This document shows, piece after piece, positions 1 to 64,000 of a stretch of 64,000 nucleotides of DNA. Numbering within the stretch: the first letter of the stretch is position 1; each line of letters starts with the position of its first letter. The position numbers and the translations under genes are program-made. Location: the NCBI GenBank assembly GCA_038212075.1, contig JBBQUV010000005.1:9984-73983 (forward strand), given 5' to 3'. Below the pieces are notes generated by a model, which ran no database searches, was not told where the DNA came from, and saw nothing but the letters and a program-made list of their open reading frames with translations. This stretch comes from Minisyncoccia bacterium (GTDB lineage: Bacteria; Patescibacteriota; Minisyncoccia; Phycocordibacterales; Phycocordibacteraceae).

Positions 1-171
1 AACATCTCTTTACGGACGTGGAGATCTTCAGACTTACCATCTTCAAAACGGATAGCGGCAACTCTAAAGTATCTCCCTGGACTGATTGCCCTTCGCTACA
101 CCATCAAAGGGTTTGCGTAGTAGCGATGCAAAACAAGTACAGCAATCTCCATTCGAGGGCCGGCGCTTTTT

Positions 172-1365
172 TTGTTGAAAAATCGTCTCGTGAGGCGTAC
201 AGTTATTTTTGTAAATATGAATTATTCGCGTGTCATAGATGAAATCTTTCGCCAATTCGACGGGCCCAGATTTTCAATTAAATTATGGGATGGCTCAGAG
301 CGTTATTACGGGTCAGGTGAATCAATAGCGTTTACTCTTGTTATTGACGACGCAATAACCGCCCAACGCTTGCTGGCCCAGGGAGCACTCGGCTTTGGAG
401 AGGCTTATATGGAAGGGAGTCTGCGGATTGAAGGAGATCTTGAGGCATATCTTCGGCTTCGCCATCAATTCAAGCATGTGCGGCGTTCGTTGCGACTCAT
501 GTTCGCCACTTTTCTCGCTAGCAGAAACATACCTCGGGATAGGAAGGATCAAATCGCTTATCACTACGATCTTGGCAATGATTTTTTTCAAATGATTCTA
601 GATCAAAAAACGATGTCTTATTCTGCTGGACGTTATGAGACTGGTTCAGAAGATTTAGCGACAGCCCAGCAAAAAAAGCTTGAATTGATATGTCGCTGGC
701 TCAATCTTCCATCTGGCGCATCAGTTCTCGATCTTGGGTCTGGGTGGGGTGGATTTGCTCAGTATGCTGCAAGAAATATGCACTGGAATATTACTGGATA
801 CACGTTAAGTAACGCTCAACTGGAATATTGTCGACAGCTCATAGGAACAAACCAATTGAACTCGCTGGTGTCATTTGAATATCGTGACATGCTAGAAGAT
901 CTTCCAGCCAGCCAATTCGATGGGATTGCTATGATCGAATCTATAGAACACGTCGGTCAAAAAAGACTCCCTCTGTTTTTTGACCAGCTCAAACAGGTGC
1001 TTAAGCCGGGGGGATCGGCAGTCATTCAGTTTACGGGCCGATATAAACCACACCCTGTAGATCGGTGGACATTAAAGTACGTATTTCCAGGAGGATACTT
1101 GCCGACCAAGGAAGAACTTATTGCTGCTGCTACCCAATCCGGTTTTGTAGTTGAAGAATTTTGTGACGATACTCCTGATTACATCCGTACAATGACTGCA
1201 TGGATAAAAAACTTAGAAAGTCATCGTAACGATCTCGAACGTAAATTTAATAAGTCATTCTATCTACTTTGGGAGCTGTGGATGCACGGAGTGAGGGTTG
1301 CTTTCGAAATAAACTCTATGAGTTTATTTCGTCTTCACTTAAAACGCCCCAACAAGACCTTGTAG
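172..1365 (+). CDS. cyclopropane-fatty-acyl-phospholipid synthase family SAM-dependent methyltransferase (start may be the Met at 217)
   Basis: 397-aa ORF; class I SAM motif VLDLGSGWGGFAQYAARN; N-terminal WDGSERYYG region and overall length typical of CFA/mycolic-acid-synthase-like lipid methyltransferases. Confidence 0.7.
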   Translation: MLKNRLVRRTVIFVNMNYSRVIDEIFRQFDGPRFSIKLWDGSERYYGSGESIAFTLVIDDAITAQRLLAQGALGFGEAYMEGSLRIEGDLEAYLRLRHQFKHVRRSLRLMFATFLASRNIPRDRKDQIAYHYDLGNDFFQMILDQKTMSYSAGRYETGSEDLATAQQKKLELICRWLNLPSGASVLDLGSGWGGFAQYAARNMHWNITGYTLSNAQLEYCRQLIGTNQLNSLVSFEYRDMLEDLPASQFDGIAMIESIEHVGQKRLPLFFDQLKQVLKPGGSAVIQFTGRYKPHPVDRWTLKYVFPGGYLPTKEELIAAATQSGFVVEEFCDDTPDYIRTMTAWIKNLESHRNDLERKFNKSFYLLWELWMHGVRVAFEINSMSLFRLHLKRPNKTL

Positions 1366-1407
1366 GTAGGCAATTCGTGTGAGAAAATGGTATTTTAATT
1401 CAATACT

Positions 1408-1956
1408 ATGATCAACCCACAGCCAATACCTGCTTTGAATGAGACCACTGTTGCCCCAGTGCCGGTAGTAAAGAGTATTTGGGGCAAAGGTATACCCCGG
1501 ATCAACCGAATTTTCATGGTCATTTCACTTATACTCGTTTTGGGACTAGATCTCGCTATCCTTTTTGTCTCAGGTTTTTTGTTGCTTCCATTCTGGATCG
1601 TCATGCTTGTGGTGCTTGGAGTATTTGCAGTATTCTTTTATCTTGAAAATTATGTATTTAGCAAAAGATTCGCAAATACTAAGTCTGCATTAGATCCGTG
1701 GATATCTGCAATTATCGTCGCACGCAACGTCATTTTTGTGCTCAACTTCGTTCCTTTAATTCAAATACTCGGGCTCGCATTTCTTGCCGGGTTTTCTGCG
1801 GTCATCCCGAGCGCCTTATTTGGGAGCAACCTTTCTGGGCTTGGCGACTTAGGCGGTCTTGGAATAATGCCGATGATAGTACCTGGGCTATTTTTACTCT
1901 ACATCATTCTCATGGCTGCCCGATTTTCAGCGACAAAGAAAGTACCTGGTCAATAA
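1408..1956 (+). CDS. hypothetical polytopic membrane protein
   Basis: 182-aa ORF with several hydrophobic helices; no motif recognised. Confidence 0.4.
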   Translation: MINPQPIPALNETTVAPVPVVKSIWGKGIPRINRIFMVISLILVLGLDLAILFVSGFLLLPFWIVMLVVLGVFAVFFYLENYVFSKRFANTKSALDPWISAIIVARNVIFVLNFVPLIQILGLAFLAGFSAVIPSALFGSNLSGLGDLGGLGIMPMIVPGLFLLYIILMAARFSATKKVPGQ

Positions 1957-1960
1957 GTAT

Positions 1961-2647
1961 CTACGCCAGTTGAAGAATTTTCTCCATCAAGACAGAAGCC
2001 GCTTTTTCATAATCGTTTCGATCAACGTCAATTACTGCGTCCTCCGTATTTTGAAAGATATCTTTTGCGTAGAGCGGTGCGCCAAAAGTCACAATGACTT
2101 TTCTCTTACCACTGAGGAGATCTCTAAACGTGAGCTGTTCCAAATCCTGTATTAATAGGGGTACTATTGGGAGTTGCTTCTCCCTAGCAAGGAAACTTAC
2201 TCCACCTTTGGCTACAGGAGCCTCTCCTCGCAGGTTTCTTTTTCCTGATGGAAAAATACATACACTCTTTCCCTTATCAATAAACGTAAGGTGATGGTGA
2301 AGGGCACGTTTGTAGTTCTTTAATCCCACATATGCTTGGTATGCGCCCATCATTTTAAAAAAAATTCCACCGTAAATAATCCGTTTCCACCCGTTTTCAG
2401 CATAAAAGTTCTTTTCACGTGAAGTAAAAAACAGCGGAAGGTGGCGAGAAAAGAAAGGTAGGCATGCAACTATTAACAATGGGTCCAGTTCGCTCGTATG
2501 ATTGCTGGCGATAATCATATTACCTTTTATGTTTTTGACGTTCTCTAAACCCCTAATCTCAAGAGAACAAAAAATAGACATCGAGACCCGCAAGGGACCC
2601 CATATGAGGTGTTGGAACACACTGGGCATTATTTCGTATGTTTCCAT
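1961..2647 (-). CDS. lysophospholipid acyltransferase (PlsC/LPLAT family)
   Basis: 228-aa ORF; HX4D acyltransferase motif NHTSELD, downstream FP..G/R blocks typical of 1-acyl-sn-glycerol-3-phosphate acyltransferases. Confidence 0.6.
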   Translation of the reverse strand: METYEIMPSVFQHLIWGPLRVSMSIFCSLEIRGLENVKNIKGNMIIASNHTSELDPLLIVACLPFFSRHLPLFFTSREKNFYAENGWKRIIYGGIFFKMMGAYQAYVGLKNYKRALHHHLTFIDKGKSVCIFPSGKRNLRGEAPVAKGGVSFLAREKQLPIVPLLIQDLEQLTFRDLLSGKRKVIVTFGAPLYAKDIFQNTEDAVIDVDRNDYEKAASVLMEKILQLA

Positions 2648-2739
2648 TTAGCAGGGATACATTTACCTGTGCATAAGTACACTTTTCATCCACACTAGCA
2701 TAGTATTATATTCCACATAAGAGACCTCTTATTAATACT

Positions 2740-3396
2740 TTGAAAGTAACAACTATGAACTCCTCTGTAGTACTGTTTTTCATAAGTAACGTGCTGGCCA
2801 CGGTCTTGTTGGGTGGCAAATTTGTAAGCAGAAACGACCGCGTTTTTAAGTATTTTGGAATCGGTCTTCTGCTTGATGCTACCGCATTCGCAATGTGGAC
2901 GATCGGGTATATCAATCCAGGACAGCTTCTAACGTTCGTTACCTTTGGCGCGATGGCTTTTCTTGCTTCTCTGGTTGTTTTCCTATTTGCATCTCTTCAG
3001 CAAACTCCTGCAAGTACCCGCTTGTTAGTAACACTCCTTGGGGCCGCCGCCGTCATTGGAATATTTTACGTTGGAAACCAGTCTGCTAATTCGGCATTCA
3101 TATCGCCCGAAGGATTTCTGTTCTTTAATTTGACGCCACTCGTTCAAATGATTTATCTTTTCGGGCTGGCGTTTGCCTCACTTCCATTAATCGACATGAT
3201 CGCTTCAAGATTTAAAGCACCGTTTTCCGCACTTGTGCGATACGGTCTTATTACGGAGGTTGTGGGAGGCATCATGCTTATTACGAATAAGGACGCTCAA
3301 GTCCTGTACATTACCGGCTGGATTATAGGTATTGTGTATTTTGCTCTCTGGGCAACACTGCTTTTTAACCGCAAAGCTTGGTCGAGCGCAAACTGA
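2740..3396 (+). CDS. hypothetical polytopic membrane protein (first gene of co-directional operon 2740-10296)
   Basis: 218-aa ORF, about 6 predicted TM helices; no motif recognised. Confidence 0.45.
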   Translation: MKVTTMNSSVVLFFISNVLATVLLGGKFVSRNDRVFKYFGIGLLLDATAFAMWTIGYINPGQLLTFVTFGAMAFLASLVVFLFASLQQTPASTRLLVTLLGAAAVIGIFYVGNQSANSAFISPEGFLFFNLTPLVQMIYLFGLAFASLPLIDMIASRFKAPFSALVRYGLITEVVGGIMLITNKDAQVLYITGWIIGIVYFALWATLLFNRKAWSSAN

Positions 3397-3468
3397 ACGA
3401 ACGCTTATGGGTTCGTTTTTTGCTTGCCCCTTCTCTCGGGGTAGAGTACGGTTTACTGCTTTGCACCC

Positions 3469-4434
3469 ATGAAAGTATTAATTACAGGAATCACTGGAAA
3501 TTTAGGCCATGAAGTATCGCTTGACTTGCATCGGCGAGGCAGCACTCTAATACCTCTTGTACGCTCGGGAAATAGCAAAATTACATCTCACCCAGTACAT
3601 TTTGAAGAAGTGATCGAGGGTGATTTGGTGGAAGAAGGAGAAATTAAATTTTCCGGTGCGGTCGACTGCATTGTTCACTGCGCTGGGGTTGTTCGTTTTC
3701 GTGAGCCCAAAAATAAGAATGAACAGATGATGTTGCGGGTGATAGAGCTCGCAAAGGAGTTGGCAGTGCCTGTCTACGCCGTAAGCACCGCGTTTGTATA
3801 TAGACCACGAGGCACAACTAATGGATTCAATAATGACTATGAGCAAGACAAATTTCGAGCTGAACAAGCCCTTATTAGTTCTGGCGTATCGTATAGCATA
3901 TTTAGACCTTCGGTTTTAACCGGTAACAGTCACACCGGAGAAATACAGAACTTCAGCGGCTACTATCTAATGGTACGAGCGTTTTTATCCGCGGCACGTA
4001 ATGCGATTGAGCATGGGCGCCTGCTGAGATTTCCAAAAATGACTGGAGAATCAAACATGGTTCCTGTCGATCAGGCGGCAGAGTATATTGGCAAAACCAT
4101 ACAAGACGGCCCCCTCAAAGAGATATTCTATATTACTAATCCTGCACCACCTCGATCTGAATGGGTACTCGACGAGACGTTAAACTTTTTTGGCATTCGC
4201 AACGACGTTACCGTATTAGATGTGTCGTTTCAGGAATTTGGCGAACTCAATCTTACGGAAGAAGAGGCTGCGCTTTATCAATTTGCATCACATTTTAGCC
4301 CCTATTGGTCTACGGGATATGAATTTCCCGCTTCTCTTTGCAGCCATAATCTGATAAGTCATAGCTACTTAATGAAGGCACTAAACGTCTTTCGTAACAC
4401 AGAACAACTCGCTTATGGACAAAAAACTTATTAA
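3469..4434 (+). CDS. extended SDR family NAD(P)-dependent reductase/epimerase (thioester- or fatty-acyl-reductase-like)
   Basis: N-terminal Rossmann motif ITGITGNLG; catalytic YxxxK as YEQDK followed by FRAEQAL (resembles YxxSKxxAE of thioester-reductase domains); RPSVLTG block. Confidence 0.6.
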   Translation: MKVLITGITGNLGHEVSLDLHRRGSTLIPLVRSGNSKITSHPVHFEEVIEGDLVEEGEIKFSGAVDCIVHCAGVVRFREPKNKNEQMMLRVIELAKELAVPVYAVSTAFVYRPRGTTNGFNNDYEQDKFRAEQALISSGVSYSIFRPSVLTGNSHTGEIQNFSGYYLMVRAFLSAARNAIEHGRLLRFPKMTGESNMVPVDQAAEYIGKTIQDGPLKEIFYITNPAPPRSEWVLDETLNFFGIRNDVTVLDVSFQEFGELNLTEEEAALYQFASHFSPYWSTGYEFPASLCSHNLISHSYLMKALNVFRNTEQLAYGQKTY

Positions 4435-5497
4435 TTATAGCCAGTGTTGGGAAGATCCTCAGATCTTGGAAGAAGCGCTTTCGATTCACACAGGTGACTG
4501 CGTTCTATCCATAACATCGGGAGGAGATAACACGTTGGCTCTCTTGCTTGCCGGTCCGCAAAAAGTGGTCTCAATTGATCTGAATCCAGCCCAAAATTAT
4601 TTGCTTGAACTGAAGATGGCTGCGGCACAAAGCCTTACATACACAGAGTATCTGGAATTTTTAGGTGTTGTTGAATCAAACACCAGGGCTTCATACTTTG
4701 AAAAAGTACGTCCGCACCTGTCTTCTGCCACGAGTGTATGGTGGTCAAATCATACCCACTTAGTCGGCAAGGGTGTTATTCATTGTGGTCGCTTTGAGCG
4801 ATTCACCACGTGGTTTGCACAAAATATTTTACCACTCATACATTCCAGAAGCACGATTCTAAGTCTTCTATCTTTTAGCGATGTCGAGGATCAGCGGATT
4901 TTCTACCGAGATCAATGGAACTCTTGGCGATGGAGATTCCTTTTTGGTCTGGCATCCAACCGATTCATGTTGAGAAGGTTTGCTCGTCAACGAGGGATGT
5001 TTTCGTATTCAAAAGGAAAGACAGTCGCCGACTTGTATCGTAAAAGATTAGAGCGACACCTTACCGCTGTCTCTATTGAAAGCAACTTCTTCTTACATTA
5101 CAGCTTGACGGGAAAATATGGTCACGACCTACCTCCGTATCTGCAAGAAAAAGGATATTCGCAGTTGAAGCGAGTGTCAGCGTCAGCGCTCTCGATTGAG
5201 ACGAATGATCTCTTAACTTATTTAAGATCTAAACCCGCCAGCACCTTTTCCAAGTTTAATCTATCGGACATATTTGAAGCTCTTTCCCCAGTAGAAAATG
5301 ATATCTTATGGGAAGAAATTCTTCGCACAGCAAAGCATGGTGCTGTTGTGGCGTATTGGAACAATCTTGTTCAACGAACCTACCCACCTCATTTATCCGC
5401 TCATTTTCAGGTAGATGAGAAACGTGTGAGCCAGTTACGGTCAAAAGATAAGGTTTTTTTCTATGAAAGTTTTCATGTCCATACCATTCTAAAATGA
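4415..5497 (+). CDS. DUF3419/BtaA-like putative SAM-dependent transferase
   Basis: 360-aa ORF; N-terminal YSQCWEDPQILEEAL block, which I recall as the signature of DUF3419 (betaine-lipid synthase BtaA family); Rossmann-like VLSITSGGDNTLALL..VVSIDLNP; overlaps the upstream gene by 20 nt. Confidence 0.4.
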   Translation: MDKKLINYSQCWEDPQILEEALSIHTGDCVLSITSGGDNTLALLLAGPQKVVSIDLNPAQNYLLELKMAAAQSLTYTEYLEFLGVVESNTRASYFEKVRPHLSSATSVWWSNHTHLVGKGVIHCGRFERFTTWFAQNILPLIHSRSTILSLLSFSDVEDQRIFYRDQWNSWRWRFLFGLASNRFMLRRFARQRGMFSYSKGKTVADLYRKRLERHLTAVSIESNFFLHYSLTGKYGHDLPPYLQEKGYSQLKRVSASALSIETNDLLTYLRSKPASTFSKFNLSDIFEALSPVENDILWEEILRTAKHGAVVAYWNNLVQRTYPPHLSAHFQVDEKRVSQLRSKDKVFFYESFHVHTILK

Positions 5498-6390
5498 TCA
5501 CAAGAGCATATAAAACAGTTAAGAAATTCTACTCTTATCAACAAAAGCGATTCCCTTTGATCGTGCTGGCCCTGAGTCTCTCTCCAGCCATTTTAAGTTC
5601 AGGAGCCATTATATCTGTTCATCCGAGCATATTTCATATGGGTTCCGCACTTGTAGCTTCAATTGCATACCTGTTGCATATTAGAATTATAGATGAGCAT
5701 CGTGATTTTGATCACGATAACGTACACCATGCCACCCGCCCTGTTCAGGCGGGGACTATCTCCAAAGAGGAACTGCATCATATAGATATCTCGGCAGTTG
5801 CTCTTTTGGTTCTTATCGCAGCAAGTGCAGGATCACAAGCTTTTGCAACTGCGGTAGTCATGCTGTCGTACTCATATCTCGCTGGAAAGGAATTCTTCGT
5901 TGGTGAAAAGATCCGCAGATATTTTTTTAGTTATAACGCTGCAAATCTTATTCAAATGTTCTTGATGCAGATTTTTGTATATACGATTTTTGCAAATCCA
6001 TTCCCATTTAACACACTTATTCTCGCTCACTTTATTTTTACGAGTGTCGGTACGGTCATTTTTGAGTTTGTACGTAAGCTAAAAATACCAGGGGACGATG
6101 GTTCGGGTAGAGATACATACACTTGGTATCTTGGATTTTATAAAGCGATCGCTATCTATCAAGTGCTCCTCGTATCAGATACGTTACTTTTCATATGGAT
6201 TGCAACACTTCTTTTGCCACATACTGCTGTTCTACTCTCTTTTGCGTTAGGATTAGCGATGTTGGCTTCTTTGTCCACTCTGATCCATACAAGGAAGAAG
6301 ACACATCAGACAGATCAACTTATGCAGCTGTCTTTTTTGCTCTTATACGGAATCTTCAATCTCGCAATTTATTTCCTTAAAATCATATAA
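5494..6390 (+). CDS. UbiA-family integral membrane prenyltransferase
   Basis: 298-aa polytopic protein; Asp-rich motif DEHRDFDHD followed by NVHHATRPVQAGTIS (compare UbiA NDxxDxxxD...RTANRPLPSG); ATGA overlap with the upstream gene. Confidence 0.55.
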   Translation: MITRAYKTVKKFYSYQQKRFPLIVLALSLSPAILSSGAIISVHPSIFHMGSALVASIAYLLHIRIIDEHRDFDHDNVHHATRPVQAGTISKEELHHIDISAVALLVLIAASAGSQAFATAVVMLSYSYLAGKEFFVGEKIRRYFFSYNAANLIQMFLMQIFVYTIFANPFPFNTLILAHFIFTSVGTVIFEFVRKLKIPGDDGSGRDTYTWYLGFYKAIAIYQVLLVSDTLLFIWIATLLLPHTAVLLSFALGLAMLASLSTLIHTRKKTHQTDQLMQLSFLLLYGIFNLAIYFLKII

Positions 6391-8667
6391 ATGCTTAAAA
6401 GTGGCAAGGCACATTCGCTAAGACGACTTAAAGACGGTGGCTGTCTCGTGCCTCCATTTTTTGTGTGTGATGCAACGTGGTCAGAGGGAGAGATATTGAA
6501 AAAGATAGATACCAGCCTACCAGGTGTTGAGTATTTCGCTGTTCGCTCTTCAGCAGCGAATGAGGATTCAAGTGATCGATCTTTTGCGGGGCATTTTTAC
6601 ACTGCAATAGGAGTAGGTCGTCGAGATATCATTGCAGAAGTAGGTAAGGTGCAAAAGTCCTACGAAGAAATGTCAGGTTCGGTAATCGTGCAGGAGTTCA
6701 TATCCAGCGATACGGCTGGCGTCATGTTTACTGAAGTGGGCAAAGACACTGTAGTCATAAATTCAACAACCGGTCTTTGTCGACCAGTCGTTGAGGGTGG
6801 TGCGTGCGATGAATATTTGTTGAGCAAAGATGGTACTTTGGTACGAAAAACGATTCCTACAGAAAAAGGAGTACTTCTGTTTAAAGATCAGAAGATTATT
6901 TCCGAAAAGAGTAGTGAAGAATCTCTCAATGAGTCGAAGATAAGCCAATTGATAAAGGTAGGTGCTAAGATTCAGGATCTTTTTGACTCGCCTCAAGATA
7001 TTGAGTGGTGTTTCAAAGATGGCGAATTATATATTCTTCAGTCTCGCCCCATTACGAGGGATTTTAAAGTTGGAAAGGAAGAATATTTTGATAGTGCCAA
7101 TATAGCAGAAAGTTATTCAGGTATTGTTCTTCCTCTTACTTGTTCATTCGCCAAGACGGTATACGAACAGGTCTACAAGGACCTCCTTCACATGTCTGGG
7201 GTCTCAAGAAAAAAGATAGAGCGTCATTCCGAAGTCTTTGAAGGCTTACTCGGTTTTTTCTATGGAAGGATGTACTACAACATGAACAATTGGTATCGCA
7301 TGGCGGAGTTCGTACCCGGGTATAGTAGGAACAAACAGAACTTCGAGTTAATGATTACGAGCAACATCAAACAAGATGTTGCAACGGTAATAAGACCCTC
7401 TTTTGGTCTACGAGCTCTGTACCCCGTAATTGTTGGCCTAAAGGTAGCTGCGTTCGGAGTTACTTCATCGAGTTTTAAATCGGGAGTAGAGTGCCACTTA
7501 CGTCTCCTTAGAAATCAGGACTTCAAACGTCTAAACTATAAAGACTCAATCACTTTATTTGAAAATATAAATAAGAATCTATTGCGCCGATGGTACATCA
7601 CGCTTGAGAACGATTTTTTTGTGATGACGTATTTAGGAATTCTGAGAAAGCTACTTAACGAAGATCTATTGCAAAAAGCCATTACGTTTCCAAGTAAAGC
7701 AACTGAACAGGTTGATGCGCTGTCGGCTCTTAGTAAGCAAATGAGTGACGTTAGGGAAGTATGGCAGGCTGTCGAATCTGACGATGTTAAAAGATTTAAG
7801 GTGGAACTGGAACGTAATGCAAAACTATCTGTCGCTCTTGATACCTATCTACACACATTCGGTGGAAGATTTGCAAGCGAGTTAAAGCTTGAATCAATCG
7901 GCGTGGATGAAGATCCAAAAAAACTGTTTGTAGTTTTAAAGGCCTATCGGAATTACAAGCCTAAATCAGGCATCGTTCAACCAGATTTATCCTTACCTTT
8001 TTTCAAGAAGCTTATCGTAAAGATAATAGTGGGTAAATTCAGGAAATACGCCTCTCGCCGTGAGGACTTTCGTTTGTTGCGTTCTAACACGTTTGCTATG
8101 GCCAGACATCTCTTCAGACATATGGGTACCTTGCTGGTAAGGGGGGGTAGCATACAAAACCAGGGCGATGTGTTTTATTTAACAATGCAAGAAATACTCG
8201 ATCCACGAGCCCATACGCATAGCCATCTCACAGAGGTCGTGGCAAAGAGAAAAGAAGAATACGTCTCCTATAAAGATACCGTTCCACCATCTCATTTTTC
8301 GACGATTAATGGTCAGCTACCCCCAGTCGTAGCTTCAGCCATGTCCAAGCAACATACAATTCATGCTCGCCCAGCATCTCCCGGAACGGTGAGAGGTCGA
8401 GTAAAGGTATTTAGAGAGTTTTCAATGCCAAATCAAGTAGACTTTGATATCTTAGTGACATCACACACTGATCCGGGGTGGACGTCACTTATCGCGTTAT
8501 CTAAAGGGCTTATTATTGAGCATGGCGGGGTGTTGTCGCATGCTTCAATTGTGGCCCGAGAGTTGGGCATACCAGCCGTAATTGGTGCCACAAATATTCT
8601 CAATACACTAGTAGACTACCAAACAGTAGAAATGGACGGATCGACTGGAGTAATTAATTTATCGTAG
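6391..8667 (+). CDS. PEP-utilising-enzyme family protein (PEP synthase / rifampin-phosphotransferase-like ATP-dependent phosphotransferase)
   Basis: 758 aa; PPDK_N/ATP-grasp block FAVRSSAANEDSSDRSFAGHFYT; C-terminal swivelling phospho-His domain GGVLSHASIVARELGIPAVIG; no PEP/pyruvate-binding TIM-barrel segment evident. Confidence 0.7.
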   Translation: MLKSGKAHSLRRLKDGGCLVPPFFVCDATWSEGEILKKIDTSLPGVEYFAVRSSAANEDSSDRSFAGHFYTAIGVGRRDIIAEVGKVQKSYEEMSGSVIVQEFISSDTAGVMFTEVGKDTVVINSTTGLCRPVVEGGACDEYLLSKDGTLVRKTIPTEKGVLLFKDQKIISEKSSEESLNESKISQLIKVGAKIQDLFDSPQDIEWCFKDGELYILQSRPITRDFKVGKEEYFDSANIAESYSGIVLPLTCSFAKTVYEQVYKDLLHMSGVSRKKIERHSEVFEGLLGFFYGRMYYNMNNWYRMAEFVPGYSRNKQNFELMITSNIKQDVATVIRPSFGLRALYPVIVGLKVAAFGVTSSSFKSGVECHLRLLRNQDFKRLNYKDSITLFENINKNLLRRWYITLENDFFVMTYLGILRKLLNEDLLQKAITFPSKATEQVDALSALSKQMSDVREVWQAVESDDVKRFKVELERNAKLSVALDTYLHTFGGRFASELKLESIGVDEDPKKLFVVLKAYRNYKPKSGIVQPDLSLPFFKKLIVKIIVGKFRKYASRREDFRLLRSNTFAMARHLFRHMGTLLVRGGSIQNQGDVFYLTMQEILDPRAHTHSHLTEVVAKRKEEYVSYKDTVPPSHFSTINGQLPPVVASAMSKQHTIHARPASPGTVRGRVKVFREFSMPNQVDFDILVTSHTDPGWTSLIALSKGLIIEHGGVLSHASIVARELGIPAVIGATNILNTLVDYQTVEMDGSTGVINLS

Positions 8668-8670
8668 GCC

Positions 8671-9675
8671 ATGAATATCAAACCATATCAAAATAACTCT
8701 TTCGCCAACGAGCTCAGCGATCTCCTGCGGAAGAAATATGGAAACAACAAAAACTTCGACTATTTTTTAAGTGACTTCAGGAAGGCGTTTAGCTTTTGTA
8801 TTGATAATGAGAATGTAAATTTTCAACCAATTGCTGGGTTTGAAGCAGAACAATTGCGTGCACATATCGCTCTCATTGTTGATAAAAGATTACCAACAGG
8901 TGAGGCATTTTTTGGCTTCCTAGAAGCTCCTGAAGACGCCTCGATATTCAGTCTAATGTGGAACAGTCTAGTGCAAGAAGCTCGTGACAAAGGAATTTCG
9001 ATTCTCAAGGGTCCTGTAAACGGGAGCATCTGGCATCAATATAGGTGTGTCAAAGAAACAGACGGCTCTAACTTTTTTAAAGCAGAATTATTTTGCGAGC
9101 CTTACTACTATGATTTTCTTGTCTCAAACAAACCAACCACCGAAGTGCTCTACTACTCAGCTTCTCGGGAACATTTCGATATCGTGTTGCGAATGATCAG
9201 TGAAGCTTCGTACAAGAAACTTGGTGCTTCCGGCTTTTCTATCAAGGCGACGAAACAGGTCACCCCTGAAGAGATGCAAACGGTAGCGAACATCTCCAAA
9301 ACAGTCTTTCATAGTAGTTGGGGATATACCGAACTGAATGAGCGAGAGTTTATGCAGCTCTATTCGCCGGACAAATTAAGTTCACATCTTAATACGCTGT
9401 ACTTGCTCTATAAGGGGAGAGAAATCATAGGTTTTTGTAGTACTTCCAAGGAAGATGATACAACTCTCATTCTAAAAACAATCTGCATTTTGTCACCATA
9501 TCAAGGTTTAGGTTTAGGAAATGCTCTGGCATATAAAATACATCTCGACGCCAAGGAAGACGGTTTTGAAAAGATGGTCTACGCTCTGATACGAGAAGGT
9601 AATAACATAAAGAATTTCCCCAAAGAGGAGGCTGTGATTTTTCGACGCTATGCAGCCTTCGAATTTCACATATAA
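8671..9675 (+). CDS. hypothetical protein with C-terminal GNAT-like acyltransferase fold (possibly tandem GNAT)
   Basis: 334 aa; GNAT motif-A-like YQGLGLGNALAYKI near the C-terminus; no other motif recognised. Confidence 0.4.
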   Translation: MNIKPYQNNSFANELSDLLRKKYGNNKNFDYFLSDFRKAFSFCIDNENVNFQPIAGFEAEQLRAHIALIVDKRLPTGEAFFGFLEAPEDASIFSLMWNSLVQEARDKGISILKGPVNGSIWHQYRCVKETDGSNFFKAELFCEPYYYDFLVSNKPTTEVLYYSASREHFDIVLRMISEASYKKLGASGFSIKATKQVTPEEMQTVANISKTVFHSSWGYTELNEREFMQLYSPDKLSSHLNTLYLLYKGREIIGFCSTSKEDDTTLILKTICILSPYQGLGLGNALAYKIHLDAKEDGFEKMVYALIREGNNIKNFPKEEAVIFRRYAAFEFHI

Positions 9676-9678
9676 AAT

Positions 9679-10296
9679 ATGTATATCTCTCTTTTTCTCC
9701 TCGTGTCTGTGGCCTTTATTGCGAGTGTAGAACTTGTAAAAAGGAGGGCTCAGATTTCAAGTGATTTTACCAGAAGAGTGACCCATATAGGTGCAGCGTT
9801 TATTGCGGCGGCGGCCCCACTGTTTATAAACCAGCAAGCAATTATTATCGCGTGTCTATTTTTTGCTGGCACATTACTGCTCGCACGTCGGAGCGATATG
9901 TTTTCGTCGATACATGACGTTAAGCGCACCACCTTTGGAGACGTTTATTTACCCTTGGGGGAGGCTATTTCTGCTGCTATCTTTCTTCCTCATGCAGTCT
10001 TAGCTTTCCAATTCGGAGTGCTTGTGATGGGTATATCTGACGCCTTGGCAGGTCTCGTTGGCGAAAAATTCGGCAGACATAAGGTTACTTTTTTCGATAA
10101 TACAAAGAGCCTTGAGGGAGCCACGGTTTTTTTTGTCAGTACCCTAATCTTGGCGCTTCTGTTCGTTCCGGTTTTTAGTTACCAAATATTGTTTATCGCC
10201 GTCATACTGACGCTGGTGGAGTTCTTACTGATATATGGCTTAGATAACTTAGTATTGCCGATTATCGGATCGATTCTCATTCAAACGGTACTGTAG
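9679..10296 (+). CDS. CTP-transferase-family (CdsA superfamily) membrane protein, polyprenol (dolichol/phytol) kinase-like; a CDP-alcohol-synthase (CarS-like) role is not excluded
   Basis: 205-aa polytopic protein; block ISDALAGLVGEKFGRHKV...KSLEGATVFFVS resembles the dolichol-kinase/phytol-kinase C-terminal signature (GDxxAxxxGxxxGxHK...K[ST]xEGS); lacks the PGHGGxxDRxD of true CdsA. Confidence 0.5.
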   Translation: MYISLFLLVSVAFIASVELVKRRAQISSDFTRRVTHIGAAFIAAAAPLFINQQAIIIACLFFAGTLLLARRSDMFSSIHDVKRTTFGDVYLPLGEAISAAIFLPHAVLAFQFGVLVMGISDALAGLVGEKFGRHKVTFFDNTKSLEGATVFFVSTLILALLFVPVFSYQILFIAVILTLVEFLLIYGLDNLVLPIIGSILIQTVL

Positions 10297-10409
10297 AAAT
10301 GATCTACCCTGCGAGGGCATAGTTACGTGTGAAGATCGTATTACCGCTCATCGCAACGGTTCCAACTTCGTACCAGAGGGTCAGTCGGATTAAGTTATAC
10401 TTCTAGAAT

Positions 10410-10886
10410 ATGATATCTAAAAACACAATCTGTATTTGGTTTGATAAAGATGCGGAAACTGCGGCGAATTTTTACGCCGCTACTTTTCCGGATAGCAACG
10501 TAGTTAGTGTTTTCCGTGCGCCAAGTGATTTCCCTGGTGGTAAGCAGGGCGACGTACTAACGGTAGAGTTTATTGTTTGTGGAATTCCCTGTATCGGTTT
10601 AAATGGCGGTCCTATATTTAAGCAAAGTGAAGCTTTTTCCTTTCAGATTGCAACGGACAATCAGGAAGAAACAGATCGCTACTGGAATGCGATTGTTGAG
10701 AATGGTGGTCAAGAGAGCGAATGTGGATGGTGCAAGGATCGCTGGGGAGTATCGTGGCAGATTACGCCACGCACCCTTACCGAGGCGCTTGCCGCCGGTG
10801 GCGCAGAAGCAAAACGAGCGTTTGACGCGATGATGACTATGAAAAAAATCGATGTAGCCGCTATTGACGCCGCACGACGGATTTGA
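10410..10886 (+). CDS. VOC/PhnB-like protein (Pfam '3-demethylubiquinone-9 3-methyltransferase' domain family)
   Basis: 158 aa; WGVSWQI block and size typical of that glyoxalase-fold family. Confidence 0.55.
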   Translation: MISKNTICIWFDKDAETAANFYAATFPDSNVVSVFRAPSDFPGGKQGDVLTVEFIVCGIPCIGLNGGPIFKQSEAFSFQIATDNQEETDRYWNAIVENGGQESECGWCKDRWGVSWQITPRTLTEALAAGGAEAKRAFDAMMTMKKIDVAAIDAARRI

Positions 10887-10980
10887 GAGCACGCTTCTCG
10901 ATTATATGTATTTCAAATCAAAAAAGATTTCGTTATTCATTTTAGGTACCACCAGCATCGTTGCAGACAGCTGATAAACA

Positions 10981-11010
10981 AAACCCGCCGGACACTTTTG
11001 GTGCCGGCGG
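10981..11010 (-). terminator. rho-independent terminator hairpin (T-tract on minus strand; serves gene 11035-11436 and possibly bidirectional)
   Basis: CCCGCCGG...CCGGCGGG stem followed on the minus strand by TTTTGTTTAT. Confidence 0.5.
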
Positions 11011-11034
11011 GGGAGGGACCGTGATCACGGGCGA

Positions 11035-11436
11035 TCATGGTCCCCAAGTGAAGTAGATGCAGAACGTCGACGGAGCCAAAACCCAACCGTCGGTCCACCA
11101 ACCACCCAAACCGATCACTCGCTTTTGAGCGATGTAATCGTCGCGGGCATCGATGAGGTTTCGATAGTCGACCCTGTAGTGGAAGTGGTCTTCCAGATCC
11201 ACCATCCTCGAGTCGAGGTAGTTGTAATACACCGTCGACACTACGAGATCGGCGAGCAGTATTCCAACTGCGATTTTCGTCCACCTCGCATGCTTTGTGG
11301 TCACGATGAACGCCGTGAGCACACAAACAATTAAAACAAAGCCGAAGAATGTAAGCACGAGTTTCTCCTGTGCTGGTGGGTTACCTGTCGCGGAACTAGC
11401 GAAGTTTATAGTAGCATGTATATATAAATATGTCAA
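11035..11436 (-). CDS. hypothetical membrane-anchored protein (TTG start as listed; true start uncertain)
   Basis: 133-aa ORF with one hydrophobic helix (LVLTFFGFVLIVCVLTAFIV) and a W/G-rich C-terminus; terminator hairpin 25 nt downstream. Confidence 0.35.
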   Translation of the reverse strand: MTYLYIHATINFASSATGNPPAQEKLVLTFFGFVLIVCVLTAFIVTTKHARWTKIAVGILLADLVVSTVYYNYLDSRMVDLEDHFHYRVDYRNLIDARDDYIAQKRVIGLGGWWTDGWVLAPSTFCIYFTWGP

Positions 11437-11475
11437 TATTCCTTATTTCGATTCTGCGGGTGGTAGAGTCTGCAC

Positions 11476-11589
11476 ATGAATCTAAACGCACATAGGTACG
11501 ACGTCATTGTCGTTGGTGGGGGAGCGTCCGGCATGATGGCCGCCGCTATAGCGAGCGCACGTGGCAAGCGCAATGTTCTTCTTTTTTAA
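11476..11589 (+). pseudogene. 37-codon 5' fragment duplicating the start of the HI0933-family flavoprotein gene at 14105
   Basis: MNLNAHRYDVIVVGGGASGMMAAAIASARGKRNVLLF* vs MEDSTPKRYNVIVVGGGASGMMAAAIASARGKRVLLLEKN; about 85 nt near-identical (50-nt perfect run) then diverges; TAA at 11587. Confidence 0.6.
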
Positions 11590-11761
11590 CGACCCTGAGG
11601 GTCCGAACTTGCTCATAGTTGTTGTGCTGGCAGCAATCCTATACCTAGTATCTTTAGCGGTATATTTTTTCGATTTCCCAGCTACTGGTCTCAAGAGACT
11701 TTTAATGGTTATTCTCGTTCAGATACTAATAGTCACCGGCCTGTATTTTTTCTTGAATTAG
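11561..11761 (+). CDS. hypothetical small 2-TM membrane protein
   Basis: 66-aa ORF, two hydrophobic helices; lies between the gene fragment and the 654-aa ORF. Confidence 0.3.
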   Translation: MASAMFFFFNDPEGPNLLIVVVLAAILYLVSLAVYFFDFPATGLKRLLMVILVQILIVTGLYFFLN

Positions 11762-11834
11762 GGCCCACTTCATACTGAACATTTTTATCCACAAGCATAT
11801 TAGTTTGGGTCTGTAGACATGTTACAGTCACACC

Positions 11835-13799
11835 GTGGAAGCCCCTATTCCAGAAGCGACACCTCCCATTCCGCCAGTGCCTGGCGCCCACCCGGAAATA
11901 AGCATAACTCTATTTGCTGGCATCATTATTCTGGAAATCTTGCTCGTTTGCGTATTTGCCTCGTGGAAATTTGGATTTCTGACGGAAAAAAATACTGTAG
12001 TAAATAATGGTGAAGAAACAAGCACCGTAACAGAAGACACTGGAACATCGCAAGGGAACTACAATTCTTCTGATCGATTTTTGACTCCACAACAGTTTCA
12101 AGTTGCGCGATTAAGTCTTGGCAGTACCACCCCCAAAGTACTCAAAGACAAGTATGATCTGTTCGTGCTCAGCCAACCGTACGAAGATATTGATACTAAC
12201 GGCGTTACCACCTATTACGAAGATGGGACTTTGTCGTCGGGAACATATGCGGGATACCATGTGATTATTGCTCGTATTACACCCTATGACAACGATGGAC
12301 CTGGCAGTAGCGACGAGTACTACACCTTCATCACCAAGGATTACCGCTCATTTATTGTATTTACCCCAGAGATAGGAAAACTACCGAATCCGACATGGTT
12401 TAATACTGCGCGCGTTGTCCAAGCGGATCATTTCGCAACTCATTTTCCAAACACTATTCCGTTTGGGAATTTTGTTCTTACAAAAAGTGAATGGTTTAAC
12501 TCAGATGTTTTGTATGATCACAACAATACTTCTCCTGTAGGAACGGTTGAACTCACGAGTCCCGATCCACACCTGAAAATTTTCTCTGAGCCAGAAGAAC
12601 CTCTTACTAACCTTGAAGATACTCTTACAAAGACGCTTGCCGATGCTGCAGCCGCGTACATTTATGGGCGGACCACCGTTATGGTGCGCGATGAAGCAGG
12701 GATTGGATTTGTTTACTCGCTTTCCTTTGCGCACTTTGCAAATCCAAATGATCCAGCAGGTCGTATTCCAAACACCGAGTACCGCTACGGATATTTGGGA
12801 GTAGCTCAAAACCAGCCGACGCTCTATTCTTCCTATGCAAAATTAATTCCTTACGGTTGCGAAGGCGCAAACTCCTCTGAGAGTTACGTTCTTAAGAATA
12901 TCTCTGATGCTGATGTCCGCGACACGGGTATTAAGTGGCAGGGTGTTGAGTTGTATGCCTTTGCGAACGCACGTAATCCACTCACCGAGGCCCATTATCG
13001 TCAAAAGGTTGCAGCATACGCCGCGATATATAAGAACGGAAGCGAGTCCGCCACTCTGGATACACTTGCGTTTACTGACTATATAGCAAAAACCCCAACG
13101 CTTCTTTTTAAAGATCCGTGGGGCAGATGGGTGGGTGTTGGAGAAGATGAATACAAGGTAACTGGAGGTTGCGGGAAACCGGTGATTTACCTGTATCCTC
13201 CTCAATCGACTGAGGTATCAGTGCAATTTATGCAATCACCGAGGTTCACTACTGATATACCAATCTATGAAAATGGTTGGAAGGTACTCGCGGAAACGAC
13301 GGGAGCACTTCACGACTTGCAGCCAGCCCTGACTCCTTGCGAGACATTGGCTACCAACGTATTTGGCTCCGAATATGCGGGAGCAGCCTGCAAAACAAAC
13401 ACCTACCCATATCTCTTCTGGGCAGGACAAGCAAATGGAAACTACCCAACGCCGACTGGAGGATGGATTGTGGAGAAGGCAAACATAGAATCGTTTCTAG
13501 GATCAAAATTGACTGAGCTTGGCTTAAATGACACAGAACGCAATGACATGCTCTCATTCTGGGTGCCGCAACTCATGAAAAAGAATAGTCCGTACTATCG
13601 GTTGGCTTTCTTTCAAACGAGCGAAATGAACCATTTCATACCTATGATTATTTCACCGCGTCCCGATAGCATGCTCCGACTCTTCCTTGATTGGACACCG
13701 CTTTCTACTCTTCCGGATCATCTCCCACAGCCACAACAGTTACATCAATTCCACCGGTCTGGATTTGCGGTAGTCGAGTGGGGAGGTCTTGATCGTTAA
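11835..13799 (+). CDS. hypothetical large exported / membrane-anchored protein
   Basis: 654 aa; Pro-rich N-terminus then one TM/signal-anchor (ISITLFAGIIILEILLVCVFASW); large hydrophilic Y/W/N/T-rich ectodomain; no motif recognised. Confidence 0.55.
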   Translation: MEAPIPEATPPIPPVPGAHPEISITLFAGIIILEILLVCVFASWKFGFLTEKNTVVNNGEETSTVTEDTGTSQGNYNSSDRFLTPQQFQVARLSLGSTTPKVLKDKYDLFVLSQPYEDIDTNGVTTYYEDGTLSSGTYAGYHVIIARITPYDNDGPGSSDEYYTFITKDYRSFIVFTPEIGKLPNPTWFNTARVVQADHFATHFPNTIPFGNFVLTKSEWFNSDVLYDHNNTSPVGTVELTSPDPHLKIFSEPEEPLTNLEDTLTKTLADAAAAYIYGRTTVMVRDEAGIGFVYSLSFAHFANPNDPAGRIPNTEYRYGYLGVAQNQPTLYSSYAKLIPYGCEGANSSESYVLKNISDADVRDTGIKWQGVELYAFANARNPLTEAHYRQKVAAYAAIYKNGSESATLDTLAFTDYIAKTPTLLFKDPWGRWVGVGEDEYKVTGGCGKPVIYLYPPQSTEVSVQFMQSPRFTTDIPIYENGWKVLAETTGALHDLQPALTPCETLATNVFGSEYAGAACKTNTYPYLFWAGQANGNYPTPTGGWIVEKANIESFLGSKLTELGLNDTERNDMLSFWVPQLMKKNSPYYRLAFFQTSEMNHFIPMIISPRPDSMLRLFLDWTPLSTLPDHLPQPQQLHQFHRSGFAVVEWGGLDR

Positions 13800-13849
13800 G
13801 TCAAATAATTGCCGCCCTTTTTAGCTAAGGACAGCGGTATCATAAGCAA

Positions 13850-14026
13850 ATGGAACGAATGCTGGCTGATTTGTGCAAGGTCCTTGCTGCTAAGCCGAAG
13901 GCGCTCACGCCAGACGAACACAGAGATTTTACTGACTGGATAAACGCTGCTAAGGAATCTGATGAGCGCACGAAGCGAATAGGAAAAGCGTGCGTGATGC
14001 TGTTGTCCGGTAAACGGCACCCCTGA
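13850..14026 (+). CDS. hypothetical small ORF (58 aa), below the ORF-track cutoff
   Basis: ATG 13850 to TGA 14024-14026; basic, helical-looking; no RBS; weak. Confidence 0.15.
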   Translation: MERMLADLCKVLAAKPKALTPDEHRDFTDWINAAKESDERTKRIGKACVMLLSGKRHP

Positions 14027-14104
14027 TTCTAGCCATCTACGTCGACCAAAATTTGAGCATCGTATCTGGGACACGAGGCTAATTGTGATAGGTTATAGCA
14101 ACAC

Positions 14105-15355
14105 ATGGAAGACAGTACTCCCAAGCGCTATAACGTTATTGTCGTTGGTGGGGGAGCGTCCGGCATGATGGCCGCCGCTATAGCGAGTGCGCGCGGCAAG
14201 CGCGTGCTTCTTCTTGAAAAGAATTCAAGACTTGGCGAGAAGCTTGCCATATCCGGCGGCGGCCGTTGTAACATACTGAACGCTGAAGAAGACGAGAAAA
14301 AACTTCTTGCACAGTATGGAAAATCAGAACAATTTCTCTACTCAACGTTTGCGAAGTTTGGAATGAAGGACGCGTATACATTTTTTGAAACAAACGGCTT
14401 GCCGCTCATCGTAGAAGGTCGCAAACGCGCATTTCCCAAAACTGAAAAAGCAAAGGACGTGGTACGGACGCTAGAGCGTGCTCTTACCAAGGGAAATGTT
14501 GCTATCCGCCTGAAGTCTCCTGTGACAAAAGTACATCACGAACACGGACGCATTACTTCTGTTGAAGCGGGCGGAACTGCATACTCTGCTGACTCCTACA
14601 TCTTTGCGACTGGAGGATTTTCTCGCCCCGAGACCGGTTCAACAGGTGACGGCTTTTCTTGGCTTACGAGTCTTGGGCACACGTTTCATCCGCCAACCCC
14701 AACCATTGTCCCGCTGAAATCAAAAGAATCGTGGGCGAAAGAGCTCTCCGGTACTTCCGCGCCAGACGCAAAGATTACGTTTTCAGTGGAAGGTAAACGT
14801 GCTTTTTCTGCGATTGGTTCAATTCTTTTTACCCATACCGGAATATCAGGGCCCACGATTCTAAATTCTTCTGGAAAGGTGGCGGATCTTCTGCAAGAAG
14901 GGGAAGTAACGGCAACCATAGACCTTTTTCATAAAACCGACGTAGGTACTCTTGATAAGGTACTTTCTGATGTATTCGATCAGAACAAAAATAAATCGTT
15001 AAGAAATGCGTTCAGAACCTTCGTTCCACCAGGAATGAGTACGGTGTTGCTTTCACTGCTTCCTGATATTGATGTGGAAACAAAAGTACACAGTGTGACT
15101 AAAGAAAATCGACGACGACTGGTAGTTCTTGTGAAATCGTTACCGCTTAGTATCACGGGGCTCATGGGGTTCAATAAAGCGGTTGTCGCAGATGGAGGTG
15201 TACCGCTTACGGAAATAGATATGCGAACCATGCGTTCGAAGAAAGTAGAAAACCTTTTTATCATCGGCGACTTACTCCACATTGCAAGACCGTCAGGTGG
15301 CTACTCACTGCAGTTGTGCTGGACGACTGGACACGTTGCTGGTACAGCCATATAG
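14105..15355 (+). CDS. HI0933-family FAD-dependent flavoprotein (BaiN / aminoacetone-oxidase family)
   Basis: 416 aa; N-terminal FAD dinucleotide fold VIVVGGGASGMMAAAIASARGKRVLLLEKNSRLGEKLAISGGGRCNILN, which is the family signature. Confidence 0.8.
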   Translation: MEDSTPKRYNVIVVGGGASGMMAAAIASARGKRVLLLEKNSRLGEKLAISGGGRCNILNAEEDEKKLLAQYGKSEQFLYSTFAKFGMKDAYTFFETNGLPLIVEGRKRAFPKTEKAKDVVRTLERALTKGNVAIRLKSPVTKVHHEHGRITSVEAGGTAYSADSYIFATGGFSRPETGSTGDGFSWLTSLGHTFHPPTPTIVPLKSKESWAKELSGTSAPDAKITFSVEGKRAFSAIGSILFTHTGISGPTILNSSGKVADLLQEGEVTATIDLFHKTDVGTLDKVLSDVFDQNKNKSLRNAFRTFVPPGMSTVLLSLLPDIDVETKVHSVTKENRRRLVVLVKSLPLSITGLMGFNKAVVADGGVPLTEIDMRTMRSKKVENLFIIGDLLHIARPSGGYSLQLCWTTGHVAGTAI

Positions 15356-15456
15356 CGTCGTTCCAGATCTCTCGCAAACTCGCTGTTTTTGTCTTGTTAT
15401 AGTGAAGGGGTTAAGAAAATAAAAATTGTCACACTTTTTAATTTTTTGTCGTACGT

Positions 15457-16098
15457 ATGAAAATTACTAAATATGGACATTCCTGTCTGCTTATTGAAGT
15501 GGGTAGCGTGGCAATACTCAGTGACCCGGGGATGTGGAATTCTTTTCCAGATGCGGATCGGATTGATGCCATTCTCCTTACGCACGAGCATCAAGATCAT
15601 TCAGATATTGATCAATTGAAGGCGCTTATACAAAAACATCCGCAGGTTCGGATACTCACCCATGCGGGAGTGGGGAAGAAATTGGATGAGGCGAGTATCG
15701 TCTACGAAACAATGGGTTCAGGCGACGTGGTGCAGGTGAACGGCGTCGCGGTAGAAAGTTGCGGTACTGAACACGCCGTTATTTACGGGGCGATACCGTG
15801 CCAAAATACCGGATTTCTTATCGCCGACGAACTTTTTATAACCGGAGATTCTTTGCACGATATTCCTTCAAAACCGGTGAGAGTGCTTGCGCTTCCCACT
15901 GGCGGGCCATGGATGAAACTTGGCGAAGCTATTGAATACGCAAAAAAAGTAAAACCAGAGGTAGTTTTCCCTGTGCACGATGCGCTCTATATAGAAGAAG
16001 TACAGCGCGGAATGATTCCGCGGATGGTCAGTATGCACTTGGAACCTGTTGGCATTGCGTTTGTAGACCTCGCCGCTGGCGCAACATATGAGTTTTAG
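15457..16098 (+). CDS. MBL-fold metallo-hydrolase
   Basis: 213 aa; HEHQDHSD (HxHxDH) zinc-binding motif. Confidence 0.7.
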   Translation: MKITKYGHSCLLIEVGSVAILSDPGMWNSFPDADRIDAILLTHEHQDHSDIDQLKALIQKHPQVRILTHAGVGKKLDEASIVYETMGSGDVVQVNGVAVESCGTEHAVIYGAIPCQNTGFLIADELFITGDSLHDIPSKPVRVLALPTGGPWMKLGEAIEYAKKVKPEVVFPVHDALYIEEVQRGMIPRMVSMHLEPVGIAFVDLAAGATYEF

Positions 16099-16191
16099 TT
16101 CGTCCGTATCCTACAGACGCTGAATACTTCTACACCACCTGAAGGACAGGTGCTTATTATTGACGTGCCCATGTACTAACTTGTTTTTTGA

Positions 16192-16197
16192 TATACT
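16192..16197 (+). promoter_or_regulatory. extended -10 element (TGaTATACT) 6 nt upstream of ATG 16204; putative leaderless transcript
   Basis: TATACT at 16192-16197 preceded by TG; no SD before ATG. Confidence 0.35.
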
Positions 16198-16203
16198 CCC
16201 ACT

Positions 16204-16824
16204 ATGAAATCATATTACTGGTTGGTTGGTATCGCTGTCGTTGTTATCGGACTTATCGCATGGGTACATGTTGGCGCACCGCAATTGGGCGCTGATACGG
16301 CAAAGACCGTTTCCGATAACGTCTCACTAGCCGGTATTCAAACAGGTGCGGCACCATGGGCTCCTGAAATAGACAACCTCAAGGCACGGCTTTATGCAGA
16401 CGGACTTCCGCTCCTTGCGGAAGAGGGGGTAGTGCTTCATATCCACCAACATCTCGACGTTTTTCTCGATGGTGTTCCGCTCGCTATTCCGGCAGATATC
16501 GGTATCGATGAACACACGAAACACATCGCTCCTATTCATGTGCACGATACTTCAGGAATTATTCATGTTGAATCACCCTTTGTCGCCAGCTTCACTCTGG
16601 GGCAAGTGTTCGATGTGTGGGGCGTGCGGTTTTCAAAAGACTGCATTGGAGGGTATTGCACCGACACAGCACACCACCTGAATATTTTTGTGAACGGAAC
16701 ACGCTATGACAGCGATCCTCGCACCCTAGTGCTTCAGCCACACCAAGAAATAGCGATTACGTACGGCACCGATTCGGAAACACCGAAGATTCCAGCGAGC
16801 TACGTATTTCCGGAAGGATATTAG
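16204..16824 (+). CDS. hypothetical secreted His-rich protein
   Basis: 206 aa; N-terminal signal/TM; repeated HxH clusters (HIHQH, HVHD, IHVES). Confidence 0.45.
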   Translation: MKSYYWLVGIAVVVIGLIAWVHVGAPQLGADTAKTVSDNVSLAGIQTGAAPWAPEIDNLKARLYADGLPLLAEEGVVLHIHQHLDVFLDGVPLAIPADIGIDEHTKHIAPIHVHDTSGIIHVESPFVASFTLGQVFDVWGVRFSKDCIGGYCTDTAHHLNIFVNGTRYDSDPRTLVLQPHQEIAITYGTDSETPKIPASYVFPEGY

Positions 16825-16857
16825 AACGCACACAGTATTTGACGTGCTCGCGTACCG

Positions 16858-16863
16858 TATACT
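16858..16863 (+). promoter_or_regulatory. -10 element TATACT 6 nt upstream of ATG 16870; putative leaderless transcript
   Basis: TATACT 16858-16863; TTGACG located 13-19 nt upstream; no SD. Confidence 0.35.
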
Positions 16864-16869
16864 TTTTAT

Positions 16870-18090
16870 ATGGATATACGAGCAGATGCTCACGCGCTGT
16901 ATAAAAAAAATCGCCGCATGCATGGGGAGTTTGAGTACACGGTCCCAGACGGATTCGTCTACCCTTATCAGTGGCTGTGGGACTCTTGTTTTCACGCAAT
17001 CGTGCTTTCCATGCTTGAACCAGATGCCGCAAAACGTGAGCTTGAGTCGCTCGTTTCAAAACAATTTGCAGATGGGATGGTTCCCAATATTATTTTTTGG
17101 GATATAAAAATTACTCGACCCTATCACTGGGATTGGGTAACAGGCAAAACTACTTCTATTACCCAGCCACCAATGCTTGCGTATGCGGCATGGGAAGTGT
17201 ATCGCCGCACCGGCGACAAGGCGTTTCTTGAAAAACTCTATCCGCACATTCTTGCGTTTTATAAATATTTGATTGGCAATCGCGACCCGCAAGACCACCA
17301 TCTTGCCGGCATCATAAATCCTGATGAGTCCGGTGAAGACAATTCACCACGTTTTGATATTCCTATGCATGTCGATAGCGATATTTCGTTTCTTGGGCAT
17401 ATGCAACGACGACGCAAATTGATTCATGAAAATCGCGTATGCAATTTTGACGCAGAGATTTGCATGAGCAAAAACTTTTGGGTAAAAGACGTGCCCTTTA
17501 ACGCCATACTCATTCGCAATCTTGAGTCACTCGGACACATCGCTTCGTTTCTTGGTCATGAGCAAGGTGAACAGTTTGCAAAACTACATTCAGGACTGGT
17601 TGCAAATGCAATGCGTGAACGGTTGTTTGCTGACGGCGTGTTCTGGTCTGCGATGGATCACGACTATAAACCACTTCGAGTTGCAACATGGGCGCACTTT
17701 GCTCCGTTATTTGCGGGGCTCTATACGAAAAACGAGGCAGACGCACTGATGAGTGAGCACTTTGAAAATCACGAAACTTTCCGCTCGCGATTCGGCATTC
17801 GTACGGTTTCAAAGCAGGAGCCCGCGTACCGTTCGGACGCGTTTTGGCGCGGCCCTATCTGGTTTGCGCCACACTGGTTTATCTACCAAGGACTGATGAA
17901 TTATGGTTATAAAGCAGAAGCAAAGTTTATTCGTGATGCAACCGTAGGACTGATTGAACAAAATGGGTTTCGCGAGTATTTCAACCCAGAAACTGGTGTG
18001 GGGTACGGTGCACGCAACTTCACCTGGGGTGCGCTCGTGCTTGATATGGAAGAGGAGGTGCCGTGGTCGCAACCAGAAAACGGCGCGTGA
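16870..18090 (+). CDS. six-hairpin glycoside hydrolase-like protein (GH63 / glycogen-debranching / mannosylglycerate-hydrolase-like)
   Basis: 406 aa; YPYQWLWDSCFHAI block typical of (alpha/alpha)6-barrel glucosidases. Confidence 0.5.
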   Translation: MDIRADAHALYKKNRRMHGEFEYTVPDGFVYPYQWLWDSCFHAIVLSMLEPDAAKRELESLVSKQFADGMVPNIIFWDIKITRPYHWDWVTGKTTSITQPPMLAYAAWEVYRRTGDKAFLEKLYPHILAFYKYLIGNRDPQDHHLAGIINPDESGEDNSPRFDIPMHVDSDISFLGHMQRRRKLIHENRVCNFDAEICMSKNFWVKDVPFNAILIRNLESLGHIASFLGHEQGEQFAKLHSGLVANAMRERLFADGVFWSAMDHDYKPLRVATWAHFAPLFAGLYTKNEADALMSEHFENHETFRSRFGIRTVSKQEPAYRSDAFWRGPIWFAPHWFIYQGLMNYGYKAEAKFIRDATVGLIEQNGFREYFNPETGVGYGARNFTWGALVLDMEEEVPWSQPENGA

Positions 18091-18103
18091 TACACTTCAC
18101 GTA

Positions 18104-19207
18104 ATGGATTTTTTAAAAAAGCTTTATTCAAAAAAGGGTTTGCTCCACCTCTATCGACCGAATCGGCCAATTTCGGTAGTACTTGTCGCGTGCGCTCTTT
18201 TTATATATATCGTCGGGTTCAGCAGTCTTTTCACCATTCAATATAAGCACGTAGATGCTGAGGCGGTATTAGCACAAGTACAAAAGATAGCACCCCTTGC
18301 TACACCGAAACTGGATACGAAAGCGTACGATGCAAAGATGGCGTTTCTTGCCCATACAGCAACCACCACAAGTACGTCAACGCCAAAACTATGGCCGGTA
18401 AAAGCGGCGTATCCGAATGCGGGCGCGTTATTACCTTTTAATCGCATTGTTGCGTACTACGGAAATTTTTATTCAAAAGGTATGGGTGTGCTTGGCGAAT
18501 ACCCAACCGATCAAATGATTGCAAAACTTCAGGCTGAAGTGAAGGTGTGGCAGGCCGCGGATCCAAAAACACCGGTGATTCCGGCTATTCACTATATTGT
18601 AGAAACGGCTCAGGGCAGTCCCGGTAAGGAAGGAAAATATCTGCTTCGTATGCCAGAAAGCCAAATAGACATTGCGCTTGCCGATGCCGAAAAAGTGCAC
18701 GGTATTGTCTTTCTCGATTTCCAAGTAGCACTCAGTAGTCTTCCTGCAGAGCTACCAAACTATGTGAAATATCTAGCAATGCCGAACGTGCATCTTGGTG
18801 TTGATCCGGAATTTTCCATGCATAACGGTGCGCGACCAGGAACGGTGATTGGCATCATGGATGCAACGGACATAAATTACGCTGCGAATTTTCTTGCGGC
18901 GCTCGTAAAAGCAAACAATCTTCCACCAAAAATGTTGGTGATACACCGTTTTACGGAAGGCATGGTAACTAACTACAAAAACATAAAGCCACTTCCCGAG
19001 GTACAGATAGTGATGGATATGGACGGATGGGGCTTCGGTGCAAAGAAAATTAATACCTACAATCAAGTGATTTATCCGGAGCCAGTGCAATTTACTGGAT
19101 TCAAACTCTTTTATAAAAACGACGTGAAGCCGCCGTCCACCCGCATGCTCACCCCTGCTGAAATTTTGAAACTGATACCATCACCGAGTTACATTCAGTA
19201 TCAGTAG
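18104..19207 (+). CDS. hypothetical membrane-anchored protein (start moved to ATG 18104, just after the upstream stop)
   Basis: ORF track starts at 17954 inside the preceding gene; MDFLKK...ISVVLVACALFIYIV gives a signal-anchor start; a TIM-barrel glycosidase-like fold is possible but unverified. Confidence 0.45.
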   Translation: MDFLKKLYSKKGLLHLYRPNRPISVVLVACALFIYIVGFSSLFTIQYKHVDAEAVLAQVQKIAPLATPKLDTKAYDAKMAFLAHTATTTSTSTPKLWPVKAAYPNAGALLPFNRIVAYYGNFYSKGMGVLGEYPTDQMIAKLQAEVKVWQAADPKTPVIPAIHYIVETAQGSPGKEGKYLLRMPESQIDIALADAEKVHGIVFLDFQVALSSLPAELPNYVKYLAMPNVHLGVDPEFSMHNGARPGTVIGIMDATDINYAANFLAALVKANNLPPKMLVIHRFTEGMVTNYKNIKPLPEVQIVMDMDGWGFGAKKINTYNQVIYPEPVQFTGFKLFYKNDVKPPSTRMLTPAEILKLIPSPSYIQYQ

Positions 19208-19327
19208 CTACTTGCTCGGTGCGCTGATACGAAAGAGAGACCTAGTGTAGTCTTTCGTATCACCGCACCTTCGCTCGAAGTACCATACTGTCCTCGCTCG
19301 CTCTTAACTTGTGCGCCGAGCGAAGCT

Positions 19328-20011
19328 CTATAATCCCAAATTTTTAAGAAATGTTGCGAGCTCCTTGCCTTCAATGGGGCGCGTTTCGTTTGCTTTCAGT
19401 TTTCCAAGTTCAATGTTCATCACGCGGGTGCGGCGCAGTTCTTTTGTTTCGTTGTGCATTGCAACAACCATGCGGCGCACTTGGTGTTTCTTGCCTTCCG
19501 TAAGCGTGATAGCAAATGAAGTATCGCCAAGGATTTTCACTTTTGCCGGTTTTGTTATGTATCCATCAATATCGACACCCGCTTCCATATGTTTTTTAAA
19601 GGAGTCACGCAAGTTCTCACGCGTGCGTACCACATACTCTTTGTCGTGGTCACGGTCGGGGTTTAACAGACGATCGGTAATTCTGCCGTCATTCGTAAGG
19701 ATGATGAGTCCGTATGAATCTTTATCAAGGCGTCCGACAGGGAAGACTCCAAGCTCGCGTCCAACACGGTCTGCGATATCCTCTTCATCTTCGCCTGCCG
19801 AGTGAGTGACGACGCCACGCGGTTTGTGATAGGCATAATAGGCATACGATTTTGGCGTGACATTTCGCACTTCTACCACATCGCCTTCGTTCACTTTGTC
19901 GCCAAGCACTGCAAGGCGACCGTTCAGATAGACCTTCTTTTTTTCTACGAGTTCATCACCACCCCGGCGCGTGGAGTGTCCGGTAAAGGCAAGATACTGG
20001 TTTATCCGCAT
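19328..20011 (-). CDS. RsuA/RluB-family 16S/23S rRNA pseudouridine synthase (S4 domain + PseudoU_synth_2); alternative start 20071
   Basis: MRINQYLAFTG..S4 domain; VVTHSAGEDEEDIADRV; catalytic block PVGRLDKDSYGLIILTNDG; HQVRRM. The ORF-track N-terminal extension (to 20482) is not protein-like. Confidence 0.8.
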   Translation of the reverse strand: MRINQYLAFTGHSTRRGGDELVEKKKVYLNGRLAVLGDKVNEGDVVEVRNVTPKSYAYYAYHKPRGVVTHSAGEDEEDIADRVGRELGVFPVGRLDKDSYGLIILTNDGRITDRLLNPDRDHDKEYVVRTRENLRDSFKKHMEAGVDIDGYITKPAKVKILGDTSFAITLTEGKKHQVRRMVVAMHNETKELRRTRVMNIELGKLKANETRPIEGKELATFLKNLGL

Positions 20012-20111
20012 CGGATAGGTGCCTTTTGGCTTCGGTTGCGGCGCAAATCGCTTCATAAAAGCACTATACATTCCTTTTCCTATTCCGCATAAATAAGGTA
20101 GGGTGGCTACA

Positions 20112-21578
20112 ATGAGCCGCGACGAAGCTATAGTGCGCTTTGATGAGGTGACGTTTGAATACGCGCACGGTAAAACTGTTCTCGATGAGGTGAGTTTTTC
20201 AATACGCCGCGGAGCAAAAATGACGCTGATGGGACAGAACGGCGCGGGGAAGTCCACCATCTTCAAACTGATTACTGGTGCGGTTGCTCCGGAAGACGGA
20301 AAACTGCAAATTGTCCCACGACTCACCATCGCACTGTCGCACCAAGTCATGGTGCCTGAAGATTTAGCGCTCACCGTGCGGGAATTTTTTGAAAAGCGTT
20401 TTTCGCAGAAGGTGTACGACATTGATCCAAAAATTGACGCCGTGCTTGATGTGGTGAACTTGCATGCACCCCACGACCGCATTATTAAGTCGTTTTCAGG
20501 CGGCCAGCAGGCGCGCCTTCTTCTTGCTTCGGCACTTATTCAAGACCCCGACCTTCTTCTTTTGGATGAGCCAACCAACAACCTGGATCATGCTGGTATT
20601 GAGCACCTTACGGCTTTTTTGAAAACCTACGACAAAACGGTGGTGGTTATTTCTCACGATGCTGAGTTTTTGAACGCGTTCACTGAAGGCGTGCTGTATC
20701 TCGATGTGCATTCGCACAAAATTGAACAGTACGTTGGAAACTACTTTGATCTTCTAAAAGAAATCACGCTTCGTATCGAACGCGAAAACCGAAAGAACGC
20801 ACAGCTTGCGAAGAAAATTCAAGACAACAAGGACAAGGCAAACTTTTTCGCCCAGAAGGGAGGCAAGATGCGTTTAGTTGCAAAAAAGATGCGTACGGAA
20901 ATTGAAGAAATGGAAGAAGAAAAAGTGGATGTGAGAAAGGAAGATAAAACGATTCGGCCGTTTGTTATTCCTTCTCAACCAGAGCTTACAGGGGAACTAC
21001 TTCGTATTACCTCGTTTACGACGATGCACCCTAAAAAGCATGTACCGGTCCCACATACCGCAACCGTGGCGCTCAAGAAAAAACAACACCTCCAGCTGAA
21101 GGGTCCAAATGGTATTGGAAAAACAACACTGCTTGAAACAATTGCTGAAGGAAAGGCAGAAGGCACGTATATCGCACCGCAGGTACGTGTGGGCTACTAC
21201 CGCCAAGATTTTTCTACACTTAATTTTGAACACACGGTGTATGAATCGCTTGCGAGCGTTATGCAAAAACCGGATGAACAGCGACTGCGTTCGGTTGCGG
21301 CAGGTTTTTTGCTTGGTTCTGAAGTTATAGACAAAAAAATTCGCTTACTTTCGGAAGGGCAGAAGGGGCTTGTGGCATTTGCGCGTCTCGTGCTTCTTGC
21401 TCCCGGACTTTTGATTTTGGACGAACCAACCAATCACATTAATTTTCGTCATCTTCCCGTGATTGCAAAAGCGCTTGATGCCTATGAAGGCGCGATGGTG
21501 CTCGTGTCGCACGTTCCCGAGTTTGTGGCGCAAATACGTGTTGACGATGTGCTTGATTTGGAACAGAACAAAAAATGA
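20112..21578 (+). CDS. ABC-F family ATPase (two ABC domains, no TMD)
   Basis: Walker A GQNGAGKST and GPNGIGKTT; signatures LSGGQQ and LSEGQKG; about 490 aa; ATG 20112 preferred over GTG 20103. Confidence 0.85.
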   Translation: MSRDEAIVRFDEVTFEYAHGKTVLDEVSFSIRRGAKMTLMGQNGAGKSTIFKLITGAVAPEDGKLQIVPRLTIALSHQVMVPEDLALTVREFFEKRFSQKVYDIDPKIDAVLDVVNLHAPHDRIIKSFSGGQQARLLLASALIQDPDLLLLDEPTNNLDHAGIEHLTAFLKTYDKTVVVISHDAEFLNAFTEGVLYLDVHSHKIEQYVGNYFDLLKEITLRIERENRKNAQLAKKIQDNKDKANFFAQKGGKMRLVAKKMRTEIEEMEEEKVDVRKEDKTIRPFVIPSQPELTGELLRITSFTTMHPKKHVPVPHTATVALKKKQHLQLKGPNGIGKTTLLETIAEGKAEGTYIAPQVRVGYYRQDFSTLNFEHTVYESLASVMQKPDEQRLRSVAAGFLLGSEVIDKKIRLLSEGQKGLVAFARLVLLAPGLLILDEPTNHINFRHLPVIAKALDAYEGAMVLVSHVPEFVAQIRVDDVLDLEQNKK

Positions 21579-21588
21579 ACCACTGCCA

Positions 21589-21651
21589 GCATTCCGGAAA
21601 AAGGGTGCGCTCCGGGCCGCTGGCCAAGCCTTACCCCTTTTTCCGGAATGC
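21589..21651 (+). repeat. long inverted repeat / hairpin (17-18-bp stem, 27-nt loop) between ABC-F and the GIY-YIG gene
   Basis: GCATTCCGGAAAAAGGGT (21589-21606) pairs with CCCCTTTTTCCGGAATGC (21634-21651), 17/18 complementary; no T-tract after. Confidence 0.5.
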
Positions 21652-21672
21652 CGGCTCCCATGCAATCGTCGT

Positions 21673-21939
21673 ATGAGCTTAAAAAATAAAAAAGGGTGGC
21701 TCGTGTACATACTAAAATGTGCAGACGGGACACTCTACACCGGTTCCACAAATGACATTACAAAACGACTTATTGCGCACAACACCGGGAAGCGTGGAGC
21801 AAAATATACTCGCGCGCGTCGTCCGGTAAGGTTGGTGCATAGTGAATCATACAAAACAAAACCAAAAGCACTCGCACGCGAGCGTGCCATAAAGAAACTA
21901 ACCCGGACAGAAAAACTACAACTCATACGCACTGCGTAA
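21673..21939 (+). CDS. GIY-YIG nuclease-domain protein (YhbQ/UPF0213-like)
   Basis: 88 aa; GWLVYILKCADGTLYTGSTNDITKRLIAHN = GIY-YIG motif; the ORF-track start 21463 extends back through the hairpin and is rejected. Confidence 0.75.
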   Translation: MSLKNKKGWLVYILKCADGTLYTGSTNDITKRLIAHNTGKRGAKYTRARRPVRLVHSESYKTKPKALARERAIKKLTRTEKLQLIRTA

Positions 21940-21957
21940 TCTGGTACACTTCAATCT

Positions 21958-22665
21958 ATGCTTATTTTTGTCATTGGCGCCGCGGCGGGAATTGCCACTT
22001 TTATTGGCGGCTCGCTCGCACTTCGGTTTAAAAACCATATTCATCTTATTCTCGGCTTTTCAGCTGGCGCTGTCGTTGGTGTTGCGTTGTTTGATCTTCT
22101 GCCTGAAGCGCTTGATTTGGGACAATCGTTTTATAGTCTCGCGACCATCACTTCCATCGTCGCGGCCGGTTTTGTTGCATACCTCATACTTGACCGCGTC
22201 ATTCTTATTACGACCGATGAAGAAAGCGGTCACCGTGGGCACGTGGGCGCAGGGAGTCTTACCATACACAGTTTTCTGGACGGTATTGGTATTGGTCTTG
22301 CGTTTCAAGTGTCACCCGCACTTGGTGCCATAGTTGCGATCGCGGTGCTCGTACACGATTTTTCAGACGGCATCAATACCGTGAACTTGAGTCTGTCAGG
22401 CGGAGGAGCTGACCGTATTGCCCGTAGCTGGCTTATCGCCGATTCGCTTGCACCGCTTGTAGGTATTTGCGCGACGCTTTTCTTTCATGTACCGGAAACG
22501 TATCTTGCACCGATCCTCGCGCTTTTTTCTGGATTCTTTCTGTACATTGGTGCGAGCGAGCTTTTGCCAGAAAGTCACCACCGTCACCCGCGTTTGTGGA
22601 CGAGTGTCATGACGGTGCTCGGTGTATTTGTTATTTATGTGGCCGTACGTTTCGCTGGAATATAA
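21958..22665 (+). CDS. zupT: ZIP-family divalent metal (zinc) transporter
   Basis: 235 aa; HSFLDGIGIGLAF and HDFSDGINTV metal-binding motifs; 8 TM. Confidence 0.75.
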   Translation: MLIFVIGAAAGIATFIGGSLALRFKNHIHLILGFSAGAVVGVALFDLLPEALDLGQSFYSLATITSIVAAGFVAYLILDRVILITTDEESGHRGHVGAGSLTIHSFLDGIGIGLAFQVSPALGAIVAIAVLVHDFSDGINTVNLSLSGGGADRIARSWLIADSLAPLVGICATLFFHVPETYLAPILALFSGFFLYIGASELLPESHHRHPRLWTSVMTVLGVFVIYVAVRFAGI

Positions 22666-22672
22666 GACTCAC

Positions 22673-23167
22673 CTATTTTTTACGCTCCACAATCGCGTAT
22701 TCGCGGAAGATAAAGTAGAACACGAGTATGTCGAGCAGGGTTATGGCCGCAAGAACGGGCGAGTGGTGGAGATAGATACGATAGAACAGATAGGTAATGA
22801 ATCCGCCAAGCGCAACGAGCGCTACGGGGTACGCCCATTTTTTTCCGGACAGTAGTGCCACCGCAAGCCCAAGTTTGATGACACCATTAATGAGCAGGTA
22901 TGCGGTGGTGAAGTCCTTTGTACCAACTGATAAGTGATGCACAAATTCAGCAAGATGGATTGCAACGAAGTCGCTCGGGTCTTTGGCAAGTTCAATGTCA
23001 GTAAAATGGTCAGCGAATGCGACGAAGGAGCCAAGAGGTATAAAAAATATGAGTAACCCACTGACGAGTTCACTCAGTCCTTGCACCCCTTTTAGAACAA
23101 CGCCAATACGAAAAAAATCGTATACCTCAGCGTCTTCTTTTTGAGTACTGGATAGTGTCGGTTCCAT
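22673..23167 (-). CDS. hypothetical membrane protein
   Basis: 164 aa, 4 hydrophobic helices. Confidence 0.45.
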   Translation of the reverse strand: MEPTLSSTQKEDAEVYDFFRIGVVLKGVQGLSELVSGLLIFFIPLGSFVAFADHFTDIELAKDPSDFVAIHLAEFVHHLSVGTKDFTTAYLLINGVIKLGLAVALLSGKKWAYPVALVALGGFITYLFYRIYLHHSPVLAAITLLDILVFYFIFREYAIVERKK

Positions 23168-23427
23168 ACAATACCTATATAATACCGCACCTTACCTGCA
23201 GGGGTGTGAATGTCGTATACTCTATAGATATGGCAAATCGTATAAAGCAACCGATGTCCAAACTGGTGCTCTTTTTCATTATTGCAATTTTCTCGCTTCT
23301 TGCCGTGTTCGAGTTTGATTTAGGTCGAGTGTATACCTTCATCGTCTCAGCAGACGTAGCTTGGTTTTCTCAGTGGAACAAGCCGTAGAGGTGTGATTGA
23401 AAGAAAGGGAAGGGTGTCCCGTCATCT

Positions 23428-23943
23428 ATGAAGGATAGAAAACGACTCTTTGATGAAGCGTTTACGACCTATGCGGACGAACTTTTTCGCCATGCTTTTT
23501 TTCGCATTTCAGACCGTGAACGCGCTGTTGATCTCGTGCAAGAGTGTTTTCTTCGTTCCTATACGTATGCAAAAGAAGACGATATTCATGATATTCGTGC
23601 ATTTCTGTACCGCATCTTGAGGAACCTCATTATTGACGAATATCGTAAAAAGAAATCGTACTCACTTGACGCCCTGCTTGAAGGAGAGGATTCTCCTGAA
23701 CGGCTTCTTCCTACGGATGACACCAATACGATAGAGGCGGCAACTGAACGACTCGATGCAAAAGCGGCGTTCGAAAAGGTGTCCGAACTTCCGCCGCACT
23801 TTAGCGAGGTGCTTCTGTTACGATTCGTAGACGGGTTCTCGCCCAAAGAGATTGGGGAACGCGTTGGCATTTCTGAAAATCTGGTATCCGTCCGCATTCA
23901 CCGCGCACTCAAAGCACTTCGCGCCCTCGTTGAAACACCATGA
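23428..23943 (+). CDS. ECF-subfamily RNA polymerase sigma-70 factor
   Basis: 171 aa; region 2 (LVQECFLRSY) and region 4 HTH (VLLLRFVDGFSPKEIGERVGISENLVSVRIHRALKALR); GGGAAGG SD upstream. Confidence 0.8.
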   Translation: MKDRKRLFDEAFTTYADELFRHAFFRISDRERAVDLVQECFLRSYTYAKEDDIHDIRAFLYRILRNLIIDEYRKKKSYSLDALLEGEDSPERLLPTDDTNTIEAATERLDAKAAFEKVSELPPHFSEVLLLRFVDGFSPKEIGERVGISENLVSVRIHRALKALRALVETP

Positions 23944-25004
23944 ACCCATTCACCAAACAATTTCATACTGAAGCTGAAAATGTCCGCCTCACGAGCGCGG
24001 AGCGTTCGCGTATCTATCGCGCACTTCATGCCGAGATGGAAAAAACGGCGCCCACTATCGTTCCATCACCATTTTTTCCAACGAATTTTTTCTTTTCTCG
24101 CGCCATGGTTGCTGTCGCACTTATTCTCGTTCTTGGAACGGGTACAGCGACCTATGCGGCGGAAGCTTCGCTACCCGGAGATCTTTTGTACCCAGTAAAA
24201 GTGAATGTTTCAGAACCGATAACCGGAGTATTTGCGTTTACGCCATCAGCAAAAGCCGAGTGGCATGCGCGCGTCGCTGAGGCTCGTTTGGCAGAAGCCG
24301 AAACGCTTACAGAGCGTGGCACGCTTACCGAAGACACGAGCGTCGCGCTTTCAAACGACTTTAATGCGCACGCCGCGGCAGTAACGGACATCACTACAAC
24401 TATTCGCGAAAGCGACCCTGTGTCTGCACAAGATATAGATACCTTGTTCCAATCTGCGGTTGCGCATCATGGCTCTGCAATTTTGGTTGCGGCAAAAAAT
24501 CATAAAAATGAGCTTGCGCTTAAGACGTCGGGAGATTTCGTCGTCAGTGTGGTGAATGACACTACGGACGTGCCAGCTGAAACAGGTGTAGCAACTGCCG
24601 CAATGGCCGCGCCAGTCACGGCGTCAGCCGTTCTGACGAAGACTGCCTCGCCAGCTCCTATGCCGGTTCAGACCGTGTCCGACAGTAATGACAATGGTAT
24701 CTATCTCGCTCGCGAAGCCCACACCCTCCTTTCCATCGCAACGAGTTCCGACGCTCTATTGGTGGCCACGACACATCGTTCAAATAACCAGACGGTTATT
24801 GCGACCGCCGAAGGTCTTGTGGTGAAAGGCGACGCGTATCTTTCTGTTGGTATGCGTCAGCGAGCAATCCACGACTTTACTCGCGCCATCACTCTTCTAA
24901 AGACACTCACTGAACCTACCGATACAACCGTTAATTCCGGAACCATATTACAAGCGGCTCCACCTCCTACGCCACCAGCACCAAACGTTCTAGGAGCACC
25001 ATAA
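23940..25004 (+). CDS. putative anti-sigma factor / single-pass membrane protein
   Basis: ATGA overlap with the sigma gene; TM helix at about residues 55-75; Ala/Thr-rich ectodomain; Pro-rich C-terminus. Confidence 0.4.
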   Translation: MNPFTKQFHTEAENVRLTSAERSRIYRALHAEMEKTAPTIVPSPFFPTNFFFSRAMVAVALILVLGTGTATYAAEASLPGDLLYPVKVNVSEPITGVFAFTPSAKAEWHARVAEARLAEAETLTERGTLTEDTSVALSNDFNAHAAAVTDITTTIRESDPVSAQDIDTLFQSAVAHHGSAILVAAKNHKNELALKTSGDFVVSVVNDTTDVPAETGVATAAMAAPVTASAVLTKTASPAPMPVQTVSDSNDNGIYLAREAHTLLSIATSSDALLVATTHRSNNQTVIATAEGLVVKGDAYLSVGMRQRAIHDFTRAITLLKTLTEPTDTTVNSGTILQAAPPPTPPAPNVLGAP

Positions 25005-25017
25005 GTTTTCTCCACGG

Positions 25018-25023
25018 TATACT
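25018..25023 (+). promoter_or_regulatory. -10 element TATACT 8 nt upstream of ATG 25032; putative leaderless transcript
   Basis: TATACT 25018-25023, no SD. Confidence 0.3.
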
Positions 25024-25031
25024 CAGGTTCA

Positions 25032-26015
25032 ATGCGCACGCATTTTTTTAAGATAGTGTTTATTTTTTGCGCACTCTGTGTGGTGGTGCTCACGATATTT
25101 TTACTCGGCTACGCGCATTTGTTTGGAGCAGTAGATTCAAATATCGCGGAAACAGCGTTTGTGATTACACCGAGTGAACCGATGGACGATATTTCTCATC
25201 GCTTGCATACCGAAGGACTTATTAGAAACGAGTGGGCGTTTCGTCTTGCGTACGCAACAAGCGAAGGTGTGCACGAGGTGCGTCCGGGCGGATACACGCT
25301 TTCTTCCAGTATGGATGTGTGGACGGTGGTGGGAACGCTCGCAAAATCACCTTACCTTGCATGGGTAGTGTTGCCACCCGGACTTCGAAAGGAACAAGTA
25401 GGTACCGTACTTGCCAATACGTTGTCATGGACGGCAGAAGAACAAAAGCTATGGTCTGCCCCTACCACGTTCGGTGGTATCAGTGAAGGAACGGAATATC
25501 TTCCCGATACCTATCTGATACCGTCTGATCAGAATCCAACTCAGATTGCCAGTCGGCTTGCTACGCGTTTTGCGCAGGGAACAGACGTGTACGCACAGCA
25601 AGCGATAGATCAAAAGAAAAATTGGCAAATGGTGGTGAATATCGCGTCTCTCATTGAGCGGGAAGCCGCCGGTCCCGATATGAAACTTATTTCCGGCATC
25701 ATTTGGAATCGTCTCCATAAAAATATGAAGCTTCAACTTGATGCAACGCTTCAATACGTCAAAGGGAATGAGCAGGATGGGTGGTGGAGCTTTGTAAAAT
25801 CTGAAGATAAATATTTGGACTCTCCCTTTAACACGTATCAGCACACAGGGCTTCCGCCGCATCCTATCGCCGTGCCAGCACTCGCGGCAATAGATGCGGC
25901 GCTTAATCCAACAACGACTACGTGTCTCTACTATCTGCACGATAGTCACGGACAAATCCACTGCTCTCAAGATTATGCAGGACAACTTTCAAACGTACAA
26001 AAGTATTTAAAATAA
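25032..26015 (+). CDS. mltG: endolytic murein transglycosylase MltG (YceG-like)
   Basis: 327 aa; N-terminal TM; YNTYQHTGLPPHPIAVPALAAIDAALNP and YYLHDSHGQIH blocks. Confidence 0.8.
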   Translation: MRTHFFKIVFIFCALCVVVLTIFLLGYAHLFGAVDSNIAETAFVITPSEPMDDISHRLHTEGLIRNEWAFRLAYATSEGVHEVRPGGYTLSSSMDVWTVVGTLAKSPYLAWVVLPPGLRKEQVGTVLANTLSWTAEEQKLWSAPTTFGGISEGTEYLPDTYLIPSDQNPTQIASRLATRFAQGTDVYAQQAIDQKKNWQMVVNIASLIEREAAGPDMKLISGIIWNRLHKNMKLQLDATLQYVKGNEQDGWWSFVKSEDKYLDSPFNTYQHTGLPPHPIAVPALAAIDAALNPTTTTCLYYLHDSHGQIHCSQDYAGQLSNVQKYLK

Positions 26016-26045
26016 GGGTTTTTCGTCCAAAAAGGGCGTAGCTGT

Positions 26046-26051
26046 TATACT
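26046..26051 (+). promoter_or_regulatory. -10 element TATACT 6 nt upstream of ATG 26058; putative leaderless transcript
   Basis: TATACT 26046-26051, no SD. Confidence 0.3.
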
Positions 26052-26057
26052 TATACG

Positions 26058-27863
26058 ATGTCTACGGTGAAGAAAAAGAAGAGTTTTGCTGTACGCGAAG
26101 TACTTCACGTGTACTGGATTCACATCAAGCGATACCCATTCGCCGTTTCTTTTGCCGCACTTTTCACTACGGGCGCTTTTGTATTTAGCACCATCATACC
26201 TCTTTGGTATAAGCGCATCATCGACATTGCGTCCACAAGCACTGTTCCAACCGATGCCGCCGCAAGTGCGATGACCGCTCTTTTGACGACGACGGTGGTA
26301 CTCATGGTATTTCGCATGCTCTCCCGTCGTTCCGGAAGTCTGTTAAACACCTATTTCCAACCAAAAGTAATTCGCGATCTGGGCGAAACAGCGTTTTCGT
26401 ATCTTCTTGACCATTCGTATCGTTTCTTTGCGAACAATTTCACCGGAACACTTGTGCGTCGTGTCGCACGTCTTCAGCGTTCGTTTGAAGAACTTGCCGA
26501 CCGCATCATGTTCGACCTTATTCCCATTGTTGCCACGCTTGTTGGAGCAGGTGCAGTGCTTTTTTGGCGCAGTTCACTTCTTGGGTGGCTCTTTATCGGC
26601 TGGCTCGTGCTGTTTATCACGGTACAATTTGCGATTCTTAGCTGGAAAATCAAATTCAACTTAAAGGTTTCAGAAAAAGATTCTGAGGCAACAGGGGCTA
26701 TTTCAGACGCCATTTCAAACGACGTCACCATTCGCACGTTTGCTGGTGAAAATCACGAACGTACTATTTTCAAAAAAGTGTCGGAAGAGCTCGCGAAACT
26801 TCGTTTCAAAAGCTGGGCCATTGATGAAGTCATAAACATGATTCAGGCGCTCCTGATGATTGGTATTGAATTTTTACTTTTCCTTGGAACCATTCATTTG
26901 TGGCGTCTTGGTCTTGCAACGGTGGGAGATTTTATTCTCGTGCAGTCATACGTCATTCTCGCCATTGATCGCTTGTGGGATTTGGGGAATGCCTTGCGTC
27001 GGCTGTACGAATCATTTGCCGACGCTACAGAAATGGTGGAAATCTTGAACACTCCGCACGAAATTGTGGATCAGAAGGGCGCACTGCCGCTTGTGGTAAC
27101 AAACGGAACAATTGATTTTCATGATGTTGATTTTCGTTTTCATGCAGAACGAGATATTTTGGAGAAATTCAATTTGACCATTTCTGCAAAAGAAAAAGTT
27201 GCGCTTGTGGGGCCGTCTGGAGCAGGGAAAACCACCATCACTAAACTCATTCTTCGGTTCTACGATATTTCGGGCGGCGGTATTTATATTGACGACCAAA
27301 ACATCGCCGAAGGCACGCAAGAGTCACTTCGTTCTGCAATCGCTTTTGTTCCACAAGAGCCGGTGTTGTTCCACCGCACACTGATGGAAAATATCCGCTA
27401 TGGACGCCGCGGGGCAACTGATGCGGAAGTCATGGAAGCGGCGCGCCAAGCACACTGTTACGACTTCATTATGAATACACCCGAAGGGTTTGGTACGTTT
27501 GTGGGCGAGCGAGGGATTAAACTTTCGGGTGGCGAGCGCCAACGCGTCGCTATTGCGCGCGCAATCCTTAAGAACGCTCCGATTCTTATTTTGGACGAAG
27601 CAACGTCGTCATTGGATTCAGAATCGGAAATGTTGATTCAAGACGCTCTTGTGAAATTGATGGAAGGGAAGACGGTGATCGCGATTGCACACCGTCTTTC
27701 TACGGTCATGAAAATGGATCGCATTATTGTGATTGAAGACGGCAAGGTTGCCATGATGGGCACTCACAATGAGCTTCTTTCCCACGACGGCAGTCTCTAC
27801 AAAAAACTTTGGGAGATTCAGGCTGGCGGGTTTATTGAGGATGATATGACTGCGAAAGGATAG
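26058..27863 (+). CDS. ABC exporter, fused permease/ATP-binding protein (MsbA-like)
   Basis: 601 aa; 6 TM; Walker A GPSGAGKTT; LSGGERQRVAIARAIL; C-terminus ...WEIQAGGFIEDD. Confidence 0.85.
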   Translation: MSTVKKKKSFAVREVLHVYWIHIKRYPFAVSFAALFTTGAFVFSTIIPLWYKRIIDIASTSTVPTDAAASAMTALLTTTVVLMVFRMLSRRSGSLLNTYFQPKVIRDLGETAFSYLLDHSYRFFANNFTGTLVRRVARLQRSFEELADRIMFDLIPIVATLVGAGAVLFWRSSLLGWLFIGWLVLFITVQFAILSWKIKFNLKVSEKDSEATGAISDAISNDVTIRTFAGENHERTIFKKVSEELAKLRFKSWAIDEVINMIQALLMIGIEFLLFLGTIHLWRLGLATVGDFILVQSYVILAIDRLWDLGNALRRLYESFADATEMVEILNTPHEIVDQKGALPLVVTNGTIDFHDVDFRFHAERDILEKFNLTISAKEKVALVGPSGAGKTTITKLILRFYDISGGGIYIDDQNIAEGTQESLRSAIAFVPQEPVLFHRTLMENIRYGRRGATDAEVMEAARQAHCYDFIMNTPEGFGTFVGERGIKLSGGERQRVAIARAILKNAPILILDEATSSLDSESEMLIQDALVKLMEGKTVIAIAHRLSTVMKMDRIIVIEDGKVAMMGTHNELLSHDGSLYKKLWEIQAGGFIEDDMTAKG

Positions 27864-27866
27864 TCA

Positions 27867-27895
27867 TTGACGCTTCTTCATTTTACGGTTATTGT
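27867..27895 (+). promoter_or_regulatory. putative sigma-70 promoter for typA (TTGACG-N17-TATTGT)
   Basis: hexamers at 27867-27872 and 27890-27895; about 36-nt leader to ATG 27932. Confidence 0.3.
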
Positions 27896-27931
27896 AGAAC
27901 GAACGGCCCGGTGGCCATTTTTATTTAATCC

Positions 27932-29734
27932 ATGGAAATTCGAAACATCGCGATTATTGCGCACGTGGACCACGGCAAGACAACCTTGACCGATAAAATC
28001 CTTACCTTCACCGGTGCGGCGGAGTCGGGTGTATCGATGGACTCCAATAAGATTGAACAGGAGCGCGGTATCACCATTTACTCCAAAAATGCGGCGGTTG
28101 AATACAGGGGTACAAAAATCAATATTGTGGACACCCCAGGGCACGCCGACTTTGGTTCCGAAGTTGAACGTGTGCTCCGTTCTATTGATTCCGTGCTCCT
28201 TATTGTGGACGCGCAGGAAGGGCCCATGCCGCAGACGCGTTTTGTGCTTAAAAAGTCACTTGAACTCGGTCTTAAACCGATTGTTGTAATCAATAAAATC
28301 GATAAGCCGGCGGCAAATCCCGACAAATGTGAAGAAGATGTGCTAGAGCTTTTTCTTGAACTTGGGGCAACTGATGAACAAACTAATTTTCCCGTGGTGT
28401 ATGCCATTGGTCGCGACGGTGTTGCCGCAAAGACATTGAACGATATGCCAAGCAAGGGTGGTTCCGCAAATGATCTGTCTGCGCTTCTTGATACGGTGCT
28501 CGAGCATGTTCCGGCCGCAAATACAGAAAGTGACTCCACCGAGCCACTTATGCTTCAGCCATTTAACCTTGCCTACGACAACTTCCTCGGTCGTCTTGCT
28601 ATCGCGCGTATCTATAAAGGAACGGTTACGCCAGGGCTTTCGGTATTTGAAAAAACACCAACGGGAGAAATCCGCGCTGGGAAGATAACAAAAATGTTCG
28701 GATTCAAAGGTCTTGAGCGCGTGGAAGAGCAGTCTGCAAGCGCGGGTGACATTGTGATTATCGCCGGACTTCCCGAGGTGTATATCGGAGAAACGGTAAC
28801 CACCAATGCTGACGCAACACCACTTCCTGCAATCGCGGTTGATGAGCCAACCATTACGCTCACGTTCCTCGTGAACAACTCGCCGTTTGCTGGGAAAGAA
28901 GGAAAGTTCGTGACGAGCCGCCAAATTCGCGAGCGTCTTGAGAAAGAACTTGAAATCAACGTGGGTCTTAAAGTTGATTTCGTTTCCGCTGACAATTTTA
29001 AAGTCTCGGGTCGTGGCGAACTCCATATTGCGGTGCTTCTTGAAAATATGCGTCGTGAAGGATATGAACTTCAGGTATCTCAGCCACAGGTTATTTATCA
29101 CCAAGAAGACGGTGTGAAGAAAGAGCCGTTTGAAGAAGTGATCATTGATACGCCAAGTGAATTTCAAGGCGCTATTATCGAAAAATTGGGACTTCGCGCG
29201 ATGGTAATGCAGAACCTTGTTCAGCACGGTAATCAGGTTCGTCTTACGTTTAAAGGCCCTACGCGTGGCATTTTGGGTTACCGCAATCAGTTCATCATTG
29301 ATACAAAGGGTGAAGGTATTCTTTCATCGCGTTTCGTTGGCTTTGAACCCTACGCAGGAGAAATAAAGAAACGTGTTGTTGGATCGATGATTTCTATGGC
29401 AACAGGAAAGTCGCTTGGCTACTCGCTTGCGATGCTTCAGGAGCGTGGACTTTTGTACATCACTCCTGCTATCGAGGTGTATGAAGGTATGGTTATCGGA
29501 AACACCAGCAAGGGTGAAGAAATGATGGTGAACCCGACGAAGGCGAAAGCACAGAGCAACGTTCGCTCAAGCGGTACTGACGAAGCTATCTCGCTTGTGC
29601 CCGCATACGAACTCACGATTGAGCGTGGTCTTGAAACAATGACCGAAGACGAATATTTGGAAATCACTCCAAAGAGTGTGCGCCTACGTAAGCAATTTTT
29701 GACCGAAAACGATCGCTCAAAAGCGAAGCGCTAG
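27932..29734 (+). CDS. typA: translational GTPase TypA/BipA
   Basis: 600 aa; IRNIAIIAHVDHGKTTL; DTPGHADF; NKID; EF-G-like domain order. Confidence 0.9.
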   Translation: MEIRNIAIIAHVDHGKTTLTDKILTFTGAAESGVSMDSNKIEQERGITIYSKNAAVEYRGTKINIVDTPGHADFGSEVERVLRSIDSVLLIVDAQEGPMPQTRFVLKKSLELGLKPIVVINKIDKPAANPDKCEEDVLELFLELGATDEQTNFPVVYAIGRDGVAAKTLNDMPSKGGSANDLSALLDTVLEHVPAANTESDSTEPLMLQPFNLAYDNFLGRLAIARIYKGTVTPGLSVFEKTPTGEIRAGKITKMFGFKGLERVEEQSASAGDIVIIAGLPEVYIGETVTTNADATPLPAIAVDEPTITLTFLVNNSPFAGKEGKFVTSRQIRERLEKELEINVGLKVDFVSADNFKVSGRGELHIAVLLENMRREGYELQVSQPQVIYHQEDGVKKEPFEEVIIDTPSEFQGAIIEKLGLRAMVMQNLVQHGNQVRLTFKGPTRGILGYRNQFIIDTKGEGILSSRFVGFEPYAGEIKKRVVGSMISMATGKSLGYSLAMLQERGLLYITPAIEVYEGMVIGNTSKGEEMMVNPTKAKAQSNVRSSGTDEAISLVPAYELTIERGLETMTEDEYLEITPKSVRLRKQFLTENDRSKAKR

Positions 29735-29746
29735 AACTGGGAAATT

Positions 29747-29790
29747 AAAAATCGCCGTCTTCCTCCAGGAGACGGCGATTTTGGTTTTGG
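29747..29790 (+). terminator. rho-independent terminator after typA
   Basis: ATCGCCGTCT..AGACGGCGAT stem followed by TTTGGTTTTGG. Confidence 0.6.
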
Positions 29791-29803
29791 TACGTGCCTG
29801 ACA

Positions 29804-30256
29804 TCAGGCTGTGGCGAGTCTCGCGGCACGCTGACGCTTGATGCCATCGAGGGCGTCATGTGTCGTTGCGAAAACGAGAATCCCGGCGATCGCGAGACCG
29901 ACCATCCAAACGCCAAGAACATAGGGCGTCGTGGAAGAAATGGTCGTCGAATGATTCATCAAGCGATAGATGGCCCACACGATTGTCCCGAATATGCTCG
30001 GCACACCCGTGAGGACGCCGGTATAGGCGGCCTGCTCGAGCTGGGGGCTGAATTTTGCGTCGTAGAGTGCCGGCACCATGAACCCTGCGACAGCAAGATA
30101 CACGCTGTACGCGAAGATGATGCTGAGCGCGAAGCCGATGAAGTGCAAGCCGAACAGGTAAATGAGTGCCGTTGTGTAGTAGGTGGCGACGAGTGTCGCG
30201 AACCCAAACACGCCGAGGCAGACACCGAAGACCGCCAGCAAGAAACGCGTAACCAT
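29804..30256 (-). CDS. hypothetical membrane protein
   Basis: 150 aa, 4 TM. Confidence 0.4.
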   Translation of the reverse strand: MVTRFLLAVFGVCLGVFGFATLVATYYTTALIYLFGLHFIGFALSIIFAYSVYLAVAGFMVPALYDAKFSPQLEQAAYTGVLTGVPSIFGTIVWAIYRLMNHSTTISSTTPYVLGVWMVGLAIAGILVFATTHDALDGIKRQRAARLATA

Positions 30257-30505
30257 GATAACCTCCAGATTTTCAAAGGAACAGGACGTTCCCTATGTGC
30301 CGGACTATACAACCGCCGGTGCTCCTTGACAAGGAGCGATATATGGATTATCGTATACCTAACAACTCGGCTATAGGTTTTGTCGTCTTGAGAGACTCTC
30401 GAGACCGTCCCATTCAGCCATTCGGGATGAAAACTCTCAAAGACGCGTTGTAATTATTTCGGAGCACCGCCCGCTGACGGACAACCGCTCCCTTACAACC
30501 AAGCA

Positions 30506-31846
30506 ATGTCAACGTACTATCGTACGCCCTACAAGGGCAGTGAACCCAATGATTACGCCGCAATGAACCCGAACAAGCAGGGTGGTGGACGCCGTTTCGG
30601 TGGCCGCCCAACTGCTTCGCGTACTACCGGCCCAGCAAAATTTAGCCGCCCATCGTTTGGTGGTGGAAGCCGACGCCCATCAAGTGGTGGCGGAAACTTC
30701 GGCAATCGCGGAGGTGGAGGTGGTCGCGGACGTGGTATGTCTGGCGAACGTATCGACGTTTCTCGTTTTATAAACAAAGCGGCTCCCGTGGCAGATGTAG
30801 AGGTATTCGTACCGAAGCATCAGTTTATGGATTTCCCACTCAACGAGCGCATTCAGCGCAACCTTGCTGACAAGGGATACAAAACGCCAACACCAATTCA
30901 AGACCAAGCTATTCCTGCTGTTATCGCCGGAAAAGATATTGTTGGTCTTGCCAACACAGGAACCGGAAAAACTGGTGCCTTTCTTATTCCGCTTGTGAGT
31001 CGTGTTGTTGAGAATCCTCAAACGCGCGTACTTATTATGGCGCCAACCCGTGAGCTTGCCGTGCAAATTAACGAAGAGTTCCGCGGATTCTCGCGCACCC
31101 TCTCGCTTCAGGCGGCAATTTGTGTTGGTGGTGCAGGTATCAACTCACAGATTGCGGTACTTCGCCGTCATCCTGCATTTGTTATCGGCACACCAGGACG
31201 TCTTAAAGATCTTATGGAACGCCGTGCGCTCGACATCACGCAGTTTGACACGGTCGTACTCGACGAGGCTGACCGCATGCTCGACATGGGATTCATCGCA
31301 GATATGCGCTTTATCCTTGCAAAGATGCCGGCTAAGCGCCACACGCTCTTTTTCTCTGCGACTCTTTCGCGTGAAATTGAACGCCTCATTGGTGAATTCT
31401 TGAACGATCCTGTCCGTGTTTCGGTAAAAACTCGCGACACTGCGGCAACGATTGACCAAGATGTTGTCCGCGTTGGAAACGGCGAATCAAAGTTTGAAGT
31501 ACTCGTTTCGATGCTTCAGACTCCGGGCTTCTCTAAGGTGCTTGTCTTCGGACGCACAAAGCACGGTGTTGAGCGTCTTTCAAAAGACCTCGTTCGCCGC
31601 GGTATTCGCGCTGAAGCCATTCACGGCAACAAAACACACGGAAGTCGCATCAAAGCACTTGATCTCTTTAAGAAGGATCACGTGCAGGTACTTGTGGCGA
31701 CCGACGTTGCCGCGCGCGGCCTCGACATTTCGGGTGTTTCGCACGTCATTAACTTTGACTTGCCGAACAGCTACGACGATTATGTGCACCGCATTGGCCG
31801 AACCGGCCGTGCAGGGGCAGTAGGGAAGGCACTTACCTTCGTATAA
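30506..31846 (+). CDS. DEAD-box ATP-dependent RNA helicase with N-terminal Gly/Arg-rich (RGG-like) extension
   Basis: Q-motif FMDFPL..GYKTPTPIQ; motif I ANTGTGKT; DEAD; SAT; HRIGRTGRAG; the first ~95 aa are GGRRFGG/RGGGGGRGRG low complexity. Confidence 0.85.
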   Translation: MSTYYRTPYKGSEPNDYAAMNPNKQGGGRRFGGRPTASRTTGPAKFSRPSFGGGSRRPSSGGGNFGNRGGGGGRGRGMSGERIDVSRFINKAAPVADVEVFVPKHQFMDFPLNERIQRNLADKGYKTPTPIQDQAIPAVIAGKDIVGLANTGTGKTGAFLIPLVSRVVENPQTRVLIMAPTRELAVQINEEFRGFSRTLSLQAAICVGGAGINSQIAVLRRHPAFVIGTPGRLKDLMERRALDITQFDTVVLDEADRMLDMGFIADMRFILAKMPAKRHTLFFSATLSREIERLIGEFLNDPVRVSVKTRDTAATIDQDVVRVGNGESKFEVLVSMLQTPGFSKVLVFGRTKHGVERLSKDLVRRGIRAEAIHGNKTHGSRIKALDLFKKDHVQVLVATDVAARGLDISGVSHVINFDLPNSYDDYVHRIGRTGRAGAVGKALTFV

Positions 31847-31856
31847 CAGACCGTAA

Positions 31857-31890
31857 AAGAAAAAACCCGCAAGAACTTGCGGGTTTTTTC
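31857..31890 (+). terminator. rho-independent terminator after the helicase gene
   Basis: AAAAACCCGCAAGAACTTGCGGGTTTTTTC. Confidence 0.75.
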
Positions 31891-31929
31891 TATATGGTAT
31901 CCTGTCCGCATTGCTAATTTTGAGAACCT

Positions 31930-32631
31930 ATGGAAAACAGCTCATTTATGGAACGGTACCTAACGCCAATCGCAGTGCTTGTTGGCGCAGTTATTTTGTC
32001 ATTTGCGTATGTGTATGGTCATGGCGGTACGCCAGCAGGAACCGATACCACGGGCGGGCAACAGGCCGCGGCGGTAGATATTAAAGACGTGAAAACCGAT
32101 GGGGATCCGTACGTCGGCGACGTAAACGCTCCGATAACCATCGCGCTTTGGTTTGACTACCAGTGCCCATTCTGCAAACAGTTTGACCAGACGGTGATGT
32201 CGCAGGTATACGACAACTATGTGAAAACAGGAAAAGTGAAGATTGTTTTCAAGGATTTTCAGTTCCTTGGGCAGGATTCAGATACGGCGGCAGAATTTGC
32301 GCGCGCTGTGTGGGAACTCTATCCGGATAAGTTCTACACGTGGTATCAAGCAATGTTTGTCGCTCAGGATGCCGAAGGCGACCAGGGCTTTGGCGATCTC
32401 CCTTCTATCCAAACAATGACCAAAACACTTGCTGGTTTTGACGTTGATAAGCTCACGGCACTGGTGAATGCAAAGAAGGCAGCGTATGACACTGCTGTTG
32501 CGGCAGATCGTAATGAAGGCGCTTCCTTTGGGGTAAACGGTACACCAGCGGTACTTATCGGCACCAAGCTTCTTTCAGGAGCACAGCCATACACCAGCAT
32601 CAAAGCACTCATCGACGCCCAGATTAAATAG
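31930..32631 (+). CDS. DsbA-family thiol:disulfide oxidoreductase (exported)
   Basis: 233 aa; N-terminal signal-anchor; CPFC active site (YQCPFCKQF). Confidence 0.75.
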   Translation: MENSSFMERYLTPIAVLVGAVILSFAYVYGHGGTPAGTDTTGGQQAAAVDIKDVKTDGDPYVGDVNAPITIALWFDYQCPFCKQFDQTVMSQVYDNYVKTGKVKIVFKDFQFLGQDSDTAAEFARAVWELYPDKFYTWYQAMFVAQDAEGDQGFGDLPSIQTMTKTLAGFDVDKLTALVNAKKAAYDTAVAADRNEGASFGVNGTPAVLIGTKLLSGAQPYTSIKALIDAQIK

Positions 32632-32705
32632 GTGTTGGAAAAAGAAGAATGCCCCACTCGCGAGTTTCGCGGGTGGGGCATTCGCCGTTTCGAGATGTTG
32701 GCCAC

Positions 32706-33185
32706 TCAGTTGTTTGTTCGTTTGAAGCACGTAACACCCGTTCGCCACGATCGCAGGATGCTGTGGACCTTGTAGATGGTGGGCAACAGGCGCTCGTGGT
32801 CGGGATGGGTGAAACAAAACGCCATCACGAACAACTCCTTCGTGGTCTCGTTTCTGACGAAAAAGAGCGTGGCGTCTTTCCGTCCCGTCTGGAAAAGTTC
32901 AGGGTGCACAAGCGCATGGCTTGCAATCCAACGCATCTGTTGCGGTGTTACGCAGACAGATTCGTAGACTTCGATTTCACCACCGAGCATATCGACGATA
33001 TCTTCATTGTCGGGCTCATGCCGCACCGGAATGAAGCTTTCAACCCAACATTCGGCGGTGGCAGGGAATGTGTCCGGCAACCATGCTGGGATGTTTGCGT
33101 CCGGCTTGATAAACGGTGACTTCGGACTTTCTCCGAAGACTTCTGCGCTCGTCATCGCAGGTAAGGCTGGTATGTTCAATTTCAT
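32706..33185 (-). CDS. hypothetical protein
   Basis: 159 aa; protein-like composition (the opposite-strand ORF 32649-33119 is not); no motif recognised. Confidence 0.35.
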   Translation of the reverse strand: MKLNIPALPAMTSAEVFGESPKSPFIKPDANIPAWLPDTFPATAECWVESFIPVRHEPDNEDIVDMLGGEIEVYESVCVTPQQMRWIASHALVHPELFQTGRKDATLFFVRNETTKELFVMAFCFTHPDHERLLPTIYKVHSILRSWRTGVTCFKRTNN

Positions 33186-33241
33186 AACGATGTCCCTCTT
33201 GAATTATCGCCAAGCAAAGCCTTGGTCTGAAAGCACTATAC

Positions 33242-33275
33242 TTGACATTTTTACTTTATGCAAGTGTGATATAAT
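33242..33275 (+). promoter_or_regulatory. putative promoter with extended -10 (TGaTATAAT) for the PAP2 gene; TTGACA 22 nt upstream (non-optimal spacing)
   Basis: TGATATAAT at 33267-33275; TTGACA at 33242-33247. Confidence 0.35.
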
Positions 33276-33325
33276 CGCGTTATGCGAATGCATACATTCA
33301 GACAGCTAGGTGCACATTGTCTTTT

Positions 33326-33892
33326 ATGATCACCCTCACTCTATTTGTGTCGTTTGGTATCTTGACTGCCGCCGTGCTCCTTGCGCCGCGTGCAGTACAA
33401 CACATTGATACCGCGATTGAAAAACGTCTTTCCTTTTTTGCCACGCCACGCTGGACGCGTTTTTTTAAACCCATCACGTTCTTCGGAAGTGCGGGAGGCA
33501 TTATTGGTTTCGCTATTCTCGCAACGTTCACCGCCCCGCTTGATGTGGTTGTCATGACGAAGCTCGTCGTTGTGCTTGGCGGAAGCACGCTTATGGCACA
33601 AATAGTGAAGCAGGTGGCCGCACGAGTGCGGCCGCGTGAACACGCGTGGCTTCCACCATTTCCTCAGTATTCTTTTCCAAGTGGACACACCACTGCGGCA
33701 ACGGCGCTCTATGGATTTCTCGGTTTGTTTTGGTACGCTCTATTTCCGTTACCGATTTTTCTTATCGTTGCCATCGGTATTATTCTTGCGGTCGGCTTTT
33801 CCCGTCTTACTCTGTCTGCCCATTTTGCGCTTGACGTACTTGGTGGATTTCTCCTTGGGGGGTTCTGGGTAGCACTTGCGCTGGGATTGTAG
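33326..33892 (+). CDS. PAP2-family phosphatase (phosphatidic-acid / undecaprenyl-PP phosphatase-like)
   Basis: KQVAARVRPR, PSGHTT, SRLTLSAHFALDV = the three PAP2 motifs; ATG 33326 preferred over TTG 33317. Confidence 0.8.
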   Translation: MITLTLFVSFGILTAAVLLAPRAVQHIDTAIEKRLSFFATPRWTRFFKPITFFGSAGGIIGFAILATFTAPLDVVVMTKLVVVLGGSTLMAQIVKQVAARVRPREHAWLPPFPQYSFPSGHTTAATALYGFLGLFWYALFPLPIFLIVAIGIILAVGFSRLTLSAHFALDVLGGFLLGGFWVALALGL

Positions 33893-33953
33893 TTATACAC
33901 AGGAAGGATAAAACCACCCGTGGTATAGGTAGGGGACACCTAACTTTTGATCT

Positions 33954-34415
33954 ATGAAACTACTCATTAATCGTATGAGCCGCGCGTGCCTCAATCAGGC
34001 ACTCGGGCTTTTACTTATTCGTGTTCTTACGGGCGTTATCTTTCTTACCCACGGTGCGATGAAGTTCCAAAATTTGGCCGGTACCGAACAATTCTTTAGC
34101 ATGCTTGGTCTTGCTACAGTGTGGGCGCCTATTGTTGCGGCATTTGAAGTGGTTGGAGGACTTATGCTCATTACCGGTGTCATGACTCGTGTCGCTGGCG
34201 TATCGCTTGGCGTCATTATGCTATTTGCCGTTTTTCTTACTGGCCTTTCTCGCGGTATTGCGGCACATGAACTTGAGGCACTTCTTTGTGCGGCATCGTT
34301 CGGGCTGGCACTCACTGGCTCCGGTCGTTATTCCGTATTTGCTATGGAGTGTCGCGATTGTAACGGAATGCTCTGCAAACCAGGTGCGGAACACTGTTCG
34401 GGCAAGAAAGTATAA
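33954..34415 (+). CDS. DoxX-family membrane protein
   Basis: 153 aa; LIRVLTGVIFLTHGAMKF DoxX signature; C-terminal Cys-rich tail. Confidence 0.65.
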   Translation: MKLLINRMSRACLNQALGLLLIRVLTGVIFLTHGAMKFQNLAGTEQFFSMLGLATVWAPIVAAFEVVGGLMLITGVMTRVAGVSLGVIMLFAVFLTGLSRGIAAHELEALLCAASFGLALTGSGRYSVFAMECRDCNGMLCKPGAEHCSGKKV

Positions 34416-34975
34416 TGGCATATAGTCTGCTTGCGATTTCAGGAAGCTTGCGCAAAGATTCCTATAACACCGCACTTATTCGAGCGTGGAAGAAGTTTGC
34501 GCCGGAGGACGTAACCGTCGAGATCGTTGACCAAGAAGACATTCGGGTGTTTCCGCCCTACGACGGCGATGTTGAAACCGCCAATTACCCAAGCGTCGCC
34601 ACGGCGCTCAAGGAACGTATACGAAAAGCAGACGGGCTCTTAATTGCAACACCCGAGTACAATCGCTCCGTTCCTGGTGTATTGAAAAATCTGCTTGACT
34701 GGACGACGCGCCCGTACGGAGATAATCCGTACAGTGGCAAACCGGTATTTGTTATGGGCGCCTCAAGTGGACCTATTGGTACCGCGCTTGCGCAATACGA
34801 TCTTAAAAAAATTCTACTGTACTTCAATGCGCGCGTGCTTGGCCAACCGGAATTTTACTGCGGCGTTGCAACGGAAAAATTTGATGAGACGGGAAATCTA
34901 ACCGACGAAAAAACAAAAGAATACATTGCGCACGGGTTTACTGAATTTACGGCATTCATAGACACGCTTCGGTAG
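34415..34975 (+). CDS. NADPH-dependent FMN reductase family protein
   Basis: 186 aa; LAISGSLRKDSYNTALIRA flavodoxin-like motif; TAATG overlap with the DoxX gene. Confidence 0.7.
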   Translation: MAYSLLAISGSLRKDSYNTALIRAWKKFAPEDVTVEIVDQEDIRVFPPYDGDVETANYPSVATALKERIRKADGLLIATPEYNRSVPGVLKNLLDWTTRPYGDNPYSGKPVFVMGASSGPIGTALAQYDLKKILLYFNARVLGQPEFYCGVATEKFDETGNLTDEKTKEYIAHGFTEFTAFIDTLR

Positions 34976-34998
34976 GGCATCTGCTAGAATAGCCTTCT

Positions 34999-35631
34999 GT
35001 GATTACGAGCATTCTTGCGCATAAACTGTCCTACTTCGGGATGTTTTTTCTTCTTGCGGGCTCGGGGCTTATTGCGCCTGTTCCGGAAGAAATAACGCTT
35101 CTTGCGAGCGGGTACTTTGTAGCGATTGGGCTTATTGACCCACTGCGCGCTATTCCTGTTGCGATGCTCGCCATTTTAACCGGCGACTCCATTTTGTTTT
35201 TTCTTGCACGTACCGGTTCACAGTATGCAAAAGGAGTGCATGCACGTCTTGAAAAATACGGGTTTGAAAAAACCTGGATATTTTCACCAAGCCACCCTTT
35301 GCGTGCAGTGTTCATCATGCGTTTTTTCACCGGACTACGAATGATTTCCCCGGTGTTTGCCGGCTTCAACGGCGCCACATGGTTTGGATTTATCGCTACC
35401 GACCTTGCCGCTATTGCGCTCTATGTGCCAATACTTTTTTATCTCGGGTTTCATTACCACGCAAACTTTCTTGAATTTGTCGGTATTTTTGAACTGGTAC
35501 GTCACGTTCTTTTCTGGAGCATGATTGCGTTTGTTGGAGGGGAAGTGTTTACTTCGGCACCTGCCGTACGCCGCTTCCTTGTACGTGTTACCGGTTGGGG
35601 CGCAAAAAATACGAGCGACCATAATAAATAA
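34999..35631 (+). CDS. DedA / SNARE-associated (VTT-domain) membrane protein
   Basis: 210 aa; GxxxPxPxE-like block GSGLIAPVPEEITLLASGYF. Confidence 0.5.
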   Translation: MITSILAHKLSYFGMFFLLAGSGLIAPVPEEITLLASGYFVAIGLIDPLRAIPVAMLAILTGDSILFFLARTGSQYAKGVHARLEKYGFEKTWIFSPSHPLRAVFIMRFFTGLRMISPVFAGFNGATWFGFIATDLAAIALYVPILFYLGFHYHANFLEFVGIFELVRHVLFWSMIAFVGGEVFTSAPAVRRFLVRVTGWGAKNTSDHNK

Positions 35632-35971
35632 GGAAGCCAGACAAAAAGGTGTCTGGCTTCGGGGGTTAGTGGGATGGGATGGTGGTTGCTGCAGTTGCGG
35701 CAAGTTGAGAGGCGATTGTTGCGGAGATTTGGGCTCCATGAAGAAACGCAATAATCGTGGTCTCAAGTTGGGCAAAAATAGCAGGAACAAGAACTCTGAG
35801 GGTGATGATGAGGATACCAAAACCGACGGCTTGGAAAATCGGCATAGATTTTCGAAGTGATGGGTAAGCGGTGCAGGTGAGTGCATCGCGAGACAACGTG
35901 GGTTGTCTCTTTTGGATCCTGTGTCAAAGCCCTTCCACCCTCTATAACGCATTGAGTGGTAACATGGTTGC

Positions 35972-36439
35972 ATGGAAAAGGGCATATTCGCGGCAGGGTG
36001 TTTCTGGGGCATAGAGAAGGCGTTTTTGGATGTACCGGGAGTGACTGACGCTGTTTCCGGCTACACGGGCGGTCACATTGAAAACCCCACCTATGAACGG
36101 GTGTGCTCGGACACTACCGGACATGCAGAGGCGGTAGAGGTAACCTTTGATCCTGAAAAAGTAACGTATGAAGCACTCGCGCGAAAATTTTTCACCATTC
36201 ATGACCCCACACAGTTGAACCGCCAAGGGCCGGATGTGGGAAGTCAGTATCGCTCGGGTATTTTCTATCTGAATGACGAACAAAAACAAATTGCCGAAAA
36301 GGTCAAAACAGAATTGACGCCGAATTTTTACCCAAAACCAATCGCAACGGAAATTACCGCCGCAACAACATTTTGGAGGGCAGAAGAATACCACCAACGG
36401 TATTTTGCGAACCACCCTAACGCGGTGTGTCATATTTAG
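35972..36439 (+). CDS. msrA: peptide methionine-S-sulfoxide reductase MsrA
   Basis: 155 aa; GCFWG active site; GYTGG; full-length match to the MsrA layout. Confidence 0.9.
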   Translation: MEKGIFAAGCFWGIEKAFLDVPGVTDAVSGYTGGHIENPTYERVCSDTTGHAEAVEVTFDPEKVTYEALARKFFTIHDPTQLNRQGPDVGSQYRSGIFYLNDEQKQIAEKVKTELTPNFYPKPIATEITAATTFWRAEEYHQRYFANHPNAVCHI

Positions 36440-36445
36440 TTGCGT

Positions 36446-38359
36446 ATGTCTGCGGAAGGAATGTCAGGTGCGTCAAAAACAAAAAAAGAAAACGAAGGCA
36501 GTGATGCCCCTGCGTTTGTTAAAGACTTTTCGCGCGAGCAAAGTAAGGAGAGTCGTTCGGAACTTGCGCAAAAAATTCGTGCAGAACGCACGGAACAGTT
36601 TGAACAAAAAGATGAACAGGCAAAACTAGTGAGCGAGTTGGGATCACTCAGTAAACAGCTTGATGAATACAATGATGCTTCATTTCTAAACAAGATTAAA
36701 GACTACTTTAAAATGCGCGCGACGCGAGAAAAGCTTGGCCTCGTTACAGCGGAAAAAGGAACCGTTGACACCGCACTCGCAGACAACAATCCAAATCAAG
36801 ACGGAAAAGATGCTATCGGTGACTTCTACGAAAAAGAAAAACAAACGTGGGCAAATGCAGACTATGCAAAGGAAGATATCGCACAGCACTTTACGGAAGA
36901 AAACCTTGCCGCGCTTTCAATAGACGATTACGCACTTCTTATGAAACGATTTCCTTCAGAAATGGTAACGCACGTAACGCGGCAGGGTATTCGTGACCAC
37001 ACGGGCATGTTTTTTCATTCAGCAGGACAAGATGTTTTTTCCCATGGTTTTGAAAAGATGCTTGAAGACGGTAAGCGTCTAAAATCTCCTCTCGCTGTTC
37101 GGCTTGCTGAAGGAGCAAAGGACGAAGCGGTTATACGCGCGATAACCCCCGTTACGATGAACGGAGCAATACCACCAGAGTCTCGTGAACAAGCTCTTGA
37201 GTATCTACACAGTATGGTAAACAAATATGACGATTCGGCGAGTGTTCACTTTGCTGCCGAAGAAGTCGCCGACAACTATTACGGTTCGGAAAAAGGTAAC
37301 GAAATTTTTATGACGTATCCGTCAGCTTTTATCGCATCGCAATACTACTCTGGTCACACCGACGCCACAATGCAAAGTGGAGATAAAATGTGGAACGATG
37401 TATGGGTACGAGATAGAGATGAGAAGGGTATGAATCTGGATGCCGCTATCACCTTCATACCAAAATCCGCACGCGTAGACCCTCGTAATGGTTCGCGGTA
37501 TGAAATAGGACAAGATGGTGCGCCAGCAAGAAATGAGGCGGCATATCAGGGTCTTGCGGCACTCGCGTCGCACCCAGAAGTTGCATCGCTTGGCGAACAG
37601 GTAAACCAAATATTAGGTAAGGTGAGTGAAGAGCTCCCGCCACCTTCCACATGGGAAAAAGAATTGAACGACACTAGCCTCAGAGGATATCCGTATAAAG
37701 AAGCGCTCCAAGCGTTGTTGCCCATACGAGACAAAATAAAGGAAATAACCGGAATAACCGATGATCGGATATTGAAAAGCATTTTAGAGTCTCGAAGTGC
37801 TGGTCAGGTAAAGCCGAATATCAATGATCTTGCTAGAGAGTTTTCGCAGAGCGAAAACTCGGGCGCTAAAGCTGGTTTGGACGGTGCCGTAAATAAAATT
37901 CTCGAATCCTCTGGAGCACGTTTCCTTGAAGCAAAAAATACCGTTTCTTCGGAAGAGTATTGGCAGAACTATTTTTCTGAGCATACAGATTTGCGTCCTT
38001 CAAAAGTAGTGTTTTACGAAGGAGATGATCCAAGTAAGGCACTCACGGCGTGGAAGCAAAAGATGGGTCTAACTAAAACAAACAAAGCAGAAAACATGGG
38101 ATTTGCTGAACGTCGATTCACTGACACTGATGGCGCTGGTTTTGGTTCCGATAGATTTGAATCTATGGCGCAGAAAGTGATAGATGAACGTTTCCCTGAA
38201 CAAGAAGAAGTTGCTCCTGTGATTAGGGAAGAAAGCGAATCCAACCCGTTACGCAACACGAAGTATCCAGAAGAAATGCTTGATGAAGAACCACCTCCAC
38301 TTCCGCCGGAAGATATTCCTGTCCGTCGTCCGCCACCTCCACCCCCGCCAATAGGGTAG
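36446..38359 (+). CDS. hypothetical protein (about 637 aa, no signal peptide) with C-terminal acidic poly-proline tail EEPPPLPPEDIPVRRPPPPPPPIG
   Basis: ATG 36446 preferred over TTG 36440; no recognised domain; tail motif shared with the protein at 52870-53937. Confidence 0.5.
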   Translation: MSAEGMSGASKTKKENEGSDAPAFVKDFSREQSKESRSELAQKIRAERTEQFEQKDEQAKLVSELGSLSKQLDEYNDASFLNKIKDYFKMRATREKLGLVTAEKGTVDTALADNNPNQDGKDAIGDFYEKEKQTWANADYAKEDIAQHFTEENLAALSIDDYALLMKRFPSEMVTHVTRQGIRDHTGMFFHSAGQDVFSHGFEKMLEDGKRLKSPLAVRLAEGAKDEAVIRAITPVTMNGAIPPESREQALEYLHSMVNKYDDSASVHFAAEEVADNYYGSEKGNEIFMTYPSAFIASQYYSGHTDATMQSGDKMWNDVWVRDRDEKGMNLDAAITFIPKSARVDPRNGSRYEIGQDGAPARNEAAYQGLAALASHPEVASLGEQVNQILGKVSEELPPPSTWEKELNDTSLRGYPYKEALQALLPIRDKIKEITGITDDRILKSILESRSAGQVKPNINDLAREFSQSENSGAKAGLDGAVNKILESSGARFLEAKNTVSSEEYWQNYFSEHTDLRPSKVVFYEGDDPSKALTAWKQKMGLTKTNKAENMGFAERRFTDTDGAGFGSDRFESMAQKVIDERFPEQEEVAPVIREESESNPLRNTKYPEEMLDEEPPPLPPEDIPVRRPPPPPPPIG

Positions 38360-38369
38360 TATTACTGGT

Positions 38370-38597
38370 ATGGCTGACGAAAAACAATTTGATACTAGTG
38401 CCGCGATGAACAGACAGAAGAGCTTTGTGGCGGATGCGCAGAAGGCTCGTGATGGACTCAATACCGATGTTATTAACTATTACTTCGAGCGCACCCCGAA
38501 AGATGAATCAGATGAAAAAACAAACCGCGACGCAATACGAAAATACGTACTTGTTGCCCGTGATCGTCTCAATGATTTACTTGATAGGCTTCGCTAG
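38370..38597 (+). CDS. hypothetical small protein (75 aa)
   Basis: ORF only; charged, helical-looking. Confidence 0.3.
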   Translation: MADEKQFDTSAAMNRQKSFVADAQKARDGLNTDVINYYFERTPKDESDEKTNRDAIRKYVLVARDRLNDLLDRLR

Positions 38598-38603
38598 GTA
38601 GGT

Positions 38604-39032
38604 ATGAAAAAAGGTGAGGACTATACCGGCGTTACGGTTGTATATACCTGCCACGACGGACAGGGGAATTTTTTGTTAAGTAAACGGGGAGTGAACTGTC
38701 GTGATGAACATGGTACGTGGGACCCTGGCGGGGGCGGAGTTGAGTTTGGTGAAACTCTTGAACAAACGCTTCGCAAGGAACTTATGGAAGAATATTGTGT
38801 GGAGCCAATTAGTTTTGAATTTCTTGGATTTCGCGAAGTACATCGAACACACTCAGAGAAACCAACTCACTGGATTGCCTTTGATTTTAAAGTACTTGTA
38901 GACCCTGCACAGGCAAAAAATGGTGAACCGCACAAAATGGATGAAATCGGTTGGTTTCGGCTTGATGCACTTCCAACACCACTCCACTCACAGTATCCTT
39001 TTTTTCTAGAAAAATATCGCGATAAACTCTAA
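38604..39032 (+). CDS. NUDIX hydrolase
   Basis: Nudix box GGGVEFGETLEQTLRKELMEEYCV (GX5EX7REUXEEXGU). Confidence 0.8.
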   Translation: MKKGEDYTGVTVVYTCHDGQGNFLLSKRGVNCRDEHGTWDPGGGGVEFGETLEQTLRKELMEEYCVEPISFEFLGFREVHRTHSEKPTHWIAFDFKVLVDPAQAKNGEPHKMDEIGWFRLDALPTPLHSQYPFFLEKYRDKL

Positions 39033-39081
39033 CGCTTGCGCGTAGGTGTTTTTTCCTGTTTAGTACAAGGGAAACAGCCCT

Positions 39082-39867
39082 TTGACAGGGCAGAAAGGGG
39101 GCTCAATGCCCAGTACCACTACCAAAAGTAAAGAGAAACCATCGCGTGCTGTACGACGGCAGGCGGCACACACCAGGCGAGTCGTTCGTTCGGTGGCGCG
39201 CCGATACCTTCAGTCGAAGGATCCACGTGCGCACATTCCGCACTGGTTGCGTCCGAAACTGGAGTTTCTGCATTCGCACAAAGAGAACAAGGAATTGTTC
39301 TTTGAGCGCATTGCGGAAATTTTTCCCAAGTCGGACGCGCGGTACAAACTCATCGAGCACGCCTACGACACTGCCAAGAAGGCATTTCGTCTGCGGAAGC
39401 GCGATGACGGCACGCGGTATTTTGAACACCTTCGTGCGGCGGCGCTCATCGGTATCGTGTACTTGCGGTTGCGTGATGCCAATCTCATCGCCGCAATTTT
39501 GCTTCACGACATCATTGAAGATACTCCGTGGACGCGCGACAGGCTCGCTCACGAGTTCAACGAGGATGTTGCAGACTTGGTTTGGTGGGTGTCAAAGCCT
39601 GAGATTAGCAAGGTGCTACCCACCAAGGAAGACGTTGATCGCAAGTATCATCGGCAACTGCGCAACGCGCCGCGTCGGGCAATAATCATCAAGATGTGCG
39701 ACCGTCTGCACAACTTGATCACCTTATGGTCGCAAAAAATTGAAAAAATGCGCGACAAGGTCGTGGAGACCCGTGATCACATCATTCCACTTGCTGAAGA
39801 ACATCAACTCATGATTCATGAGATTGAAGATGTCCTGCGGATGGTGGAGAAGCGGTACGATATCTGA
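39082..39867 (+). CDS. RelA/SpoT-type HD-domain protein (putative (p)ppGpp hydrolase, synthetase domain absent)
   Basis: HD motif LLHDIIEDT preceded by ALIGIVYLRL..; 261 aa; basic N-terminal extension; alternative start 39106. Confidence 0.65.
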   Translation: MTGQKGGSMPSTTTKSKEKPSRAVRRQAAHTRRVVRSVARRYLQSKDPRAHIPHWLRPKLEFLHSHKENKELFFERIAEIFPKSDARYKLIEHAYDTAKKAFRLRKRDDGTRYFEHLRAAALIGIVYLRLRDANLIAAILLHDIIEDTPWTRDRLAHEFNEDVADLVWWVSKPEISKVLPTKEDVDRKYHRQLRNAPRRAIIIKMCDRLHNLITLWSQKIEKMRDKVVETRDHIIPLAEEHQLMIHEIEDVLRMVEKRYDI

Positions 39868-39893
39868 ATTTTTGCCCTGGAACCTGAACTTGA

Positions 39894-39930
39894 AATAGGA
39901 CTGCGCCTTACGGTGCCGTCCTATTTTTTA
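39894..39930 (+). terminator. rho-independent terminator after the HD-domain gene
   Basis: ATAGGAC...GTCCTAT stem followed by TTTTTTA. Confidence 0.55.
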
Positions 39931-39937
39931 ACAACAC

Positions 39938-39965
39938 TTGCCAGAATGTTTCCATGTTCTATACT
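39938..39965 (+). promoter_or_regulatory. sigma-70-type promoter TTGCCA-N16-TATACT ending 6 nt before ATG 39972 (leaderless lemA transcript)
   Basis: TTGCCA 39938-39943; TATACT 39960-39965. Confidence 0.45.
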
Positions 39966-39971
39966 ATATAT

Positions 39972-40526
39972 ATGACTACTATCTATATCATTCTTGCAAT
40001 TATTGTGGTGCTCGTGCTTTGGGTAATTGCCGCATATAACGGATTTGTAACACTCGTGAACCGTGCAAAAGAAGCATGGTCGGACATTGATGTTCAACTG
40101 AAGCGTCGCTACGATCTTATTCCAAACTTGGTTGAAGCAGTGAAAGGCTATGCCGCTCATGAATCTGCGGCGTTTGAAAACGTTACCAAAGCGCGCTCTG
40201 CCGCTATGGGTGCAACGGGTACAGCGGGAAAGGCACAGGCAGAAAATATGCTCACGGGCGCTCTTAAATCTTTGTTTGCTGTTTCGGAGGCATACCCAGA
40301 TTTGAAGGCGAATCAAAACTTTCTTGATCTCCAGCGCAATCTTGCCGACACTGAAGATAAAATTCAAGCATCGCGCCGTTTCTACAATTCCACCGTGAAA
40401 GACCTCAACACAAAAATTGAGTCATTCCCTGGTAATGTGATTGCTTCGAATTTCCACTTTGCCAAAATGGATTTGTTTGAACTAACCGACGAAGCCGCAA
40501 AAGAACCAGTTAAAGTCAGTTTCTAA
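39972..40526 (+). CDS. lemA: LemA-family protein (start 39972 preferred; ORF track 39954)
   Basis: N-terminal TM then YNGFVTLVNRAKEAWSDIDVQLKRRYDLIPNLVEAVKGYAAHE LemA signature. Confidence 0.8.
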   Translation: MTTIYIILAIIVVLVLWVIAAYNGFVTLVNRAKEAWSDIDVQLKRRYDLIPNLVEAVKGYAAHESAAFENVTKARSAAMGATGTAGKAQAENMLTGALKSLFAVSEAYPDLKANQNFLDLQRNLADTEDKIQASRRFYNSTVKDLNTKIESFPGNVIASNFHFAKMDLFELTDEAAKEPVKVSF

Positions 40527-40544
40527 CGTTTTCTTCGGGCGCTT

Positions 40545-41444
40545 ATGTCGTTATACCAAGAACAATCAGCAAATGTGCGAAGGACGTATCTGCTTATGGC
40601 AGGGTTCTTGGTGGTTGTTATTGCTGTTGGCTATATCGTTTCGTGGTACTACCAGTCACCAGGGCTTTTGTATGTTGCCATCGTGTTTGCGGTGGGAATG
40701 AATTTTTATGCGTATTGGAATTCTGATAAGCAAGTGCTTTCAATGACAAACGCTCGCCCAGCAACGCGCGAAGAGTTTTTTGATTTCTATACTGTCGCCG
40801 AAAATCTTTCCATCACTGCGGGTATGCAAACACCAAAACTCTATGTGATAAACGACCCGGCACCAAATGCCTTTGCAACGGGACGAAACGAGAAACATGC
40901 TGTTATCTGTGCCACTACCGGATTGCTATCTATGATGACCCGTCCAGAACTTGAGGGGGTGATTGCTCATGAACTCTCGCATGTGCGTAATCGCGATATT
41001 TTGCTTATGACTACCGCAGTAGTACTTGCCGGCTTTGTCGCCATTATCGCCGACATCTTTTTACGAATGTCCTTTATGGGTGGGGGACGGCGCGGCGACA
41101 GGGAAGGCGGTAATGCGCTTTTTATGATTCTTGCTGTTGTCGGCATTGTGCTTGCGCCCCTTGCGGCAACACTTATTGAACTTGCCATATCGCGCCGGCG
41201 TGAATATCTTGCAGATGCGTCCGGCGCGCTTCTTACCCGTTATCCGGAAGGACTTGCTTCAGCACTACAAAAAATCGGAAACTATGCGATGCCTATGCAA
41301 AAGCCTTCCCACGCTACTGCGCATCTTTTTATTGGGGATCCGTTTGGCGCAAAACCCTCGGACTGGATTGACCGTATGTTTTCAACACATCCGCCGATCG
41401 CCGATCGCGTAAAAGCGCTTTTAGGAAATGCTTCGGCAGAATAA
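40545..41444 (+). CDS. htpX: M48-family zinc metalloprotease, HtpX-like
   Basis: 299 aa; HELSHV (HExxH) after TM helices; common LemA-HtpX-like gene pairing. Confidence 0.75.
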   Translation: MSLYQEQSANVRRTYLLMAGFLVVVIAVGYIVSWYYQSPGLLYVAIVFAVGMNFYAYWNSDKQVLSMTNARPATREEFFDFYTVAENLSITAGMQTPKLYVINDPAPNAFATGRNEKHAVICATTGLLSMMTRPELEGVIAHELSHVRNRDILLMTTAVVLAGFVAIIADIFLRMSFMGGGRRGDREGGNALFMILAVVGIVLAPLAATLIELAISRRREYLADASGALLTRYPEGLASALQKIGNYAMPMQKPSHATAHLFIGDPFGAKPSDWIDRMFSTHPPIADRVKALLGNASAE

Positions 41445-41470
41445 GGGTTTTGTGCTATAAATCGTTGCAC

Positions 41471-41555
41471 GGAGGCGTCGCATAGCGGTCTAGTGCGCAC
41501 GCTTGGAAAGCGTGTGTGGGGCAACCCACCGAGAGTTCGAATCTCTCCGCCTCCG
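41471..41555 (+). tRNA. tRNA-Ser (anticodon GGA), class II with long variable arm; no encoded CCA
   Basis: acceptor GGAGGCG/CGCCTCC; anticodon stem CACGC/GCGTG with loop TTGGAAA; variable arm GTGGG-GCAA-CCCAC; T-arm GAGAG-TTCGAAT-CTCTC; 85 nt. Confidence 0.85.
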
Positions 41556-41558
41556 CAC

Positions 41559-41900
41559 ATGGAATTTTCAGGCATCGTACAAAAAGGAAGGGGTGAAGGA
41601 GCGGTTTTCGGATTTCCGACGGCTAACATTCCGCTTGCTGGCGTGGACATTTCTGGCGTGTATGCGGGGGTGGCTACCCTTGATGGGAAAAAATATCAGG
41701 CGGCGATATATGTAGACCAGCGTCGTCAGCTTCTTGAGGCGCATTTGTTTGACTATTCAGATGATGCCTACGGAAAAGAGATGCACGTTACGCTTGGGGT
41801 ACACATTCGTGAGGACGAAATTTTTGCTACCGAAAAGGAAATCATTGAGCAAATCGCCAAAGACGTCGCAACTATTCGGGCTCTGAAACCTACTATATAA
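41559..41900 (+). CDS. riboflavin kinase (RibF C-terminal-domain type, stand-alone)
   Basis: 113 aa; GIVQKGRGEGAVFGFPTANI flavokinase signature; the ORF-track start 41493 overlaps the tRNA and is rejected. Confidence 0.7.
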   Translation: MEFSGIVQKGRGEGAVFGFPTANIPLAGVDISGVYAGVATLDGKKYQAAIYVDQRRQLLEAHLFDYSDDAYGKEMHVTLGVHIREDEIFATEKEIIEQIAKDVATIRALKPTI

Positions 41901-41904
41901 AGCT

Positions 41905-42495
41905 ATGTTTACCGGCATTATTGAAGCAAAATCGAAAGTAACATCCACGACCTCTGAAGAAAATGGGGTGTGTGTTGTTGTTGAGAAACCAAAAGGATGG
42001 AAGCTCATCAAAGGTCAAAGCATTGCGATAGATGGCATTTGCTCCACAGTCATTGGATCAACCGCAACCACTCTGGCTGTGCAGTTTATGCCGGAGACAC
42101 TTTCTAAAACAACGGCACGCAATTTTCAAAAGGGGAGCGTGCTCAATCTTGAACGCTCGCTTCGGCTGAATCAGTTTGTGGATGGACATCTTACACAAGG
42201 GCACGTTGATGCACGCGTAACAGTACTGAACGTTGAACGTTCTGGTATGAAGCACTTAATCACGGTCGCAATTCCTTCAGCACTCAAATCGTATGTTGCC
42301 GAGCACGGATCCATCACGTTAAACGGAGTGAGTCTAACGGTTGCGCGCACAGGACGGGCAACGGCTACGGTCGCGCTCATCCCCTACACTCTAGAACACA
42401 CCAATTTTGCACAGGTTAAAAAAGGCGACACGGTGAATCTTGAAGTGGATTTAATTGCACGGTACGTCATCCATAATCGTCGTGTGCTAAAGTAG
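41905..42495 (+). CDS. ribE: riboflavin synthase alpha subunit
   Basis: 196 aa; MFTGIIE start and two lumazine-binding repeats. Confidence 0.85.
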   Translation: MFTGIIEAKSKVTSTTSEENGVCVVVEKPKGWKLIKGQSIAIDGICSTVIGSTATTLAVQFMPETLSKTTARNFQKGSVLNLERSLRLNQFVDGHLTQGHVDARVTVLNVERSGMKHLITVAIPSALKSYVAEHGSITLNGVSLTVARTGRATATVALIPYTLEHTNFAQVKKGDTVNLEVDLIARYVIHNRRVLK

Positions 42496-42499
42496 CGCC

Positions 42500-42964
42500 A
42501 TGAGAAGGAACACGGATACTGCGCCCATAAAAGACGCCTCGAAGCTTGCGGTCGGCATTGTTGTTTCTACCTACAATGAAGACATCACGGCCACTCTTTT
42601 TGATGGCGCCACTAAAACGCTTGGCGCATGGGGAGTGCAGGAAAAAAATATTCGCATCGTACGGGTATCGGGTGCTTTTGAAATTCCGTTTGCATGCCTT
42701 ACGCTTCTGTCACAAAAGAAAAAACCCAATGCCATCATCACTCTTGGGTGCATTGTAAAAGGCGAAACAGAACATGATAGGCATCTTGCCGCGGCTGTCA
42801 CGCAAGGAATTATGGATGTGTCGCTTCAATACCGCACACCTATTTCGCTTGGTGTGCTCACCACTAACAATCTTGCTCAAGCACGGGCGCGCTCTATAGG
42901 AAAAAATAACGCTGGCGTGGGGGCAACTATTGCCGCGCTTGAACTAGCATTGCTGAAGCGATAA
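42500..42964 (+). CDS. ribH: 6,7-dimethyl-8-ribityllumazine synthase
   Basis: 154 aa; VGIVVSTYNEDIT..VSGAFEIPF blocks. Confidence 0.85.
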   Translation: MRRNTDTAPIKDASKLAVGIVVSTYNEDITATLFDGATKTLGAWGVQEKNIRIVRVSGAFEIPFACLTLLSQKKKPNAIITLGCIVKGETEHDRHLAAAVTQGIMDVSLQYRTPISLGVLTTNNLAQARARSIGKNNAGVGATIAALELALLKR

Positions 42965-43437
42965 TGAAGCAAATCGCTCTCTATATCCTCGGCTTCAGCG
43001 CCCTCCTTGTTTTTACCGTTCTCGGTTTTTGGTATGCTCATCGCAACGAATATGCGCCCACGAGTGCTGTTTTTACGACCGCAATTCTTTCGGACACCAC
43101 TACGTTCACTTTTGAACTAGCCGACACGGATCAAAAACAGATTCAAGGACTATCAGGACGTGCATCAATTCCAAATAACTACGGAATGCTTTTTACTTTT
43201 AAAACAGACGACCAATACGCCTTTTGGATGAAGGATATGTTGGTACCCATAGACATCATTTGGTTATCGGACAACGGGACGATTCTTGGTGTTGAAGATT
43301 CTATTTCACCAGACACCTATCCAGCTGTCTTTTATCCTCCACAACCTGTCCGATATGTCCTTGAAACACGCGCAGGAGAATCACGTCTTTTAAACTGGAC
43401 TACCGGCACACACGTACCTATTCCCTTGAAAGATTAG
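42964..43437 (+). CDS. DUF192-family protein (secreted)
   Basis: 157 aa; N-terminal TM; GMLFTF...VPIDIIWL core typical of DUF192/COG1430. Confidence 0.65.
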   Translation: MKQIALYILGFSALLVFTVLGFWYAHRNEYAPTSAVFTTAILSDTTTFTFELADTDQKQIQGLSGRASIPNNYGMLFTFKTDDQYAFWMKDMLVPIDIIWLSDNGTILGVEDSISPDTYPAVFYPPQPVRYVLETRAGESRLLNWTTGTHVPIPLKD

Positions 43438-43545
43438 CGCAATGTTTCCTTGTGCGATGTCCACAGGACATCCGTGGATTACGGGGGTACACTAAATCTC
43501 CAATCGTTTTTTGCGCGTTTTCATTACTCATTTTTTGCCTCTCGT

Positions 43546-45930
43546 ATGTCAAAAGCCGCCGTTAAATCTGTCTCAAAAATCGCTCCGAAAACCGCCCCCA
43601 AAGCGGAACCTGTTGCAAAAGTTGAAGAGTCAAGAGAGACGAAGCGGTACCGAGAAATCATTCCCCAGATTGAAAAACGCGATGGACGAATGACTTCGTT
43701 TTCATTTGAAAAAATTGTGAGTGCGATTCATAAGGCAATGATTGCGGCGGGTGAGGGAAGTGCAGAAGACGCAACACTGGTTGGCCACCAAGTGGCGGGA
43801 GAGCTCGCCCGTTTCGGAAAAAAATACAAAAACTTTCTTCCCACCGTTGAGGGTATTCAGGATTCTGTTGAAAAACAGTTGATGTTGAACGATTACATTT
43901 CCGCGGCGAAGTCCTATATTTTGTACCGCGATAAGCGCGCACAAATGCGCAGTGAACAAGTAGAAGTTCCGGAAAATGTTCGTGCACTCGCTGAAGAAAG
44001 CAAAAAATATTTCAAAGATAACCAAATGGGAGAGTTTGTATATTTGCGCACCTACTCGCGTTGGATTCCAACTGAAGGCCGGCGCGAAACTTATGTGGAA
44101 ACGGTGAATCGGTACATTGCGTTTATGCGTGAAAATCTCGGTAACAAACTTACGGAGAAAGAATATGCGGAAGTTCGTGAAGCAGTGTTAACCCAGAAGG
44201 CGATGCCCTCTATGCGACTCCTGCAATTCTCGGGAGAAGCGGCGCGTCGTTGCAATGTGTGTGCGTATAACTGCTCGTTCATTGCACCAACAAAAGTACG
44301 CGACTTCGCGGAAATTATGTACATCTCTATGTCGGGCACGGGCGTTGGTTTTTCTGCAGAAAGCCGCTTCGTAGAACAGTTGCCGCAGATTGGGATTCAG
44401 GCTGGAAAGAAACGCGCTACCTTTGTCGTTCCCGATTCAACGGTAGGGTGGTGCGATGCGCTCGTTGTAGGCATGGAGGCGTGGTACGCCGGCGAAGATA
44501 TTGAGTTTGATTTCTCGCTTGTTCGTCCTGCAGGTGCTCGTCTTTCTACCAAGGGTGGAAAAGCGTCGGGTCCTGAACCGCTTCAAAATCTGCTTGCCTT
44601 CGCTCGTTCCAAAATTTTGGGACGCCAAGGTCGCCGTCTGCGCACTATTGATGTGCACGATCTCATTTGTAAAATTGGCGAAAATGTTGTGTCGGGCGGC
44701 GTACGTCGTAGCGCACTCATCTCACTTTCAGACTTGGATGACAGTGATATCCGCCATGCAAAAGACGGTCAATTTTATCTAACGGAAGGCCAGCGTTCGC
44801 TCGCAAACAATTCTGCGGTATACGAACAGAAACCGACAGTAGAAGAATTTATGGATGAATGGTTTGCGCTCGTGAAAGGGAAGACAGGAGAGCGCGGCAT
44901 CTTCAATCGTGGCGGACTTGCAACAGCACTTCCGCAACGCCGTCTAAAACTGTTTGAAAAGAAAGGCTATATGGTGAATGGCCGTGTGATGGGTCCTATC
45001 GGTACCAATCCTTGCGGTGAAATTATTCTGCAATCAAAACAGTTCTGCAACCTTACTGAAGTCGTATGTCGTGCTGAAGATACAGTAGAAACATTGAAGA
45101 AAAAAGTACGGGTTGCAACTATTCTTGGCACCTACCAAGCATCACTCACTGATTTCAAATATATTTCCGAAGAATGGAAGCAGAACTGCGAAGACGAAGC
45201 ACTTCTTGGCGTATCGCTCACGGGGCAGTGGGATTGTCCCGTAATCCGCAACGCTGACACCTTGAGGCTTCTTCGCGACGAGGCACTCAAGGTGAATCGT
45301 CAGTATGCCAAGAAGTTTGGCATTAAAGAGTCGACCTGCATTGAAACCACGAAGCCGTCTGGCAATCTTTCGCAGACAGTGAATTGTTCAAGTGGCATGC
45401 ATCCACGTTTTTCTCCGTACTATGTAAAGCGTGTGCGTATTGCGGTGACGGACTCATTGTTCAAAATGCTTCGCGACCAAGGTGTTCCATTTCATCCGGA
45501 AGTGGGGCAGACAATGGAGAACGCAACCACGTATGTGTTTGAATTTCCTATGAAAGCGCCTGAAGGAACGAAAGTGTTTGCCAACACACTTTCTGCAATT
45601 GAACAGCTTGAGCACTGGAAGATGGTGAAGGTGAATTGGACCGAACACAATCCATCACAAACTATCTACATTAGTTCAACCGAATGGCTTGAAGTGGCAA
45701 ACTGGCTCTATTCAAACTGGGATATCGTTGGCGGACTGTCATTTTTGCCGCGCGAAGACCACGTATATCGCCTTGCGCCGTACGAAGCTATTACAAAAGA
45801 GAAGTACGAACAGCTTCTCAAGGCGTTTCCACAGATTGATTTCGGAAAACTGTATGCGTATGAGCGCCAGGACGAAACCGATCTTAAAGCTCAACTTGCG
45901 TGCGTAGGGAACACGTGCGAAATCGTTTAG
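43546..45930 (+). CDS. ribonucleoside reductase with N-terminal ATP-cone (monomeric class II / NrdJ-like is most likely; no nrdB nearby)
   Basis: ATP-cone KRDGRMTSFSFEKIVSAIHKA; RNR catalytic blocks YLRTYSRW, GPIGTNPCGEI (thiyl-radical Cys); ATG 43546 preferred over the upstream extension. Confidence 0.75.
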   Translation: MSKAAVKSVSKIAPKTAPKAEPVAKVEESRETKRYREIIPQIEKRDGRMTSFSFEKIVSAIHKAMIAAGEGSAEDATLVGHQVAGELARFGKKYKNFLPTVEGIQDSVEKQLMLNDYISAAKSYILYRDKRAQMRSEQVEVPENVRALAEESKKYFKDNQMGEFVYLRTYSRWIPTEGRRETYVETVNRYIAFMRENLGNKLTEKEYAEVREAVLTQKAMPSMRLLQFSGEAARRCNVCAYNCSFIAPTKVRDFAEIMYISMSGTGVGFSAESRFVEQLPQIGIQAGKKRATFVVPDSTVGWCDALVVGMEAWYAGEDIEFDFSLVRPAGARLSTKGGKASGPEPLQNLLAFARSKILGRQGRRLRTIDVHDLICKIGENVVSGGVRRSALISLSDLDDSDIRHAKDGQFYLTEGQRSLANNSAVYEQKPTVEEFMDEWFALVKGKTGERGIFNRGGLATALPQRRLKLFEKKGYMVNGRVMGPIGTNPCGEIILQSKQFCNLTEVVCRAEDTVETLKKKVRVATILGTYQASLTDFKYISEEWKQNCEDEALLGVSLTGQWDCPVIRNADTLRLLRDEALKVNRQYAKKFGIKESTCIETTKPSGNLSQTVNCSSGMHPRFSPYYVKRVRIAVTDSLFKMLRDQGVPFHPEVGQTMENATTYVFEFPMKAPEGTKVFANTLSAIEQLEHWKMVKVNWTEHNPSQTIYISSTEWLEVANWLYSNWDIVGGLSFLPREDHVYRLAPYEAITKEKYEQLLKAFPQIDFGKLYAYERQDETDLKAQLACVGNTCEIV

Positions 45931-45956
45931 GCGAGCTGTGGATAACTATTTCTAAT

Positions 45957-45990
45957 GAAAAACCCGCTTTACAGCGGGTTTTTCATTTTT
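45957..45990. terminator. bidirectional rho-independent terminator shared by the RNR gene (+) and rnpB (-)
   Basis: AAAAACCCGCTTTACAGCGGGTTTTTCATTTTTT: A-tract 5' and T-tract 3' of a 9-bp stem. Confidence 0.75.
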
Positions 45991-46342
45991 TGACCGGATT
46001 ATAAGCCGAATTCTGTCGCGCACTTTCCGTGCGGGACGGTTATCTATCTGGGCTTGCGATTACTCGCAAGCTCGAGCGGCGCTCCCCTTACGGGGCACGG
46101 CCTTGCACGAAGGTAAGGATTTAGCCGTTTCACTTCTTTGGTCACCCAAAGAATTCATCTCACTTCCCTTTCGGTTTTTGAGATGTTCCATCGCTTTCGC
46201 TTGGAACGTCACTGCTCGCACCTCGCGCCTTACGGCGGACGGGCGTTACCCGCTACCGGACTCCAAGCGTTTACACGCTTGGTCGTGTTCGGACTTTCCT
46301 CTATGCGTAGTAAAACACATAGCAACCGTCAAATCCGGTCAA
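45990..46342 (-). ncRNA. rnpB: RNase P RNA (bacterial type A)
   Basis: minus-strand P4 strands GAGGAAAGUCCGAACAC and ACAGAAUUCGGCUUAUAAUCCGGUC; GGUAACGCC; perfect 9-bp P1 between GACCGGAUU (46340-46332) and AAUCCGGUC (46000-45992); about 350 nt. Confidence 0.85.
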
Positions 46343-46346
46343 GGAT

Positions 46347-46375
46347 AATATACCACAAAAACACTATCTACACAA
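46347..46375 (-). promoter_or_regulatory. rnpB promoter TTGTGT-N17-TATATT (minus strand), -10 ends about 7 nt before the P1 5' end
   Basis: plus-strand ACACAA 46370-46375 and AATATA 46347-46352. Confidence 0.45.
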
Positions 46376-46449
46376 TTCTCTTTCCTGCTTGCAAACAGAG
46401 GGGGTATACTTTGTAGGCATTACCAGCAGGGCGCATTTATTTTTTTAGT

Positions 46450-48843
46450 ATGGATACTACGGCATCTTCACAAAAACTCTCATTCGATACGATTGCGGCA
46501 TGGGCGCTTGGCATTACGCTTGTTGCCGCCGCCGTCGCATTTATTCCTTCCGCATCAATTCCATTCCTCTATACGAAAGTTTCTCTGCTTGCGGTTGGCG
46601 CAATCATCACTCTTGCGCTCTACATTCTTGCTCGCCTTACTCGCGGCAATATTATTATCCCTTCCTCAATTCTCCTTGGTGCACTGTGGTTTGTTCCACT
46701 TGCGTACCTGCTTTCAACGCTTTTTTCAGGTACCAATCTACGCACGGCATTCTTCGGTACCGAACTTGAAATAGACACTCTCGGGTTTGTTGTCCTTGCC
46801 GCCCTGCTTGGAACACTCGCCGCACTCGTGCTTCGTCGTCGTGAACACTTGAAACAGTTTTATCTCATCTCTGGTGCGATGTTCACCATCGTGCTTATCG
46901 CTGAAGTAGTTTTTGTGGTGCTTGGACAAATAATGCCAAATACCATTTCAGCAACGGCAAACGTCGTGGGTTCGTTTGAAGATCTTGGTATTTTTGTTGG
47001 ACTCTTCCTTACCACCTCTCTTCTTGGACTTCGCTTCCTCACACTTTCTTCGAAAGTCCGTCTTGGCCTTTTGATTGCTGGCCTTATCTCACTTGGGGTT
47101 CTTGCACTCGTCAACTCCTCCCTTATCTGGATTATGGTCGGTCTTGTGGCGCTCGGTCTCTTTATTGAAGCTATTATGCGCCGCACTGTACTCACTGGCG
47201 ACGAAGACTTGGAAGGTGTTGCAACGGTACCGATGGCAATGCAATCGACTAGTGAAGAAGAAACCCCTCACTCTTTGCTCACCCCACTTATTGTCCTTGT
47301 TGTATCGCTTTTCTTCCTTATTGGCGGTTCCACCATTGGTAACGCACTTTCTGGCGCGCTTCACACAAGCGTACTTGACGTACGTCCATCATGGACAGCT
47401 ACCTTTGGTGTTGGCGGGCATACCTATGCCGCTTCACCGGTCTTTGGAACAGGCCCTGGTTCGTTTGCGGGACAGTGGACGAAGTTCCGTGATCGCTCTA
47501 TTAACGATACACCCTTTTGGAATATTGATTTCACTTCGGGTATTGGGTACATACCTACCTCGGTGGTAACGACGGGTGCTGTCGGCGCTATCGCTTGGCT
47601 CGTGTTCTTCGGACTCTTCCTCGTTCTTGGTGTTCGATTCCTCTTAATGCGCGCACCAAGTGAATCCTTCGCGCGCTTCGTATCACTCTCGTCATTTGTG
47701 GGCACAGTGTACCTCTTCGCCCTCTGTGTTCTTACGGTGCCAGGTCCAGTCCCTGTTGCTCTCGCATTTATTCTTGCTGGAGTATTCGTTTCTTCAATGC
47801 GTTACGGTGTTGATGCTCGTGAATGGGGAGTCGCCTTCTCGCGAAGTCCGCGTGTTGGATTCTTGATTGTGTTTGGCCTCACCATTATCTTGCTGTCATC
47901 GGTTTTCGGTATCTATGTGGTGGTAGAACGTTACCTTGCCAATGTCTCGTACACACAAGCATCAAATGCCCTTGCTCAAGGGAATATTGTGCTCGCAAAA
48001 ACAGACATCGCGCGCGCTATTCTCTTTGCGCCATCTGATCGCGCGTACCGTCTTTCAAGCGCCGCTGGTGTGGCTCGCTTGAATCAGATTGCAAGCGACA
48101 CGAGTCTTACGGCCGATCAGGCACGCACAGACTTCCAGACAACGCTTTCAACCGCAGTTTCGGATGCGCTCACTGCTACTCAGCTTGGATCAAATGACTA
48201 TCAGAACTGGGCGGCGCTCGGGTCGGTGTACAGCTCGGTTGTTCCGCTTGGCATTCAAGGTTCCTACGATAACGCAAAGAGTGCGTACGAACATGCCGCA
48301 ACACTCAACCCAACAAACCCGTTGATTCCTTTTGTGCTTGCACAGCTTGCAATCGCAAACAAGGACGGTGCTACGGCAGAAACTAAGCTTACCGAGGCCA
48401 TCAGCTTGAAACACGATTACACGCAAGCGATCTTCCTTCTTTCTCAGCTTGAAGTGCAAATGGGTAAGGCAAAGGAAGCACTCCTAGCGGCAGAAGCGGC
48501 GGCATACTTTGCGCCATCAGATTCCGTGGTGCTTTTCCAGGTTGGACTTCTTCGTCTTGGAACAGGTGACACCGATGGTGCCATTTCGGCACTCGTAAGT
48601 GCAACGAAGGCAAATCCTCAGTACGCAAATGCTCACTTCTATCTTGCTGTGGCGCTTGCGACTAAGAAGGATTATGTCGATGCGGCAAAAGAATTGCAGA
48701 GTGTAGCCGACCTTTCTCCGGAGAATGCCGCGGCAGTGAAGTCGTACATTGACGCTCTTACTGCAGGTAAGAATCCGTTTCCAGCAACAACGTTCGCAAA
48801 GCCGGTAGCAGAACCGGTAACCTCGGCCACTCCGGCGAAGTAA
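46450..48843 (+). CDS. O-antigen-ligase-like (Wzy_C-type) polytopic membrane protein with C-terminal TPR repeats
   Basis: 797 aa; about 12 TM with a large extracytoplasmic loop; C-terminal 300 aa are TPR-like (AYEHAATLNP.., ANAHFYLAVALATKKDYVDAAKEL). Confidence 0.55.
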   Translation: MDTTASSQKLSFDTIAAWALGITLVAAAVAFIPSASIPFLYTKVSLLAVGAIITLALYILARLTRGNIIIPSSILLGALWFVPLAYLLSTLFSGTNLRTAFFGTELEIDTLGFVVLAALLGTLAALVLRRREHLKQFYLISGAMFTIVLIAEVVFVVLGQIMPNTISATANVVGSFEDLGIFVGLFLTTSLLGLRFLTLSSKVRLGLLIAGLISLGVLALVNSSLIWIMVGLVALGLFIEAIMRRTVLTGDEDLEGVATVPMAMQSTSEEETPHSLLTPLIVLVVSLFFLIGGSTIGNALSGALHTSVLDVRPSWTATFGVGGHTYAASPVFGTGPGSFAGQWTKFRDRSINDTPFWNIDFTSGIGYIPTSVVTTGAVGAIAWLVFFGLFLVLGVRFLLMRAPSESFARFVSLSSFVGTVYLFALCVLTVPGPVPVALAFILAGVFVSSMRYGVDAREWGVAFSRSPRVGFLIVFGLTIILLSSVFGIYVVVERYLANVSYTQASNALAQGNIVLAKTDIARAILFAPSDRAYRLSSAAGVARLNQIASDTSLTADQARTDFQTTLSTAVSDALTATQLGSNDYQNWAALGSVYSSVVPLGIQGSYDNAKSAYEHAATLNPTNPLIPFVLAQLAIANKDGATAETKLTEAISLKHDYTQAIFLLSQLEVQMGKAKEALLAAEAAAYFAPSDSVVLFQVGLLRLGTGDTDGAISALVSATKANPQYANAHFYLAVALATKKDYVDAAKELQSVADLSPENAAAVKSYIDALTAGKNPFPATTFAKPVAEPVTSATPAK

Positions 48844-48852
48844 TCACTACGT

Positions 48853-50511
48853 ATGGTCGGGCGAATACTGCGCACGCTTACGGAACCCGTACGCGGCCTC
48901 CATGAGGCCGCGTACGTGCTTGCCGCACTTACGCTTGCTTCCCAAATTCTTGCGCTTTTGCGTGACCGTCTATTCGCTCACAATTTCGGTGCGAGTGAGA
49001 CACTTGATATCTACTACGCGGCGTTTCGTGTACCAGACTTAGTGTTTGCACTTGTTGCTTCACTTGTGTCAGCGTACGTTCTTATCCCGCGTATTGCCGG
49101 TTCGTCCCACAATGACGCGAAACGACTGATAGCGGAAACAACATCGTTTCTTATTATTGCGGGCGGTGTTGTCTCGTTTGTGCTTGCAGTGTTTGCACCG
49201 TTCTTCCTGTTTTTGCTTTTTCCTGGGTTTGCGCATTCAACACACGCAACAGAGTTTGTGTGGCTCGCACGGCTTCTGCTTGTGCAACCAATTCTGCTTG
49301 GGCTTTCGTCGATTGCGACATCGGTAACCCAAGTGCACAGGCGGTTTTTCTTGTTCGCACTCTCACCGGTGCTCTATAACCTTGGTATTATCGGTGGCGT
49401 TGTTTTCTTGTATCCACTGTTTGGACTTCTTGGTATTGGCATTGGTGTGGTGGTGGGCGCATGTTTGCATCTGTTGATTCAGGTGCCCACCCTCATTCAT
49501 GCAAAACTATTCCCACGGTTTGTTATCCCTTCACTACCCCGGATGTGGAGTGTCATGAAAGACTCTATGCCACGCTCGCTCGCCCTTGGCATGGGTTCGT
49601 TTGTAACGCTTGCCCTTACTGCACTTATCGCACGAGAAGGTGAGGGAAGTATTTCCATCTTCACGCTCGCGGCAAATCTTGAAGCAGTACCGCTTGCACT
49701 TATTGGCGCATCGTATGCGACGGCGGCATTTCCTGCACTTGCCGAACACGCAGGAAAAAAAGATGCGCCTGCGTTCATCGCGACACTCACTACTGCTGGC
49801 CGGCACCTTATTTTCTGGTCGTCAGTTATTTCTGTGCTTACCATTGTTCTGCGCGCACACATTGTGCGCGTTATTCTTGGCTCAGGTGCGTTTGACTGGG
49901 ACGCTACGCGACTTGCCGCCGCAGTGCTCGCAATTCTATCGATTGCGCTTGTTGCGCAAGGTATTATTTTGCTCGCTTCTCGCGCATTTTACGCGGCACA
50001 CCGTTCGTGGAATCCACTCGTTATTCAAGGTATTGGAGCGATGGTATCTGTCACGGGAGCGCTTACCATGCTTTCGGTATCGGCTACCCACCCACTCGTG
50101 CGTTTTTTCATAGAATCACTTTTCCGTGTTTCGGATATTTCAGGAACAGGCGTGCTTATGGTTGCACTTGGCGCAACCCTTGGCCAGCTCGTGATGGCAG
50201 TGTGCGCGCTGTTCACTCTTCGCACGGTTGCGGTAGGTGTGGCAGGGAATTTGCTTCGGCCGCTTCTTGAAGGACTCGGCGCGGCAATTATTGGTGGCAG
50301 TGCGGCATACGGCGTGCTCGCATTTCTTGGAAATTTGGCGCCACTCACCACACTTGTCTCCGTCTTCACGGAAGCCTTCATTGCTGGTATGGTTGGTCTC
50401 ATCGCCTCTGCGGCGGTTCTTCTTTTACTGGAGAACAAGGAATTTAAAGACGTGTACCGTGCCCTTCACGGCATGCGTACCCGTCTTCTTCCACCGCAGT
50501 CGGAATTCTAA
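48853..50511 (+). CDS. murJ: lipid II flippase MurJ (MviN)
   Basis: 552 aa; 14 TM; N-terminal LLRDRLFAHNFGASETLDIYYAAFRVPDLVF MurJ signature. Confidence 0.8.
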   Translation: MVGRILRTLTEPVRGLHEAAYVLAALTLASQILALLRDRLFAHNFGASETLDIYYAAFRVPDLVFALVASLVSAYVLIPRIAGSSHNDAKRLIAETTSFLIIAGGVVSFVLAVFAPFFLFLLFPGFAHSTHATEFVWLARLLLVQPILLGLSSIATSVTQVHRRFFLFALSPVLYNLGIIGGVVFLYPLFGLLGIGIGVVVGACLHLLIQVPTLIHAKLFPRFVIPSLPRMWSVMKDSMPRSLALGMGSFVTLALTALIAREGEGSISIFTLAANLEAVPLALIGASYATAAFPALAEHAGKKDAPAFIATLTTAGRHLIFWSSVISVLTIVLRAHIVRVILGSGAFDWDATRLAAAVLAILSIALVAQGIILLASRAFYAAHRSWNPLVIQGIGAMVSVTGALTMLSVSATHPLVRFFIESLFRVSDISGTGVLMVALGATLGQLVMAVCALFTLRTVAVGVAGNLLRPLLEGLGAAIIGGSAAYGVLAFLGNLAPLTTLVSVFTEAFIAGMVGLIASAAVLLLLENKEFKDVYRALHGMRTRLLPPQSEF

Positions 50512-52310
50512 TGACCGACCGCATACGAAACTTTTCTATCATCGCGCATATTGACCACGGCAAGTCGACGCTTGCCGACCGTATGCTTGAGCGAACCGGT
50601 ACCATTGAGGCGCGCAAAATGCGTGATCAAGTGCTGGACAAAATGGACTTGGAGCGTGAGCGTGGAATCACTATAAAAATGCAGCCGGTTCGCATGAAGT
50701 ATAAAAATGCGAGCGGAGACTATATTTTTAACCTTATTGACACTCCGGGACACATTGATTTTTCATATGAAGTCTCGCGTGCATTAAAGGCAGTGGAGGG
50801 TGTGGTTTTGCTTGTGGATTCTACGCAGGGCGTGCAAGCACAAACACTCACCACGCTTTCTATGGCACAGGCCGCCGGATGCACTATTATCCCGGTAGTT
50901 TCAAAAATAGATTCGCCGGCGGCGCGCATCGATGAAGTGAAAGAAGAGCTCGCAACCCTTCTTGGTGTTTCGCCCGACACCGTACACGCCGTTTCTGGTC
51001 GTACCGGTGCCGGCGTGGACGAACTTTTAGAAGCCATCGTTCTTGACGTTCCACCTCCGCGCGTGAGTGAATCAACAGGGGAGCCACGCGGACTTATTTT
51101 CGATTTCTCATATTCAACACATCGCGGCGTCGCGGTATATATGCGCGTATTTGACGGTGTGTTTAAGAAAGGGCAAGCACTCACCTTTAGTGCCGCAGAT
51201 AAAGAATTTATCGCTCTTGAGTGCGGGGTGTTTATGCCCGAAGAAACCCCTTCCGAGACCCTCTCTGCGGGCGAAATTGGCTACGTGGTAACGGGGGTGA
51301 AGGAAGCTGGTGTGGTGGGTGTCGGAGACACTATAGGGCTCGCTAAAGGGAGTTTGGGCGCCCTGCACGGCTATGAGCGCCCACGCCCGGTGGTGTGGGC
51401 ATCGGTATATCCGGAAAGCCAAGACGACCTCCCCCTTTTGCGCCAATCACTTGAACGCCTCCGACTCTCCGACTCGTCGCTTTCATTTGAAGAAGAGTCG
51501 TCTGGAGTGCTTGGGCGTGGTTTCCGGTGTGGCTTTTTGGGACTGCTCCACCTTGAAATAATTACGGAACGGTTGCGTCGAGAATTTAATTTGTCGCTTA
51601 TCGTTACGATTCCAACCATTTCGTATACCGTTACCACCAAAGACGGTCAGCGTCGCACTATTTACACCCCGTCAAAATTTCCGGAATACGGTGACATTAC
51701 TCAGATTGAAGAACCGTGGGTTCGAGTAATAATCCTTACGCCATCCGACACTCTTTCGGGGCTTATTCAAATGCTGTATGACCACGAAGCAGAAACGAAA
51801 GGAACGGAGACGCACAAAGACGGACGGGTAGAACTGACGGTTGAGATGCCGTTGCGGGAACTCATGCGTGGGTTTTTTGATAAATTGAAAAACGTTTCGT
51901 CCGGCTATGCCAGTCTTTCGTATGAATTTCTTGATGAACGTCCTGCAGACGTTGTGCGTCTTGATATTCTGGTTGCCGAAGAACCGGTACCAGCATTCGC
52001 GCGGGTGATTTCGCGCCGTCGATTGGAAATGGAAGCAGAAAAAATGGTGGAACGACTTCATGGCGTGCTTCCTAAACAGCAGTTTGTGACGAAAATCCAA
52101 GCGCAGTCACTCGGACGTATTGTTTCGTCGCGTACGCTTTCGGCAATGCGCAAAGATGTGACGGGATACTTGTATGGTGGCGACGTATCGCGAAAAATGA
52201 AGCTTTTGCAGAAACAGAAGCGCGGTAAAAAGAAACTGCTTGAGCACGGAACGGGGAAGGTACATATTCCCGGAGAAGTGTTTATGAAGATGGTGCAAGA
52301 GTCTTCCTAG
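50511..52310 (+). CDS. lepA: elongation factor 4 (LepA)
   Basis: 599 aa; IRNFSIIAHIDHGKSTLADR; DTPGHIDF; LepA C-terminal domain; TAATG overlap with murJ. Confidence 0.9.
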   Translation: MTDRIRNFSIIAHIDHGKSTLADRMLERTGTIEARKMRDQVLDKMDLERERGITIKMQPVRMKYKNASGDYIFNLIDTPGHIDFSYEVSRALKAVEGVVLLVDSTQGVQAQTLTTLSMAQAAGCTIIPVVSKIDSPAARIDEVKEELATLLGVSPDTVHAVSGRTGAGVDELLEAIVLDVPPPRVSESTGEPRGLIFDFSYSTHRGVAVYMRVFDGVFKKGQALTFSAADKEFIALECGVFMPEETPSETLSAGEIGYVVTGVKEAGVVGVGDTIGLAKGSLGALHGYERPRPVVWASVYPESQDDLPLLRQSLERLRLSDSSLSFEEESSGVLGRGFRCGFLGLLHLEIITERLRREFNLSLIVTIPTISYTVTTKDGQRRTIYTPSKFPEYGDITQIEEPWVRVIILTPSDTLSGLIQMLYDHEAETKGTETHKDGRVELTVEMPLRELMRGFFDKLKNVSSGYASLSYEFLDERPADVVRLDILVAEEPVPAFARVISRRRLEMEAEKMVERLHGVLPKQQFVTKIQAQSLGRIVSSRTLSAMRKDVTGYLYGGDVSRKMKLLQKQKRGKKKLLEHGTGKVHIPGEVFMKMVQESS

Positions 52311-52349
52311 TCTTCTGCACCTGCCTTATTGTTGGTTTTGCCTCGCTGG

Positions 52350-52355
52350 TATACT
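52350..52355 (+). promoter_or_regulatory. -10 element TATACT 6 nt upstream of ATG 52362; putative leaderless transcript
   Basis: TATACT 52350-52355. Confidence 0.3.
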
Positions 52356-52361
52356 GCAACG

Positions 52362-52715
52362 ATGGCACGCGTCCGTCGTCAAACCTCTATTCGTGAGATT
52401 GTTTCTGCGGCGTTTTTTACGCTTGGTATCATTTGGCTCGTCTATCTTTTGTGGGGTATCGTAGACAAGGAAGAACGCGCGAGAACGAGCGTGGGAGATA
52501 CGAAAGCAGAACTTGATTCACTTGTCGCACGCCAAACTACACTCGCGGCAGATTTAAACGCACTTGATACCCCGCGCGGGAAAGAGGCGGCCGTGCGCGA
52601 AACGCTTGGAGTTGCGAAGGAAGGTGAAGAAGTGATCATTGTTGTACCGCAGACGGCGCCCACCACTACCCCCACAGTGCCGACGTGGTGGGAACGCCTG
52701 TTGAATTGGTTCTAA
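52362..52715 (+). CDS. septum-formation-initiator-like (FtsB/DivIC family) small membrane protein
   Basis: 117 aa from ATG 52362 (ORF track uses TTG 52329); N-terminal TM, coiled-coil, then RETLGVAKEGEEVIIV block typical of DivIC/FtsB. Confidence 0.4.
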   Translation: MARVRRQTSIREIVSAAFFTLGIIWLVYLLWGIVDKEERARTSVGDTKAELDSLVARQTTLAADLNALDTPRGKEAAVRETLGVAKEGEEVIIVVPQTAPTTTPTVPTWWERLLNWF

Positions 52716-52786
52716 GCGGATATAGTTTAGTGGTAGAACTAGTGCTTCCCAAGCATTGGGCGGGAGTTCGATTCTCCCTATCCGCA
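52716..52786 (+). tRNA. tRNA-Gly (anticodon CCC)
   Basis: acceptor GCGGATA/TATCCGC; anticodon stem AGTGC/GCATT with loop TTCCCAA; T-arm GGGAG-TTCGATT-CTCCC; 71 nt. Confidence 0.8.
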
Positions 52787-52855
52787 CATTCTAGTGCTAG
52801 TTCAAGAGACCGAGATGCCGAGTCGGCAATCTCCCCCGAAGCTCGTTTTCTAGGT

Positions 52856-52861
52856 TATAAT
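52856..52861 (+). promoter_or_regulatory. -10 element TATAAT 8 nt upstream of ATG 52870; putative leaderless transcript
   Basis: TATAAT 52856-52861, no SD. Confidence 0.3.
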
Positions 52862-52869
52862 TTGGTCTC

Positions 52870-53937
52870 ATGTCACACGAAGGGATCCCGATAGCGCCCA
52901 CATCAAAATCACCGGAGGTATCGGATGGAATCTCTCCAGCGATAGAGCAGTCCAAGACATCTGTTGGAGCGATACAGGAGCAGGGCAGAGAAAGAGGAAT
53001 TCCGGCAACCGAACTTGCAGCTCTTGACGCCCTTGCGCTCGCTGCCGCACGAGAACGGCTCGGTTTAACCACCCAAGAACCGACAGCAGAGGCGCTAGAA
53101 AAAGTAAAGCAAGCCACCGAAGAAGCTGATCCGACGACCTATTCGCAACTTTCCCCCGCAGATTCTTTCGAGCAGGTGGGTGTTGCTAATGGTGGAAACA
53201 AAATCGTTGCGGCCGAAGGGGTACGATATATCAATATAAACCAATACCCTGAACGACAAGAAGCAGTTGTTCGGATGTTGAAAGGGATTATGAATGTCTC
53301 AGATATTGTGAAAGTCAACAATGGTGAGAATCCGCCAATCTACTATTCGAAGGAAATGCCCATCGATCGCGTGCAACAAGAAACCTCTCTCGAAGAAACA
53401 CAAGCCGATCACTTTATCCTCAAACAAGTATTCGGGGACTTTGATCACAAATTCTCTGCAGAAAAGATAAATAATACTGAACGCCGGGATGGTCGCTCAA
53501 TCCATTACGATTTTGGAAACGCTAATCCTATGAATATGGATGATGCGATGTACTCGTTTAAGTTGCTAGAGAAGGATATCGCGACTCTTTCAACTGAAGA
53601 GACGGGTGTAGTCCTACAGAAGCTCGATGCGCTCCAGAAGCGTTTTGCAGGAGCGGATAGCGAACGATTTATCAGTTCGATAATTAAGGCGTCGGGGATG
53701 GAGCCAATCAAGCTGTTTGGCCTCTACGATTTTGAAGTTGCGGATATCCTTGAAAAGACAGGAGCCAAGACCGTGGACTCAGGCGCAGTACAGAAACGCA
53801 TTCTTAATCGGATAGATACCGTCAGAAAATCCATTTCTGAATTCGTGCCGCCTCCATCGTCTTCGGAAAAGACGATCGACGATGAATTGCCTCCACCTCT
53901 GCCTGAAGACGAAGAATTACCGCCCCCGCTTCCCTAA
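52870..53937 (+). CDS. hypothetical protein (355 aa, no signal peptide) with C-terminal tail DDELPPPLPEDEELPPPLP
   Basis: no recognised domain; C-terminal acidic PPPLP repeats like the protein at 36446-38359. Confidence 0.5.
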   Translation: MSHEGIPIAPTSKSPEVSDGISPAIEQSKTSVGAIQEQGRERGIPATELAALDALALAAARERLGLTTQEPTAEALEKVKQATEEADPTTYSQLSPADSFEQVGVANGGNKIVAAEGVRYININQYPERQEAVVRMLKGIMNVSDIVKVNNGENPPIYYSKEMPIDRVQQETSLEETQADHFILKQVFGDFDHKFSAEKINNTERRDGRSIHYDFGNANPMNMDDAMYSFKLLEKDIATLSTEETGVVLQKLDALQKRFAGADSERFISSIIKASGMEPIKLFGLYDFEVADILEKTGAKTVDSGAVQKRILNRIDTVRKSISEFVPPPSSSEKTIDDELPPPLPEDEELPPPLP

Positions 53938-54104
53938 GTTAGCCGTCTATCGATGCCTAGACCGAGAGGCCCTGGCTTGTCTTACCAAAATCGACCAAAG
54001 AACCCTTGAAGCGCCTCACTCCATACAGTTCACGACCGAGTTGGGGCACAAAAAGTTATCCACATACCCCTCGTGCTATACTCGTCCTATAAAAGAAAAC
54101 AACT

Positions 54105-54347
54105 ATGGATAAGAACGTAACCATCTACAGCACACCGACCTGCCACTTTTGCCAAATGAGCAAAGAATTCTTTACTGCAAATGGCGTAACGTACACCGAA
54201 CATAATGTTGCTTCTGATCTTGAAAAGCGACAGGAAATGATCAAAAAATCTGGGCAAATGGGCGTGCCGGTTATCTTTGTGGGGGAAGAAATGATTGTTG
54301 GATTTGATAAAGAAAAACTTTCGTCACTTCTTGGAGTGAAGGCATAA
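54105..54347 (+). CDS. glutaredoxin-like protein (NrdH/Grx family)
   Basis: 80 aa; CHFC active site in YSTPTCHFCQMSKEFF; GVPVIFVGEEMIVGFD. Confidence 0.75.
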   Translation: MDKNVTIYSTPTCHFCQMSKEFFTANGVTYTEHNVASDLEKRQEMIKKSGQMGVPVIFVGEEMIVGFDKEKLSSLLGVKA

Positions 54348-54356
54348 GAGGACACA

Positions 54357-54386
54357 CAAAACCGCCCGAAAGGGCGGTTTTGTGTT
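54357..54386 (+). terminator. rho-independent terminator after the glutaredoxin gene
   Basis: AAAACCGCCCGAAAGGGCGGTTTTGTGTT. Confidence 0.7.
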
Positions 54387-54412
54387 AGGCTCGTTGTGTT
54401 CGCTTCGTTCTT

Positions 54413-54484
54413 GCTCCCGTAGTTCAATGGATAGAACGGCTCACTCCTAACGAGCTGATCCCTGTTCGACTCAGGGCGGGAGCA
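54413..54484 (+). tRNA. tRNA-Arg (anticodon CCT)
   Basis: acceptor GCTCCCG/CGGGAGC; D-arm GTTC..GAAC; anticodon loop CTCCTAA (A31-C39 mismatch); T-arm CCCTG-TTCGACT-CAGGG; 72 nt. Confidence 0.75.
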
Positions 54485-54491
54485 CAGAGTC

Positions 54492-54770
54492 TTGTGCGGT
54501 ATACTTACAGAAATGGATCCAGAATTGAAAAAACTTTTTGAAGAGAATTTGCAAGTGGCAAAGGAGAATAACGCCTTGCTAAAAGGAATGAGGACGCGAG
54601 CTCGCTGGAGTACTGCGATAACGGTCATTTTTTATGTTGTGGTACTTATCGTACCGCTCTTCTTTATTCAGCCATTTTTGGAGCAGGTACGGGGAGCAAT
54701 GGGGAACCCTGGCCAAGGTAGTTCTGGAGGGGGAAATATATTCCAGCAATACCAAGATTTGCTGAAGTGA
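54492..54770 (+). CDS. hypothetical small membrane protein (start may be Met at 54513)
   Basis: 92-aa ORF; one TM (ITVIFYVVVLIVPLFFI); Gly-rich C-terminus. Confidence 0.35.
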   Translation: MCGILTEMDPELKKLFEENLQVAKENNALLKGMRTRARWSTAITVIFYVVVLIVPLFFIQPFLEQVRGAMGNPGQGSSGGGNIFQQYQDLLK

Positions 54771-54804
54771 ACAAAAAAACGGGTTGTGATAGGATGGGCG
54801 GAAC

Positions 54805-54877
54805 GCTTGGATAGCTCAGTTGGTAGAGCACTTCCCTGAAGAGGAAGGGGTCGGCGGTTCGAGCCCGCCTCCAAGCA
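54805..54877 (+). tRNA. tRNA-Phe (anticodon GAA)
   Basis: acceptor GCTTGGA/TCCAAGC; D-arm GCTC-AGTTGGTA-GAGC; anticodon stem CTTCC/GGAAG with loop CTGAAGA; T-arm GGCGG-TTCGAGC-CCGCC; 73 nt. Confidence 0.9.
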
Positions 54878-54986
54878 CATTGAACGCAGTGAAAGTGCGG
54901 GAAGAGGCTGGCATGCGCCAGTCTCGCGGCGGGCTCGAATGCCGGAGCGATGATTTCCGAGCCCTCTCCATAACACCTGAATACGC

Positions 54987-54992
54987 TATAGT
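54987..54992 (+). promoter_or_regulatory. -10 element TATAGT 6 nt upstream of ATG 54999; putative leaderless transcript
   Basis: TATAGT 54987-54992. Confidence 0.3.
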
Positions 54993-54998
54993 GTAGTG

Positions 54999-56072
54999 AT
55001 GAAGAAGCTCTTTGCGTGGATTGCAAAAAATGAAAGACATCTTTCTACTGCCGTATTCGTGGGCGGATTCATTCTTGATAGCTTCGCGTACCAACGTGTT
55101 GATCTGCCTTGGGTAAACAGTTTGTTTCTAGGTTTTTTGGTTGCCGCGGCACTTTGCATTATTTTTAGTCACTTACTGCACCGAAACCAGGCAGACGCCG
55201 CACCTTCATGGAAAAATCCGTTCTATACCATTTTGCCTATCGCCGCACAGTTTTTCCTCGGAGGGCTTCTTTCCGGCTGTCTTATTTTCTACGCACGTAG
55301 TGCCTTTCTTGGGGTGAGTTGGCCGTTCCTCGCGCTTTTGTTTGCTGTGTTTGTTGGCAATGAAGTATTGCATAAGTACCGTGAGCGCCTTGCGTTCCAT
55401 GTTGTTCTTTTCTTTTTTACGCTGTATGCGTACGCTATTTTTGCGCTCCCTATTGCCCGTGGCGAGTTGGGCTCAATGATTTTCTTAGAAAGTGGGGCAG
55501 TGAGCGTCATTGTGTTCGCACTGTTCTTGTTCTTGCTTTGGGTGGTAGGGAAAAAACGGCTTGAACAGAGCTTACGACATATTCTTGTCGTTTCAGGCGT
55601 CATTTTTGTCCTCGTTAATATTTTTTACTTCACTGGCGTTCTTCCACCACTACCACTTGCCCTTAAAGATGTGGGCGTGTATCACACGGTAGTGCGAACC
55701 GGAGACGGGTATAGTGTGCAGACTGAAACAACCTCTCTGAACCCTTTTTCAACAGAACTTGTTCACTACGTACCCGGAACCGCACTCTATGCATACAGCG
55801 CCATTTTTGCTCCTGTGTCACTTACAACCCCAATCGTGCATCGTTGGCAAAAATATAACGACCTTACCCATGCATGGGAAACTATTGCTGTTGCCGCGTT
55901 TTCAATTGCTGGTGGAAGAGACAACGGCTACCGCGGCTATTCGTCACTTCAAGTATCAGGAGGGTTGTGGCGTGTGTCTATTGAAACCTTAAACGGCGGT
56001 GTGCTTGGGCGGATATCGTTTACGGTGGAAGTGGTGCAAGAAGCACCAACCGTACATACTGAGCATAAATAA
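54999..56072 (+). CDS. hypothetical polytopic membrane protein with C-terminal soluble domain
   Basis: 357 aa from ATG 54999; about 8 TM then a 130-aa hydrophilic domain; no motif recognised. Confidence 0.5.
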   Translation: MKKLFAWIAKNERHLSTAVFVGGFILDSFAYQRVDLPWVNSLFLGFLVAAALCIIFSHLLHRNQADAAPSWKNPFYTILPIAAQFFLGGLLSGCLIFYARSAFLGVSWPFLALLFAVFVGNEVLHKYRERLAFHVVLFFFTLYAYAIFALPIARGELGSMIFLESGAVSVIVFALFLFLLWVVGKKRLEQSLRHILVVSGVIFVLVNIFYFTGVLPPLPLALKDVGVYHTVVRTGDGYSVQTETTSLNPFSTELVHYVPGTALYAYSAIFAPVSLTTPIVHRWQKYNDLTHAWETIAVAAFSIAGGRDNGYRGYSSLQVSGGLWRVSIETLNGGVLGRISFTVEVVQEAPTVHTEHK

Positions 56073-56100
56073 AAAACAGCCCTCGTGAGGGCTGTTTTTT
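56071..56100. terminator. bidirectional rho-independent terminator between the convergent 54999-56072 (+) and Hsp20 (-) genes
   Basis: AAAAAACAGCCCTCGTGAGGGCTGTTTTTT. Confidence 0.75.
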
Positions 56101-56599
56101 ATCCGATCTTCACCTTTATTTTTGTCTGGCGTGCCTTATCATGTTTAGGTAAAATGATAGTGAGCAAGCCGTCTTTAGAGGTTGCGGCGGAATTTTCAAC
56201 ATCTGCTTCCTGGGGAAGAAGAATAGTGCGGGTGAACGCTCCCCAAAATAACTCGCGGGTGAAGTAGTCTGATTCCGACACTTGTTCGCGTTCTTCACGA
56301 GATCCTTCAATAATTACCATGTCGCGGCTGATGGAAACATTGAGGTCGTCTGCGCGGACACCGGCAACAAAGGCGCGAATGACCATTTCGTTTGCTGTTT
56401 GGTACACATCTACCGGAAGCTGACCTTCAGCATCTTCTTCTTGTTGAATTTGTCCAAGACTTGGGGCAGTGCGGGTAATCTGTGGTTGTATTTTCTTTGC
56501 CGATTGAATCGGCATATCTTCATCAAAAGGATCATACTCACCAGTGGGAGAAGAGCCGGAAAGGCGTTCGAAGAATGAGCGTTTTTTAATAAGAGCCAT
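56099..56599 (-). CDS. Hsp20/alpha-crystallin family small heat-shock protein
   Basis: 166 aa; alpha-crystallin domain blocks DVYQTANEMVIRAFVAGV...KDGLLTIILPK. Confidence 0.85.
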   Translation of the reverse strand: MALIKKRSFFERLSGSSPTGEYDPFDEDMPIQSAKKIQPQITRTAPSLGQIQQEEDAEGQLPVDVYQTANEMVIRAFVAGVRADDLNVSISRDMVIIEGSREEREQVSESDYFTRELFWGAFTRTILLPQEADVENSAATSKDGLLTIILPKHDKARQTKIKVKIG

Positions 56600-56601
56600 A
56601 A

Positions 56602-57324
56602 TCAGCAGACATTTTTTGGTAAATTTCGGTAGCGATAATATTTCAAGACTTCAAACAACACGAAAAAGACAAGCACGCCGGTCCAGACGGTGAAAAACGC
56701 GGCAAGCGTCGTAGAACCGTCTTGAGAAATTATAAGAAAATTAAATAATGTATGCAATGCGGCGGCAAGGATAAGTCCCCCCGCCGCCGCCCCGATACGA
56801 ACCGCCGCACTTCTGGTTGCTGAGAAAGCAAGGGTGAAGCCGATTGCGGAAGAGGCGACTACGTGGAGAAGGGTAGAGCCGACAAAGCGAAGATTATCGG
56901 TTAAAAAACCATCGGCAAAGTGTCCGGCAGAGAAGGGGCCGATAAGAAATAGCGCGTTTTCAAGAGCGGCAAACCCAAGCGCCGCCGTAATCATGTAAAT
57001 AACGTAATCAATAGATTCGTCGACCGCGCGTCGCCACAAGATCATCAGAGCGACAACCGCATATTTTAGGGTTTCTTCGATCAATGCCCATGAAAGCAGA
57101 ACTCTGTTATTAAGTGTGGCTCCGGTGCAGGCGTTCCAGTAGGAGCATGCAAAGTGTTCAAGGGGTAAGGCAAGCACCACCGCAATCATTCCGGCGAAGA
57201 ACGTAAGGGCGATGAGCTGTTTGGGTTCAGGACAGCGTGCGTCTTCGCGTAAAAGGAAAAGGAGCCAAATGATAGCCGGCAAGATACCAGCAAGGAAGGA
57301 AAAAAGGATGACGGTGAAGTTCAC
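56602..57324 (-). CDS. PrsW-family (CPBP-related) intramembrane metalloprotease
   Basis: 240 aa polytopic; EETLKY (EExxK), GFAALENALF, HVVASS motifs as in PrsW/YpdC. Confidence 0.55.
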   Translation of the reverse strand: MNFTVILFSFLAGILPAIIWLLFLLREDARCPEPKQLIALTFFAGMIAVVLALPLEHFACSYWNACTGATLNNRVLLSWALIEETLKYAVVALMILWRRAVDESIDYVIYMITAALGFAALENALFLIGPFSAGHFADGFLTDNLRFVGSTLLHVVASSAIGFTLAFSATRSAAVRIGAAAGGLILAAALHTLFNFLIISQDGSTTLAAFFTVWTGVLVFFVLFEVLKYYRYRNLPKNVC

Positions 57325-57363
57325 TACTATATTCTAACACTTGGTCGAGAATTTCTTCGGCTC

Positions 57364-57416
57364 AGGAGCCCTTGGCCGAAGAGAGACCAGAGTTTAGTCT
57401 TCGACCAAGGGCTCCT
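57364..57416. repeat. 18-bp inverted repeat (1 mismatch, 17-nt loop) in the PrsW-Hsp20 upstream / valS downstream spacer
   Basis: AGGAGCCCTTGGCCGAAG (57364-57381) vs CTTCGACCAAGGGCTCCT (57399-57416); an outer TTGGTCGA/TCGACCAA pair adds nesting. Confidence 0.55.
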
Positions 57417-57456
57417 TTCGCCTCAGTACCTTGTCCGCGCGTCTGCGCAGTCGTAG

Positions 57457-59625
57457 CTATATCGGCCATTTCGCAGTCATCAAAAGATCAGCGTTCTTGG
57501 TTGGAAGAGATGCCCAGATTTCTTCCGTAATGAACGGCATAAATGGGTGGAGTAGCTGTAGTGATTCTTCGAGAAGTAGTACCAGGAGCGTCTTGCGAGA
57601 TGCAATAACTTCTGGAGCCGCATCACTCGGTATTTTATGAGTTCCAAGAATTTTTTTGGAATCTTCAAGAATGGTGTCCGCTAGACGGTGCCACACATAG
57701 TGGTAGAGTTTTTCACCGGCGATATAAAAACGGTAGTTTTCCAAATCCTTCGTGACATCTTTGGCTATCTCGTGAAGTTCCGCACGTAATACGGTGTCGG
57801 CATTGGTGAGCGGTGCATTACTGTCGGTATCTTGTGCATTTTCAAAAACAAATCGTGCGATGTTCCAGAGTTTGTTCGCGAAAAGTTTGTAGGCTTTTAT
57901 TTTTTCTTCGTAGAGCGCCGTCGTCGTTCCGGGAGTGTTTCCGATAATAAGCCCCATACGAAGTGCATCGGTGCCGTATTTGTCCGAAAGCTCAAGCGGG
58001 CTAATAACATTTCCTTTTGATTTACTCATTTTCTGCCCGTCTTTCGCAACAACAAGGCCGTGCAGGTACACGGTAGAGAAGGGGAGTTGTCCCGTGCGAT
58101 ACAAACCGAGCATAATCATGCGCGCAACCCAGAAGAAAATAATTTCTCCGGCGGTTTCCATCACCTGCGTTGGGTAAAACTTTTTAAAATCTTCCCCGTC
58201 TGGGTAGCCAAGGGTGGCAAACGGCCACTGTCCCGACGAAAACCACGTATCAAACGTGTCGGTTTCTTTTACCCATCCGTCGCCTTCCGGCTGTTCCTCG
58301 CTAACACGGATTTCGTCACCCTTGTACCACGCAGGGATAGGGATGCCCCACACAATTTGTCGCGAAACATTCCAGTCTTCAATGTTGGTGAGCCAGTGGA
58401 GCAGTATCTTTTTGTAGTGCTCGGGATAAAACACCACTTCGTCCTTTTCAATCTTTTCGATTGCAGGAGCGGCAAGCGGCTTCATCTTGATAAACCACTG
58501 GTCTTTAATTTGCGGTTCAATCATGCTACTGCATTTGTAACAGCGCTTCACCATGTTTTTATACTCAGTATCGGTTTTCACGAGAAGTCCTTTGTTTTCC
58601 AATTTCTCCACAATCTTCGCGCGCGCTTCGGTAATCTTCATGCCCGCAAATTCGCCTGCAATAGGTAGCAGTTTTCCGCGCCAATCAATAATTTGCTCCG
58701 CATCAAGGTTGTGGCGTTTTGCGATTTCAAAGTCCACCTGTGAGTGCCATGGCGTGATGGTCATTACACCTGTACCAAATTCTGGGTCTACTGCCTCGTC
58801 TTTAATAACCGTTGCAACAATGGGGCCGTTAATCCACTCCACTTCAAGCGTGTCGCCGTGTTTATATTCGGCATAGCGTTTGTCGTTTGGATGCATTACT
58901 ACGTATTTGTCGCCGAATTTTGTTTCTGGACGCACCGTGCCGATAGTGAACGGACCGTATTTGAAATAGTAAAAAGGAGTTTTTTCCTCAACGGTGTCGG
59001 TCTCAAGTTCTGAAAGAGACGTTTGGTGTTTCGGGCACCAGTTCACGGTGCGTTTGCCGCGGTACACAAGCCCGTCTTCGTGGAGTTTTTTAAACGTGCC
59101 GTATACCGTTTTTACAATCTCCGGATCAAGCGTGAATGTTTCGCGACTCCAATCACACGATGCGCCAAGTGCGCGCAACTGACCTTCCATGAAGGATTTG
59201 TTATGAAGGGTGAAATCCATGATTTCCTGACGCAGTGCTTCCGGTTCCATCTGAAAACGAGAACGCCCTTCTTTTTCAAGTTTCTTTTCGTATACCACTT
59301 GAGTTTCAAAACCCGCATGATCGGCACCGGGGAGCCATAGTGCCTTGTATCCCTGCATACGGCGGAAGCGGGTGATAAGGTCTTCAATAGCCACAAACAC
59401 AGCGTGGCCAGCGTGAAGACTGCCGTTTGCGTTTGGGGGCGGCATAATAACCGTAAACGGACCCTTGTCGGCATCCTGTAGGTTGTCGGGGTTAAATGCG
59501 CCGCTCTTCTCCCACGTTTCGTACACGCGAGGTTCGGTTTCTTTCGGGTTGTAGGGCTTTAGAAACTTCTCGTTCGCCCCGCTCGAAAGGGGTGACGGCA
59601 AGGGTTCTTTTCTAACGGGATCCAT
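57457..59625 (-). CDS. valS: valine--tRNA ligase (compact form, no long C-terminal coiled coil)
   Basis: PPPNANGSLHAGHA (HIGH region, ValRS-type PPPNxTG); KMSKSKGNVI; start set at MDPVRKEP (59625); the 143-codon upstream in-frame extension in the ORF track is not protein-like. Confidence 0.85.
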   Translation of the reverse strand: MDPVRKEPLPSPLSSGANEKFLKPYNPKETEPRVYETWEKSGAFNPDNLQDADKGPFTVIMPPPNANGSLHAGHAVFVAIEDLITRFRRMQGYKALWLPGADHAGFETQVVYEKKLEKEGRSRFQMEPEALRQEIMDFTLHNKSFMEGQLRALGASCDWSRETFTLDPEIVKTVYGTFKKLHEDGLVYRGKRTVNWCPKHQTSLSELETDTVEEKTPFYYFKYGPFTIGTVRPETKFGDKYVVMHPNDKRYAEYKHGDTLEVEWINGPIVATVIKDEAVDPEFGTGVMTITPWHSQVDFEIAKRHNLDAEQIIDWRGKLLPIAGEFAGMKITEARAKIVEKLENKGLLVKTDTEYKNMVKRCYKCSSMIEPQIKDQWFIKMKPLAAPAIEKIEKDEVVFYPEHYKKILLHWLTNIEDWNVSRQIVWGIPIPAWYKGDEIRVSEEQPEGDGWVKETDTFDTWFSSGQWPFATLGYPDGEDFKKFYPTQVMETAGEIIFFWVARMIMLGLYRTGQLPFSTVYLHGLVVAKDGQKMSKSKGNVISPLELSDKYGTDALRMGLIIGNTPGTTTALYEEKIKAYKLFANKLWNIARFVFENAQDTDSNAPLTNADTVLRAELHEIAKDVTKDLENYRFYIAGEKLYHYVWHRLADTILEDSKKILGTHKIPSDAAPEVIASRKTLLVLLLEESLQLLHPFMPFITEEIWASLPTKNADLLMTAKWPI

Positions 59626-60036
59626 TGCCTTGAAATATAGCAAATATGCGGTCCTTATGATATCTTCGGCGCGGGTGCTTTTTGGAGTTTCGATATGAGC
59701 GAAAGCCCACGACGGCCACGGTTTTTTGGAACGTTTCAACAGATAGTGCTTCGCAGTTTCGTTGAGCAACTTGAAGGACATAAAAAGTATTGGGATGACC
59801 CGTACTTTTTCCGGCAAGTGGTGAAGGCGGCTGATGAGTACTGCAGATTTGGTCGTGTTGGCATTGCGACTAAGTTCAGCGTAAGCACACAAATGGTGTG
59901 CAGGTGGGAAGCAGGTACTTTTATCCCACCACTTGAACGCAGGCAGTTCGTCATCAGCACGCTTCATGAAATGGTGAGCGGCATGCTCACCACCGGCGAA
60001 GTCATCAGTGGTACGTTTCCAAAAATTGTGGCAAAA

Positions 60037-60064
60037 GAAGACCCGCCGTAACACGCGGGTCTTC
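60037..60064. terminator. rho-independent terminator hairpin immediately downstream of tsaD (T-tract on minus strand)
   Basis: GAAGACCCGC-CGTAACAC-GCGGGTCTTC; minus-strand continuation CTTCTTTTGC. Confidence 0.6.
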
Positions 60065-60068
60065 GCCT

Positions 60069-61244
60069 TTATGCAAGCGAGAGATTTCCGTCCGCTTTTA
60101 AGGTTTCAAGGTTGGCGAATTCTTTGCGGGAGGCGCGATAAAAACCTGCAAGAGCAATCATGACGGCATTGTCGGTGGTGAGCTCGGGGGAGGGAATACG
60201 GAGCGAAACTTCCGGATACTTTTCTTTCATTTTTGTTTCAAATACGCGACGAATGTGTTTGTTTGCAGAAACGCCGCCGCCGATGACGAGCGTTTGTGCG
60301 CCTGTCTGTTCAACTGCGTCCGCTGACTTTTTCCACAGCACATCGGCGGCGGCGTTTTCAAACTCGTGTGCGATATGTTTTTTCTGTGTTTCATCCACGT
60401 TTGGATTGTTTTTCAAAAGATACAGTACCGCAGTTTTAAGTCCCGCAAACGAAAAATCACCGGTTCCAGAATCAATCATGGGGCGCGGAAGCGCGTACGG
60501 ATTCGTTTCATTCATTGCGCGCGCTTCCTCTGCGAAACGAGAAATTTCAGGGCCTCCGGGATAGGGAAGTCCAAGCATGCGCGCGACTTTATCAAATGCT
60601 TCACCCACAGCATCGTCACGCGTTTGTCCCACAAGCTCGTACGAAAGCCACTCTTTCATTAGCACCAGTTCCGTGTGCCCGCCAGAAATAAGGAGTGCAA
60701 GTACGGGCATTGCTACGTCTTTTATAAAAATGCTTTCCCTTCCCTTTTCTGCAAGCGCAGAAAGAATGTGCCCTTCCATATGGTTCACCGCTACCACGGG
60801 CTTATTCCAAACAATAGAAAGTGCTTTTGCAAAATTAATGCCAACCCACAGCGCTGGTTCAAGTCCGGGGCCGGCGGTTACGGCAATGGCATCAATATCG
60901 GGAATTTCGGATTCAGAAATGAATTCCAGAAATGCATCGGAAAGTCCGGGCTCACGCTCCAGAAGCTTCACAATGTCTTCGCGCGTTTCGTTCGCAATGG
61001 ATTGCGTGTCTTCGCGGAGCAGTTCCGCTTCTGCGAGTGCGGCTTCAAGAATAGGCACAAGGTTTTTTGCGTGTTCGCGTTTTGCGAGTGCCGGAAACAC
61101 ACCACCGTATTCTTGATGAATAGCTATTTGTGAAATAAGTCCGTTCCCGAGAATGGTAAATTCTGCACTCTTTTCATCGCCAGTAGCTTCAACAATCGCA
61201 ATGGCAGTTTCGTCGCACGAAGTTTCTATGGCGAGTATCTTCAT
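60069..61244 (-). CDS. tsaD: tRNA N6-adenosine threonylcarbamoyltransferase TsaD (Kae1/YgjD)
   Basis: MKILAIETSCDETAIAIV; metal-binding HMEGH; GGGVSANKHIR; ATGA overlap with the upstream DHH gene sets the start at 61244. Confidence 0.9.
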   Translation of the reverse strand: MKILAIETSCDETAIAIVEATGDEKSAEFTILGNGLISQIAIHQEYGGVFPALAKREHAKNLVPILEAALAEAELLREDTQSIANETREDIVKLLEREPGLSDAFLEFISESEIPDIDAIAVTAGPGLEPALWVGINFAKALSIVWNKPVVAVNHMEGHILSALAEKGRESIFIKDVAMPVLALLISGGHTELVLMKEWLSYELVGQTRDDAVGEAFDKVARMLGLPYPGGPEISRFAEEARAMNETNPYALPRPMIDSGTGDFSFAGLKTAVLYLLKNNPNVDETQKKHIAHEFENAAADVLWKKSADAVEQTGAQTLVIGGGVSANKHIRRVFETKMKEKYPEVSLRIPSPELTTDNAVMIALAGFYRASRKEFANLETLKADGNLSLA

Positions 61245-62101
61245 TTCTGCTCCGTTTCTTCTACCAATTTCCATGGCATAGGTGCGTCGAGTCCCACTCT
61301 GAATCCTGCGCTTTTAGGGTGGCCGTTACCACCGTATTTTTGCGCAATTTTTGCAACATCTACGGAACCATCTCCGCGAATAGAAACGCCGTATCCTTCT
61401 GGGTGTGCAGAAACAACAAGTGCAAACGGTCCCTGTTTGCTTGCAAGAAGATTACCAACAAGTGATTTCATCGTTGTCATGGGGTGTGCGACCGCAAAAT
61501 ACACTTCGTATCCTTCAAACATAACGAGTTTTGCTTCGTGTGCCGCGTATTCGGCAAGCAGTACAAAGTATTCGGCATAGGTTCGCGCGTCAGCAAGCAC
61601 GCTCTCCCTGCAGTCAGGGTCGTCTAATTTTTTTGCGAGATCGTTCCACTCAGGAAAGGTGAACGAACGCACGGTGAGGTAGGAAAGTACGGGGCGAGTG
61701 TTGGGAAGAGAGAAACGGAAGAGGTCGTCGTCTTCAATGTAGGTAAGCAATTCTGGAAGTGGAACGCCGGGATGAAAATATGCCCATGCTATGGACGCGC
61801 CGGAGCGGTTTGCGTCGTATACAAATTTTGGCATGGACTCTATCACTTCTTTCATACCTTCATGGTGATCAAGCACGGTGAGTGAAGCGGCTTTTGAAAC
61901 AAGATCGTCCATCGCTTCTTTTGGATAGCAAAAATCTATGAAATACACATCGGCACCCGACACCTCGTGTTCAAAGGGCTTTCCGTGTTTCAATCCAATA
62001 TATTCAGCGTCGTCACCGAATTTTTTCCATGCGGCATAGGCTCCGCCAAACCCATCGGGGCAGTCACCGTGGTAGAAAATGAGGGTTTTTGTTCCAGTCA
62101 T
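61241..62101 (-). CDS. DHH-family phosphoesterase (NrnA-like oligoribonuclease / pAp phosphatase)
   Basis: 286 aa; DHH motifs YHGDCPDGFGGAYA and VLDHHEG; DHHA1 GGNGH. Confidence 0.7.
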   Translation of the reverse strand: MTGTKTLIFYHGDCPDGFGGAYAAWKKFGDDAEYIGLKHGKPFEHEVSGADVYFIDFCYPKEAMDDLVSKAASLTVLDHHEGMKEVIESMPKFVYDANRSGASIAWAYFHPGVPLPELLTYIEDDDLFRFSLPNTRPVLSYLTVRSFTFPEWNDLAKKLDDPDCRESVLADARTYAEYFVLLAEYAAHEAKLVMFEGYEVYFAVAHPMTTMKSLVGNLLASKQGPFALVVSAHPEGYGVSIRGDGSVDVAKIAQKYGGNGHPKSAGFRVGLDAPMPWKLVEETEQK

Positions 62102-62147
62102 ACAGTCGTTATAGCTTATTTATAGAGGGTATACTAGTGAACATCCT

Positions 62148-63098
62148 ATGAAATCCATCTGGGTGGAGAACCCTCCACACACCACGAACCCCCTCACGTT
62201 CTTTCTTTTTGCGAGTCGTCCGCATTGGAAGATGGCAACAACAGCGTCTCTTTTTGTTGTTGCGGCGTCAATGTTGCGTGCGCTTATTCCGTATGTGTAC
62301 AAGATAATCGTTGATACCACAACGCATTTCACTCCAAGCTCGTATACCGCACTCTGGCATATAGCCATCGTGTATATTTTTCTTACGCTTGGCGGGAATT
62401 TGTTGTGGCGCGCAAGTGGATTTGCCGGCATGTATTGGGGAACCGGCGTTCGTGCAACGACGCGGGAAGTGCTTACGTCGTACGTGACGCTTCATAGCCA
62501 CCAATATTTTTCTGACCGATTTGCCGGCTCACTTTCAAGCAAAATCAAGCAGGCAGCCGACAGCTTCCGTGAGTTTGTTGAAATATACTTGTGGCAATTT
62601 CTTGCGTTTGCGGTTTCGGTCATCGCTAGTTTTGTTGTCGTATTTCTTGCGAACCCATTTCTTGGATTCGTGCTCATGGCATTGTTTATCGTTATCACGC
62701 CACTCAATATTTATTTTGCCCGGAAGCGTGTGCCTATTTCTTCGGCAACACAAACGAAAGAAACAGCGCTCACTGGTGTAACGGTAGATATGTTGACGAA
62801 TATCACGGCAGTGCACGAATACGCGAGGCGTGAATTTGAAATACATCGTTTGCGAGATTTTATTCTTGCGCGCCGCATTTCCGGGCTTCGTAATTGGCGC
62901 TACGGAGAATGGACCCTGGTGACGAATAATCTGGTGCAAAGTTTGTTTACCGGAGCAATGCTCCTTATCGCGGTGTACCTGTTTACACACCAAGCCGTTA
63001 CTCCGGGCGACATCATTCTGTTTCTTTCTATGATTGCGCTTATTGAAGACCAGCTTACGTTTATCGGAAGCCAATTTAATAGTTTTGCGGAAAGCTAG
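62148..63098 (+). CDS. ABC exporter transmembrane-domain half (ends at an in-frame TAG in the TMD-NBD linker)
   Basis: 316 aa, 6 TM; paralog of the N-terminal half of 26058-27863; same frame continues into 63108-63920. Confidence 0.6.
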   Translation: MKSIWVENPPHTTNPLTFFLFASRPHWKMATTASLFVVAASMLRALIPYVYKIIVDTTTHFTPSSYTALWHIAIVYIFLTLGGNLLWRASGFAGMYWGTGVRATTREVLTSYVTLHSHQYFSDRFAGSLSSKIKQAADSFREFVEIYLWQFLAFAVSVIASFVVVFLANPFLGFVLMALFIVITPLNIYFARKRVPISSATQTKETALTGVTVDMLTNITAVHEYARREFEIHRLRDFILARRISGLRNWRYGEWTLVTNNLVQSLFTGAMLLIAVYLFTHQAVTPGDIILFLSMIALIEDQLTFIGSQFNSFAES

Positions 63099-63107
63099 GG
63101 AACCGTT

Positions 63108-63920
63108 GTGGAAAGCTTGAGCGATATATTGGGGCCACATGATGTTGCCGACACCAAGCGCGCCCGTCCGATAGTGGTCTCTAAGGGTGAGCTTTCATTT
63201 GAATCTGTTTCATTTAATTACGGCGGAAACGCGGTGTTTGAAGATTTGTCGTTCACTATTCCAGCAGGGCAACGCGTCGGTGTCATAGGACGAAGCGGCG
63301 CAGGCAAATCGACACTGATGAAACTTATTTTGCGGCACTACGATTTAACAGGCGGACGTATTTGCATCGATGGGGTAGACATTGCATCGGTAACGAAGGA
63401 AAGTCTGAGAGCTTCTATTGGAGTTGTACCGCAGGATTCTTCATTGTTTCATCGCACCATTGAAGAGAACATCGCATACGGCAAACACCCAGCTTCTAAG
63501 GAAGCTGTTATTCACGCCGCACAGCTTGCGCAAGCGCATGAATTTATCGAAACCTTACCGCAAGGGTACGATACGCTTGTTGGCGAACGTGGCGTGAAGC
63601 TTTCTGGTGGCCAACGGCAACGCATTACGATTGCGCGTGCATTATTAAAAGATGCTCGGGTGTTGCTTCTCGATGAAGCGACAAGTGCGCTTGATAGTGA
63701 AAGTGAGATTGCGGTGCAGAAAGCACTTTTGAATCTGATGGAAACAAGAACAGTGATCGCTATTGCGCACCGCCTTTCAACGCTTCGCGCGATGGATAGG
63801 CTTATGGTGTTCGATGCTGGGCGTATTGTAGAAGATGGTACGCACGACGAACTGATTGCGAAGGGCGGGCTGTACGCAGACCTTTGGAATCACCAGGCTG
63901 GTGGATTTCTTGAAGATTGA
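63108..63920 (+). CDS. ABC exporter ATP-binding half (GTG start 10 nt after the TAG)
   Basis: 270 aa; Walker A GRSGAGKSTL; LSGGQRQRITIARALL; C-terminus WNHQAGGFLED (compare WEIQAGGFIEDD of the intact paralog). Confidence 0.6.
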   Translation: MESLSDILGPHDVADTKRARPIVVSKGELSFESVSFNYGGNAVFEDLSFTIPAGQRVGVIGRSGAGKSTLMKLILRHYDLTGGRICIDGVDIASVTKESLRASIGVVPQDSSLFHRTIEENIAYGKHPASKEAVIHAAQLAQAHEFIETLPQGYDTLVGERGVKLSGGQRQRITIARALLKDARVLLLDEATSALDSESEIAVQKALLNLMETRTVIAIAHRLSTLRAMDRLMVFDAGRIVEDGTHDELIAKGGLYADLWNHQAGGFLED

Positions 63921-63926
63921 TCGTGA

Positions 63927-63958
63927 GAAAGATCTGTCGTAAGGCAGATTTTTCTGTT
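63927..63958 (+). terminator. terminator-like hairpin after the ABC gene
   Basis: AGATCTG-TCGTAAGG-CAGATTTTTCTGTTTTT. Confidence 0.45.
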
Positions 63959-63962
63959 TTTG

Positions 63963-64000
63963 TGCGCGGTGTAGGACTTGAACCTACGACCCTCTCAACG
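63963..64000 (-). tRNA. truncated tRNA (3' half only; continues beyond the window), identity undetermined
   Basis: minus-strand reading ...GUAGG-UUCAAGU-CCUAC-ACCGCGC-A: T-arm plus 3' acceptor strand plus discriminator. Confidence 0.55.

Follow-up and report, generated by a model that had tools for sequence, protein, structure and literature searches.

The window, a 64,000-nucleotide stretch of a CPR (Patescibacteria) genome from a Minisyncoccia bacterium, carries near its start a gene cluster of conserved order that we tentatively read, with slightly less than even confidence, as a hitherto undescribed pathway making or remodeling an unusual membrane lipid by the mechanism proposed below. 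All ten ORFs were confirmed between positions 172 and 10296 (Table 1), and polytopic membrane proteins make up four of the ten encoded proteins.

Table 1. Features of the cluster, in window coordinates
Feature	Position	Strand	Match or remark
Cfa-family (CMAS) SAM-dependent lipid methylene/methyl transferase, N-terminal DUF7884	172-1365	+	PF02353 1.1e-61; PF25371 7e-14
TM182, polytopic membrane protein, ~4 hydrophobic segments	1408-1956	+	without family match
PlsC/LPLAT-type acyltransferase, divergently transcribed	1961-2647	-	PF01553 6e-17; H50x4D55
TM218, orphan membrane protein, ~6 TM segments	2740-3396	+	first gene of CPR cluster version
Stem-loop plus T-run, terminator-like	3395-3418	+	inside 72-nt TM218/SDR spacer
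Stand-alone extended SDR, thioester-reductase type (R-domain/FAR, NAD_binding_4)	3469-4434	+	PF07993 6e-15; TIGR01746 1.4e-10
DUF3419/BtaA-family SAM-dependent enzyme	4415-5497	+	PF11899 2.4e-74
UbiA-superfamily intramembrane prenyltransferase-like protein, ~7 hydrophobic segments	5494-6390	+	PF01040 30.9 bits
RPH/PigC-type ATP-dependent phosphotransferase	6391-8667	+	PPDK_N PF01326 4e-31; PEP-utilizers PF00391 7e-22
Tandem-GNAT N-acyl(acetyl)transferase	8671-9675	+	PF00583 1e-7, residues 221-311
TM205, 205-aa polytopic membrane protein, CTP-transferase-1 superfamily (CdsA/polyprenol-kinase-like)	9679-10296	+	

The order of all ten genes recurs in approximately 20 MAGs of the ultra-small Patescibacteria (CPR) at 41 to 77% amino acid identity, and dozens of independent contigs repeat the arrangement, with the succession TM218-DUF3419-UbiA-RPH/PigC-GNAT-TM205 observed at 18 distinct CPR-type loci, 14 of which additionally contain Cfa and PlsC. 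The genes flanking the cluster vary between these approximately 20 CPR genomes, while the order within it does not. Outside CPR, a five-protein core (the DUF3419 protein, the UbiA-like protein, the RPH/PigC-type enzyme, the tandem GNAT, and the CdsA/prenol-kinase-like TM205) was recovered from Bacteroidota, Dehalococcoidia (L031 to L033), Myxococcota, Alphaproteobacteria, and Bacillota, the loci on the Bacteroidota side (L026, L028 to L030, and L034) belonging to Tenuifilaceae, Rikenellaceae, Bacteroidales, and Crocinitomicaceae. Two of these carriers, Brevibacillus laterosporus B9 (L041) and Roseinatronobacter sp. S2 (L042), are cultured. Rearrangement, gene fission, and gene fusion have not broken up the core in other phyla, and catalytic motifs are kept in every cluster enzyme. 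Two near-invariant peptide patterns retrieved 35 loci among 185,579 species representatives, and because it is this rare, the module is not a general answer to CPR membrane building. The patchy distribution, together with a cluster GC content below that of the rest of the window (0.425 versus 0.484), suggests horizontal transfer.

Within 2740 to 10296 we count seven co-directional genes, where the sequence-only reading had claimed eight and itself listed seven. Of the five start/stop overlaps it described, two are real, namely 20 nt between the SDR and DUF3419 genes (4415 to 4434) and 4 nt between the DUF3419 and UbiA-like genes (ATGA at 5494); the UbiA-like and PPDK (RPH-like) ORFs abut with neither gap nor overlap (6390/6391), and 3-nt gaps separate PPDK from GNAT and GNAT from TM205. 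The terminator-like hairpin 3′ of the first gene speaks against the single transcript that had been supposed. Strong, nonhomologous hairpins occupy the same TM218/SDR spacer in L004, L024/L027, L011, and L014, and since TM218 is set off by this hairpin-bearing interval, the tightly coupled unit comprises the six genes from 3469 to 10296. No Shine-Dalgarno-like motif was seen upstream of any start. Judging from homologue conservation, which for Cfa sets in at M16, translation likely begins at ATG 217 in Cfa and at ATG 2755 in TM218.

Profile and structure searches did not move the ORFs to unrelated non-lipid functions. The families first proposed were borne out by domain-profile matches for Cfa, PlsC, SDR, DUF3419, PPDK, and GNAT, but the UbiA-like protein scored below the PF01040 Pfam cutoff of 34.2 bits and TM205 went unmatched. 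The Brevibacillus orthologue of the UbiA-like protein reaches 56.8 bits; the nearest solved relative of the profile is M. jannaschii DGGGPS (6m31, 3.5e-7), and the motifs D67-E-x-R-D71-x3-D75...R82-P-x3-G87 and E191..RK..D..G.DTY are conserved. TM205 gave zero Pfam or NCBIfam matches, even at E≤10, and its CTP-transferase affinity is visible only via its fold, its homologues, and a single motif. Among structures, CdsA alone gave a meaningful match. The links to the superfamily are weak (Foldseek E 0.056, TM 0.40; hhalign probability 4% over a 28-residue motif). Its C-terminal motif, E..GxDN..P, presumably resembles that of polyprenol, dolichol, or phytol kinases more than that of a cytidylyltransferase.

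The RPH-like protein combines an N-terminal ATP-grasp, a central substrate domain, and a C-terminal swivel-His domain, is without the PEP/pyruvate TIM barrel, and conserves the motif GG.LSHA.IVARELGIP. It matches PRK06241.2-2 (445 bits) and further RIF_Ptrans_rph, PigC, and RedH, and its best PDB match is a Listeria protein deposited under the title “phosphoenolpyruvate synthase” (5fbs/5hv1, 2e-49), which we take to be rifampin phosphotransferase. For the tandem GNAT, an AF2 model (pLDDT 85) retrieved C. acetobutylicum glucosamine N-acetyltransferase as the best Foldseek match (5kf2; 5e-13, TM 0.66), with the clavulanate tandem GNAT 2wpw and MAB_4324 among the other top matches and FemX and aaPGS weaker (TM ~0.4). 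The acyl-CoA loop Q-x2-G-x-G is conserved.

Beside the core, loci differ in optional extras, which may be the thioester-reductase SDR, a radical-SAM enzyme, an AMP-ligase, or an MMPL exporter. The SDR, with conserved TGxTGxxG and Y124-x3-K128, has as its nearest solved structures the MxaA R domain (4u7w, 1.4e-17), NRPS R 6vtj, and PKS R 8v1x; six CPR loci do without it, so it is not essential. The accessory radical-SAM enzyme, which interrupts the cluster in some CPR loci and lies upstream in Bacteroidales loci, has as its best solved relative GDGT-MAS/Tes (7tol; 3.6e-13 versus 3e-6 for the next), an enzyme joining lipid tails. Mss homologues have been reported in 3 of 428 Patescibacteria MAGs (PMC11868695). 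In L035, a B12-radical-SAM gene follows the UbiA gene. In loci from Myxococcota and proteobacteria, the module is followed by a gene for an MMPL/RND transporter that has a sterol-sensing domain. Two neighbors hint at isoprenoids: L026 and L029 encode IspG at a distance of 5 kb upstream, and in Brevibacillus an HMG-CoA reductase gene overlaps the UbiA gene start, although this lone reductase could be a thioester reductase surrogate instead of serving isoprenoid supply.

Cfa, PlsC, and two small membrane proteins form a CPR-specific addition to the wider core. The Cfa gene is syntenic in 14 CPR loci, and its product scores 231 bits against PRK11705, short of the equivalog cutoff of 400; PlsC reaches 48.7 bits against TIGR00530, also under the cutoff, and its motifs NHTSELD (HX4D) and FPSG are kept across 18 homologues. 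TM182, with zero Pfam or NCBIfam matches, is short for its family, whose members in other CPR loci measure 197 to 595 aa and sit either in the Cfa-PlsC interval or upstream of TM218. TM218 is present in all complete CPR loci, absent outside CPR-type loci, and rare: 1.84 billion proteins yield only 51 representative clusters. It has no Pfam or PDB relative, a 33-sequence profile included, and shows no homology to the extra C-terminal segment of the 439-aa TM205-like fusion proteins found in some loci.

In the mechanism that we propose, TM205 would phosphorylate (or CDP-activate) a lipid or prenyl alcohol in a CTP-dependent manner, and the RPH-like enzyme would perform a second ATP-driven phosphoryl transfer to give the diphosphate. 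We know of no precedent for such a “second kinase” role; known targets of RPH-type enzymes are hydroxyl or carbonyl oxygens, not phosphomonoesters. Alternatively, this enzyme might activate a carboxylate, an option favored because an AMP-ligase gene stands in its place in L035. From the diphosphate, the UbiA-like enzyme would attach a prenyl or alkyl group to a lipid acceptor through an ether bond, the BtaA-like enzyme would transfer the 3-amino-3-carboxypropyl group of SAM to a free lipid hydroxyl, and the tandem GNAT would N-acetylate the new amine, with the SDR, where present, reducing an activated carboxyl to the aldehyde or alcohol level. In CPR, PlsC would re-acylate the (lyso)lipid and Cfa would modify unsaturated acyl chains, so that the island would tailor lipids probably scavenged by these bacteria. 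The closest solved relatives of the UbiA-like protein (DGGGPS), TM205 (CdsA), the SDR (MxaA R domain), and the radical-SAM enzyme (Tes) point to lipids, as do the four polytopic membrane proteins and the MMPL/RND transporter, and the product might bear a prenyl and/or amino acid head group.

We consider it unlikely, at perhaps a one-in-several chance, that the locus is instead a biosynthetic gene cluster for a specialized nonstructural metabolite, e.g., a prenylated, N-acetylated amino acid-derived small molecule (meroterpenoid-like signal, antibiotic, or host interaction factor), with the membrane enzymes only handling the prenyl donor. The Dehalococcoidia cluster begins with a BTAD/SARP-type regulator, and a P450 and an AMP-ligase accompany the HMG-CoA reductase in Brevibacillus, but no NRPS, PKS, terpene cyclase, or precursor peptide was found nearby. 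The plasmid-borne Roseinatronobacter copy, the patchy taxonomy, and the lower GC would fit such a cluster, whereas streamlined CPR genomes retain ~10 kb across classes at the identities given above and tie the module to PlsC and Cfa and to a further two or three membrane proteins. Likewise, the kinase relatives PigC and RedH are natural product enzymes and a clavulanate-pathway GNAT is among the top structural matches, yet the accessory radical-SAM enzyme is Tes/GDGT-MAS-like and lipid-type MMPL exporters lie 3′ of the module in two lineages.

Rather improbable as the product is a modified (amino)sugar carried on polyprenyl phosphate, or a comparable envelope precursor, modeled on decaprenyl-phospho-ribose/arabinose or undecaprenyl-phospho-Ara4N. 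TM205, which resembles a polyprenol kinase, would supply polyprenyl phosphate; the UbiA-like protein would move a phosphosugar from a diphosphate donor in the style of Rv3806c, its second-best solved relative (8j8j, 4.7e-4); the SDR would reduce or epimerize the sugar; and the GNAT, closest in structure to a glucosamine N-acetyltransferase, would N-acetylate the amino sugar. MurJ elsewhere in the window shows that a polyprenyl phosphate carrier is in use. The N-terminal half of the SDR also matches NDP-sugar epimerases, but its full-length matches are thioester-reductase domains, and none of the annotated module genes and neighbors encodes a glycosyltransferase (GT-C or other), an aminotransferase, or a sugar-nucleotide enzyme. 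DUF3419, Cfa, PlsC, and the Tes-like radical-SAM enzyme would be left without a role. Meaningless adjacency of unrelated lipid and housekeeping genes packed in a small genome can practically be set aside: CPR genomes are gene dense with commonly short intergenic distances, coupling is unmarked by Shine-Dalgarno motifs, and a hairpin parts gene 1 from the remainder, but the conserved order that had been set as the test is the same in approximately 20 CPR genomes with differing flanks, and the core is kept in at least five phyla through rearrangement, fission (PPDK, L031 and L039), and fusion (439-aa TM205-like proteins), so chance juxtaposition is refuted.

The cluster corresponds to no described pathway, and literature searches aimed at it found no description. 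As the sequence-only reading had held, it is neither btaAB nor GGGPS-DGGGPS-CarS. The btaAB pathway was rejected since the BtaB partner is missing, and the DUF3419 protein (833 homologues at E≤1e-10) shares 22 to 25% identity with proteins from btaA-btaB-type operons. Both have Y.Q.WED, SGG.N.L, D55, and D285, whereas NLSDIFE stands where btaAB-linked BtaA has ILLDxQDW; on these sequence grounds, the cluster protein is a separate subfamily. For the archaeal-type route, no GGGPS or G1PDH match was obtained at E≤0.01 among the ten cluster ORFs. The accompanying hunch of a DGGGPS plus CarS-like pair survives in part, with DGGGPS nearest to the UbiA-like protein and CdsA the structural match of TM205, but CarS itself went unmatched and was dropped as an identity for TM205. 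The proposed route from TM205 to the UbiA-like enzyme can be likened to phytol salvage in plants and cyanobacteria, in which the UbiA-family transferase VTE2 is supplied by VTE6 and by VTE5, a CTP-dependent kinase that presumably shares its membrane-kinase family with dolichol kinase.

ORF calling recovers all of the open reading frames that the sequence-only reading had assigned to the cluster, at the coordinates described, and gives seven genes in 2740-10296, where eight had been counted. The interpretation offered there, that the cluster may encode a pathway to a novel or remodeled lipid, is the best-supported reading, yet it is unproven.

Genes of the cluster (TM182, TM218, and TM205 are membrane proteins of 182, 218, and 205 aa)
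Product	Position in window	Strand
Cfa-family (CMAS) methyltransferase	172-1365	+
TM182 membrane protein	1408-1956	+
PlsC-type acyltransferase	1961-2647	-
TM218 membrane protein	2740-3396	+
SDR	3469-4434	+
DUF3419 protein	4415-5497	+
UbiA-like protein	5494-6390	+
PPDK (RPH/PigC-type kinase)	6391-8667	+
Tandem GNAT	8671-9675	+
TM205 membrane protein	9679-10296	+

Two of the claimed gene overlaps stand, namely, 20 nt between the SDR and DUF3419 genes and 4 nt (ATGA) between DUF3419 and UbiA; the UbiA and PPDK genes simply abut, and 3-nt gaps separate PPDK from GNAT and GNAT from TM205. A single transcript for all of the genes, also proposed, is not shown, as a terminator-like hairpin separates TM218 from the rest: the 72-nt TM218-SDR spacer carries a stem-loop and T-run at 3395-3418, directly after the TM218 stop codon. 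The same spacer in five other syntenic loci (L004, L024, L027, L011, and L014) has equally strong, nonhomologous hairpins, and the element may work as an attenuator or incomplete terminator, setting TM218 expression against that of the enzymes. Given this hairpin and the close junctions downstream of it, tight coupling is plausible for 3469-10296. No Shine-Dalgarno-like motif precedes any start. We also observe that the cluster (172-10296) is AT richer than 10297-64000 (GC, 0.425 versus 0.484), which could reflect horizontal acquisition or the composition of membrane-protein genes.

The gene order, whose conservation had been named as a check on the proposal, does recur in related genomes with different flanking genes. 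Approximately 40 loci, gathered by looking up genomic contexts and by scanning one genome for each species, were compared by tblastn with the ten window proteins. The layout Cfa/TM182/PlsC(-)/TM218/SDR/DUF3419/UbiA/PPDK/GNAT/TM205 characterizes the loci of the type found in Patescibacteria (CPR), at 41-77% identity. TM218-DUF3419-UbiA-PPDK-GNAT-TM205 is kept in 18 distinct CPR-type loci, 14 of which keep Cfa and PlsC too; among loci of this type the SDR is absent in six, and a radical-SAM gene lies between UbiA and PPDK in four. The closest homologs of three cluster proteins are overwhelmingly from CPR (Taylorbacteria, Paceibacterota, Kaiserbacteria, Staskawiczbacteria, Daviesbacteria, and Levyibacteriota). 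These relatives, together with DUF5667 and further housekeeping genes of the window, are the basis for assigning the sequence to CPR. Six loci from MAGs labeled Gammaproteobacteria, Bdellovibrionales, or Saccharibacteria (L012, L019, L023, L024, L015, and L021) have all ten genes in the CPR-type arrangement, at 43-52% identity; these labels point either to mislabeled or contaminated bins or to recent transfer.

Versions of the cluster outside the CPR type, with the handles of the retrieved loci
Source	Loci	Gene content
Bacteroidota	L026, L028-L030, L034	DUF3419-UbiA-PPDK-GNAT-TM205; radical-SAM upstream in L026/L029; SDR nearby in L034
Dehalococcoidia	L031-L033	BTAD regulator, UbiA-like, split PPDK, GNAT, SDR, SPASM radical-SAM, DUF3419, TM205-like
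Myxococcota and proteobacteria	L036-L038	UbiA-PPDK-DUF3419, then MMPL/RND transporter
Brevibacillus laterosporus B9	L041	HMG-CoA reductase-UbiA-PPDK-DUF3419-TM205-like (439 aa)-GNAT-AMP-ligase-P450
Roseinatronobacter sp. S2, plasmid	L042	UbiA-PPDK-DUF3419-TM205-like-GNAT-like-AMP-ligase

The Brevibacillus laterosporus B9 locus (L041, 6860-18248) is the complement of NZ_CP011076.1 at ~463.3-472.3 kb, and the Roseinatronobacter sp. S2 cluster lies on plasmid NZ_CP121116.1 at ~128.2-136.2 kb. In the former, NZ_CP011076.1 is almost unannotated; the end of the lone HMG-CoA reductase gene overlaps the UbiA start, and the cluster is closely followed by a gene for an ETX/MTX2 toxin. Since linkage is retained through gene fission, fusion, and rearrangement, the comparison argues strongly for one shared function. 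The module is nevertheless rare, with 35 loci among 185,579 species representatives scanned with two near-invariant peptide patterns, and belongs to some CPR lineages as an accessory feature rather than being a general answer to CPR membrane biogenesis.

Most of the initial family calls are borne out by profile searches. The DUF3419/BtaA-like protein matches PF11899 at 2.4e-74, with 251 bits where the cut-off is 28, and its family has no known chemistry other than moving an aminocarboxypropyl group from SAM to the hydroxyl of a lipid. The PEP-synthase/rifampin-phosphotransferase-like enzyme contains PF01326 (residues 47-226) and PF00391 (residues 686-753) and no other domain, giving an architecture of ATP-grasp, central domain, and C-terminal swivel-His domain from which the PEP/pyruvate barrel is absent. 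The catalytic His motif LSHA.IVARE is conserved in its family. Its best PDB match is Listeria 5fbs/5hv1 (2e-49), the first of which we take to be a rifampin phosphotransferase (RPH), and it matches the NCBIfam models RPH, PigC, and RedH at 195, 168, and 164 bits, against equivalog cut-offs of 999, 1300, and 1350. The thioester-reductase-like SDR has an NAD_binding_4 match with TGxxGxxG and YxxxK present, and among solved structures its profile finds the MxaA, NRPS, and PKS terminal thioester-reductase (R) domains best, over nearly full length. Pfam detects no PP-binding/carrier or AMP-binding/adenylation protein in the window cluster; AMP-ligases are present only in some non-CPR versions.

The GNAT-fold call is likewise confirmed by a C-terminal Pfam match, and the protein is modeled as a tandem GNAT (pLDDT, 85) nearest to an acetyl-CoA-dependent glucosamine N-acetyltransferase (TM, 0.66). 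An aminoacyl-tRNA-dependent, FemX/MprF-like role is ranked below an acetyl-CoA-dependent one, because FemX and aaPGS reach a TM of only ~0.4. Upstream, the Cfa-family protein matches CMAS (PF02353) at 1e-61 and scores 231 bits, under the cut-off of 400, with NCBIfam PRK11705; the PlsC/LPLAT protein matches PF01553 at 6e-17, has the HX4D motif as conserved N-H50-T-S-E-L-D55, and scores under the TIGR00530 cut-off. For TM218 and TM182, no relatives of characterized function were detected by Pfam, a PDB profile search, or an exhaustive HMMER search.

The UbiA-family call holds in part: the window protein scores 30.9 bits with PF01040, below the cut-off of 34.2, while its syntenic Brevibacillus ortholog reaches 56.8 bits. 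The first Asp-rich motif of the superfamily, (N/D)DxxDxxxD plus RPxxxG, is present as I-D67-E-H-R-D71-F-D-H-D75...R82-P-V-Q-A-G87, and D67, D71, D75, R82, and G87 do not vary among 13 sequences from six phyla. A second acidic motif is likewise kept across six phyla (E191..R194-K195..D..G.D207-T-Y209), in a form that departs from the canonical DxxxD, and a crude hydropathy count gives ~7 hydrophobic segments, compared with 8-9 TM helices in the UbiA superfamily. Against solved structures, the family profile finds M. jannaschii DGGGPS (6m31) best, at 33 bits and 3.5e-7, followed by Rv3806c (4.7e-4).

TM205 of the window has no Pfam match of its own, PF01148 included, even at an E value of ≤10. 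CTP_transf_1 (PF01148) is matched by 17 of 40 homologs (best E value, 4.9e-6), several of which carry the JGI label "phytol kinase," and CdsA is the only fold match of meaningful probability for the structure model (pLDDT, 89). TM205 and E. coli CdsA can be aligned over residues 120-147 and 164-192, respectively, through the motif D-x2-A-x3-G-x2-F-G-x-H-K...K-[ST]-x-[EQ]-G, which reads SD..A...G..FG.HK...KS.EG in TM205 and is conserved in 25-40 homologs. The CdsA C-terminal signature K-D...P-G-H-G-G-x2-D-R-x-D is absent from TM205, which has E181...G187-x-D189-N190...P194 instead; in view of DolK and VTE5 motifs, we presume this to be kinase-like. The N-terminal half of the 439-aa TM205-like proteins is homologous to TM205 (probability, 99.7%), and a fused C-terminal membrane domain of ~210 aa with no detectable family is found in three non-CPR proteins (L035:7649-8965, L041:13071-14390, and L042:4932-6251). 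TM218 was considered as a counterpart of this extension and rejected, as the two have no similarity. The earlier comparison with "DGGGPS plus CarS" gains some support from DGGGPS, the nearest solved relative of the UbiA-like profile, and from the match of TM205 to CdsA, but loses CarS, to which no match was found.

Some sister loci carry an accessory radical-SAM gene that is absent from the window, located between UbiA and PPDK (L004:11973-13124, the same as L013) or upstream of DUF3419 (L026:8731-9873 and L029:8470-9612). The best solved relative of the CPR/Bacteroidales enzymes is the archaeal tetraether/macrocyclic archaeol synthase GDGT-MAS (Tes; 7tol), at 3.6e-13, with the next at 3e-6. 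For the Dehalococcoidia radical-SAM protein this link was rejected; it is a generic SPASM enzyme, and the Tes link therefore applies only to the CPR/Bacteroidales family. Of 428 Patescibacteria MAGs, 3 were reported to contain Mss homologs (PMC11868695).

A membrane-lipid product is favored over a soluble one, given the polytopic membrane proteins (four of the ten in the cluster), the trailing MMPL exporters, the GDGT-MAS-like radical-SAM enzyme, and the CPR-specific addition of PlsC and Cfa. A specialized-metabolite cluster would fit some of the features, in particular the regulators, the P450, and the plasmid location of one copy. For the favored membrane lipid, two arms can be proposed. In an activation-and-transfer arm, the TM205-like, RPH-like, and UbiA-like proteins, a trio that is always linked, would phosphorylate a lipid or prenyl alcohol, convert it to a diphosphate, and pass it on to an acceptor; in a head-group arm, the BtaA-like enzyme would move an aminocarboxypropyl group from SAM, which the tandem GNAT would then N-acetylate. 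The R-domain SDR could optionally reduce an activated carboxyl, as suggested by the AMP-ligase, and possibly the lone Brevibacillus HMG-CoA reductase, found in comparable places. In L035, an AMP-ligase stands where the RPH-like gene is expected, and we keep open the alternative that the RPH-like enzyme might instead activate a carboxylate.

Taken furthest, the module would assemble a noncanonical membrane lipid mixing archaeal- and betaine-type chemistry, with a prenyl or alkyl chain ether-linked by the DGGGPS-like enzyme and an N-acetylated, optionally reduced aminocarboxypropyl head group, a detailed proposal that we regard as improbable. The chain would be salvaged or self-made and then phosphorylated, and loci with the Tes-like radical-SAM enzyme would link the tails to give membrane-spanning forms; the users would be some Patescibacteria, considered incapable of lipid synthesis, and scattered Bacteroidota, Chloroflexota, Bacillota, and Proteobacteria. 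For the cluster as a whole, the similarities that identify the UbiA-like protein, TM205, and the radical-SAM core are remote.

The remainder of the window has ordinary chromosomal content: BipA, LepA, MurJ, RNR, an aminoacyl-tRNA synthetase, DUF5667, RNase P RNA, and four tRNAs. The first gene after the cluster (10410-10886) matches PF06983 ("3-demethylubiquinone-9 3-methyltransferase"/glyoxalase fold; 1.4e-48) and lies outside the conserved synteny of the other loci. An HI0933-like flavoprotein and a double ABC ATPase (14105-15355 and 20103-21578) are encoded a few kilobases downstream of the cluster, and the same pair is found immediately upstream of Cfa in a distant CPR contig (that of P0053), so the two may belong to a looser conserved neighborhood. 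Pfam gives no match for two large ORFs, 11835-13799 (654 aa) at an E value of ≤1e-4 and 36440-38359 (639 aa) at ≤1e-5. A strongly negative AT skew (-0.27 and -0.16) spans 46001-50000, where a TPR membrane protein of 797 aa and MurJ are encoded, with RNase P RNA (45986-46342, minus strand) just upstream.

According to published work, CPR do not synthesize fatty acids or phospholipids and instead reuse lipids from their hosts (PMC7242380, PMC12455944). The locus supplies, for one CPR subset, a defined and conserved group of enzymes that are candidates for tailoring lipids in membrane completion. With its core present in the cultured Brevibacillus laterosporus B9 and Roseinatronobacter sp. S2, the product could be identified without cultivating CPR. 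Solving the pathway would show what one subfamily of DUF3419 proteins, one of RPH-like kinases, and an orphan family of membrane proteins do, and could bring to light a new class of lipids of use as environmental biomarkers.

No description of the cluster was found in the literature searched for it and its components; a paper on the lipocone describes other UbiA-linked operons (PMC12419801). The enzyme families are known, but we consider their combination in this cluster new and without a characterized counterpart. The absence of a match to canonical btaAB, olsBA, hopanoid, menaquinone, or GGGPS/DGGGPS/CarS clusters, as first claimed, is upheld by Pfam, NCBIfam, and operon comparison, because the partner genes are missing. 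In canonical btaA-btaB-type operons (L044 and L045), a small BtaB N-methyltransferase gene sits immediately downstream of btaA, whereas no BtaB class I N-methyltransferase gene adjoins DUF3419 in the window or any syntenic locus. The amine partner here is the tandem GNAT, which implies N-acetylation, not trimethylation. The DUF3419 protein has the Y.Q.WED, SGG.N.L, D55, and D285 positions in common with the btaA-btaB-type proteins, but it is only 22-25% identical to them in alignment (24-27% by tblastn), and several of its motifs are subfamily specific.

Likeness to the archaeal GGGPS-DGGGPS-CarS route lies in the UbiA-like profile, nearest to DGGGPS, and in TM205, a probable member of the CdsA/CarS-type superfamily; both similarities are remote (TM, 0.40, for TM205). 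No domain of a PcrB-type GGGPS or of a G1P dehydrogenase was found in the ten ORFs or among the called genes of the sister loci, and the archaeal route is without the BtaA-like, GNAT, RPH-like, and R-domain enzymes, all four of which the window cluster has. Likeness to Tes concerns the radical-SAM enzymes of sister loci, not the window.

The kinase shares three-part architecture and catalytic His motif with RPH, PigC, and RedH, but is without ~100 N-terminal residues of the ATP-grasp model, and its context is lipid related rather than that of antibiotic resistance (RPH) or prodiginine synthesis (PigC/RedH). The SDR has the NAD_binding_4 fold in common with R domains of NRPS/PKS (MxaA and AusA) and with fatty acyl-CoA reductases but, unlike the terminal R domains, is a stand-alone protein of 321 aa. 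Finally, plants activate and transfer phytol by means of VTE5 (a CTP-dependent phytol kinase), VTE6, and VTE2 (a UbiA-family transferase), a phytol/prenol salvage route to which the cluster may be analogous, as it combines genes for a small polytopic protein resembling a kinase, for another phosphotransferase, and for a transferase of the UbiA family. It differs from the plant route in having no aromatic acceptor pathway and in its second phosphotransferase, which is an RPH/PigC-type His-swivel enzyme and not of the VTE6/COG1836 family.

Follow-up and report, generated by a model that had tools for sequence, protein, structure and literature searches.

The question raised by this locus is what a UbiA-superfamily transferase gene and a gene for a small membrane protein of the CTP-transferase type do together in a Parcubacteria-type (CPR) bacterium. 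A preliminary description of the window (the whole stretch of 64,000 nucleotides analysed here) placed both genes in one operon, a view borne out by their shared strand, the tight packing and a gene order that recurs in CPR loci. The pair is real and both reading frames lie where they were described (Table 1), but it forms only part of a ten-gene module spanning positions 172-10296. The region flagged at first, 5494-10296, is the 3' part of this module and holds four translationally coupled genes, encoding the UbiA-clade transferase, a dikinase, a GNAT N-acyltransferase and a 205-aa polyprenol-kinase (PolK)-like protein; the dikinase and GNAT genes had gone unmentioned. Likewise overlooked were the genes for DUF3419, the reductase, PlsC and CMAS, which together with these two characterise the system. 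The UbiA and dikinase genes abut (6390/6391), and a 3-nt gap precedes each of the GNAT and 205-aa genes. The other six genes encode a CMAS-like methyltransferase, two membrane proteins, PlsC, a thioester-reductase-like SDR and a BtaA-like DUF3419 protein, the last overlapping the UbiA gene by 4 nt on one strand. From the observed gene content, folds, motifs, synteny and displacement patterns, we tentatively interpret 172-10296 as a conserved, membrane-associated lipid-building or lipid-remodelling module.

Table 1. Genes of the module and the gene that follows it, in window positions.
Feature	Position	Strand	Evidence
CMAS-family SAM methyltransferase (cyclopropane-fatty-acyl-phospholipid-synthase-like), first gene	172-1365	+	PF02353, 1e-61
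Small membrane protein, 182 aa	1408-1956	+	No Pfam match
PlsC-type lysolipid acyltransferase, 228 aa	1961-2647	-	PF01553, 6e-17
Membrane protein, 218 aa	2740-3396	+	No Pfam or NCBIfam match
Extended SDR, NAD_binding_4 / thioester-reductase type, 321 aa	3469-4434	+	PF07993, 6e-15
DUF3419 (BtaA-like) protein, 360 aa, putative SAM-dependent 3-amino-3-carboxypropyl transferase	4415-5497	+	PF11899, 2e-74, full length
UbiA-superfamily transferase, uncharacterised clade, 298 aa	5494-6390	+	PF01040 (sub-threshold), fold, motifs
Rph-type dikinase, 758 aa	6391-8667	+	PPDK_N, 4e-31; PEP-utilizers, 7e-22
Two-domain GNAT N-acyltransferase, 334 aa	8671-9675	+	Acetyltransf_1 at residues 221-311
Polyprenol-kinase-like (DolK/VTE5/PolK-type) membrane protein, 205 aa, last module gene	9679-10296	+	Family-level evidence
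Next gene, outside the module	10410-10886		Pfam family named '3-demethylubiquinone-9 3-methyltransferase'

Comparison of related CPR loci revealed an identical module order in all 21 that are long enough to show it, with flanks that differ each time. The UbiA and 205-aa genes keep the same order in 21/21 loci, with 44-63% protein identity to the window, the 205-aa gene being counted only where the contig reaches its position. This co-occurrence is far beyond chance, and the module is real and ancient. Its 5' boundary is given by locus L013, where genes for IMPDH and GMP synthase lie upstream. The module is rare (16 of 185,579 species-representative genomes, with narrow search patterns used) and patchy within CPR; one carrier is a Crystal Geyser ('CG08') Parcubacteria MAG (P0067). 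In the window, it has a G+C content of 0.41-0.44, compared to 0.46-0.52 for the rest.

The UbiA-family assignment of the 298-aa protein, made in the preliminary description, holds: the protein has the UbiA fold, as modelled, and the first Asp-rich motif. It scores 30.9 bits against PF01040, under the gathering score of 34.2, and its best NCBIfam match, PRK13592, reaches 36 bits against a cutoff of 443. The motif reads D67-E68-H-R-D71-F-D-H-D75, followed by T81-R82-P83-V-Q-A-G87. Residues R19, R64, D67, D71, D75, G87, R194, K195 and G214 are invariant across the broad clade (alignment A3, 43 sequences), to which the CPR family (A2, 23 sequences) adds R82, P83, E191, D202 and D207. The second Asp motif is non-canonical: CPR members have D202-x4-D207, members of the wider clade E-x4-D. 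The clade comprises 960 clusters at E<=1e-10. Structural similarity search using Foldseek with the AF2 model (pLDDT 90) retrieved DGGGPS, AfUbiA, ApUbiA and UBIAD1 at 14-16% identity, with TM scores of 0.52-0.64 (query-normalised) and 0.55-0.66 (target-normalised). Enzymes of the UbiA family need a diphosphate donor.

Such a protein could have an ordinary respiratory role, as the UbiA, MenA or CyoE orthologue of quinone or heme O synthesis, in keeping with the automated JGI name '4-hydroxybenzoate polyprenyltransferase' of some homologues and with the ubiquinone-related Pfam match of the gene downstream of the module. However, this neighbour is not conserved alongside the module in any other locus, and the NCBIfam scores are 24.9 for ubiA_other (cutoff 180.8) and 17 for MenA (cutoff 264), with no match to CyoE. 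Family scores and synteny thus effectively refute a quinone or heme O orthologue, and the quinone pathway that the preliminary description had set against its own proposal is absent from the 30 window ORFs scanned.

The 205-aa protein alone has no Pfam or NCBIfam match, even at E<=10, and its superfamily assignment therefore comes from its family, 10 of whose 27 members match PF01148; the nearest other family bears the automated JGI names 'dolichol kinase' and 'phytol kinase'. The AF2 model (pLDDT 88) has eight TM helices, and TmCdsA (4q2e) is its sole PDB match in Foldseek. The protein carries the motif S120-D121-A-L-A-G-L-V-G128-E-K-F-G132-R-H-K-V, followed by K143-S-L-E146-G147, and the residues R32, H36, D121, G128, K143, G147, E181, D189 and N190 are invariant in its family (A1, 27 sequences). 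The motifs quoted earlier for both proteins are thus present, with key residues invariant in A1, A2 and A3. Clamp, hinge and Glu agree with the PfPolK model (PMC10849223), whose Arg29-Lys30-His33, Thr144 and Glu179 are the counterparts of the R32-[RK]33-x-x-H36 clamp, T142-K143-S144 and E181. The CTP motif aligns to residues 164-192 of E. coli CdsA, no other CdsA region does, and the C-terminal half of the CdsA signature is missing. Neither the protein nor its family matches CarS (PF01864), and the model retrieves no CarS. Judged from sequence and model, the protein looks like a member of the CdsA/CTP-transferase superfamily with polyprenol-kinase hallmarks, not CdsA or CarS ones, in agreement with its earlier designation as dolichol/phytol-kinase-like, for which the evidence is at family level (PMC10849223).

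These features bear on the archaeal-type ether phospholipid pathway proposed at the outset, in which the UbiA protein would be DGGGP synthase and the 205-aa protein a CarS-like CDP-archaeol synthase or a CDP-DAG synthase. The archaeal pair likewise combines the UbiA fold and first Asp-rich motif with a membrane CTP-binding partner of the same broad superfamily; the UbiA protein finds its best match, by structure and by profile, in M. jannaschii DGGGPS (6m31), and the 205-aa protein has the CTP motif in common with CdsA. However, the DGGGPS match has 15-16% identity, covers only the first motif at sequence level and is no closer than AfUbiA, ApUbiA or UBIAD1, whereas the partner is kinase-like, with the R-[RK]-x-x-H clamp and neither PF01864 nor the CdsA C-terminal signature. 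In addition, the modules and the 30 large window ORFs scanned contain no GGGPS/PcrB gene. Locus L026 does carry a CDP-alcohol phosphatidyltransferase gene and a weak CarS-like gene beside the core, but the latter is separate from the PolK-like gene next to it, so that the two are not equivalent. The archaeal assignment is accordingly disfavoured and in our view very improbable; the fallback of the preliminary description, to prenylate and to CTP-activate or phosphorylate, fares better in the form of prenylation with polyprenol phosphorylation.

PolK family members phosphorylate polyprenols (PMC10849223), and genes for MurJ and a PAP2 phosphatase in the window indicate that the organism uses polyprenyl carriers. 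It is conceivable, if rather improbable, that the module serves the cell envelope through the metabolism of polyprenyl-phosphate carriers. The PolK-like enzyme would then recycle undecaprenol to undecaprenyl phosphate, the UbiA protein would resemble the decaprenyl-phosphate phosphoribosyltransferase Rv3806c and load an activated head group onto polyprenyl phosphate, and the dikinase would make the activated donor. With the UbiA model, Foldseek also retrieved Rv3806c-type PRTases (8j8j, 8j8k), but at weaker significance (E 0.017-0.43) than UbiA homologues that use prenyl diphosphates (E 7.5e-6 to 1e-3). Moreover, housekeeping recycling would better suit a related stand-alone 217-aa kinase family in Saccharibacteria, and DUF3419, GNAT, AMP-ligase, acyl-CoA reductases, PlsC and CMAS would be left without explanation.

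The dikinase consists of an ATP-grasp domain, a central substrate domain and a C-terminal swivelling His domain, and lacks the PEP/pyruvate-binding barrel, as do the Rph, PigC/RedH and PpsA-like dikinases of the same architecture. Its best solved relative is the Listeria rifampin phosphotransferase (5fbs/5hv1, 172 bits), whose phospho-carrier His825 aligns to the conserved catalytic His717 in ...GGVLSHASIVARE.... Rph phosphorylates the hydroxyl of a hydrophobic substrate. Unlike Rph, PigC and PEP synthase, the module enzyme has a divergent central domain, is always encoded beside a UbiA-clade gene and falls far under every one of their equivalog cutoffs.

The full-length DUF3419 protein is in the same family as BtaA, the SAM:diacylglycerol 3-amino-3-carboxypropyl transferase. 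It shares 33-35% identity with module-linked homologues of Brevibacillus and Roseinatronobacter, and only 24-28% with rhizobial and 'BtaA family' matches; its acceptor may be other than a glycerolipid. The module and the BtaA/BtaB pathway to DGTS would be alike in their association with membrane lipids and a phosphorus-free head group, but the module has no BtaB-type N-methyltransferase and a GNAT in its place, which suggests N-acylation rather than N-trimethylation. The GNAT has the CoA motif QGLGLG, its family alignment (A6) takes in CPR and soil versions, and its nearest solved relatives are of the YncA and phosphinothricin amino-acid N-acetyltransferase type. The combination of a GNAT-fold N-acyltransferase with a PlsC-type O-acyltransferase in CPR presumably resembles the aminolipid pairs OlsB/OlsA and GlsB/GlsA, although the module GNAT matches Acetyltransf_1, not the OlsB family.

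Further analysis of the upstream genes revealed that the CMAS-family protein has an N-terminal DUF7884 domain and shares 30% identity with E. coli Cfa across its full length. E239 and Y317 are kept, with A or S in place of C139 and Q in place of H266, and the gene is syntenic in 17 CPR loci. PlsC, with the HX4D motif NHTSELD in its translation, is encoded by the sole minus-strand gene of the module, whose position and orientation are constant in CPR loci except L001 (an IS element instead) and L004 (truncated). Both PlsC and CMAS occur in every complete CPR module, and PlsC is missing from the non-CPR versions. The 182-aa membrane protein keeps its position in 15 loci, its homologous stop-to-stop ORFs in other CPR loci being longer (283-366 aa), and the 218-aa one has conserved counterparts of 41-77% identity in 20 related CPR loci. 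The SDR, with GxxGxxG (GITGNLG) and YxxxK (YEQDK) motifs in its translation, matches the thioester reductase family TIGR01746 at 1e-10, under its cutoff; tblastn did not detect it in L008, L009 and L018.

Five genes, for UbiA, dikinase, DUF3419, PolK-like protein and GNAT, form a core common to CPR and non-CPR loci. Around UbiA relatives of ~20-25% identity, this core was found in more than 30 soil contigs and in two cultured carriers, Brevibacillus laterosporus B9 and Roseinatronobacter sp. S2, where it is plasmid-borne. Among 40 such loci, UbiA is flanked by genes for the dikinase in 40, DUF3419 in 36, GNAT in 33 and the PolK-like protein in 29; the persistence of the UbiA/205-aa pairing at this distance supports the functional link drawn earlier between them. 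PolK is present in 26 of the 33 loci covering its position, none of which has a second dikinase, and absent from seven, five of which carry a second dikinase upstream of UbiA. The NAD_binding_4 SDR fills the reductase slot in CPR; in Brevibacillus and in 21 of 32 soil loci its place is taken by an HMG-CoA reductase, and in five loci by a FAR (NAD_binding_4 plus Sterile). An AMP-ligase occurs in 30 of the 32 soil loci. This non-orthologous displacement, of PolK by a second dikinase and among SDR, HMG-CoA reductase and FAR, points to a pathway in which two steps are phosphorylations and one reduces a thioester to an alcohol.

The distant versions also raise the possibility that the product of the core, with ligase and reductase, is a specialised small molecule rather than a bulk membrane lipid, and that CPR gained the cluster horizontally. 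Such a molecule could be an amino-acid derivative that is prenylated and N-acylated, or a lipid with a signalling or antibiotic role. A P450 is the last gene of the Brevibacillus laterosporus operon and a radical-SAM trio is carried by L026, L081 and L090, which looks more like specialised metabolism; versions other than that of Brevibacillus have radical SAM/SPASM or ABC transporter genes, and the Rph relatives PigC/RedH act in pigment biosynthesis. The plasmid-borne Roseinatronobacter copy, the patchiness in CPR, the lower G+C content and the location beside T4SS genes in L003 also speak for this explanation. Nevertheless, we regard this explanation as unlikely. CPR genomes of ~1 Mb seldom devote 10 kb to secondary metabolism, a Cfa-like enzyme and PlsC, both acting on membrane acyl lipids, are always part of the CPR version, and at least three enzymes of the core are polytopic membrane proteins. 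Moreover, in L076 the module is embedded among glycolipid and phospholipid genes, with an MGDG-synthase-like glycosyltransferase, a PLD/cardiolipin-synthase-like protein and an alpha/beta hydrolase encoded directly upstream.

For the lipid module that we favour, we infer every substrate, the step order and the product, taking the chemistry from the protein families throughout. We propose that a lipid alcohol, most likely a scavenged or reduced isoprenoid or another allylic long-chain alcohol, may be supplied by the thioester-reductase-like SDR in CPR, or by AMP-ligase with HMG-CoA reductase or FAR in non-CPR versions. The PolK-like enzyme would phosphorylate this alcohol with CTP, and the dikinase would add the second phosphate (ATP to AMP + Pi, via phospho-His717), giving an alkyl or prenyl diphosphate from which the Asp/Glu-Mg2+ site of the UbiA-clade enzyme could free diphosphate and pass the chain to the acceptor. 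The BtaA-like protein would use SAM to add a 3-amino-3-carboxypropyl (homoserine-ether) group, and N-acylation of its amine by the GNAT would complete the homoserine-type head group, yielding a phosphorus-free aminolipid or betaine-like lipid. In CPR, PlsC might re-acylate lyso forms and CMAS methylate or cyclopropanate unsaturated chains. A saturated alkyl diphosphate would be a poor UbiA donor, so the candidate alcohol would have to be allylic, benzylic or similar; the module holds no isoprenoid-synthesis gene save the HMG-CoA reductase of non-CPR versions. In addition, enzymes of the Rph family (PigC/RedH) can also activate carbonyl oxygens, and the dikinase thus need not make a diphosphate.

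The proposed scheme resembles phytol salvage in plants, where VTE5 (PolK family), VTE6 and VTE2 (UbiA family) act in succession. As in VTE5/FOLK, VTE6 and VTE2/HPT of plants and cyanobacteria and in Plasmodium PolK, a CTP-dependent kinase from one and the same membrane family, with eight TM helices, an Arg-Lys/Arg-His clamp and the CTP motif, would stand upstream of a diphosphate-needing UbiA transferase, and a lipid alcohol would need two successive phosphorylations. Unlike phytol salvage, the second kinase would be an Rph-type ATP dikinase (or two dikinases without PolK) instead of VTE6, the genes are clustered, the acceptor is tied to DUF3419 and GNAT rather than homogentisate, and the UbiA protein falls in a separate, uncharacterised clade.

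CPR genomes are not known to encode a complete lipid pathway. No description of the module was found in the searchable literature, and the ten-gene lipid cluster is apparently undescribed so far. In a CPR-enriched cell fraction, lysolipids made up 31% of the intact polar lipids, and all of these lysolipids had betaine head groups (PMC7242380). The carriers of the ten-gene version are ultrasmall CPR bacteria, which are thought to be unable to make their own membrane lipids.

ORF listing placed the two genes highlighted in the preliminary description on the forward strand, with the quoted motifs in place. They encode a UbiA-like protein and a polyprenol-kinase-like (PolK-like) protein, and two further ORFs lie between them. 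The four genes of 5494-10296 are translationally coupled; the UbiA-like gene overlaps the preceding gene by 4 nt and abuts the dikinase gene (6390/6391), followed by two gaps of 3 nt. The upstream genes encode a DUF3419 protein, a thioester-reductase-like SDR, two uncharacterised membrane proteins, PlsC, which is read in the opposite direction, and a Cfa-like methyltransferase sharing 30% identity with E. coli Cfa. Each module protein belongs to a known superfamily, and none reaches an equivalog threshold. A promoter and terminator scan found no more promoter-like sites than expected from shuffled sequence and, as the sole sign of a sub-operon boundary, a terminator-like hairpin. The module ends before the gene at 10410, which follows after a gap of 113 nt, because neither this gene, which does not adjoin the module in any other locus, nor the 654-residue ORF beyond it is conserved; the Pfam name of the former could mislead towards a quinone pathway. 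The G+C content of the module region (1-10000) is 0.41-0.44, below the 0.46-0.52 of the rest of the window (10001-64000), which could stem from horizontal acquisition or from the composition of membrane proteins.

Features of the window and of the homologous loci compared (L numbers); positions are those of the respective sequence
Feature	Positions	Strand	Description
Module	172-10296		ten genes
Terminator-like hairpin	3395-3418
UbiA-like protein	5494-6390	+	298 aa
Rph-type dikinase	6391-8667		758 aa; PPDK_N (ATP-grasp) residues 47-226, central domain, PEP-utilizers (swivel) residues 686-753
Two-domain GNAT	8671-9675		334 aa; C-terminal domain nearest YncA- and phosphinothricin-type amino-acid N-acetyltransferases
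PolK-like protein	9679-10296	+	205 aa
Gene after module	10410-10886		Pfam 3-dmu-9_3-mt ('3-demethylubiquinone-9 3-methyltransferase'), 1e-48
ORF	11835-13799		654 aa
ORF	17954-19207		417 aa
PAP2-family phosphatase	33317-33892
ORF	36440-38359		639 aa
Lipid II flippase MurJ	48853-50511
ORF	52870-53937		355 aa
L001	1929-3004, 3793-4741		insertion sequence (HTH_Tnp_1 + rve) at PlsC position; SDR split into ORFs of 114 and 204 aa
L003	10945-19260		conjugative T4SS genes (TrbC, TrbL, TraG-like) and diversity-generating retroelement pair (RVT_1 + bAvd)
L023	6001-6654		stand-alone PolK-like gene, ~217 aa
L024	6001-6654		stand-alone PolK-like gene, ~217 aa
L026	5863-8618		radical SAM/SPASM gene and two ORFs
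L081	7235-9969		radical SAM/SPASM gene and two ORFs
L090	7076-9902		radical SAM/SPASM gene and two ORFs
L036	8629-9969		PolK-like fusion
L085	6579-7964		PolK-like fusion
L109	9190-10545		PolK-like fusion

The UbiA-like protein of the window scores 30.9 bits against PF01040, under the gathering score of 34.2, and a precomputed PF01040 match is present in most of its homologues. Among NCBIfam models it fits PRK13592 best, an uncharacterised 'prenyltransferase' with a cutoff of 443 bits, of which it reaches 36. We built an AlphaFold2 model from 23 homologues (pLDDT 90.4), which together with Foldseek revealed an all-α UbiA fold of about nine transmembrane helices, as in ApUbiA, AfUbiA and DGGGP synthase (DGGGPS). 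Foldseek matched the model with a probability of 1.0 to DGGGPS (PDB 6m31), AfUbiA (4tq3/4tq4), ApUbiA (4od5) and UBIAD1 (8djk), and more weakly to Rv3806c. The TM-scores to the solved UbiA folds are 0.52-0.64 (query-normalised) or 0.55-0.66 (target-normalised), at 14-16% identity and about equal across them.

The first Asp-rich motif, (N/D)DxxDxxxD followed by R-P...G, is present as D67-E68-x-x-D71-x-x-x-D75...R82-P83...G87, with Glu rather than Asp at the second position. Residues D67, D71, D75, G87, R194 and K195 are invariant among relatives down to 19% identity, the first four of them across 43 sequences, and R82, P83, E191, D202 and D207 are invariant inside the CPR family. The second acidic region of that family reads E191-x-x-R194-K195...D202-x4-D207; it has acidic residues, but their spacing differs from the canonical DxxxD. 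In the wider clade the D202 position is usually Glu (consensus ExxxxDTYS). An N-terminal motif, Y15-Q16-x-x-R19-F20-P21, also lies inside the 298-residue ORF, and throughout the clade R19 never varies, and Y15 and P21 rarely do. The protein deposited at NCBI (P0110) has 250 residues, 84% of this ORF, and its start codon was probably called too far downstream.

Identity with the quinone and heme O enzymes UbiA, MenA and CyoE was rejected, the scores being 24.9 against a cutoff of 180.8 for TIGR01475 and 17 against 264 for MenA (NF004751), with no match to CyoE; the affinity to CyoE or MenA that the preliminary description had named as counter-evidence is thus not found. Its first reading, an archaeal-type DGGGPS paired with a CDP-archaeol synthase (CarS), is not supported either. 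A profile search against PDB sequences did retrieve DGGGPS 6m31 (E 3.5e-4), the alignment being confined to the first motif, and the identity of 15-16% to DGGGPS is no better than that to AfUbiA. Neither the module nor the ORFs tested within the 64 kb include GGGPS; IPP-pathway, UppS, CdsA and quinone genes were likewise not found among these ORFs, and tblastn detected no orthologue of E. coli UppS or CdsA in the window. The window does encode MurJ, the lipid II flippase, and a phosphatase of the PAP2 family, which show that the organism uses polyprenyl-phosphate carriers. The four ORFs of 355 to 654 residues in the table have no Pfam match at E<=1e-3 or E<=1e-5.

The PolK-like protein has no Pfam or NCBIfam match even at E<=10, and its family profile found no match among PDB sequences. 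Weak matches to PF01148 occur in 10 of 27 family members (best 5.9e-5), the window protein itself having none. Its AlphaFold2 model (pLDDT 88) has eight helices, and T. maritima CdsA is the only hit of Foldseek among the matches listed (probability 1.0, E 0.013, TM 0.41). Polyprenol kinases share with CdsA a CTP motif, DxxAxxxGxxxG-x(8-10)-K[ST]xEG, known from the dolichol kinase literature, and the corresponding residues are D121, G128, G132, K143, E146 and G147. Alignment with hhalign superimposed residues 120-147 onto residues 164-192 of E. coli CdsA, 28 columns that cover no more than the shared CTP motif. CdsA proteins carry the C-terminal signature K-R...K-D...P-G-H-G-G..D-R.D (PROSITE). 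Identity with CdsA was rejected, as the C-terminal half of the protein could not be aligned to the E. coli enzyme and its 205 residues compare with about 250-290. CarS (PF01864) was rejected as well: none of the 27 members matches at E<=1, and CarS is absent from the best 50 Foldseek matches listed. A separate CarS-like gene lies beside the PolK-like gene in locus L026.

Three positions, R32, H36 and E181, do not vary within the family; residue 33 is either R or K throughout, and T142-K143-S144 is present. The model of the Plasmodium prenol kinase PfPolK has an Arg29-Lys30-His33 clamp, a Thr144 hinge, Glu179 and eight transmembrane helices (PMC10849223). Compared with this published description, the 205-residue protein matches in the eight helices, the clamp, the hinge and the Glu. 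The next-nearest family by profile search comprises CPR proteins of about 217 residues, to which JGI gives the names 'dolichol kinase' or 'phytol kinase'. Because the similarity to CdsA is limited to the CTP motif, and because of the PfPolK-type residues, the eight helices, the kinase-named nearest family and the lack of a CarS signal, we file the protein, on sequence and predicted structure, as a putative polyprenol-kinase-like member of the CdsA superfamily rather than a cytidylyltransferase. The fallback of the preliminary description, prenylation together with polyprenol phosphorylation, is supported. The 217-residue family, found in Saccharibacteria and relatives, stands alone near an MgtC-like gene (L023 and L024), does not share the module context there, and may be a housekeeping polyprenol kinase of CPR.

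The best PDB relatives of the dikinase are structures of the Listeria rifampin phosphotransferase Rph (5fbs and 5hv1, 172 bits). Its His717 is aligned with Rph His825, which from the Rph structure papers we take to be the phospho-carrier, and Pfam gave no match to PF02896, the PEP/pyruvate TIM barrel. None of the Rph, PigC, RedH and PEP synthase equivalogs fits, the scores being 195 against 999 for Rph (NF041857), 168 against 1300 for PigC and, as the best, 445 against 883 for a PpsA-like model (NF004881). The DUF3419 protein is a full-length PF11899 member (251 bits; residues 6-356 against profile positions 10-383 of 385). It shares 24-28% identity with rhizobial and 'BtaA family protein' matches and 33-35% with module-linked homologues. 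The module contains no BtaB-type gene, its only methyltransferase being the Cfa-like one.

Homologues of both the UbiA-like and the PolK-like protein come almost entirely from MAGs of Parcubacteria/Paceibacterota and of Taylor-, Kaiser-, Staskawicz-, Davies-, Levyi- and Saccharibacteria. We examined five CPR loci found via the 205-residue protein and 16 species-representative genomes. Every CPR locus of sufficient length has the same fixed order: CMAS, a small TM protein, PlsC (minus strand), a TM protein, SDR, DUF3419, UbiA, dikinase, GNAT and PolK-like. The module proteins are 41-77% identical to those of the window, and the flanks are unrelated. Among the carriers is a contig of 775 kb (ERZ26695824:contig_1). 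The SDR went undetected by tblastn in three CPR loci, and some loci have additional ORFs between CMAS and PlsC, for which Pfam gave no match. One locus (L001) carries an insertion sequence and a split SDR, and in another (L003) conjugation genes and a retroelement pair adjoin the module. The MAGs of L013, L015, L019 and L021 are labelled 'uncultured Gammaproteobacteria' or 'Bdellovibrionales'; identity of their module proteins to those of the window is 41-63%, a range shared with named Parcubacteria MAGs, and these labels may be wrong.

An exhaustive UbiA profile search yielded 75 clusters, defined at 50% identity, when E was limited to 1e-30, and 960 when it was limited to 1e-10. The clade bears the signature YQxERFP...LRxxDExKDxxHD...RPxxRG...KEFF...ExxRK...DTYS, and the only models related to it are the uncharacterised PRK13592 and PRK05951. 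Using HMMs derived from the CPR proteins, we screened the neighbourhoods of two distant members and 80 metagenome loci; the patterns for the metagenome scan were taken from a subgroup alignment (A5), the broad UbiA alignment (A4) being too diverse. Among the loci of at least 9 kb (n=40), the dikinase adjoins UbiA in all 40, accompanied by DUF3419 in 36, GNAT in 33 and the PolK-like gene in 29. De novo clustering and Pfam revealed additions outside CPR, namely an AMP-ligase (30/32 loci), an upstream HMG-CoA reductase (HMGR; 21/32) and a FAR in five loci. These five lack PolK and possess a second dikinase, which is found in none of the 26 PolK-positive loci.

Two cultured organisms carry the core with generic annotations only: Roseinatronobacter sp. 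S2, on a plasmid (NZ_CP121116.1, 128.2-136.2 kb), and Brevibacillus laterosporus B9 (NZ_CP011076.1, about 463.3-474.7 kb), with the operon order HMGR-UbiA-dikinase-DUF3419-PolK-GNAT-AMP-ligase-P450. In L076, genes for an alpha/beta hydrolase, an MGDG-synthase-like glycosyltransferase and a PLD/cardiolipin-synthase-like protein precede the module. In PolK-poor variants a trio recurs with the core, comprising a radical SAM/SPASM gene and two ORFs of ~350 and ~165 residues; of these loci, L026 also has a CDP-alcohol phosphatidyltransferase gene and its CarS-like gene is a weak match. In loci outside CPR the PolK-like domain is fused to a C-terminal polytopic domain of ~220 residues without a Pfam match, for which hhalign detected no relation to the CPR membrane proteins TM218 and TM182 (probabilities <1%).

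UbiA enzymes need a diphosphate donor. We infer that the module always supplies two phosphorylating enzymes, either the PolK-like protein and the dikinase or two dikinases, and nearly always a thioester-to-alcohol reductase (SDR, HMGR or FAR), joined outside CPR by the AMP-ligase. Given the observed folds, motifs, synteny and displacement patterns of the module, the most economical chain would lead from an acid or a scavenged alcohol via the alcohol, its monophosphate and its diphosphate to transfer by UbiA. DUF3419 and GNAT would supply an N-acylated 3-amino-3-carboxypropyl head group, and the CPR-specific PlsC and Cfa-like enzymes might remodel acyl lipids. Such a chain parallels the plant phytol salvage route, which runs from VTE5 through VTE6 to VTE2. 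As judged by sequence, the module is rated as a candidate for prenol salvage with transfer by UbiA, to which a BtaA-like step would add the head group. The model has weak points: the UbiA donor has to be allylic or activated in some other way, the second acidic motif is atypical, the DUF3419 protein lies far from BtaA, and some versions have P450 and radical-SAM neighbours, which hint at specialised metabolites.

CPR bacteria (Patescibacteria) represent a large share of bacterial diversity. Their genomes are reported to lack any known complete membrane-lipid pathway, the origin of their lipids is an open question, and CPR-enriched cell fractions are rich in lysolipids, all with betaine head groups (PMC7242380). 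The fit of the module to these missing pathways and betaine lysolipids is circumstantial, and we found no description of this gene cluster in the searchable literature. A far-reaching reading, which we regard as rather doubtful, is a new route to glycerolipid-like or glycerol-free amphiphiles, in which PolK-type and Rph-type enzymes would form the diphosphate, the new UbiA clade would make the ether or ester attachment, and an N-acylated, SAM-derived homoserine would form the cap. CPR would then make their own phosphorus-free lipids from scavenged host lipids or alcohols, and the betaine-type lysolipids would have their genetic basis in the module.

Since B. laterosporus B9 and Roseinatronobacter sp. 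S2 have the core, its chemistry could first be established in organisms that can be cultured, and the result applied to CPR. The core defines a UbiA-superfamily clade that is large (~1,000 clusters at 50% identity) and uncharacterised, pairs UbiA enzymes with Rph-type dikinases in a new partnership, and suggests a non-BtaA role for DUF3419 proteins. For the CPR that possess it, this conserved ten-gene cluster of lipid enzymes provides a concrete and testable lead on the origin of their lipids.

Follow-up and report, generated by a model that had tools for sequence, protein, structure and literature searches.

An RPH-like dikinase encoded within a conserved, undescribed putative membrane-lipid cassette of Patescibacteria and other phyla

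Results

Gene content of the locus

The gene studied here lies at positions 6391..8667 on the + strand of the window, by which we mean the whole stretch of 64,000 nucleotides that was analysed. The open reading frame starts with ATG, stops with TAA and encodes a protein of 758 aa. On the basis of this ORF, its Pfam domains, its PDB sequence match and its fold match the product was taken to be a dikinase similar to rifampin phosphotransferase (RPH), and it is called RPHL here. An earlier sequence-only reading had placed the gene in a lipid operon, and Pfam searches of the genes directly upstream bear this out. A cyclopropane-fatty-acyl-phospholipid-synthase-like methyltransferase (CMAS; 172..1365, +; Pfam CMAS E 1e-61), a PlsC-type acyltransferase (1961..2647, -; Pfam Acyltransferase E 6e-17) and a NAD_binding_4 or thioester-reductase-like SDR (3469..4434, +; Pfam and NCBIfam TIGR01746) are accessory genes, present at 11 of 26, 17 of 33 and 18 of 37 related loci respectively, the last one as an accessory of the CPR-type cluster. 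Two further accessory genes encode membrane proteins with no family match, one of 182 aa (1408..1956, +; 15 of 31 loci) and one of 218 aa (2740..3396, +; 25 of 36 loci). They are followed by a DUF3419 protein (4415..5497, +; Pfam E 2.4e-74; 37 of 39 loci) and, immediately before RPHL, by a UbiA-superfamily prenyltransferase of 298 aa with about 8 TM segments (5494..6390, +; 40 of 43 loci), recognised by Pfam and by its orthologue profile. Downstream lie an acyltransferase of 334 aa whose C-terminal domain is a GNAT (8671..9675, +; Pfam Acetyltransf_1) and a polytopic membrane protein of 205 aa, which falls in the CdsA / dolichol-kinase / phytol-kinase (CTP_transf_1) superfamily (9679..10296, +; assigned from the PF01148 match of its orthologues and from its fold), each found at 40 of 41 loci. 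The CPR operon comprises ten genes.

From the reductase gene onward consecutive genes overlap or are 0-3 nt apart, and the TAA stop of the UbiA gene is directly adjoined by the ATG of RPHL in the identical frame. As judged from this spacing, RPHL is translationally coupled to its neighbours. Scans for promoters and terminators inside the operon gave no signals above chance, and no isoprenoid-synthesis genes were found within the 64-kb window.

Identities of the neighbouring proteins

DUF3419 is a family which we take to be that of BtaA, the SAM:diacylglycerol 3-amino-3-carboxypropyl transferase; the DUF3419 profile gave no useful match in the PDB. The UbiA protein scores 30.9 bits against Pfam UbiA, under the cut-off of 34.2, and the best match of its orthologue profile is the DGGGP synthase of M. 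jannaschii (6m31, E 1e-8), an enzyme that prenylates a phosphorylated acceptor. The likeness to DGGGP synthase seen in this profile match is modest. The N-terminal domain of the 334-aa GNAT protein is conserved with no function assigned, and its profile found only generic GNAT matches in the PDB, confined to the C-terminal domain. Orthologues of the 205-aa membrane protein match PF01148 (E 1.5e-5) and are named 'phytol kinase' or 'dolichol kinase' by JGI; its AF2 model (pLDDT 92.3) has TmCdsA as its only meaningful PDB fold matches. The pair recalls the archaeal route from DGGGP synthase to CDP-archaeol synthase, as no solved structure is closer to the UbiA protein than DGGGP synthase and the 205-aa protein shares the CdsA-type CTP-transferase superfamily. 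However, these similarities are weak, the cassette is without GGGP synthase or G1P dehydrogenase, and RPHL has no counterpart in the archaeal ether-lipid pathway.

Conservation of the cassette

It was found that DUF3419, UbiA, RPHL, GNAT and the CTP_transf_1-like gene form a five-gene core that 37-40 of 39-43 related loci retain. These loci span Patescibacteria, Gammaproteobacteria, Bdellovibrionales, Elusimicrobia, Bacteroidales and Crocinitomicaceae MAGs, and all relatives come from metagenome assemblies. Strong relatives number 6,314. At 28% identity the core appears again in Planctomycetota, Verrucomicrobiota and Acidobacteriota, and dikinases 28-30% identical to RPHL stand with the same five proteins in one MAG each of Planctomycetota, Blastocatellales and Rhodobacteraceae and on three further contigs. 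In most of the loci at 28-30% identity, HMG-CoA reductase and an AMP-binding (acyl-adenylating) enzyme join the cassette. Altogether the cassette is kept across about 10 phyla. Rosetta-stone evidence is provided by a fusion of the dikinase with GNAT (P0089) and by another with the AMP-binding enzyme (P0506). Full-text literature searches found no description of this five-gene membrane-lipid cassette.

Domain architecture of RPHL

RPHL is divided into a shortened ATP-grasp domain (residues 1-228; 6391..7074, +; from Pfam and the alignment to RPH of Listeria, RPH-Lm), an all-helical central domain that would bind the acceptor (residues 229-652; 7075..8346, +; from AF2 secondary structure and conservation) and a C-terminal phospho-His swivel domain (residues 653-758; 8347..8664, +; from Pfam PEP-utilizers). 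Pfam detects PPDK_N at residues 47-226 (E 3.7e-31) and PEP-utilizers at residues 686-753 (E 7.1e-22), and the scan of the full protein finds no PEP-utilizers_C (PF02896), the PEP/pyruvate TIM barrel, as the sequence-only reading had anticipated. The two blocks on which that reading relied are in place, FAVRSSAANEDSSDRSFAGHFYT at residues 49-71 for PPDK_N and GGVLSHASIVARELGIPAVIG at residues 712-732 for the mobile His domain. Its description of what lies between them has to be revised, as the spacer is about 420 aa (residues 229-652) and not about 350 aa, and the fold it called unknown is predicted with high confidence to be all-helical (mean pLDDT of the model 87.3), the whole model aligning to RPH-Lm. 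Pfam family Rph_4th (PF27448) is carried by RPHL homologues in the region of the central domain.

The PPDK_N match begins only at profile position 101. Truncation of the ORF was considered as the cause and rejected, as 38 of 38 orthologues begin at the same GGKA motif and what is missing can be traced, in homologues of 860-900 aa, to two internal insertions, which the ATP-grasp domain of RPHL does not have. RPHL still opens with the (S/G)GKA lysine motif that contains K6, so the domain is a shortened version and not the product of a truncated frame.

Two-gene split forms of the family also exist (L032). In the two-component aryl dikinases (phenylphosphate synthase; HpeHI, PDB 9GOJ, PMC12167813) the ATP-grasp module of RPHL matches HpeI; their acceptor subunits are not known to be related to the RPHL central domain. 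Phenylphosphate synthase and HpeHI also differ in that their substrates are phenols of aromatic catabolism.

Comparison with PEP synthase

Among the source names of the family are 'pyruvate, water dikinase' and 'PEP/pyruvate-binding domain-containing protein', which suggest an ordinary PEP synthase. Indeed, the ATP-grasp and phospho-His swivel domains of PEP synthase and pyruvate phosphate dikinase are homologous to those of RPHL, and a ping-pong mechanism via phospho-His is common to both. Domain content nevertheless refutes this identity: RPHL has no TIM barrel, its acceptor domain is a different one, and the domain order differs, the phospho-His domain being C-terminal and not central. RPHL reaches only 149.8 bits against PEP synthase TIGR01418 (cut-off 739.75) and 157.2 bits against NF005057 (cut-off 598). 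The best-scoring model, and thus the nearest curated subfamily, is NF004881 (PRK06241.2-2, also named 'phosphoenolpyruvate synthase'), with 444.8 bits over residues 45-757 and a cut-off of 883, so that RPHL lies below membership there too. RPHL is not a PEP synthase, and the chance that it acts as a pyruvate, water dikinase is negligible.

Comparison with rifampin phosphotransferase

RPH-Lm is the best PDB sequence match of RPHL (E 2e-49), and in Foldseek the RPHL model matches 5hv1/5fbs/5fbt/5fbu over its full length, with E 1e-32 to 3e-23 and 726-900 columns. Like RPH-Lm (PDB 5FBS/5FBT/5FBU/5HV1; PMC4844700), RPHL runs from ATP-grasp through a helical acceptor domain to a C-terminal swivel His. 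Going by sequence and predicted structure, its architecture is RPH-type; this match, the fold, the domain order and the catalytic residues all confirm the assignment made in the sequence-only reading. With residue roles taken from PMC4844700 (K22, R117, T136, R666, E667, K670 and H825 of RPH-Lm), the catalytic residues of both half-reactions are conserved. K6, R52 and T71 of RPHL align with K22, R117 and T136; R557, E558 and R561 align with R666, E667 and K670, with Lys replaced by Arg at 561; and H717 aligns with H825. The second-step residues R557-E558 are encoded at nt 8059-8064 and the H717 codon is at nt 8539-8541. All of these except T71 are invariant in both subtypes of the family (38 orthologues and the 28%-identical homologues); the residue at position 71 is Ser in most orthologues and Thr in RPHL itself. 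The two observations that would have told against the sequence-only reading, a PEP-binding TIM barrel and a lost catalytic His, are both absent. Because all RPH catalytic residues are conserved, the reaction of RPHL is very likely of the RPH type, ATP + X-OH + H2O -> AMP + Pi + X-O-P.

The acceptor would be a different one. Identity to RPH-Lm is only 20-21%, the RPHL ATP-grasp domain is about 100 aa shorter, and there is no sequence similarity in the rifampin-binding half of the central domain: RPH residues ~333-539 stay unmatched in profile alignments with the RPHL family. These alignments do not recover the rifampin pocket (Q336/Q337, Y351, P356, V368, L387, L478, F479, M673), M673 being the only contact that can be mapped. 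The corresponding position in RPHL is an invariant Arg564, and this may point to an acceptor that is anionic or polar. Yet the first half of the central domain, where most of the RPH drug contacts would fall, is the most conserved part of the RPHL family. The central domain of RPHL carries the motifs DSANIAESY, NMNNWY, ENDFFVMTY and FGGRFASELKLES, and all family consensus motifs, namely D[SN][AS]NI[AV]ESY, GR.Y.N...WY, W...L.ND, [FY]G.R...ELKLE, RE..R..R and LSH of the swivel domain, are present in RPHL and invariant in CPR-type and PVC-type homologues. We define a cassette-associated dikinase family by these shared motifs together with synteny, and RPHL belongs to it on both counts, as UbiA, DUF3419, GNAT and the CTP_transf_1-like membrane protein all flank it.

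The sequence-only reading had offered an antibiotic-like substrate as an alternative, in which a resistance gene for rifamycin or another antibiotic or xenobiotic merely stands beside lipid genes. RPH is the closest solved structure, some orthologues carry the JGI label 'rifampicin phosphotransferase', and rph-like genes were counted in a CPR resistome survey (PMC8651080). Nevertheless, RPHL scores 194.9 bits against the NCBIfam RPH equivalog NF041857 (cut-off 999) and 132.7 bits against the second RPH model, NF000283 (cut-off 1700). Whereas the RPH locus is one of stand-alone resistance, RPHL is a fixed, coupled member of a biosynthetic cassette. A true RPH was rejected because the scores stay below the curated cut-offs, the drug-binding half has no match and the synteny is conserved; RPHL is probably not a rifamycin-resistance enzyme, and an antibiotic or xenobiotic phosphotransferase of any kind is highly improbable.

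Discussion

The present analysis points to a biosynthetic use of the RPH scaffold. To our knowledge, this enzyme type has so far been known only in antibiotic inactivation, pigment assembly and aromatic catabolism. We consider it probable that RPHL is a small-molecule, water dikinase of the RPH / PigC type whose substrate is the alcohol of a lipid or isoprenoid and which acts in an undescribed pathway. In the mechanism that we consider very probable, the ATP-grasp domain (K6, R52, T71) binds ATP, and His717 on the swivel domain accepts the beta-phosphate while AMP and Pi leave. The swivel domain then moves over to the central helices, and R557, E558 and R561 there orient the phospho-His for transfer onto the acceptor oxygen. 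The acceptor is presumably an amphipathic intermediate of the cassette pathway, most likely a lipid or isoprenoid primary alcohol, and the resulting phosphate ester could be used by the two adjoining membrane enzymes. A lipid or polyprenol substrate had been guessed from the sequence, and the guess is strengthened by the highly conserved synteny with UbiA and the phytol/dolichol-kinase-like protein.

An activity closer to the prodiginine ligases PigC / RedH / HapC has to be weighed here. These have the domain architecture of RPHL and use the scaffold biosynthetically, the phosphorylation activating a hydrophobic intermediate. A ligase of this kind would place a transient phosphate on a carbonyl, enol or amide oxygen and thereby drive an ATP-dependent condensation or cyclisation, and the fusions with GNAT and with the adenylating enzyme, two enzymes that work on acyl or carboxyl groups, would suit such a condensation. 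However, RPHL scores 167.7 and 164.2 bits against the PigC/RedH models (cut-offs 1300 and 1350), no pig/red, pyrrole or prodiginine genes lie near it, the neighbours being of lipid type, and the R-E dyad, which in RPH serves direct transfer to a hydroxyl, has been conserved. PigC uses its phosphate as a transient leaving group, a role that is not known for RPHL. This explanation appears unlikely, though it is the most serious of the rivals.

It could also be supposed that the target of the swivel His is not a small molecule but another protein of the cassette, e.g. UbiA or GNAT, in the manner proposed for VadK. Kinases derived from PPDK have been reported to have regulatory roles, and RPHL is both tightly linked to its partners and found fused with them. 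Against this, RPHL has kept the RPH-like acceptor domain whole, the catalytic R-E dyad included, along with many pocket-type motifs that are invariant, and VadK descended from PPDK and not from the RPH architecture. A regulatory protein kinase is thus very unlikely.

For the phosphorylation of an alcohol by RPHL, two versions can be outlined. In the one we rank first, which is possible but doubtful, RPHL would phosphorylate the alcohol made by the thioester reductase of the cluster, a role taken by NAD_binding_4 here and by HMG-CoA reductase in other phyla. This would suit a head group or backbone that is N-acylated and derived from homoserine, and would so explain the fusions to GNAT and the adenylating enzyme. 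In the version ranked second, which we hold to be somewhat more doubtful still, RPHL and the phytol-kinase-like protein would turn a scavenged prenol into an activated prenyl donor for UbiA. In plant phytol salvage VTE5 and VTE6 feed VTE2, and there too three enzymes act in series: a membrane kinase of the phytol-kinase family, another kinase and a prenyltransferase of the UbiA family. VTE6 is unrelated to RPHL, so the likeness serves as a model and not as homology, and the cassette has BtaA-family and GNAT enzymes in addition. We know of no member of the enzyme family of RPHL that takes a phosphate monoester as acceptor, which disfavours the second step of this version. Neither version accounts for all seven recurrent enzymes. 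Taken as a whole, the five-gene core could tentatively be read as a widely transferred, undescribed pathway to a membrane lipid that is phosphorylated, bears an isoprenoid and is derived from homoserine, with N-acylation.

As a rule, CPR/Patescibacteria are described as being without lipid biosynthesis (PMC9948471), and the cassette bears on the question of how these bacteria acquire and shape their membranes. A coupled lipid-type operon is conserved over many CPR classes and occurs also in other phyla, among bacteria that are predators, symbionts or free-living. Should the cassette prove to make a new lipid class, it would open CPR membrane biology to direct testing and would extend the chemistry of RPH/PigC dikinases. 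If the homoserine-lipid reading is true, this would be the first use of the RPH scaffold in primary lipid biosynthesis, with a phosphate supply whose starting point is not glycerol phosphate, and CPR bacteria, possibly also DPANN archaea, could autonomously build or re-tailor lipids from scavenged parts. In view of the cassette synteny, the labels 'PEP synthase' and 'rifampicin phosphotransferase' on orthologues are likely misannotations, and the rph-like gene counts in CPR resistome surveys (PMC8651080) are likely misannotated where they concern the RPHL family.

Domain architecture and catalytic residues of the dikinase

The reading frame at 6391-8667 (+) is present exactly as the sequence-only reading had it, running from ATG to TAA and encoding a 758-aa protein (the dikinase), and both sequence blocks quoted there were found in it, at residues 49-71 and 712-732. 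Pfam bears out the two domains that had been proposed, an ATP-grasp domain (PPDK_N, residues 47-226, E 3.7e-31) and a phospho-His domain (the PEP-utilizers mobile domain, residues 686-753, E 7.1e-22), and it gives no match to PEP-utilizers_C, in line with the predicted lack of a PEP/pyruvate barrel. The PPDK_N match begins at profile position 101. A truncated reading frame was ruled out, because the MxxGGKA motif is the common start of all 38 orthologues (50-74% identity) in our alignment. As compared to homologues of 860-900 aa, two internal insertions of the ATP-grasp are absent from the dikinase: ~45-55 aa that follow the second strand, and ~18 aa that make up the 'VWAS.FS.R...YR' helix. 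Having a full start and lacking these insertions, it therefore carries a minimised ATP-grasp.

The centre of the protein had been described as a region of unknown fold, which turned out not to be so. In an AlphaFold2 model (mean pLDDT 87.3, pTM 0.72) residues 229-652 are predicted to be helical throughout, an alternating beta/alpha barrel being absent, and the model matches Listeria rifampin phosphotransferase (RPH-Lm) over its full length. The best six PDB matches in Foldseek were all RPH-Lm (5hv1, 5fbs, 5hv3, 5hv2, 5fbt, 5fbu; E 1e-32 to 3e-23), with 726-900 columns aligned, so that all three domains are covered and the suggested RPH-type architecture stands; the TM-scores of ~0.5 are at the level expected for a multi-domain swivel enzyme. 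The matches that followed were to the ATP-grasp only and included HpeI, the RPH ATP-binding domain alone, PEP synthase and D-Ala-D-Ala ligases. RPH-Lm is also the closest solved relative by sequence (E 2e-49 with the protein, 7e-76 with a profile), and homologues of the dikinase carry the recent Pfam family PF27448 'Rph_4th'.

In RPH, Lys22, Arg117 and Thr136 serve the first half-reaction and Arg666, Glu667 and Lys670 the second, and His825 is the phosphate carrier (PMC4844700). It was found by phmmer, pairwise and profile alignments that these residues of RPH-Lm correspond, in the same order, to K6, R52, T71 (Ser in most orthologues), R557, E558, R561 and H717 of the dikinase. Position 71 apart, none of them varies among the 38 orthologues or among homologues of other phyla at 28-30% identity, and the catalytic His on which the earlier assignment depended is thus kept. 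Because the catalytic residues map and are invariant, both half-reactions should be intact: ATP + acceptor-OH + H2O -> AMP + Pi + acceptor-O-phosphate. The enzyme would very probably follow the RPH-type ping-pong mechanism with a swivelling phospho-His.

Divergence from characterised enzymes

A true RPH, a prodiginine ligase of the PigC type and a PEP synthase were excluded as identities, since the dikinase falls far below every curated NCBIfam cut-off. It scored 194.9 bits against a cut-off of 999 (RPH, NF041857), 132.7 against 1700 (RPH, NF000283), 167.7 against 1300 (PigC), 164.2 against 1350 (RedH) and 149.8 against 739.75 (PEP synthase, TIGR01418); even the best-scoring model, NF004881, gave 444.8 bits against 883. 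Profile alignments with RPH extend over no more than the ATP-grasp and the final third of the protein, and the first half of the central domain had no RPH match with either a CPR-only or a mixed profile. In RPH this half holds most of the rifampin contacts (Q336-L387, L478/F479), whereas its counterpart in the dikinase is the unmatched stretch, which is also the most conserved part of the family, with the motifs DSANIAESY..G...PLT, GR.Y.N...WY and W...L.ND..VM. The sole mappable rifampin contact, Met673 of RPH, is replaced by an invariant Arg (R564). The conserved unmatched half and this replacement together argue that the family binds one conserved acceptor other than rifampin, and close to the site of transfer this acceptor may be polar or anionic. 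'Rifampicin phosphotransferase' is the JGI label on family members P0093, P0278, P0319, P0320 and P0359. A survey of the CPR resistome listed rph-like genes in Microgenomates (PMC8651080); if these are members of the dikinase family, they are probably not resistance genes.

The cassette and its distribution

The gene order agrees with the earlier view that the dikinase is embedded in a lipid operon. Upstream of it lie genes for a CMAS-type methyltransferase (172-1365, +), a 182-aa membrane protein (1408-1956, +), a PlsC-type acyltransferase (1961-2647, -), a 218-aa membrane protein (2740-3396, +), an NAD_binding_4 / thioester-reductase-like SDR (3469-4434, +), a DUF3419 protein (4415-5497, +) and UbiA (5494-6390, +), and it is followed by a 334-aa GNAT (8671-9675, +) and a 205-aa membrane protein (9679-10296, +). 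From the SDR onward the junctions are overlaps of 20 and 4 nt and then spacers of 0, 3 and 3 nt, the dikinase ATG standing directly after the UbiA TAA stop in the same frame. The genes downstream have no link with lipid metabolism; they encode a glyoxalase-fold protein, an HI0933-like flavoprotein and a metallo-beta-lactamase-fold protein.

Among 5.8 billion proteins searched there were hundreds of relatives of ~758 aa at 50-74% identity, whose named sources are almost all CPR/Patescibacteria (Levy-, Taylor-, Davies- and Saccharibacteria, Paceibacteria and others), the closest being CPR MAGs at 65-74%. Scanning the GTDB representative genomes yielded 42 loci, which belong to MAGs of Patescibacteria, Gammaproteobacteria, Bdellovibrionales, Elusimicrobia (Elulimicrobium), Bacteroidales, Tenuifilaceae, Rikenellaceae and Crocinitomicaceae and to one Woesearchaeota and one Rhodobacteraceae MAG; every relative is a MAG or metagenome sequence. 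Synteny was assessed by tblastn of ten window proteins against all fetched loci, taking those with enough flank. Within 9 kb of the dikinase, UbiA was present in 40/43 loci, DUF3419 in 37/39, and GNAT and the 205-aa protein in 40/41 each; the 218-aa protein was present in 25/36, SDR in 18/37, PlsC in 17/33, the 182-aa protein in 15/31 and CMAS in 11/26. Thus the core is DUF3419-UbiA-dikinase-GNAT-205aa, and the other five genes are accessory.

Searching with the 28%-identical Rhodobacteraceae protein revealed a second, larger group, the homologues of 860-900 aa, in Planctomycetota, Verrucomicrobiota, Acidobacteriota (Blastocatellales), Ignavibacteriales, Burkholderiales and Krumholzibacteria. 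Their order is HMG-CoA reductase - UbiA - dikinase - DUF3419 - 440-451-aa protein - GNAT - AMP-binding enzyme, or permuted, and in the contexts that came with DNA the 205-aa protein corresponds by homology to the N-terminal half of the 440-451-aa protein. In one variant there are also genes for a DAG-kinase-type lipid kinase, a phosphatidylserine-decarboxylase homologue and a MacB-type ABC exporter, and an MMPL transporter occurs in the Rhodobacteraceae locus. Since the core is shared by the CPR-type loci and these distant contexts, the five proteins travel together across about ten phyla, down to 28% identity. A 34%-identical homologue (L042:2227-4272) lies on a contig, only 4.3 kb long, that is binned with a Woesearchaeota (DPANN archaeon) MAG. 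Locus L003 (5236-6311 and 7100-8048), on a 775-kb contig, has a surA-pdxA-rsmA type arrangement typical of Gammaproteobacteria; an IS element (HTH_Tnp_1 + rve) breaks up its accessory genes, SDR being two ORFs and PlsC missing, and the five core genes are intact.

Partner proteins and fusions

DGGGP synthase forms an ether bond to the hydroxyl of a phosphorylated lipid acceptor. The UbiA orthologue profile matched the M. jannaschii enzyme (6m31) over nearly its full length at E 1e-8, against 0.07 for 4-hydroxybenzoate octaprenyltransferase and 0.11 for chlorophyll synthase; the first Asp-rich motif is present, and R64, D67, D71, D75 and R82-P83 are invariant. The 205-aa protein is a predicted CTP-dependent membrane enzyme acting on a lipid alcohol or lipid phosphate, because its orthologues match CTP_transf_1 (E 1.5e-5) and are named 'phytol kinase' or 'dolichol kinase' by JGI, one distant homologue is a 'diacylglycerol/polyprenol kinase family protein' in UniRef, and the sole meaningful PDB fold matches of its model (pLDDT 92.3) are to the CDP-DAG synthase TmCdsA (probability 0.95-0.99). 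DUF3419 is the Pfam family of BtaA, an enzyme that moves the 3-amino-3-carboxypropyl group from SAM onto diacylglycerol at its free hydroxyl, and the DUF3419 literature found deals solely with betaine lipids. The phosphatidylserine-decarboxylase homologue that one variant has beside DUF3419 agrees with a lipid head group of the amino-acid type. The GNAT combines a generic C-terminal GNAT domain with a conserved N-terminal domain (motif GPVNGSIWHQYR) for which no relatives were detectable.

In the distant clusters HMG-CoA reductase, and in the CPR-type ones the NAD_binding_4 reductase, takes an acyl thioester to an alcohol; the two may be non-orthologous replacements for this step. In five of seven distant contexts (L046, L049, L050, L044 and the JGI contig of P0312) the gene immediately before UbiA is that of HMG-CoA reductase, which stands there with no other mevalonate-pathway genes alongside. 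Some CPR and Bacteroidales genomes have, in or beside the cassette, a recurring radical SAM protein of 366-383 aa (CxxxCxxC; Pfam E 5e-18 to 1.5e-23), placed between UbiA and the dikinase (L012:7845-8996, L013, L032) or upstream of DUF3419 (L023:5514-6656, L043:5008-6108); lipid methylation or C-C coupling are among the possibilities. A 203-aa ORF lies between UbiA and the dikinase in several genomes (L001:9406-10017), gaps of similar size occurring in L019, L033, L039 and L045. Its matches are limited to weak ones with ferritin-like di-iron families (EncFtn-like E 0.076, COQ7 E 0.16), and a lipid hydroxylase or desaturase is a possible identity for it.

Two natural fusions were found: P0089 (1002 aa; L001:10001-13009), in two assemblies with the cassette around it, joins dikinase and GNAT, and P0506 (1092 aa) joins the dikinase to an AMP-binding (acyl-adenylating) enzyme. 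Other forms lack the ATP-grasp or are split (P0367, P0377, P0389, P0394, P0462, P0498), resembling the two-component dikinase HpeHI, and several cluster representatives of ~535-560 aa span residues 228-757 only. In a Staskawiczbacteria locus (L032) the gene at 4985-6571 begins at the central domain (MNKKEKKEEYFFDSANIAESY), and a separate ATP-grasp-like piece, 31% identical to residues 34-222, lies downstream of the cassette at 8453-9094. The ORF at L027:9001-10581 begins at MKQYFDSANIAESY right behind UbiA, and no ATP-grasp was found for it in that locus.

Candidate acceptors

For the acceptor we infer three candidates, given here in ranked order. The first, a tentative one, is a primary alcohol from the thioester reductase. 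DUF3419 would supply a 3-amino-3-carboxypropyl group, giving GNAT an amine; the carboxylate of the same group would pass to the adenylating enzyme and the reductase. The dikinase would phosphorylate the alcohol formed in this way, yielding a phosphorylated acceptor of the type used by DGGGPS-like enzymes. This route accounts for both fusions and agrees with the known preference of the dikinase family for hydroxyl acceptors. The second, rather doubtful, is a scavenged prenol, which the dikinase would activate jointly with the phytol-kinase-like enzyme to serve the abutting UbiA, as plant VTE5/VTE6 feed VTE2. It would account for the near-universal UbiA-dikinase juxtaposition, and would need a phosphate-monoester acceptor or a cytidylylated or pyrophosphorylated donor, for which we know of no precedent in the family. 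Both routes leave some cassette enzymes unexplained. A PigC-like transient activation by the dikinase ranks third and is unlikely.

The enzyme class is known. What appears new is a distinct, strongly conserved subfamily, with the minimised ATP-grasp and a putative acceptor pocket unrelated in sequence, and apparently also its fixed place in a lipid cassette of which a literature search found no description. There is a substantial chance that the product of the pathway is a new lipid class.

Other genes of the window

No isoprenoid-synthesis genes were found within the 64-kb window, the rest of which is housekeeping (MurJ, YceG, LepA, BipA, TsaD, class II ribonucleotide reductase, ABC transporters). 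Large ORFs at 11835-13799 (654 aa, with one N-terminal hydrophobic segment) and 36440-38359 (639 aa) have no Pfam match. The MGH1-like glycoside hydrolase ORF (16870-18090) overlaps by 137 nt a 417-aa ORF (17954-19207) with a TTG start and no family match, whose start is probably mis-set. The 826-aa ribonucleotide reductase (43450-45930) combines an ATP-cone with a B12-dependent class II insertion domain; the match of its barrel is weak (E 3e-6), so the enzyme is divergent.
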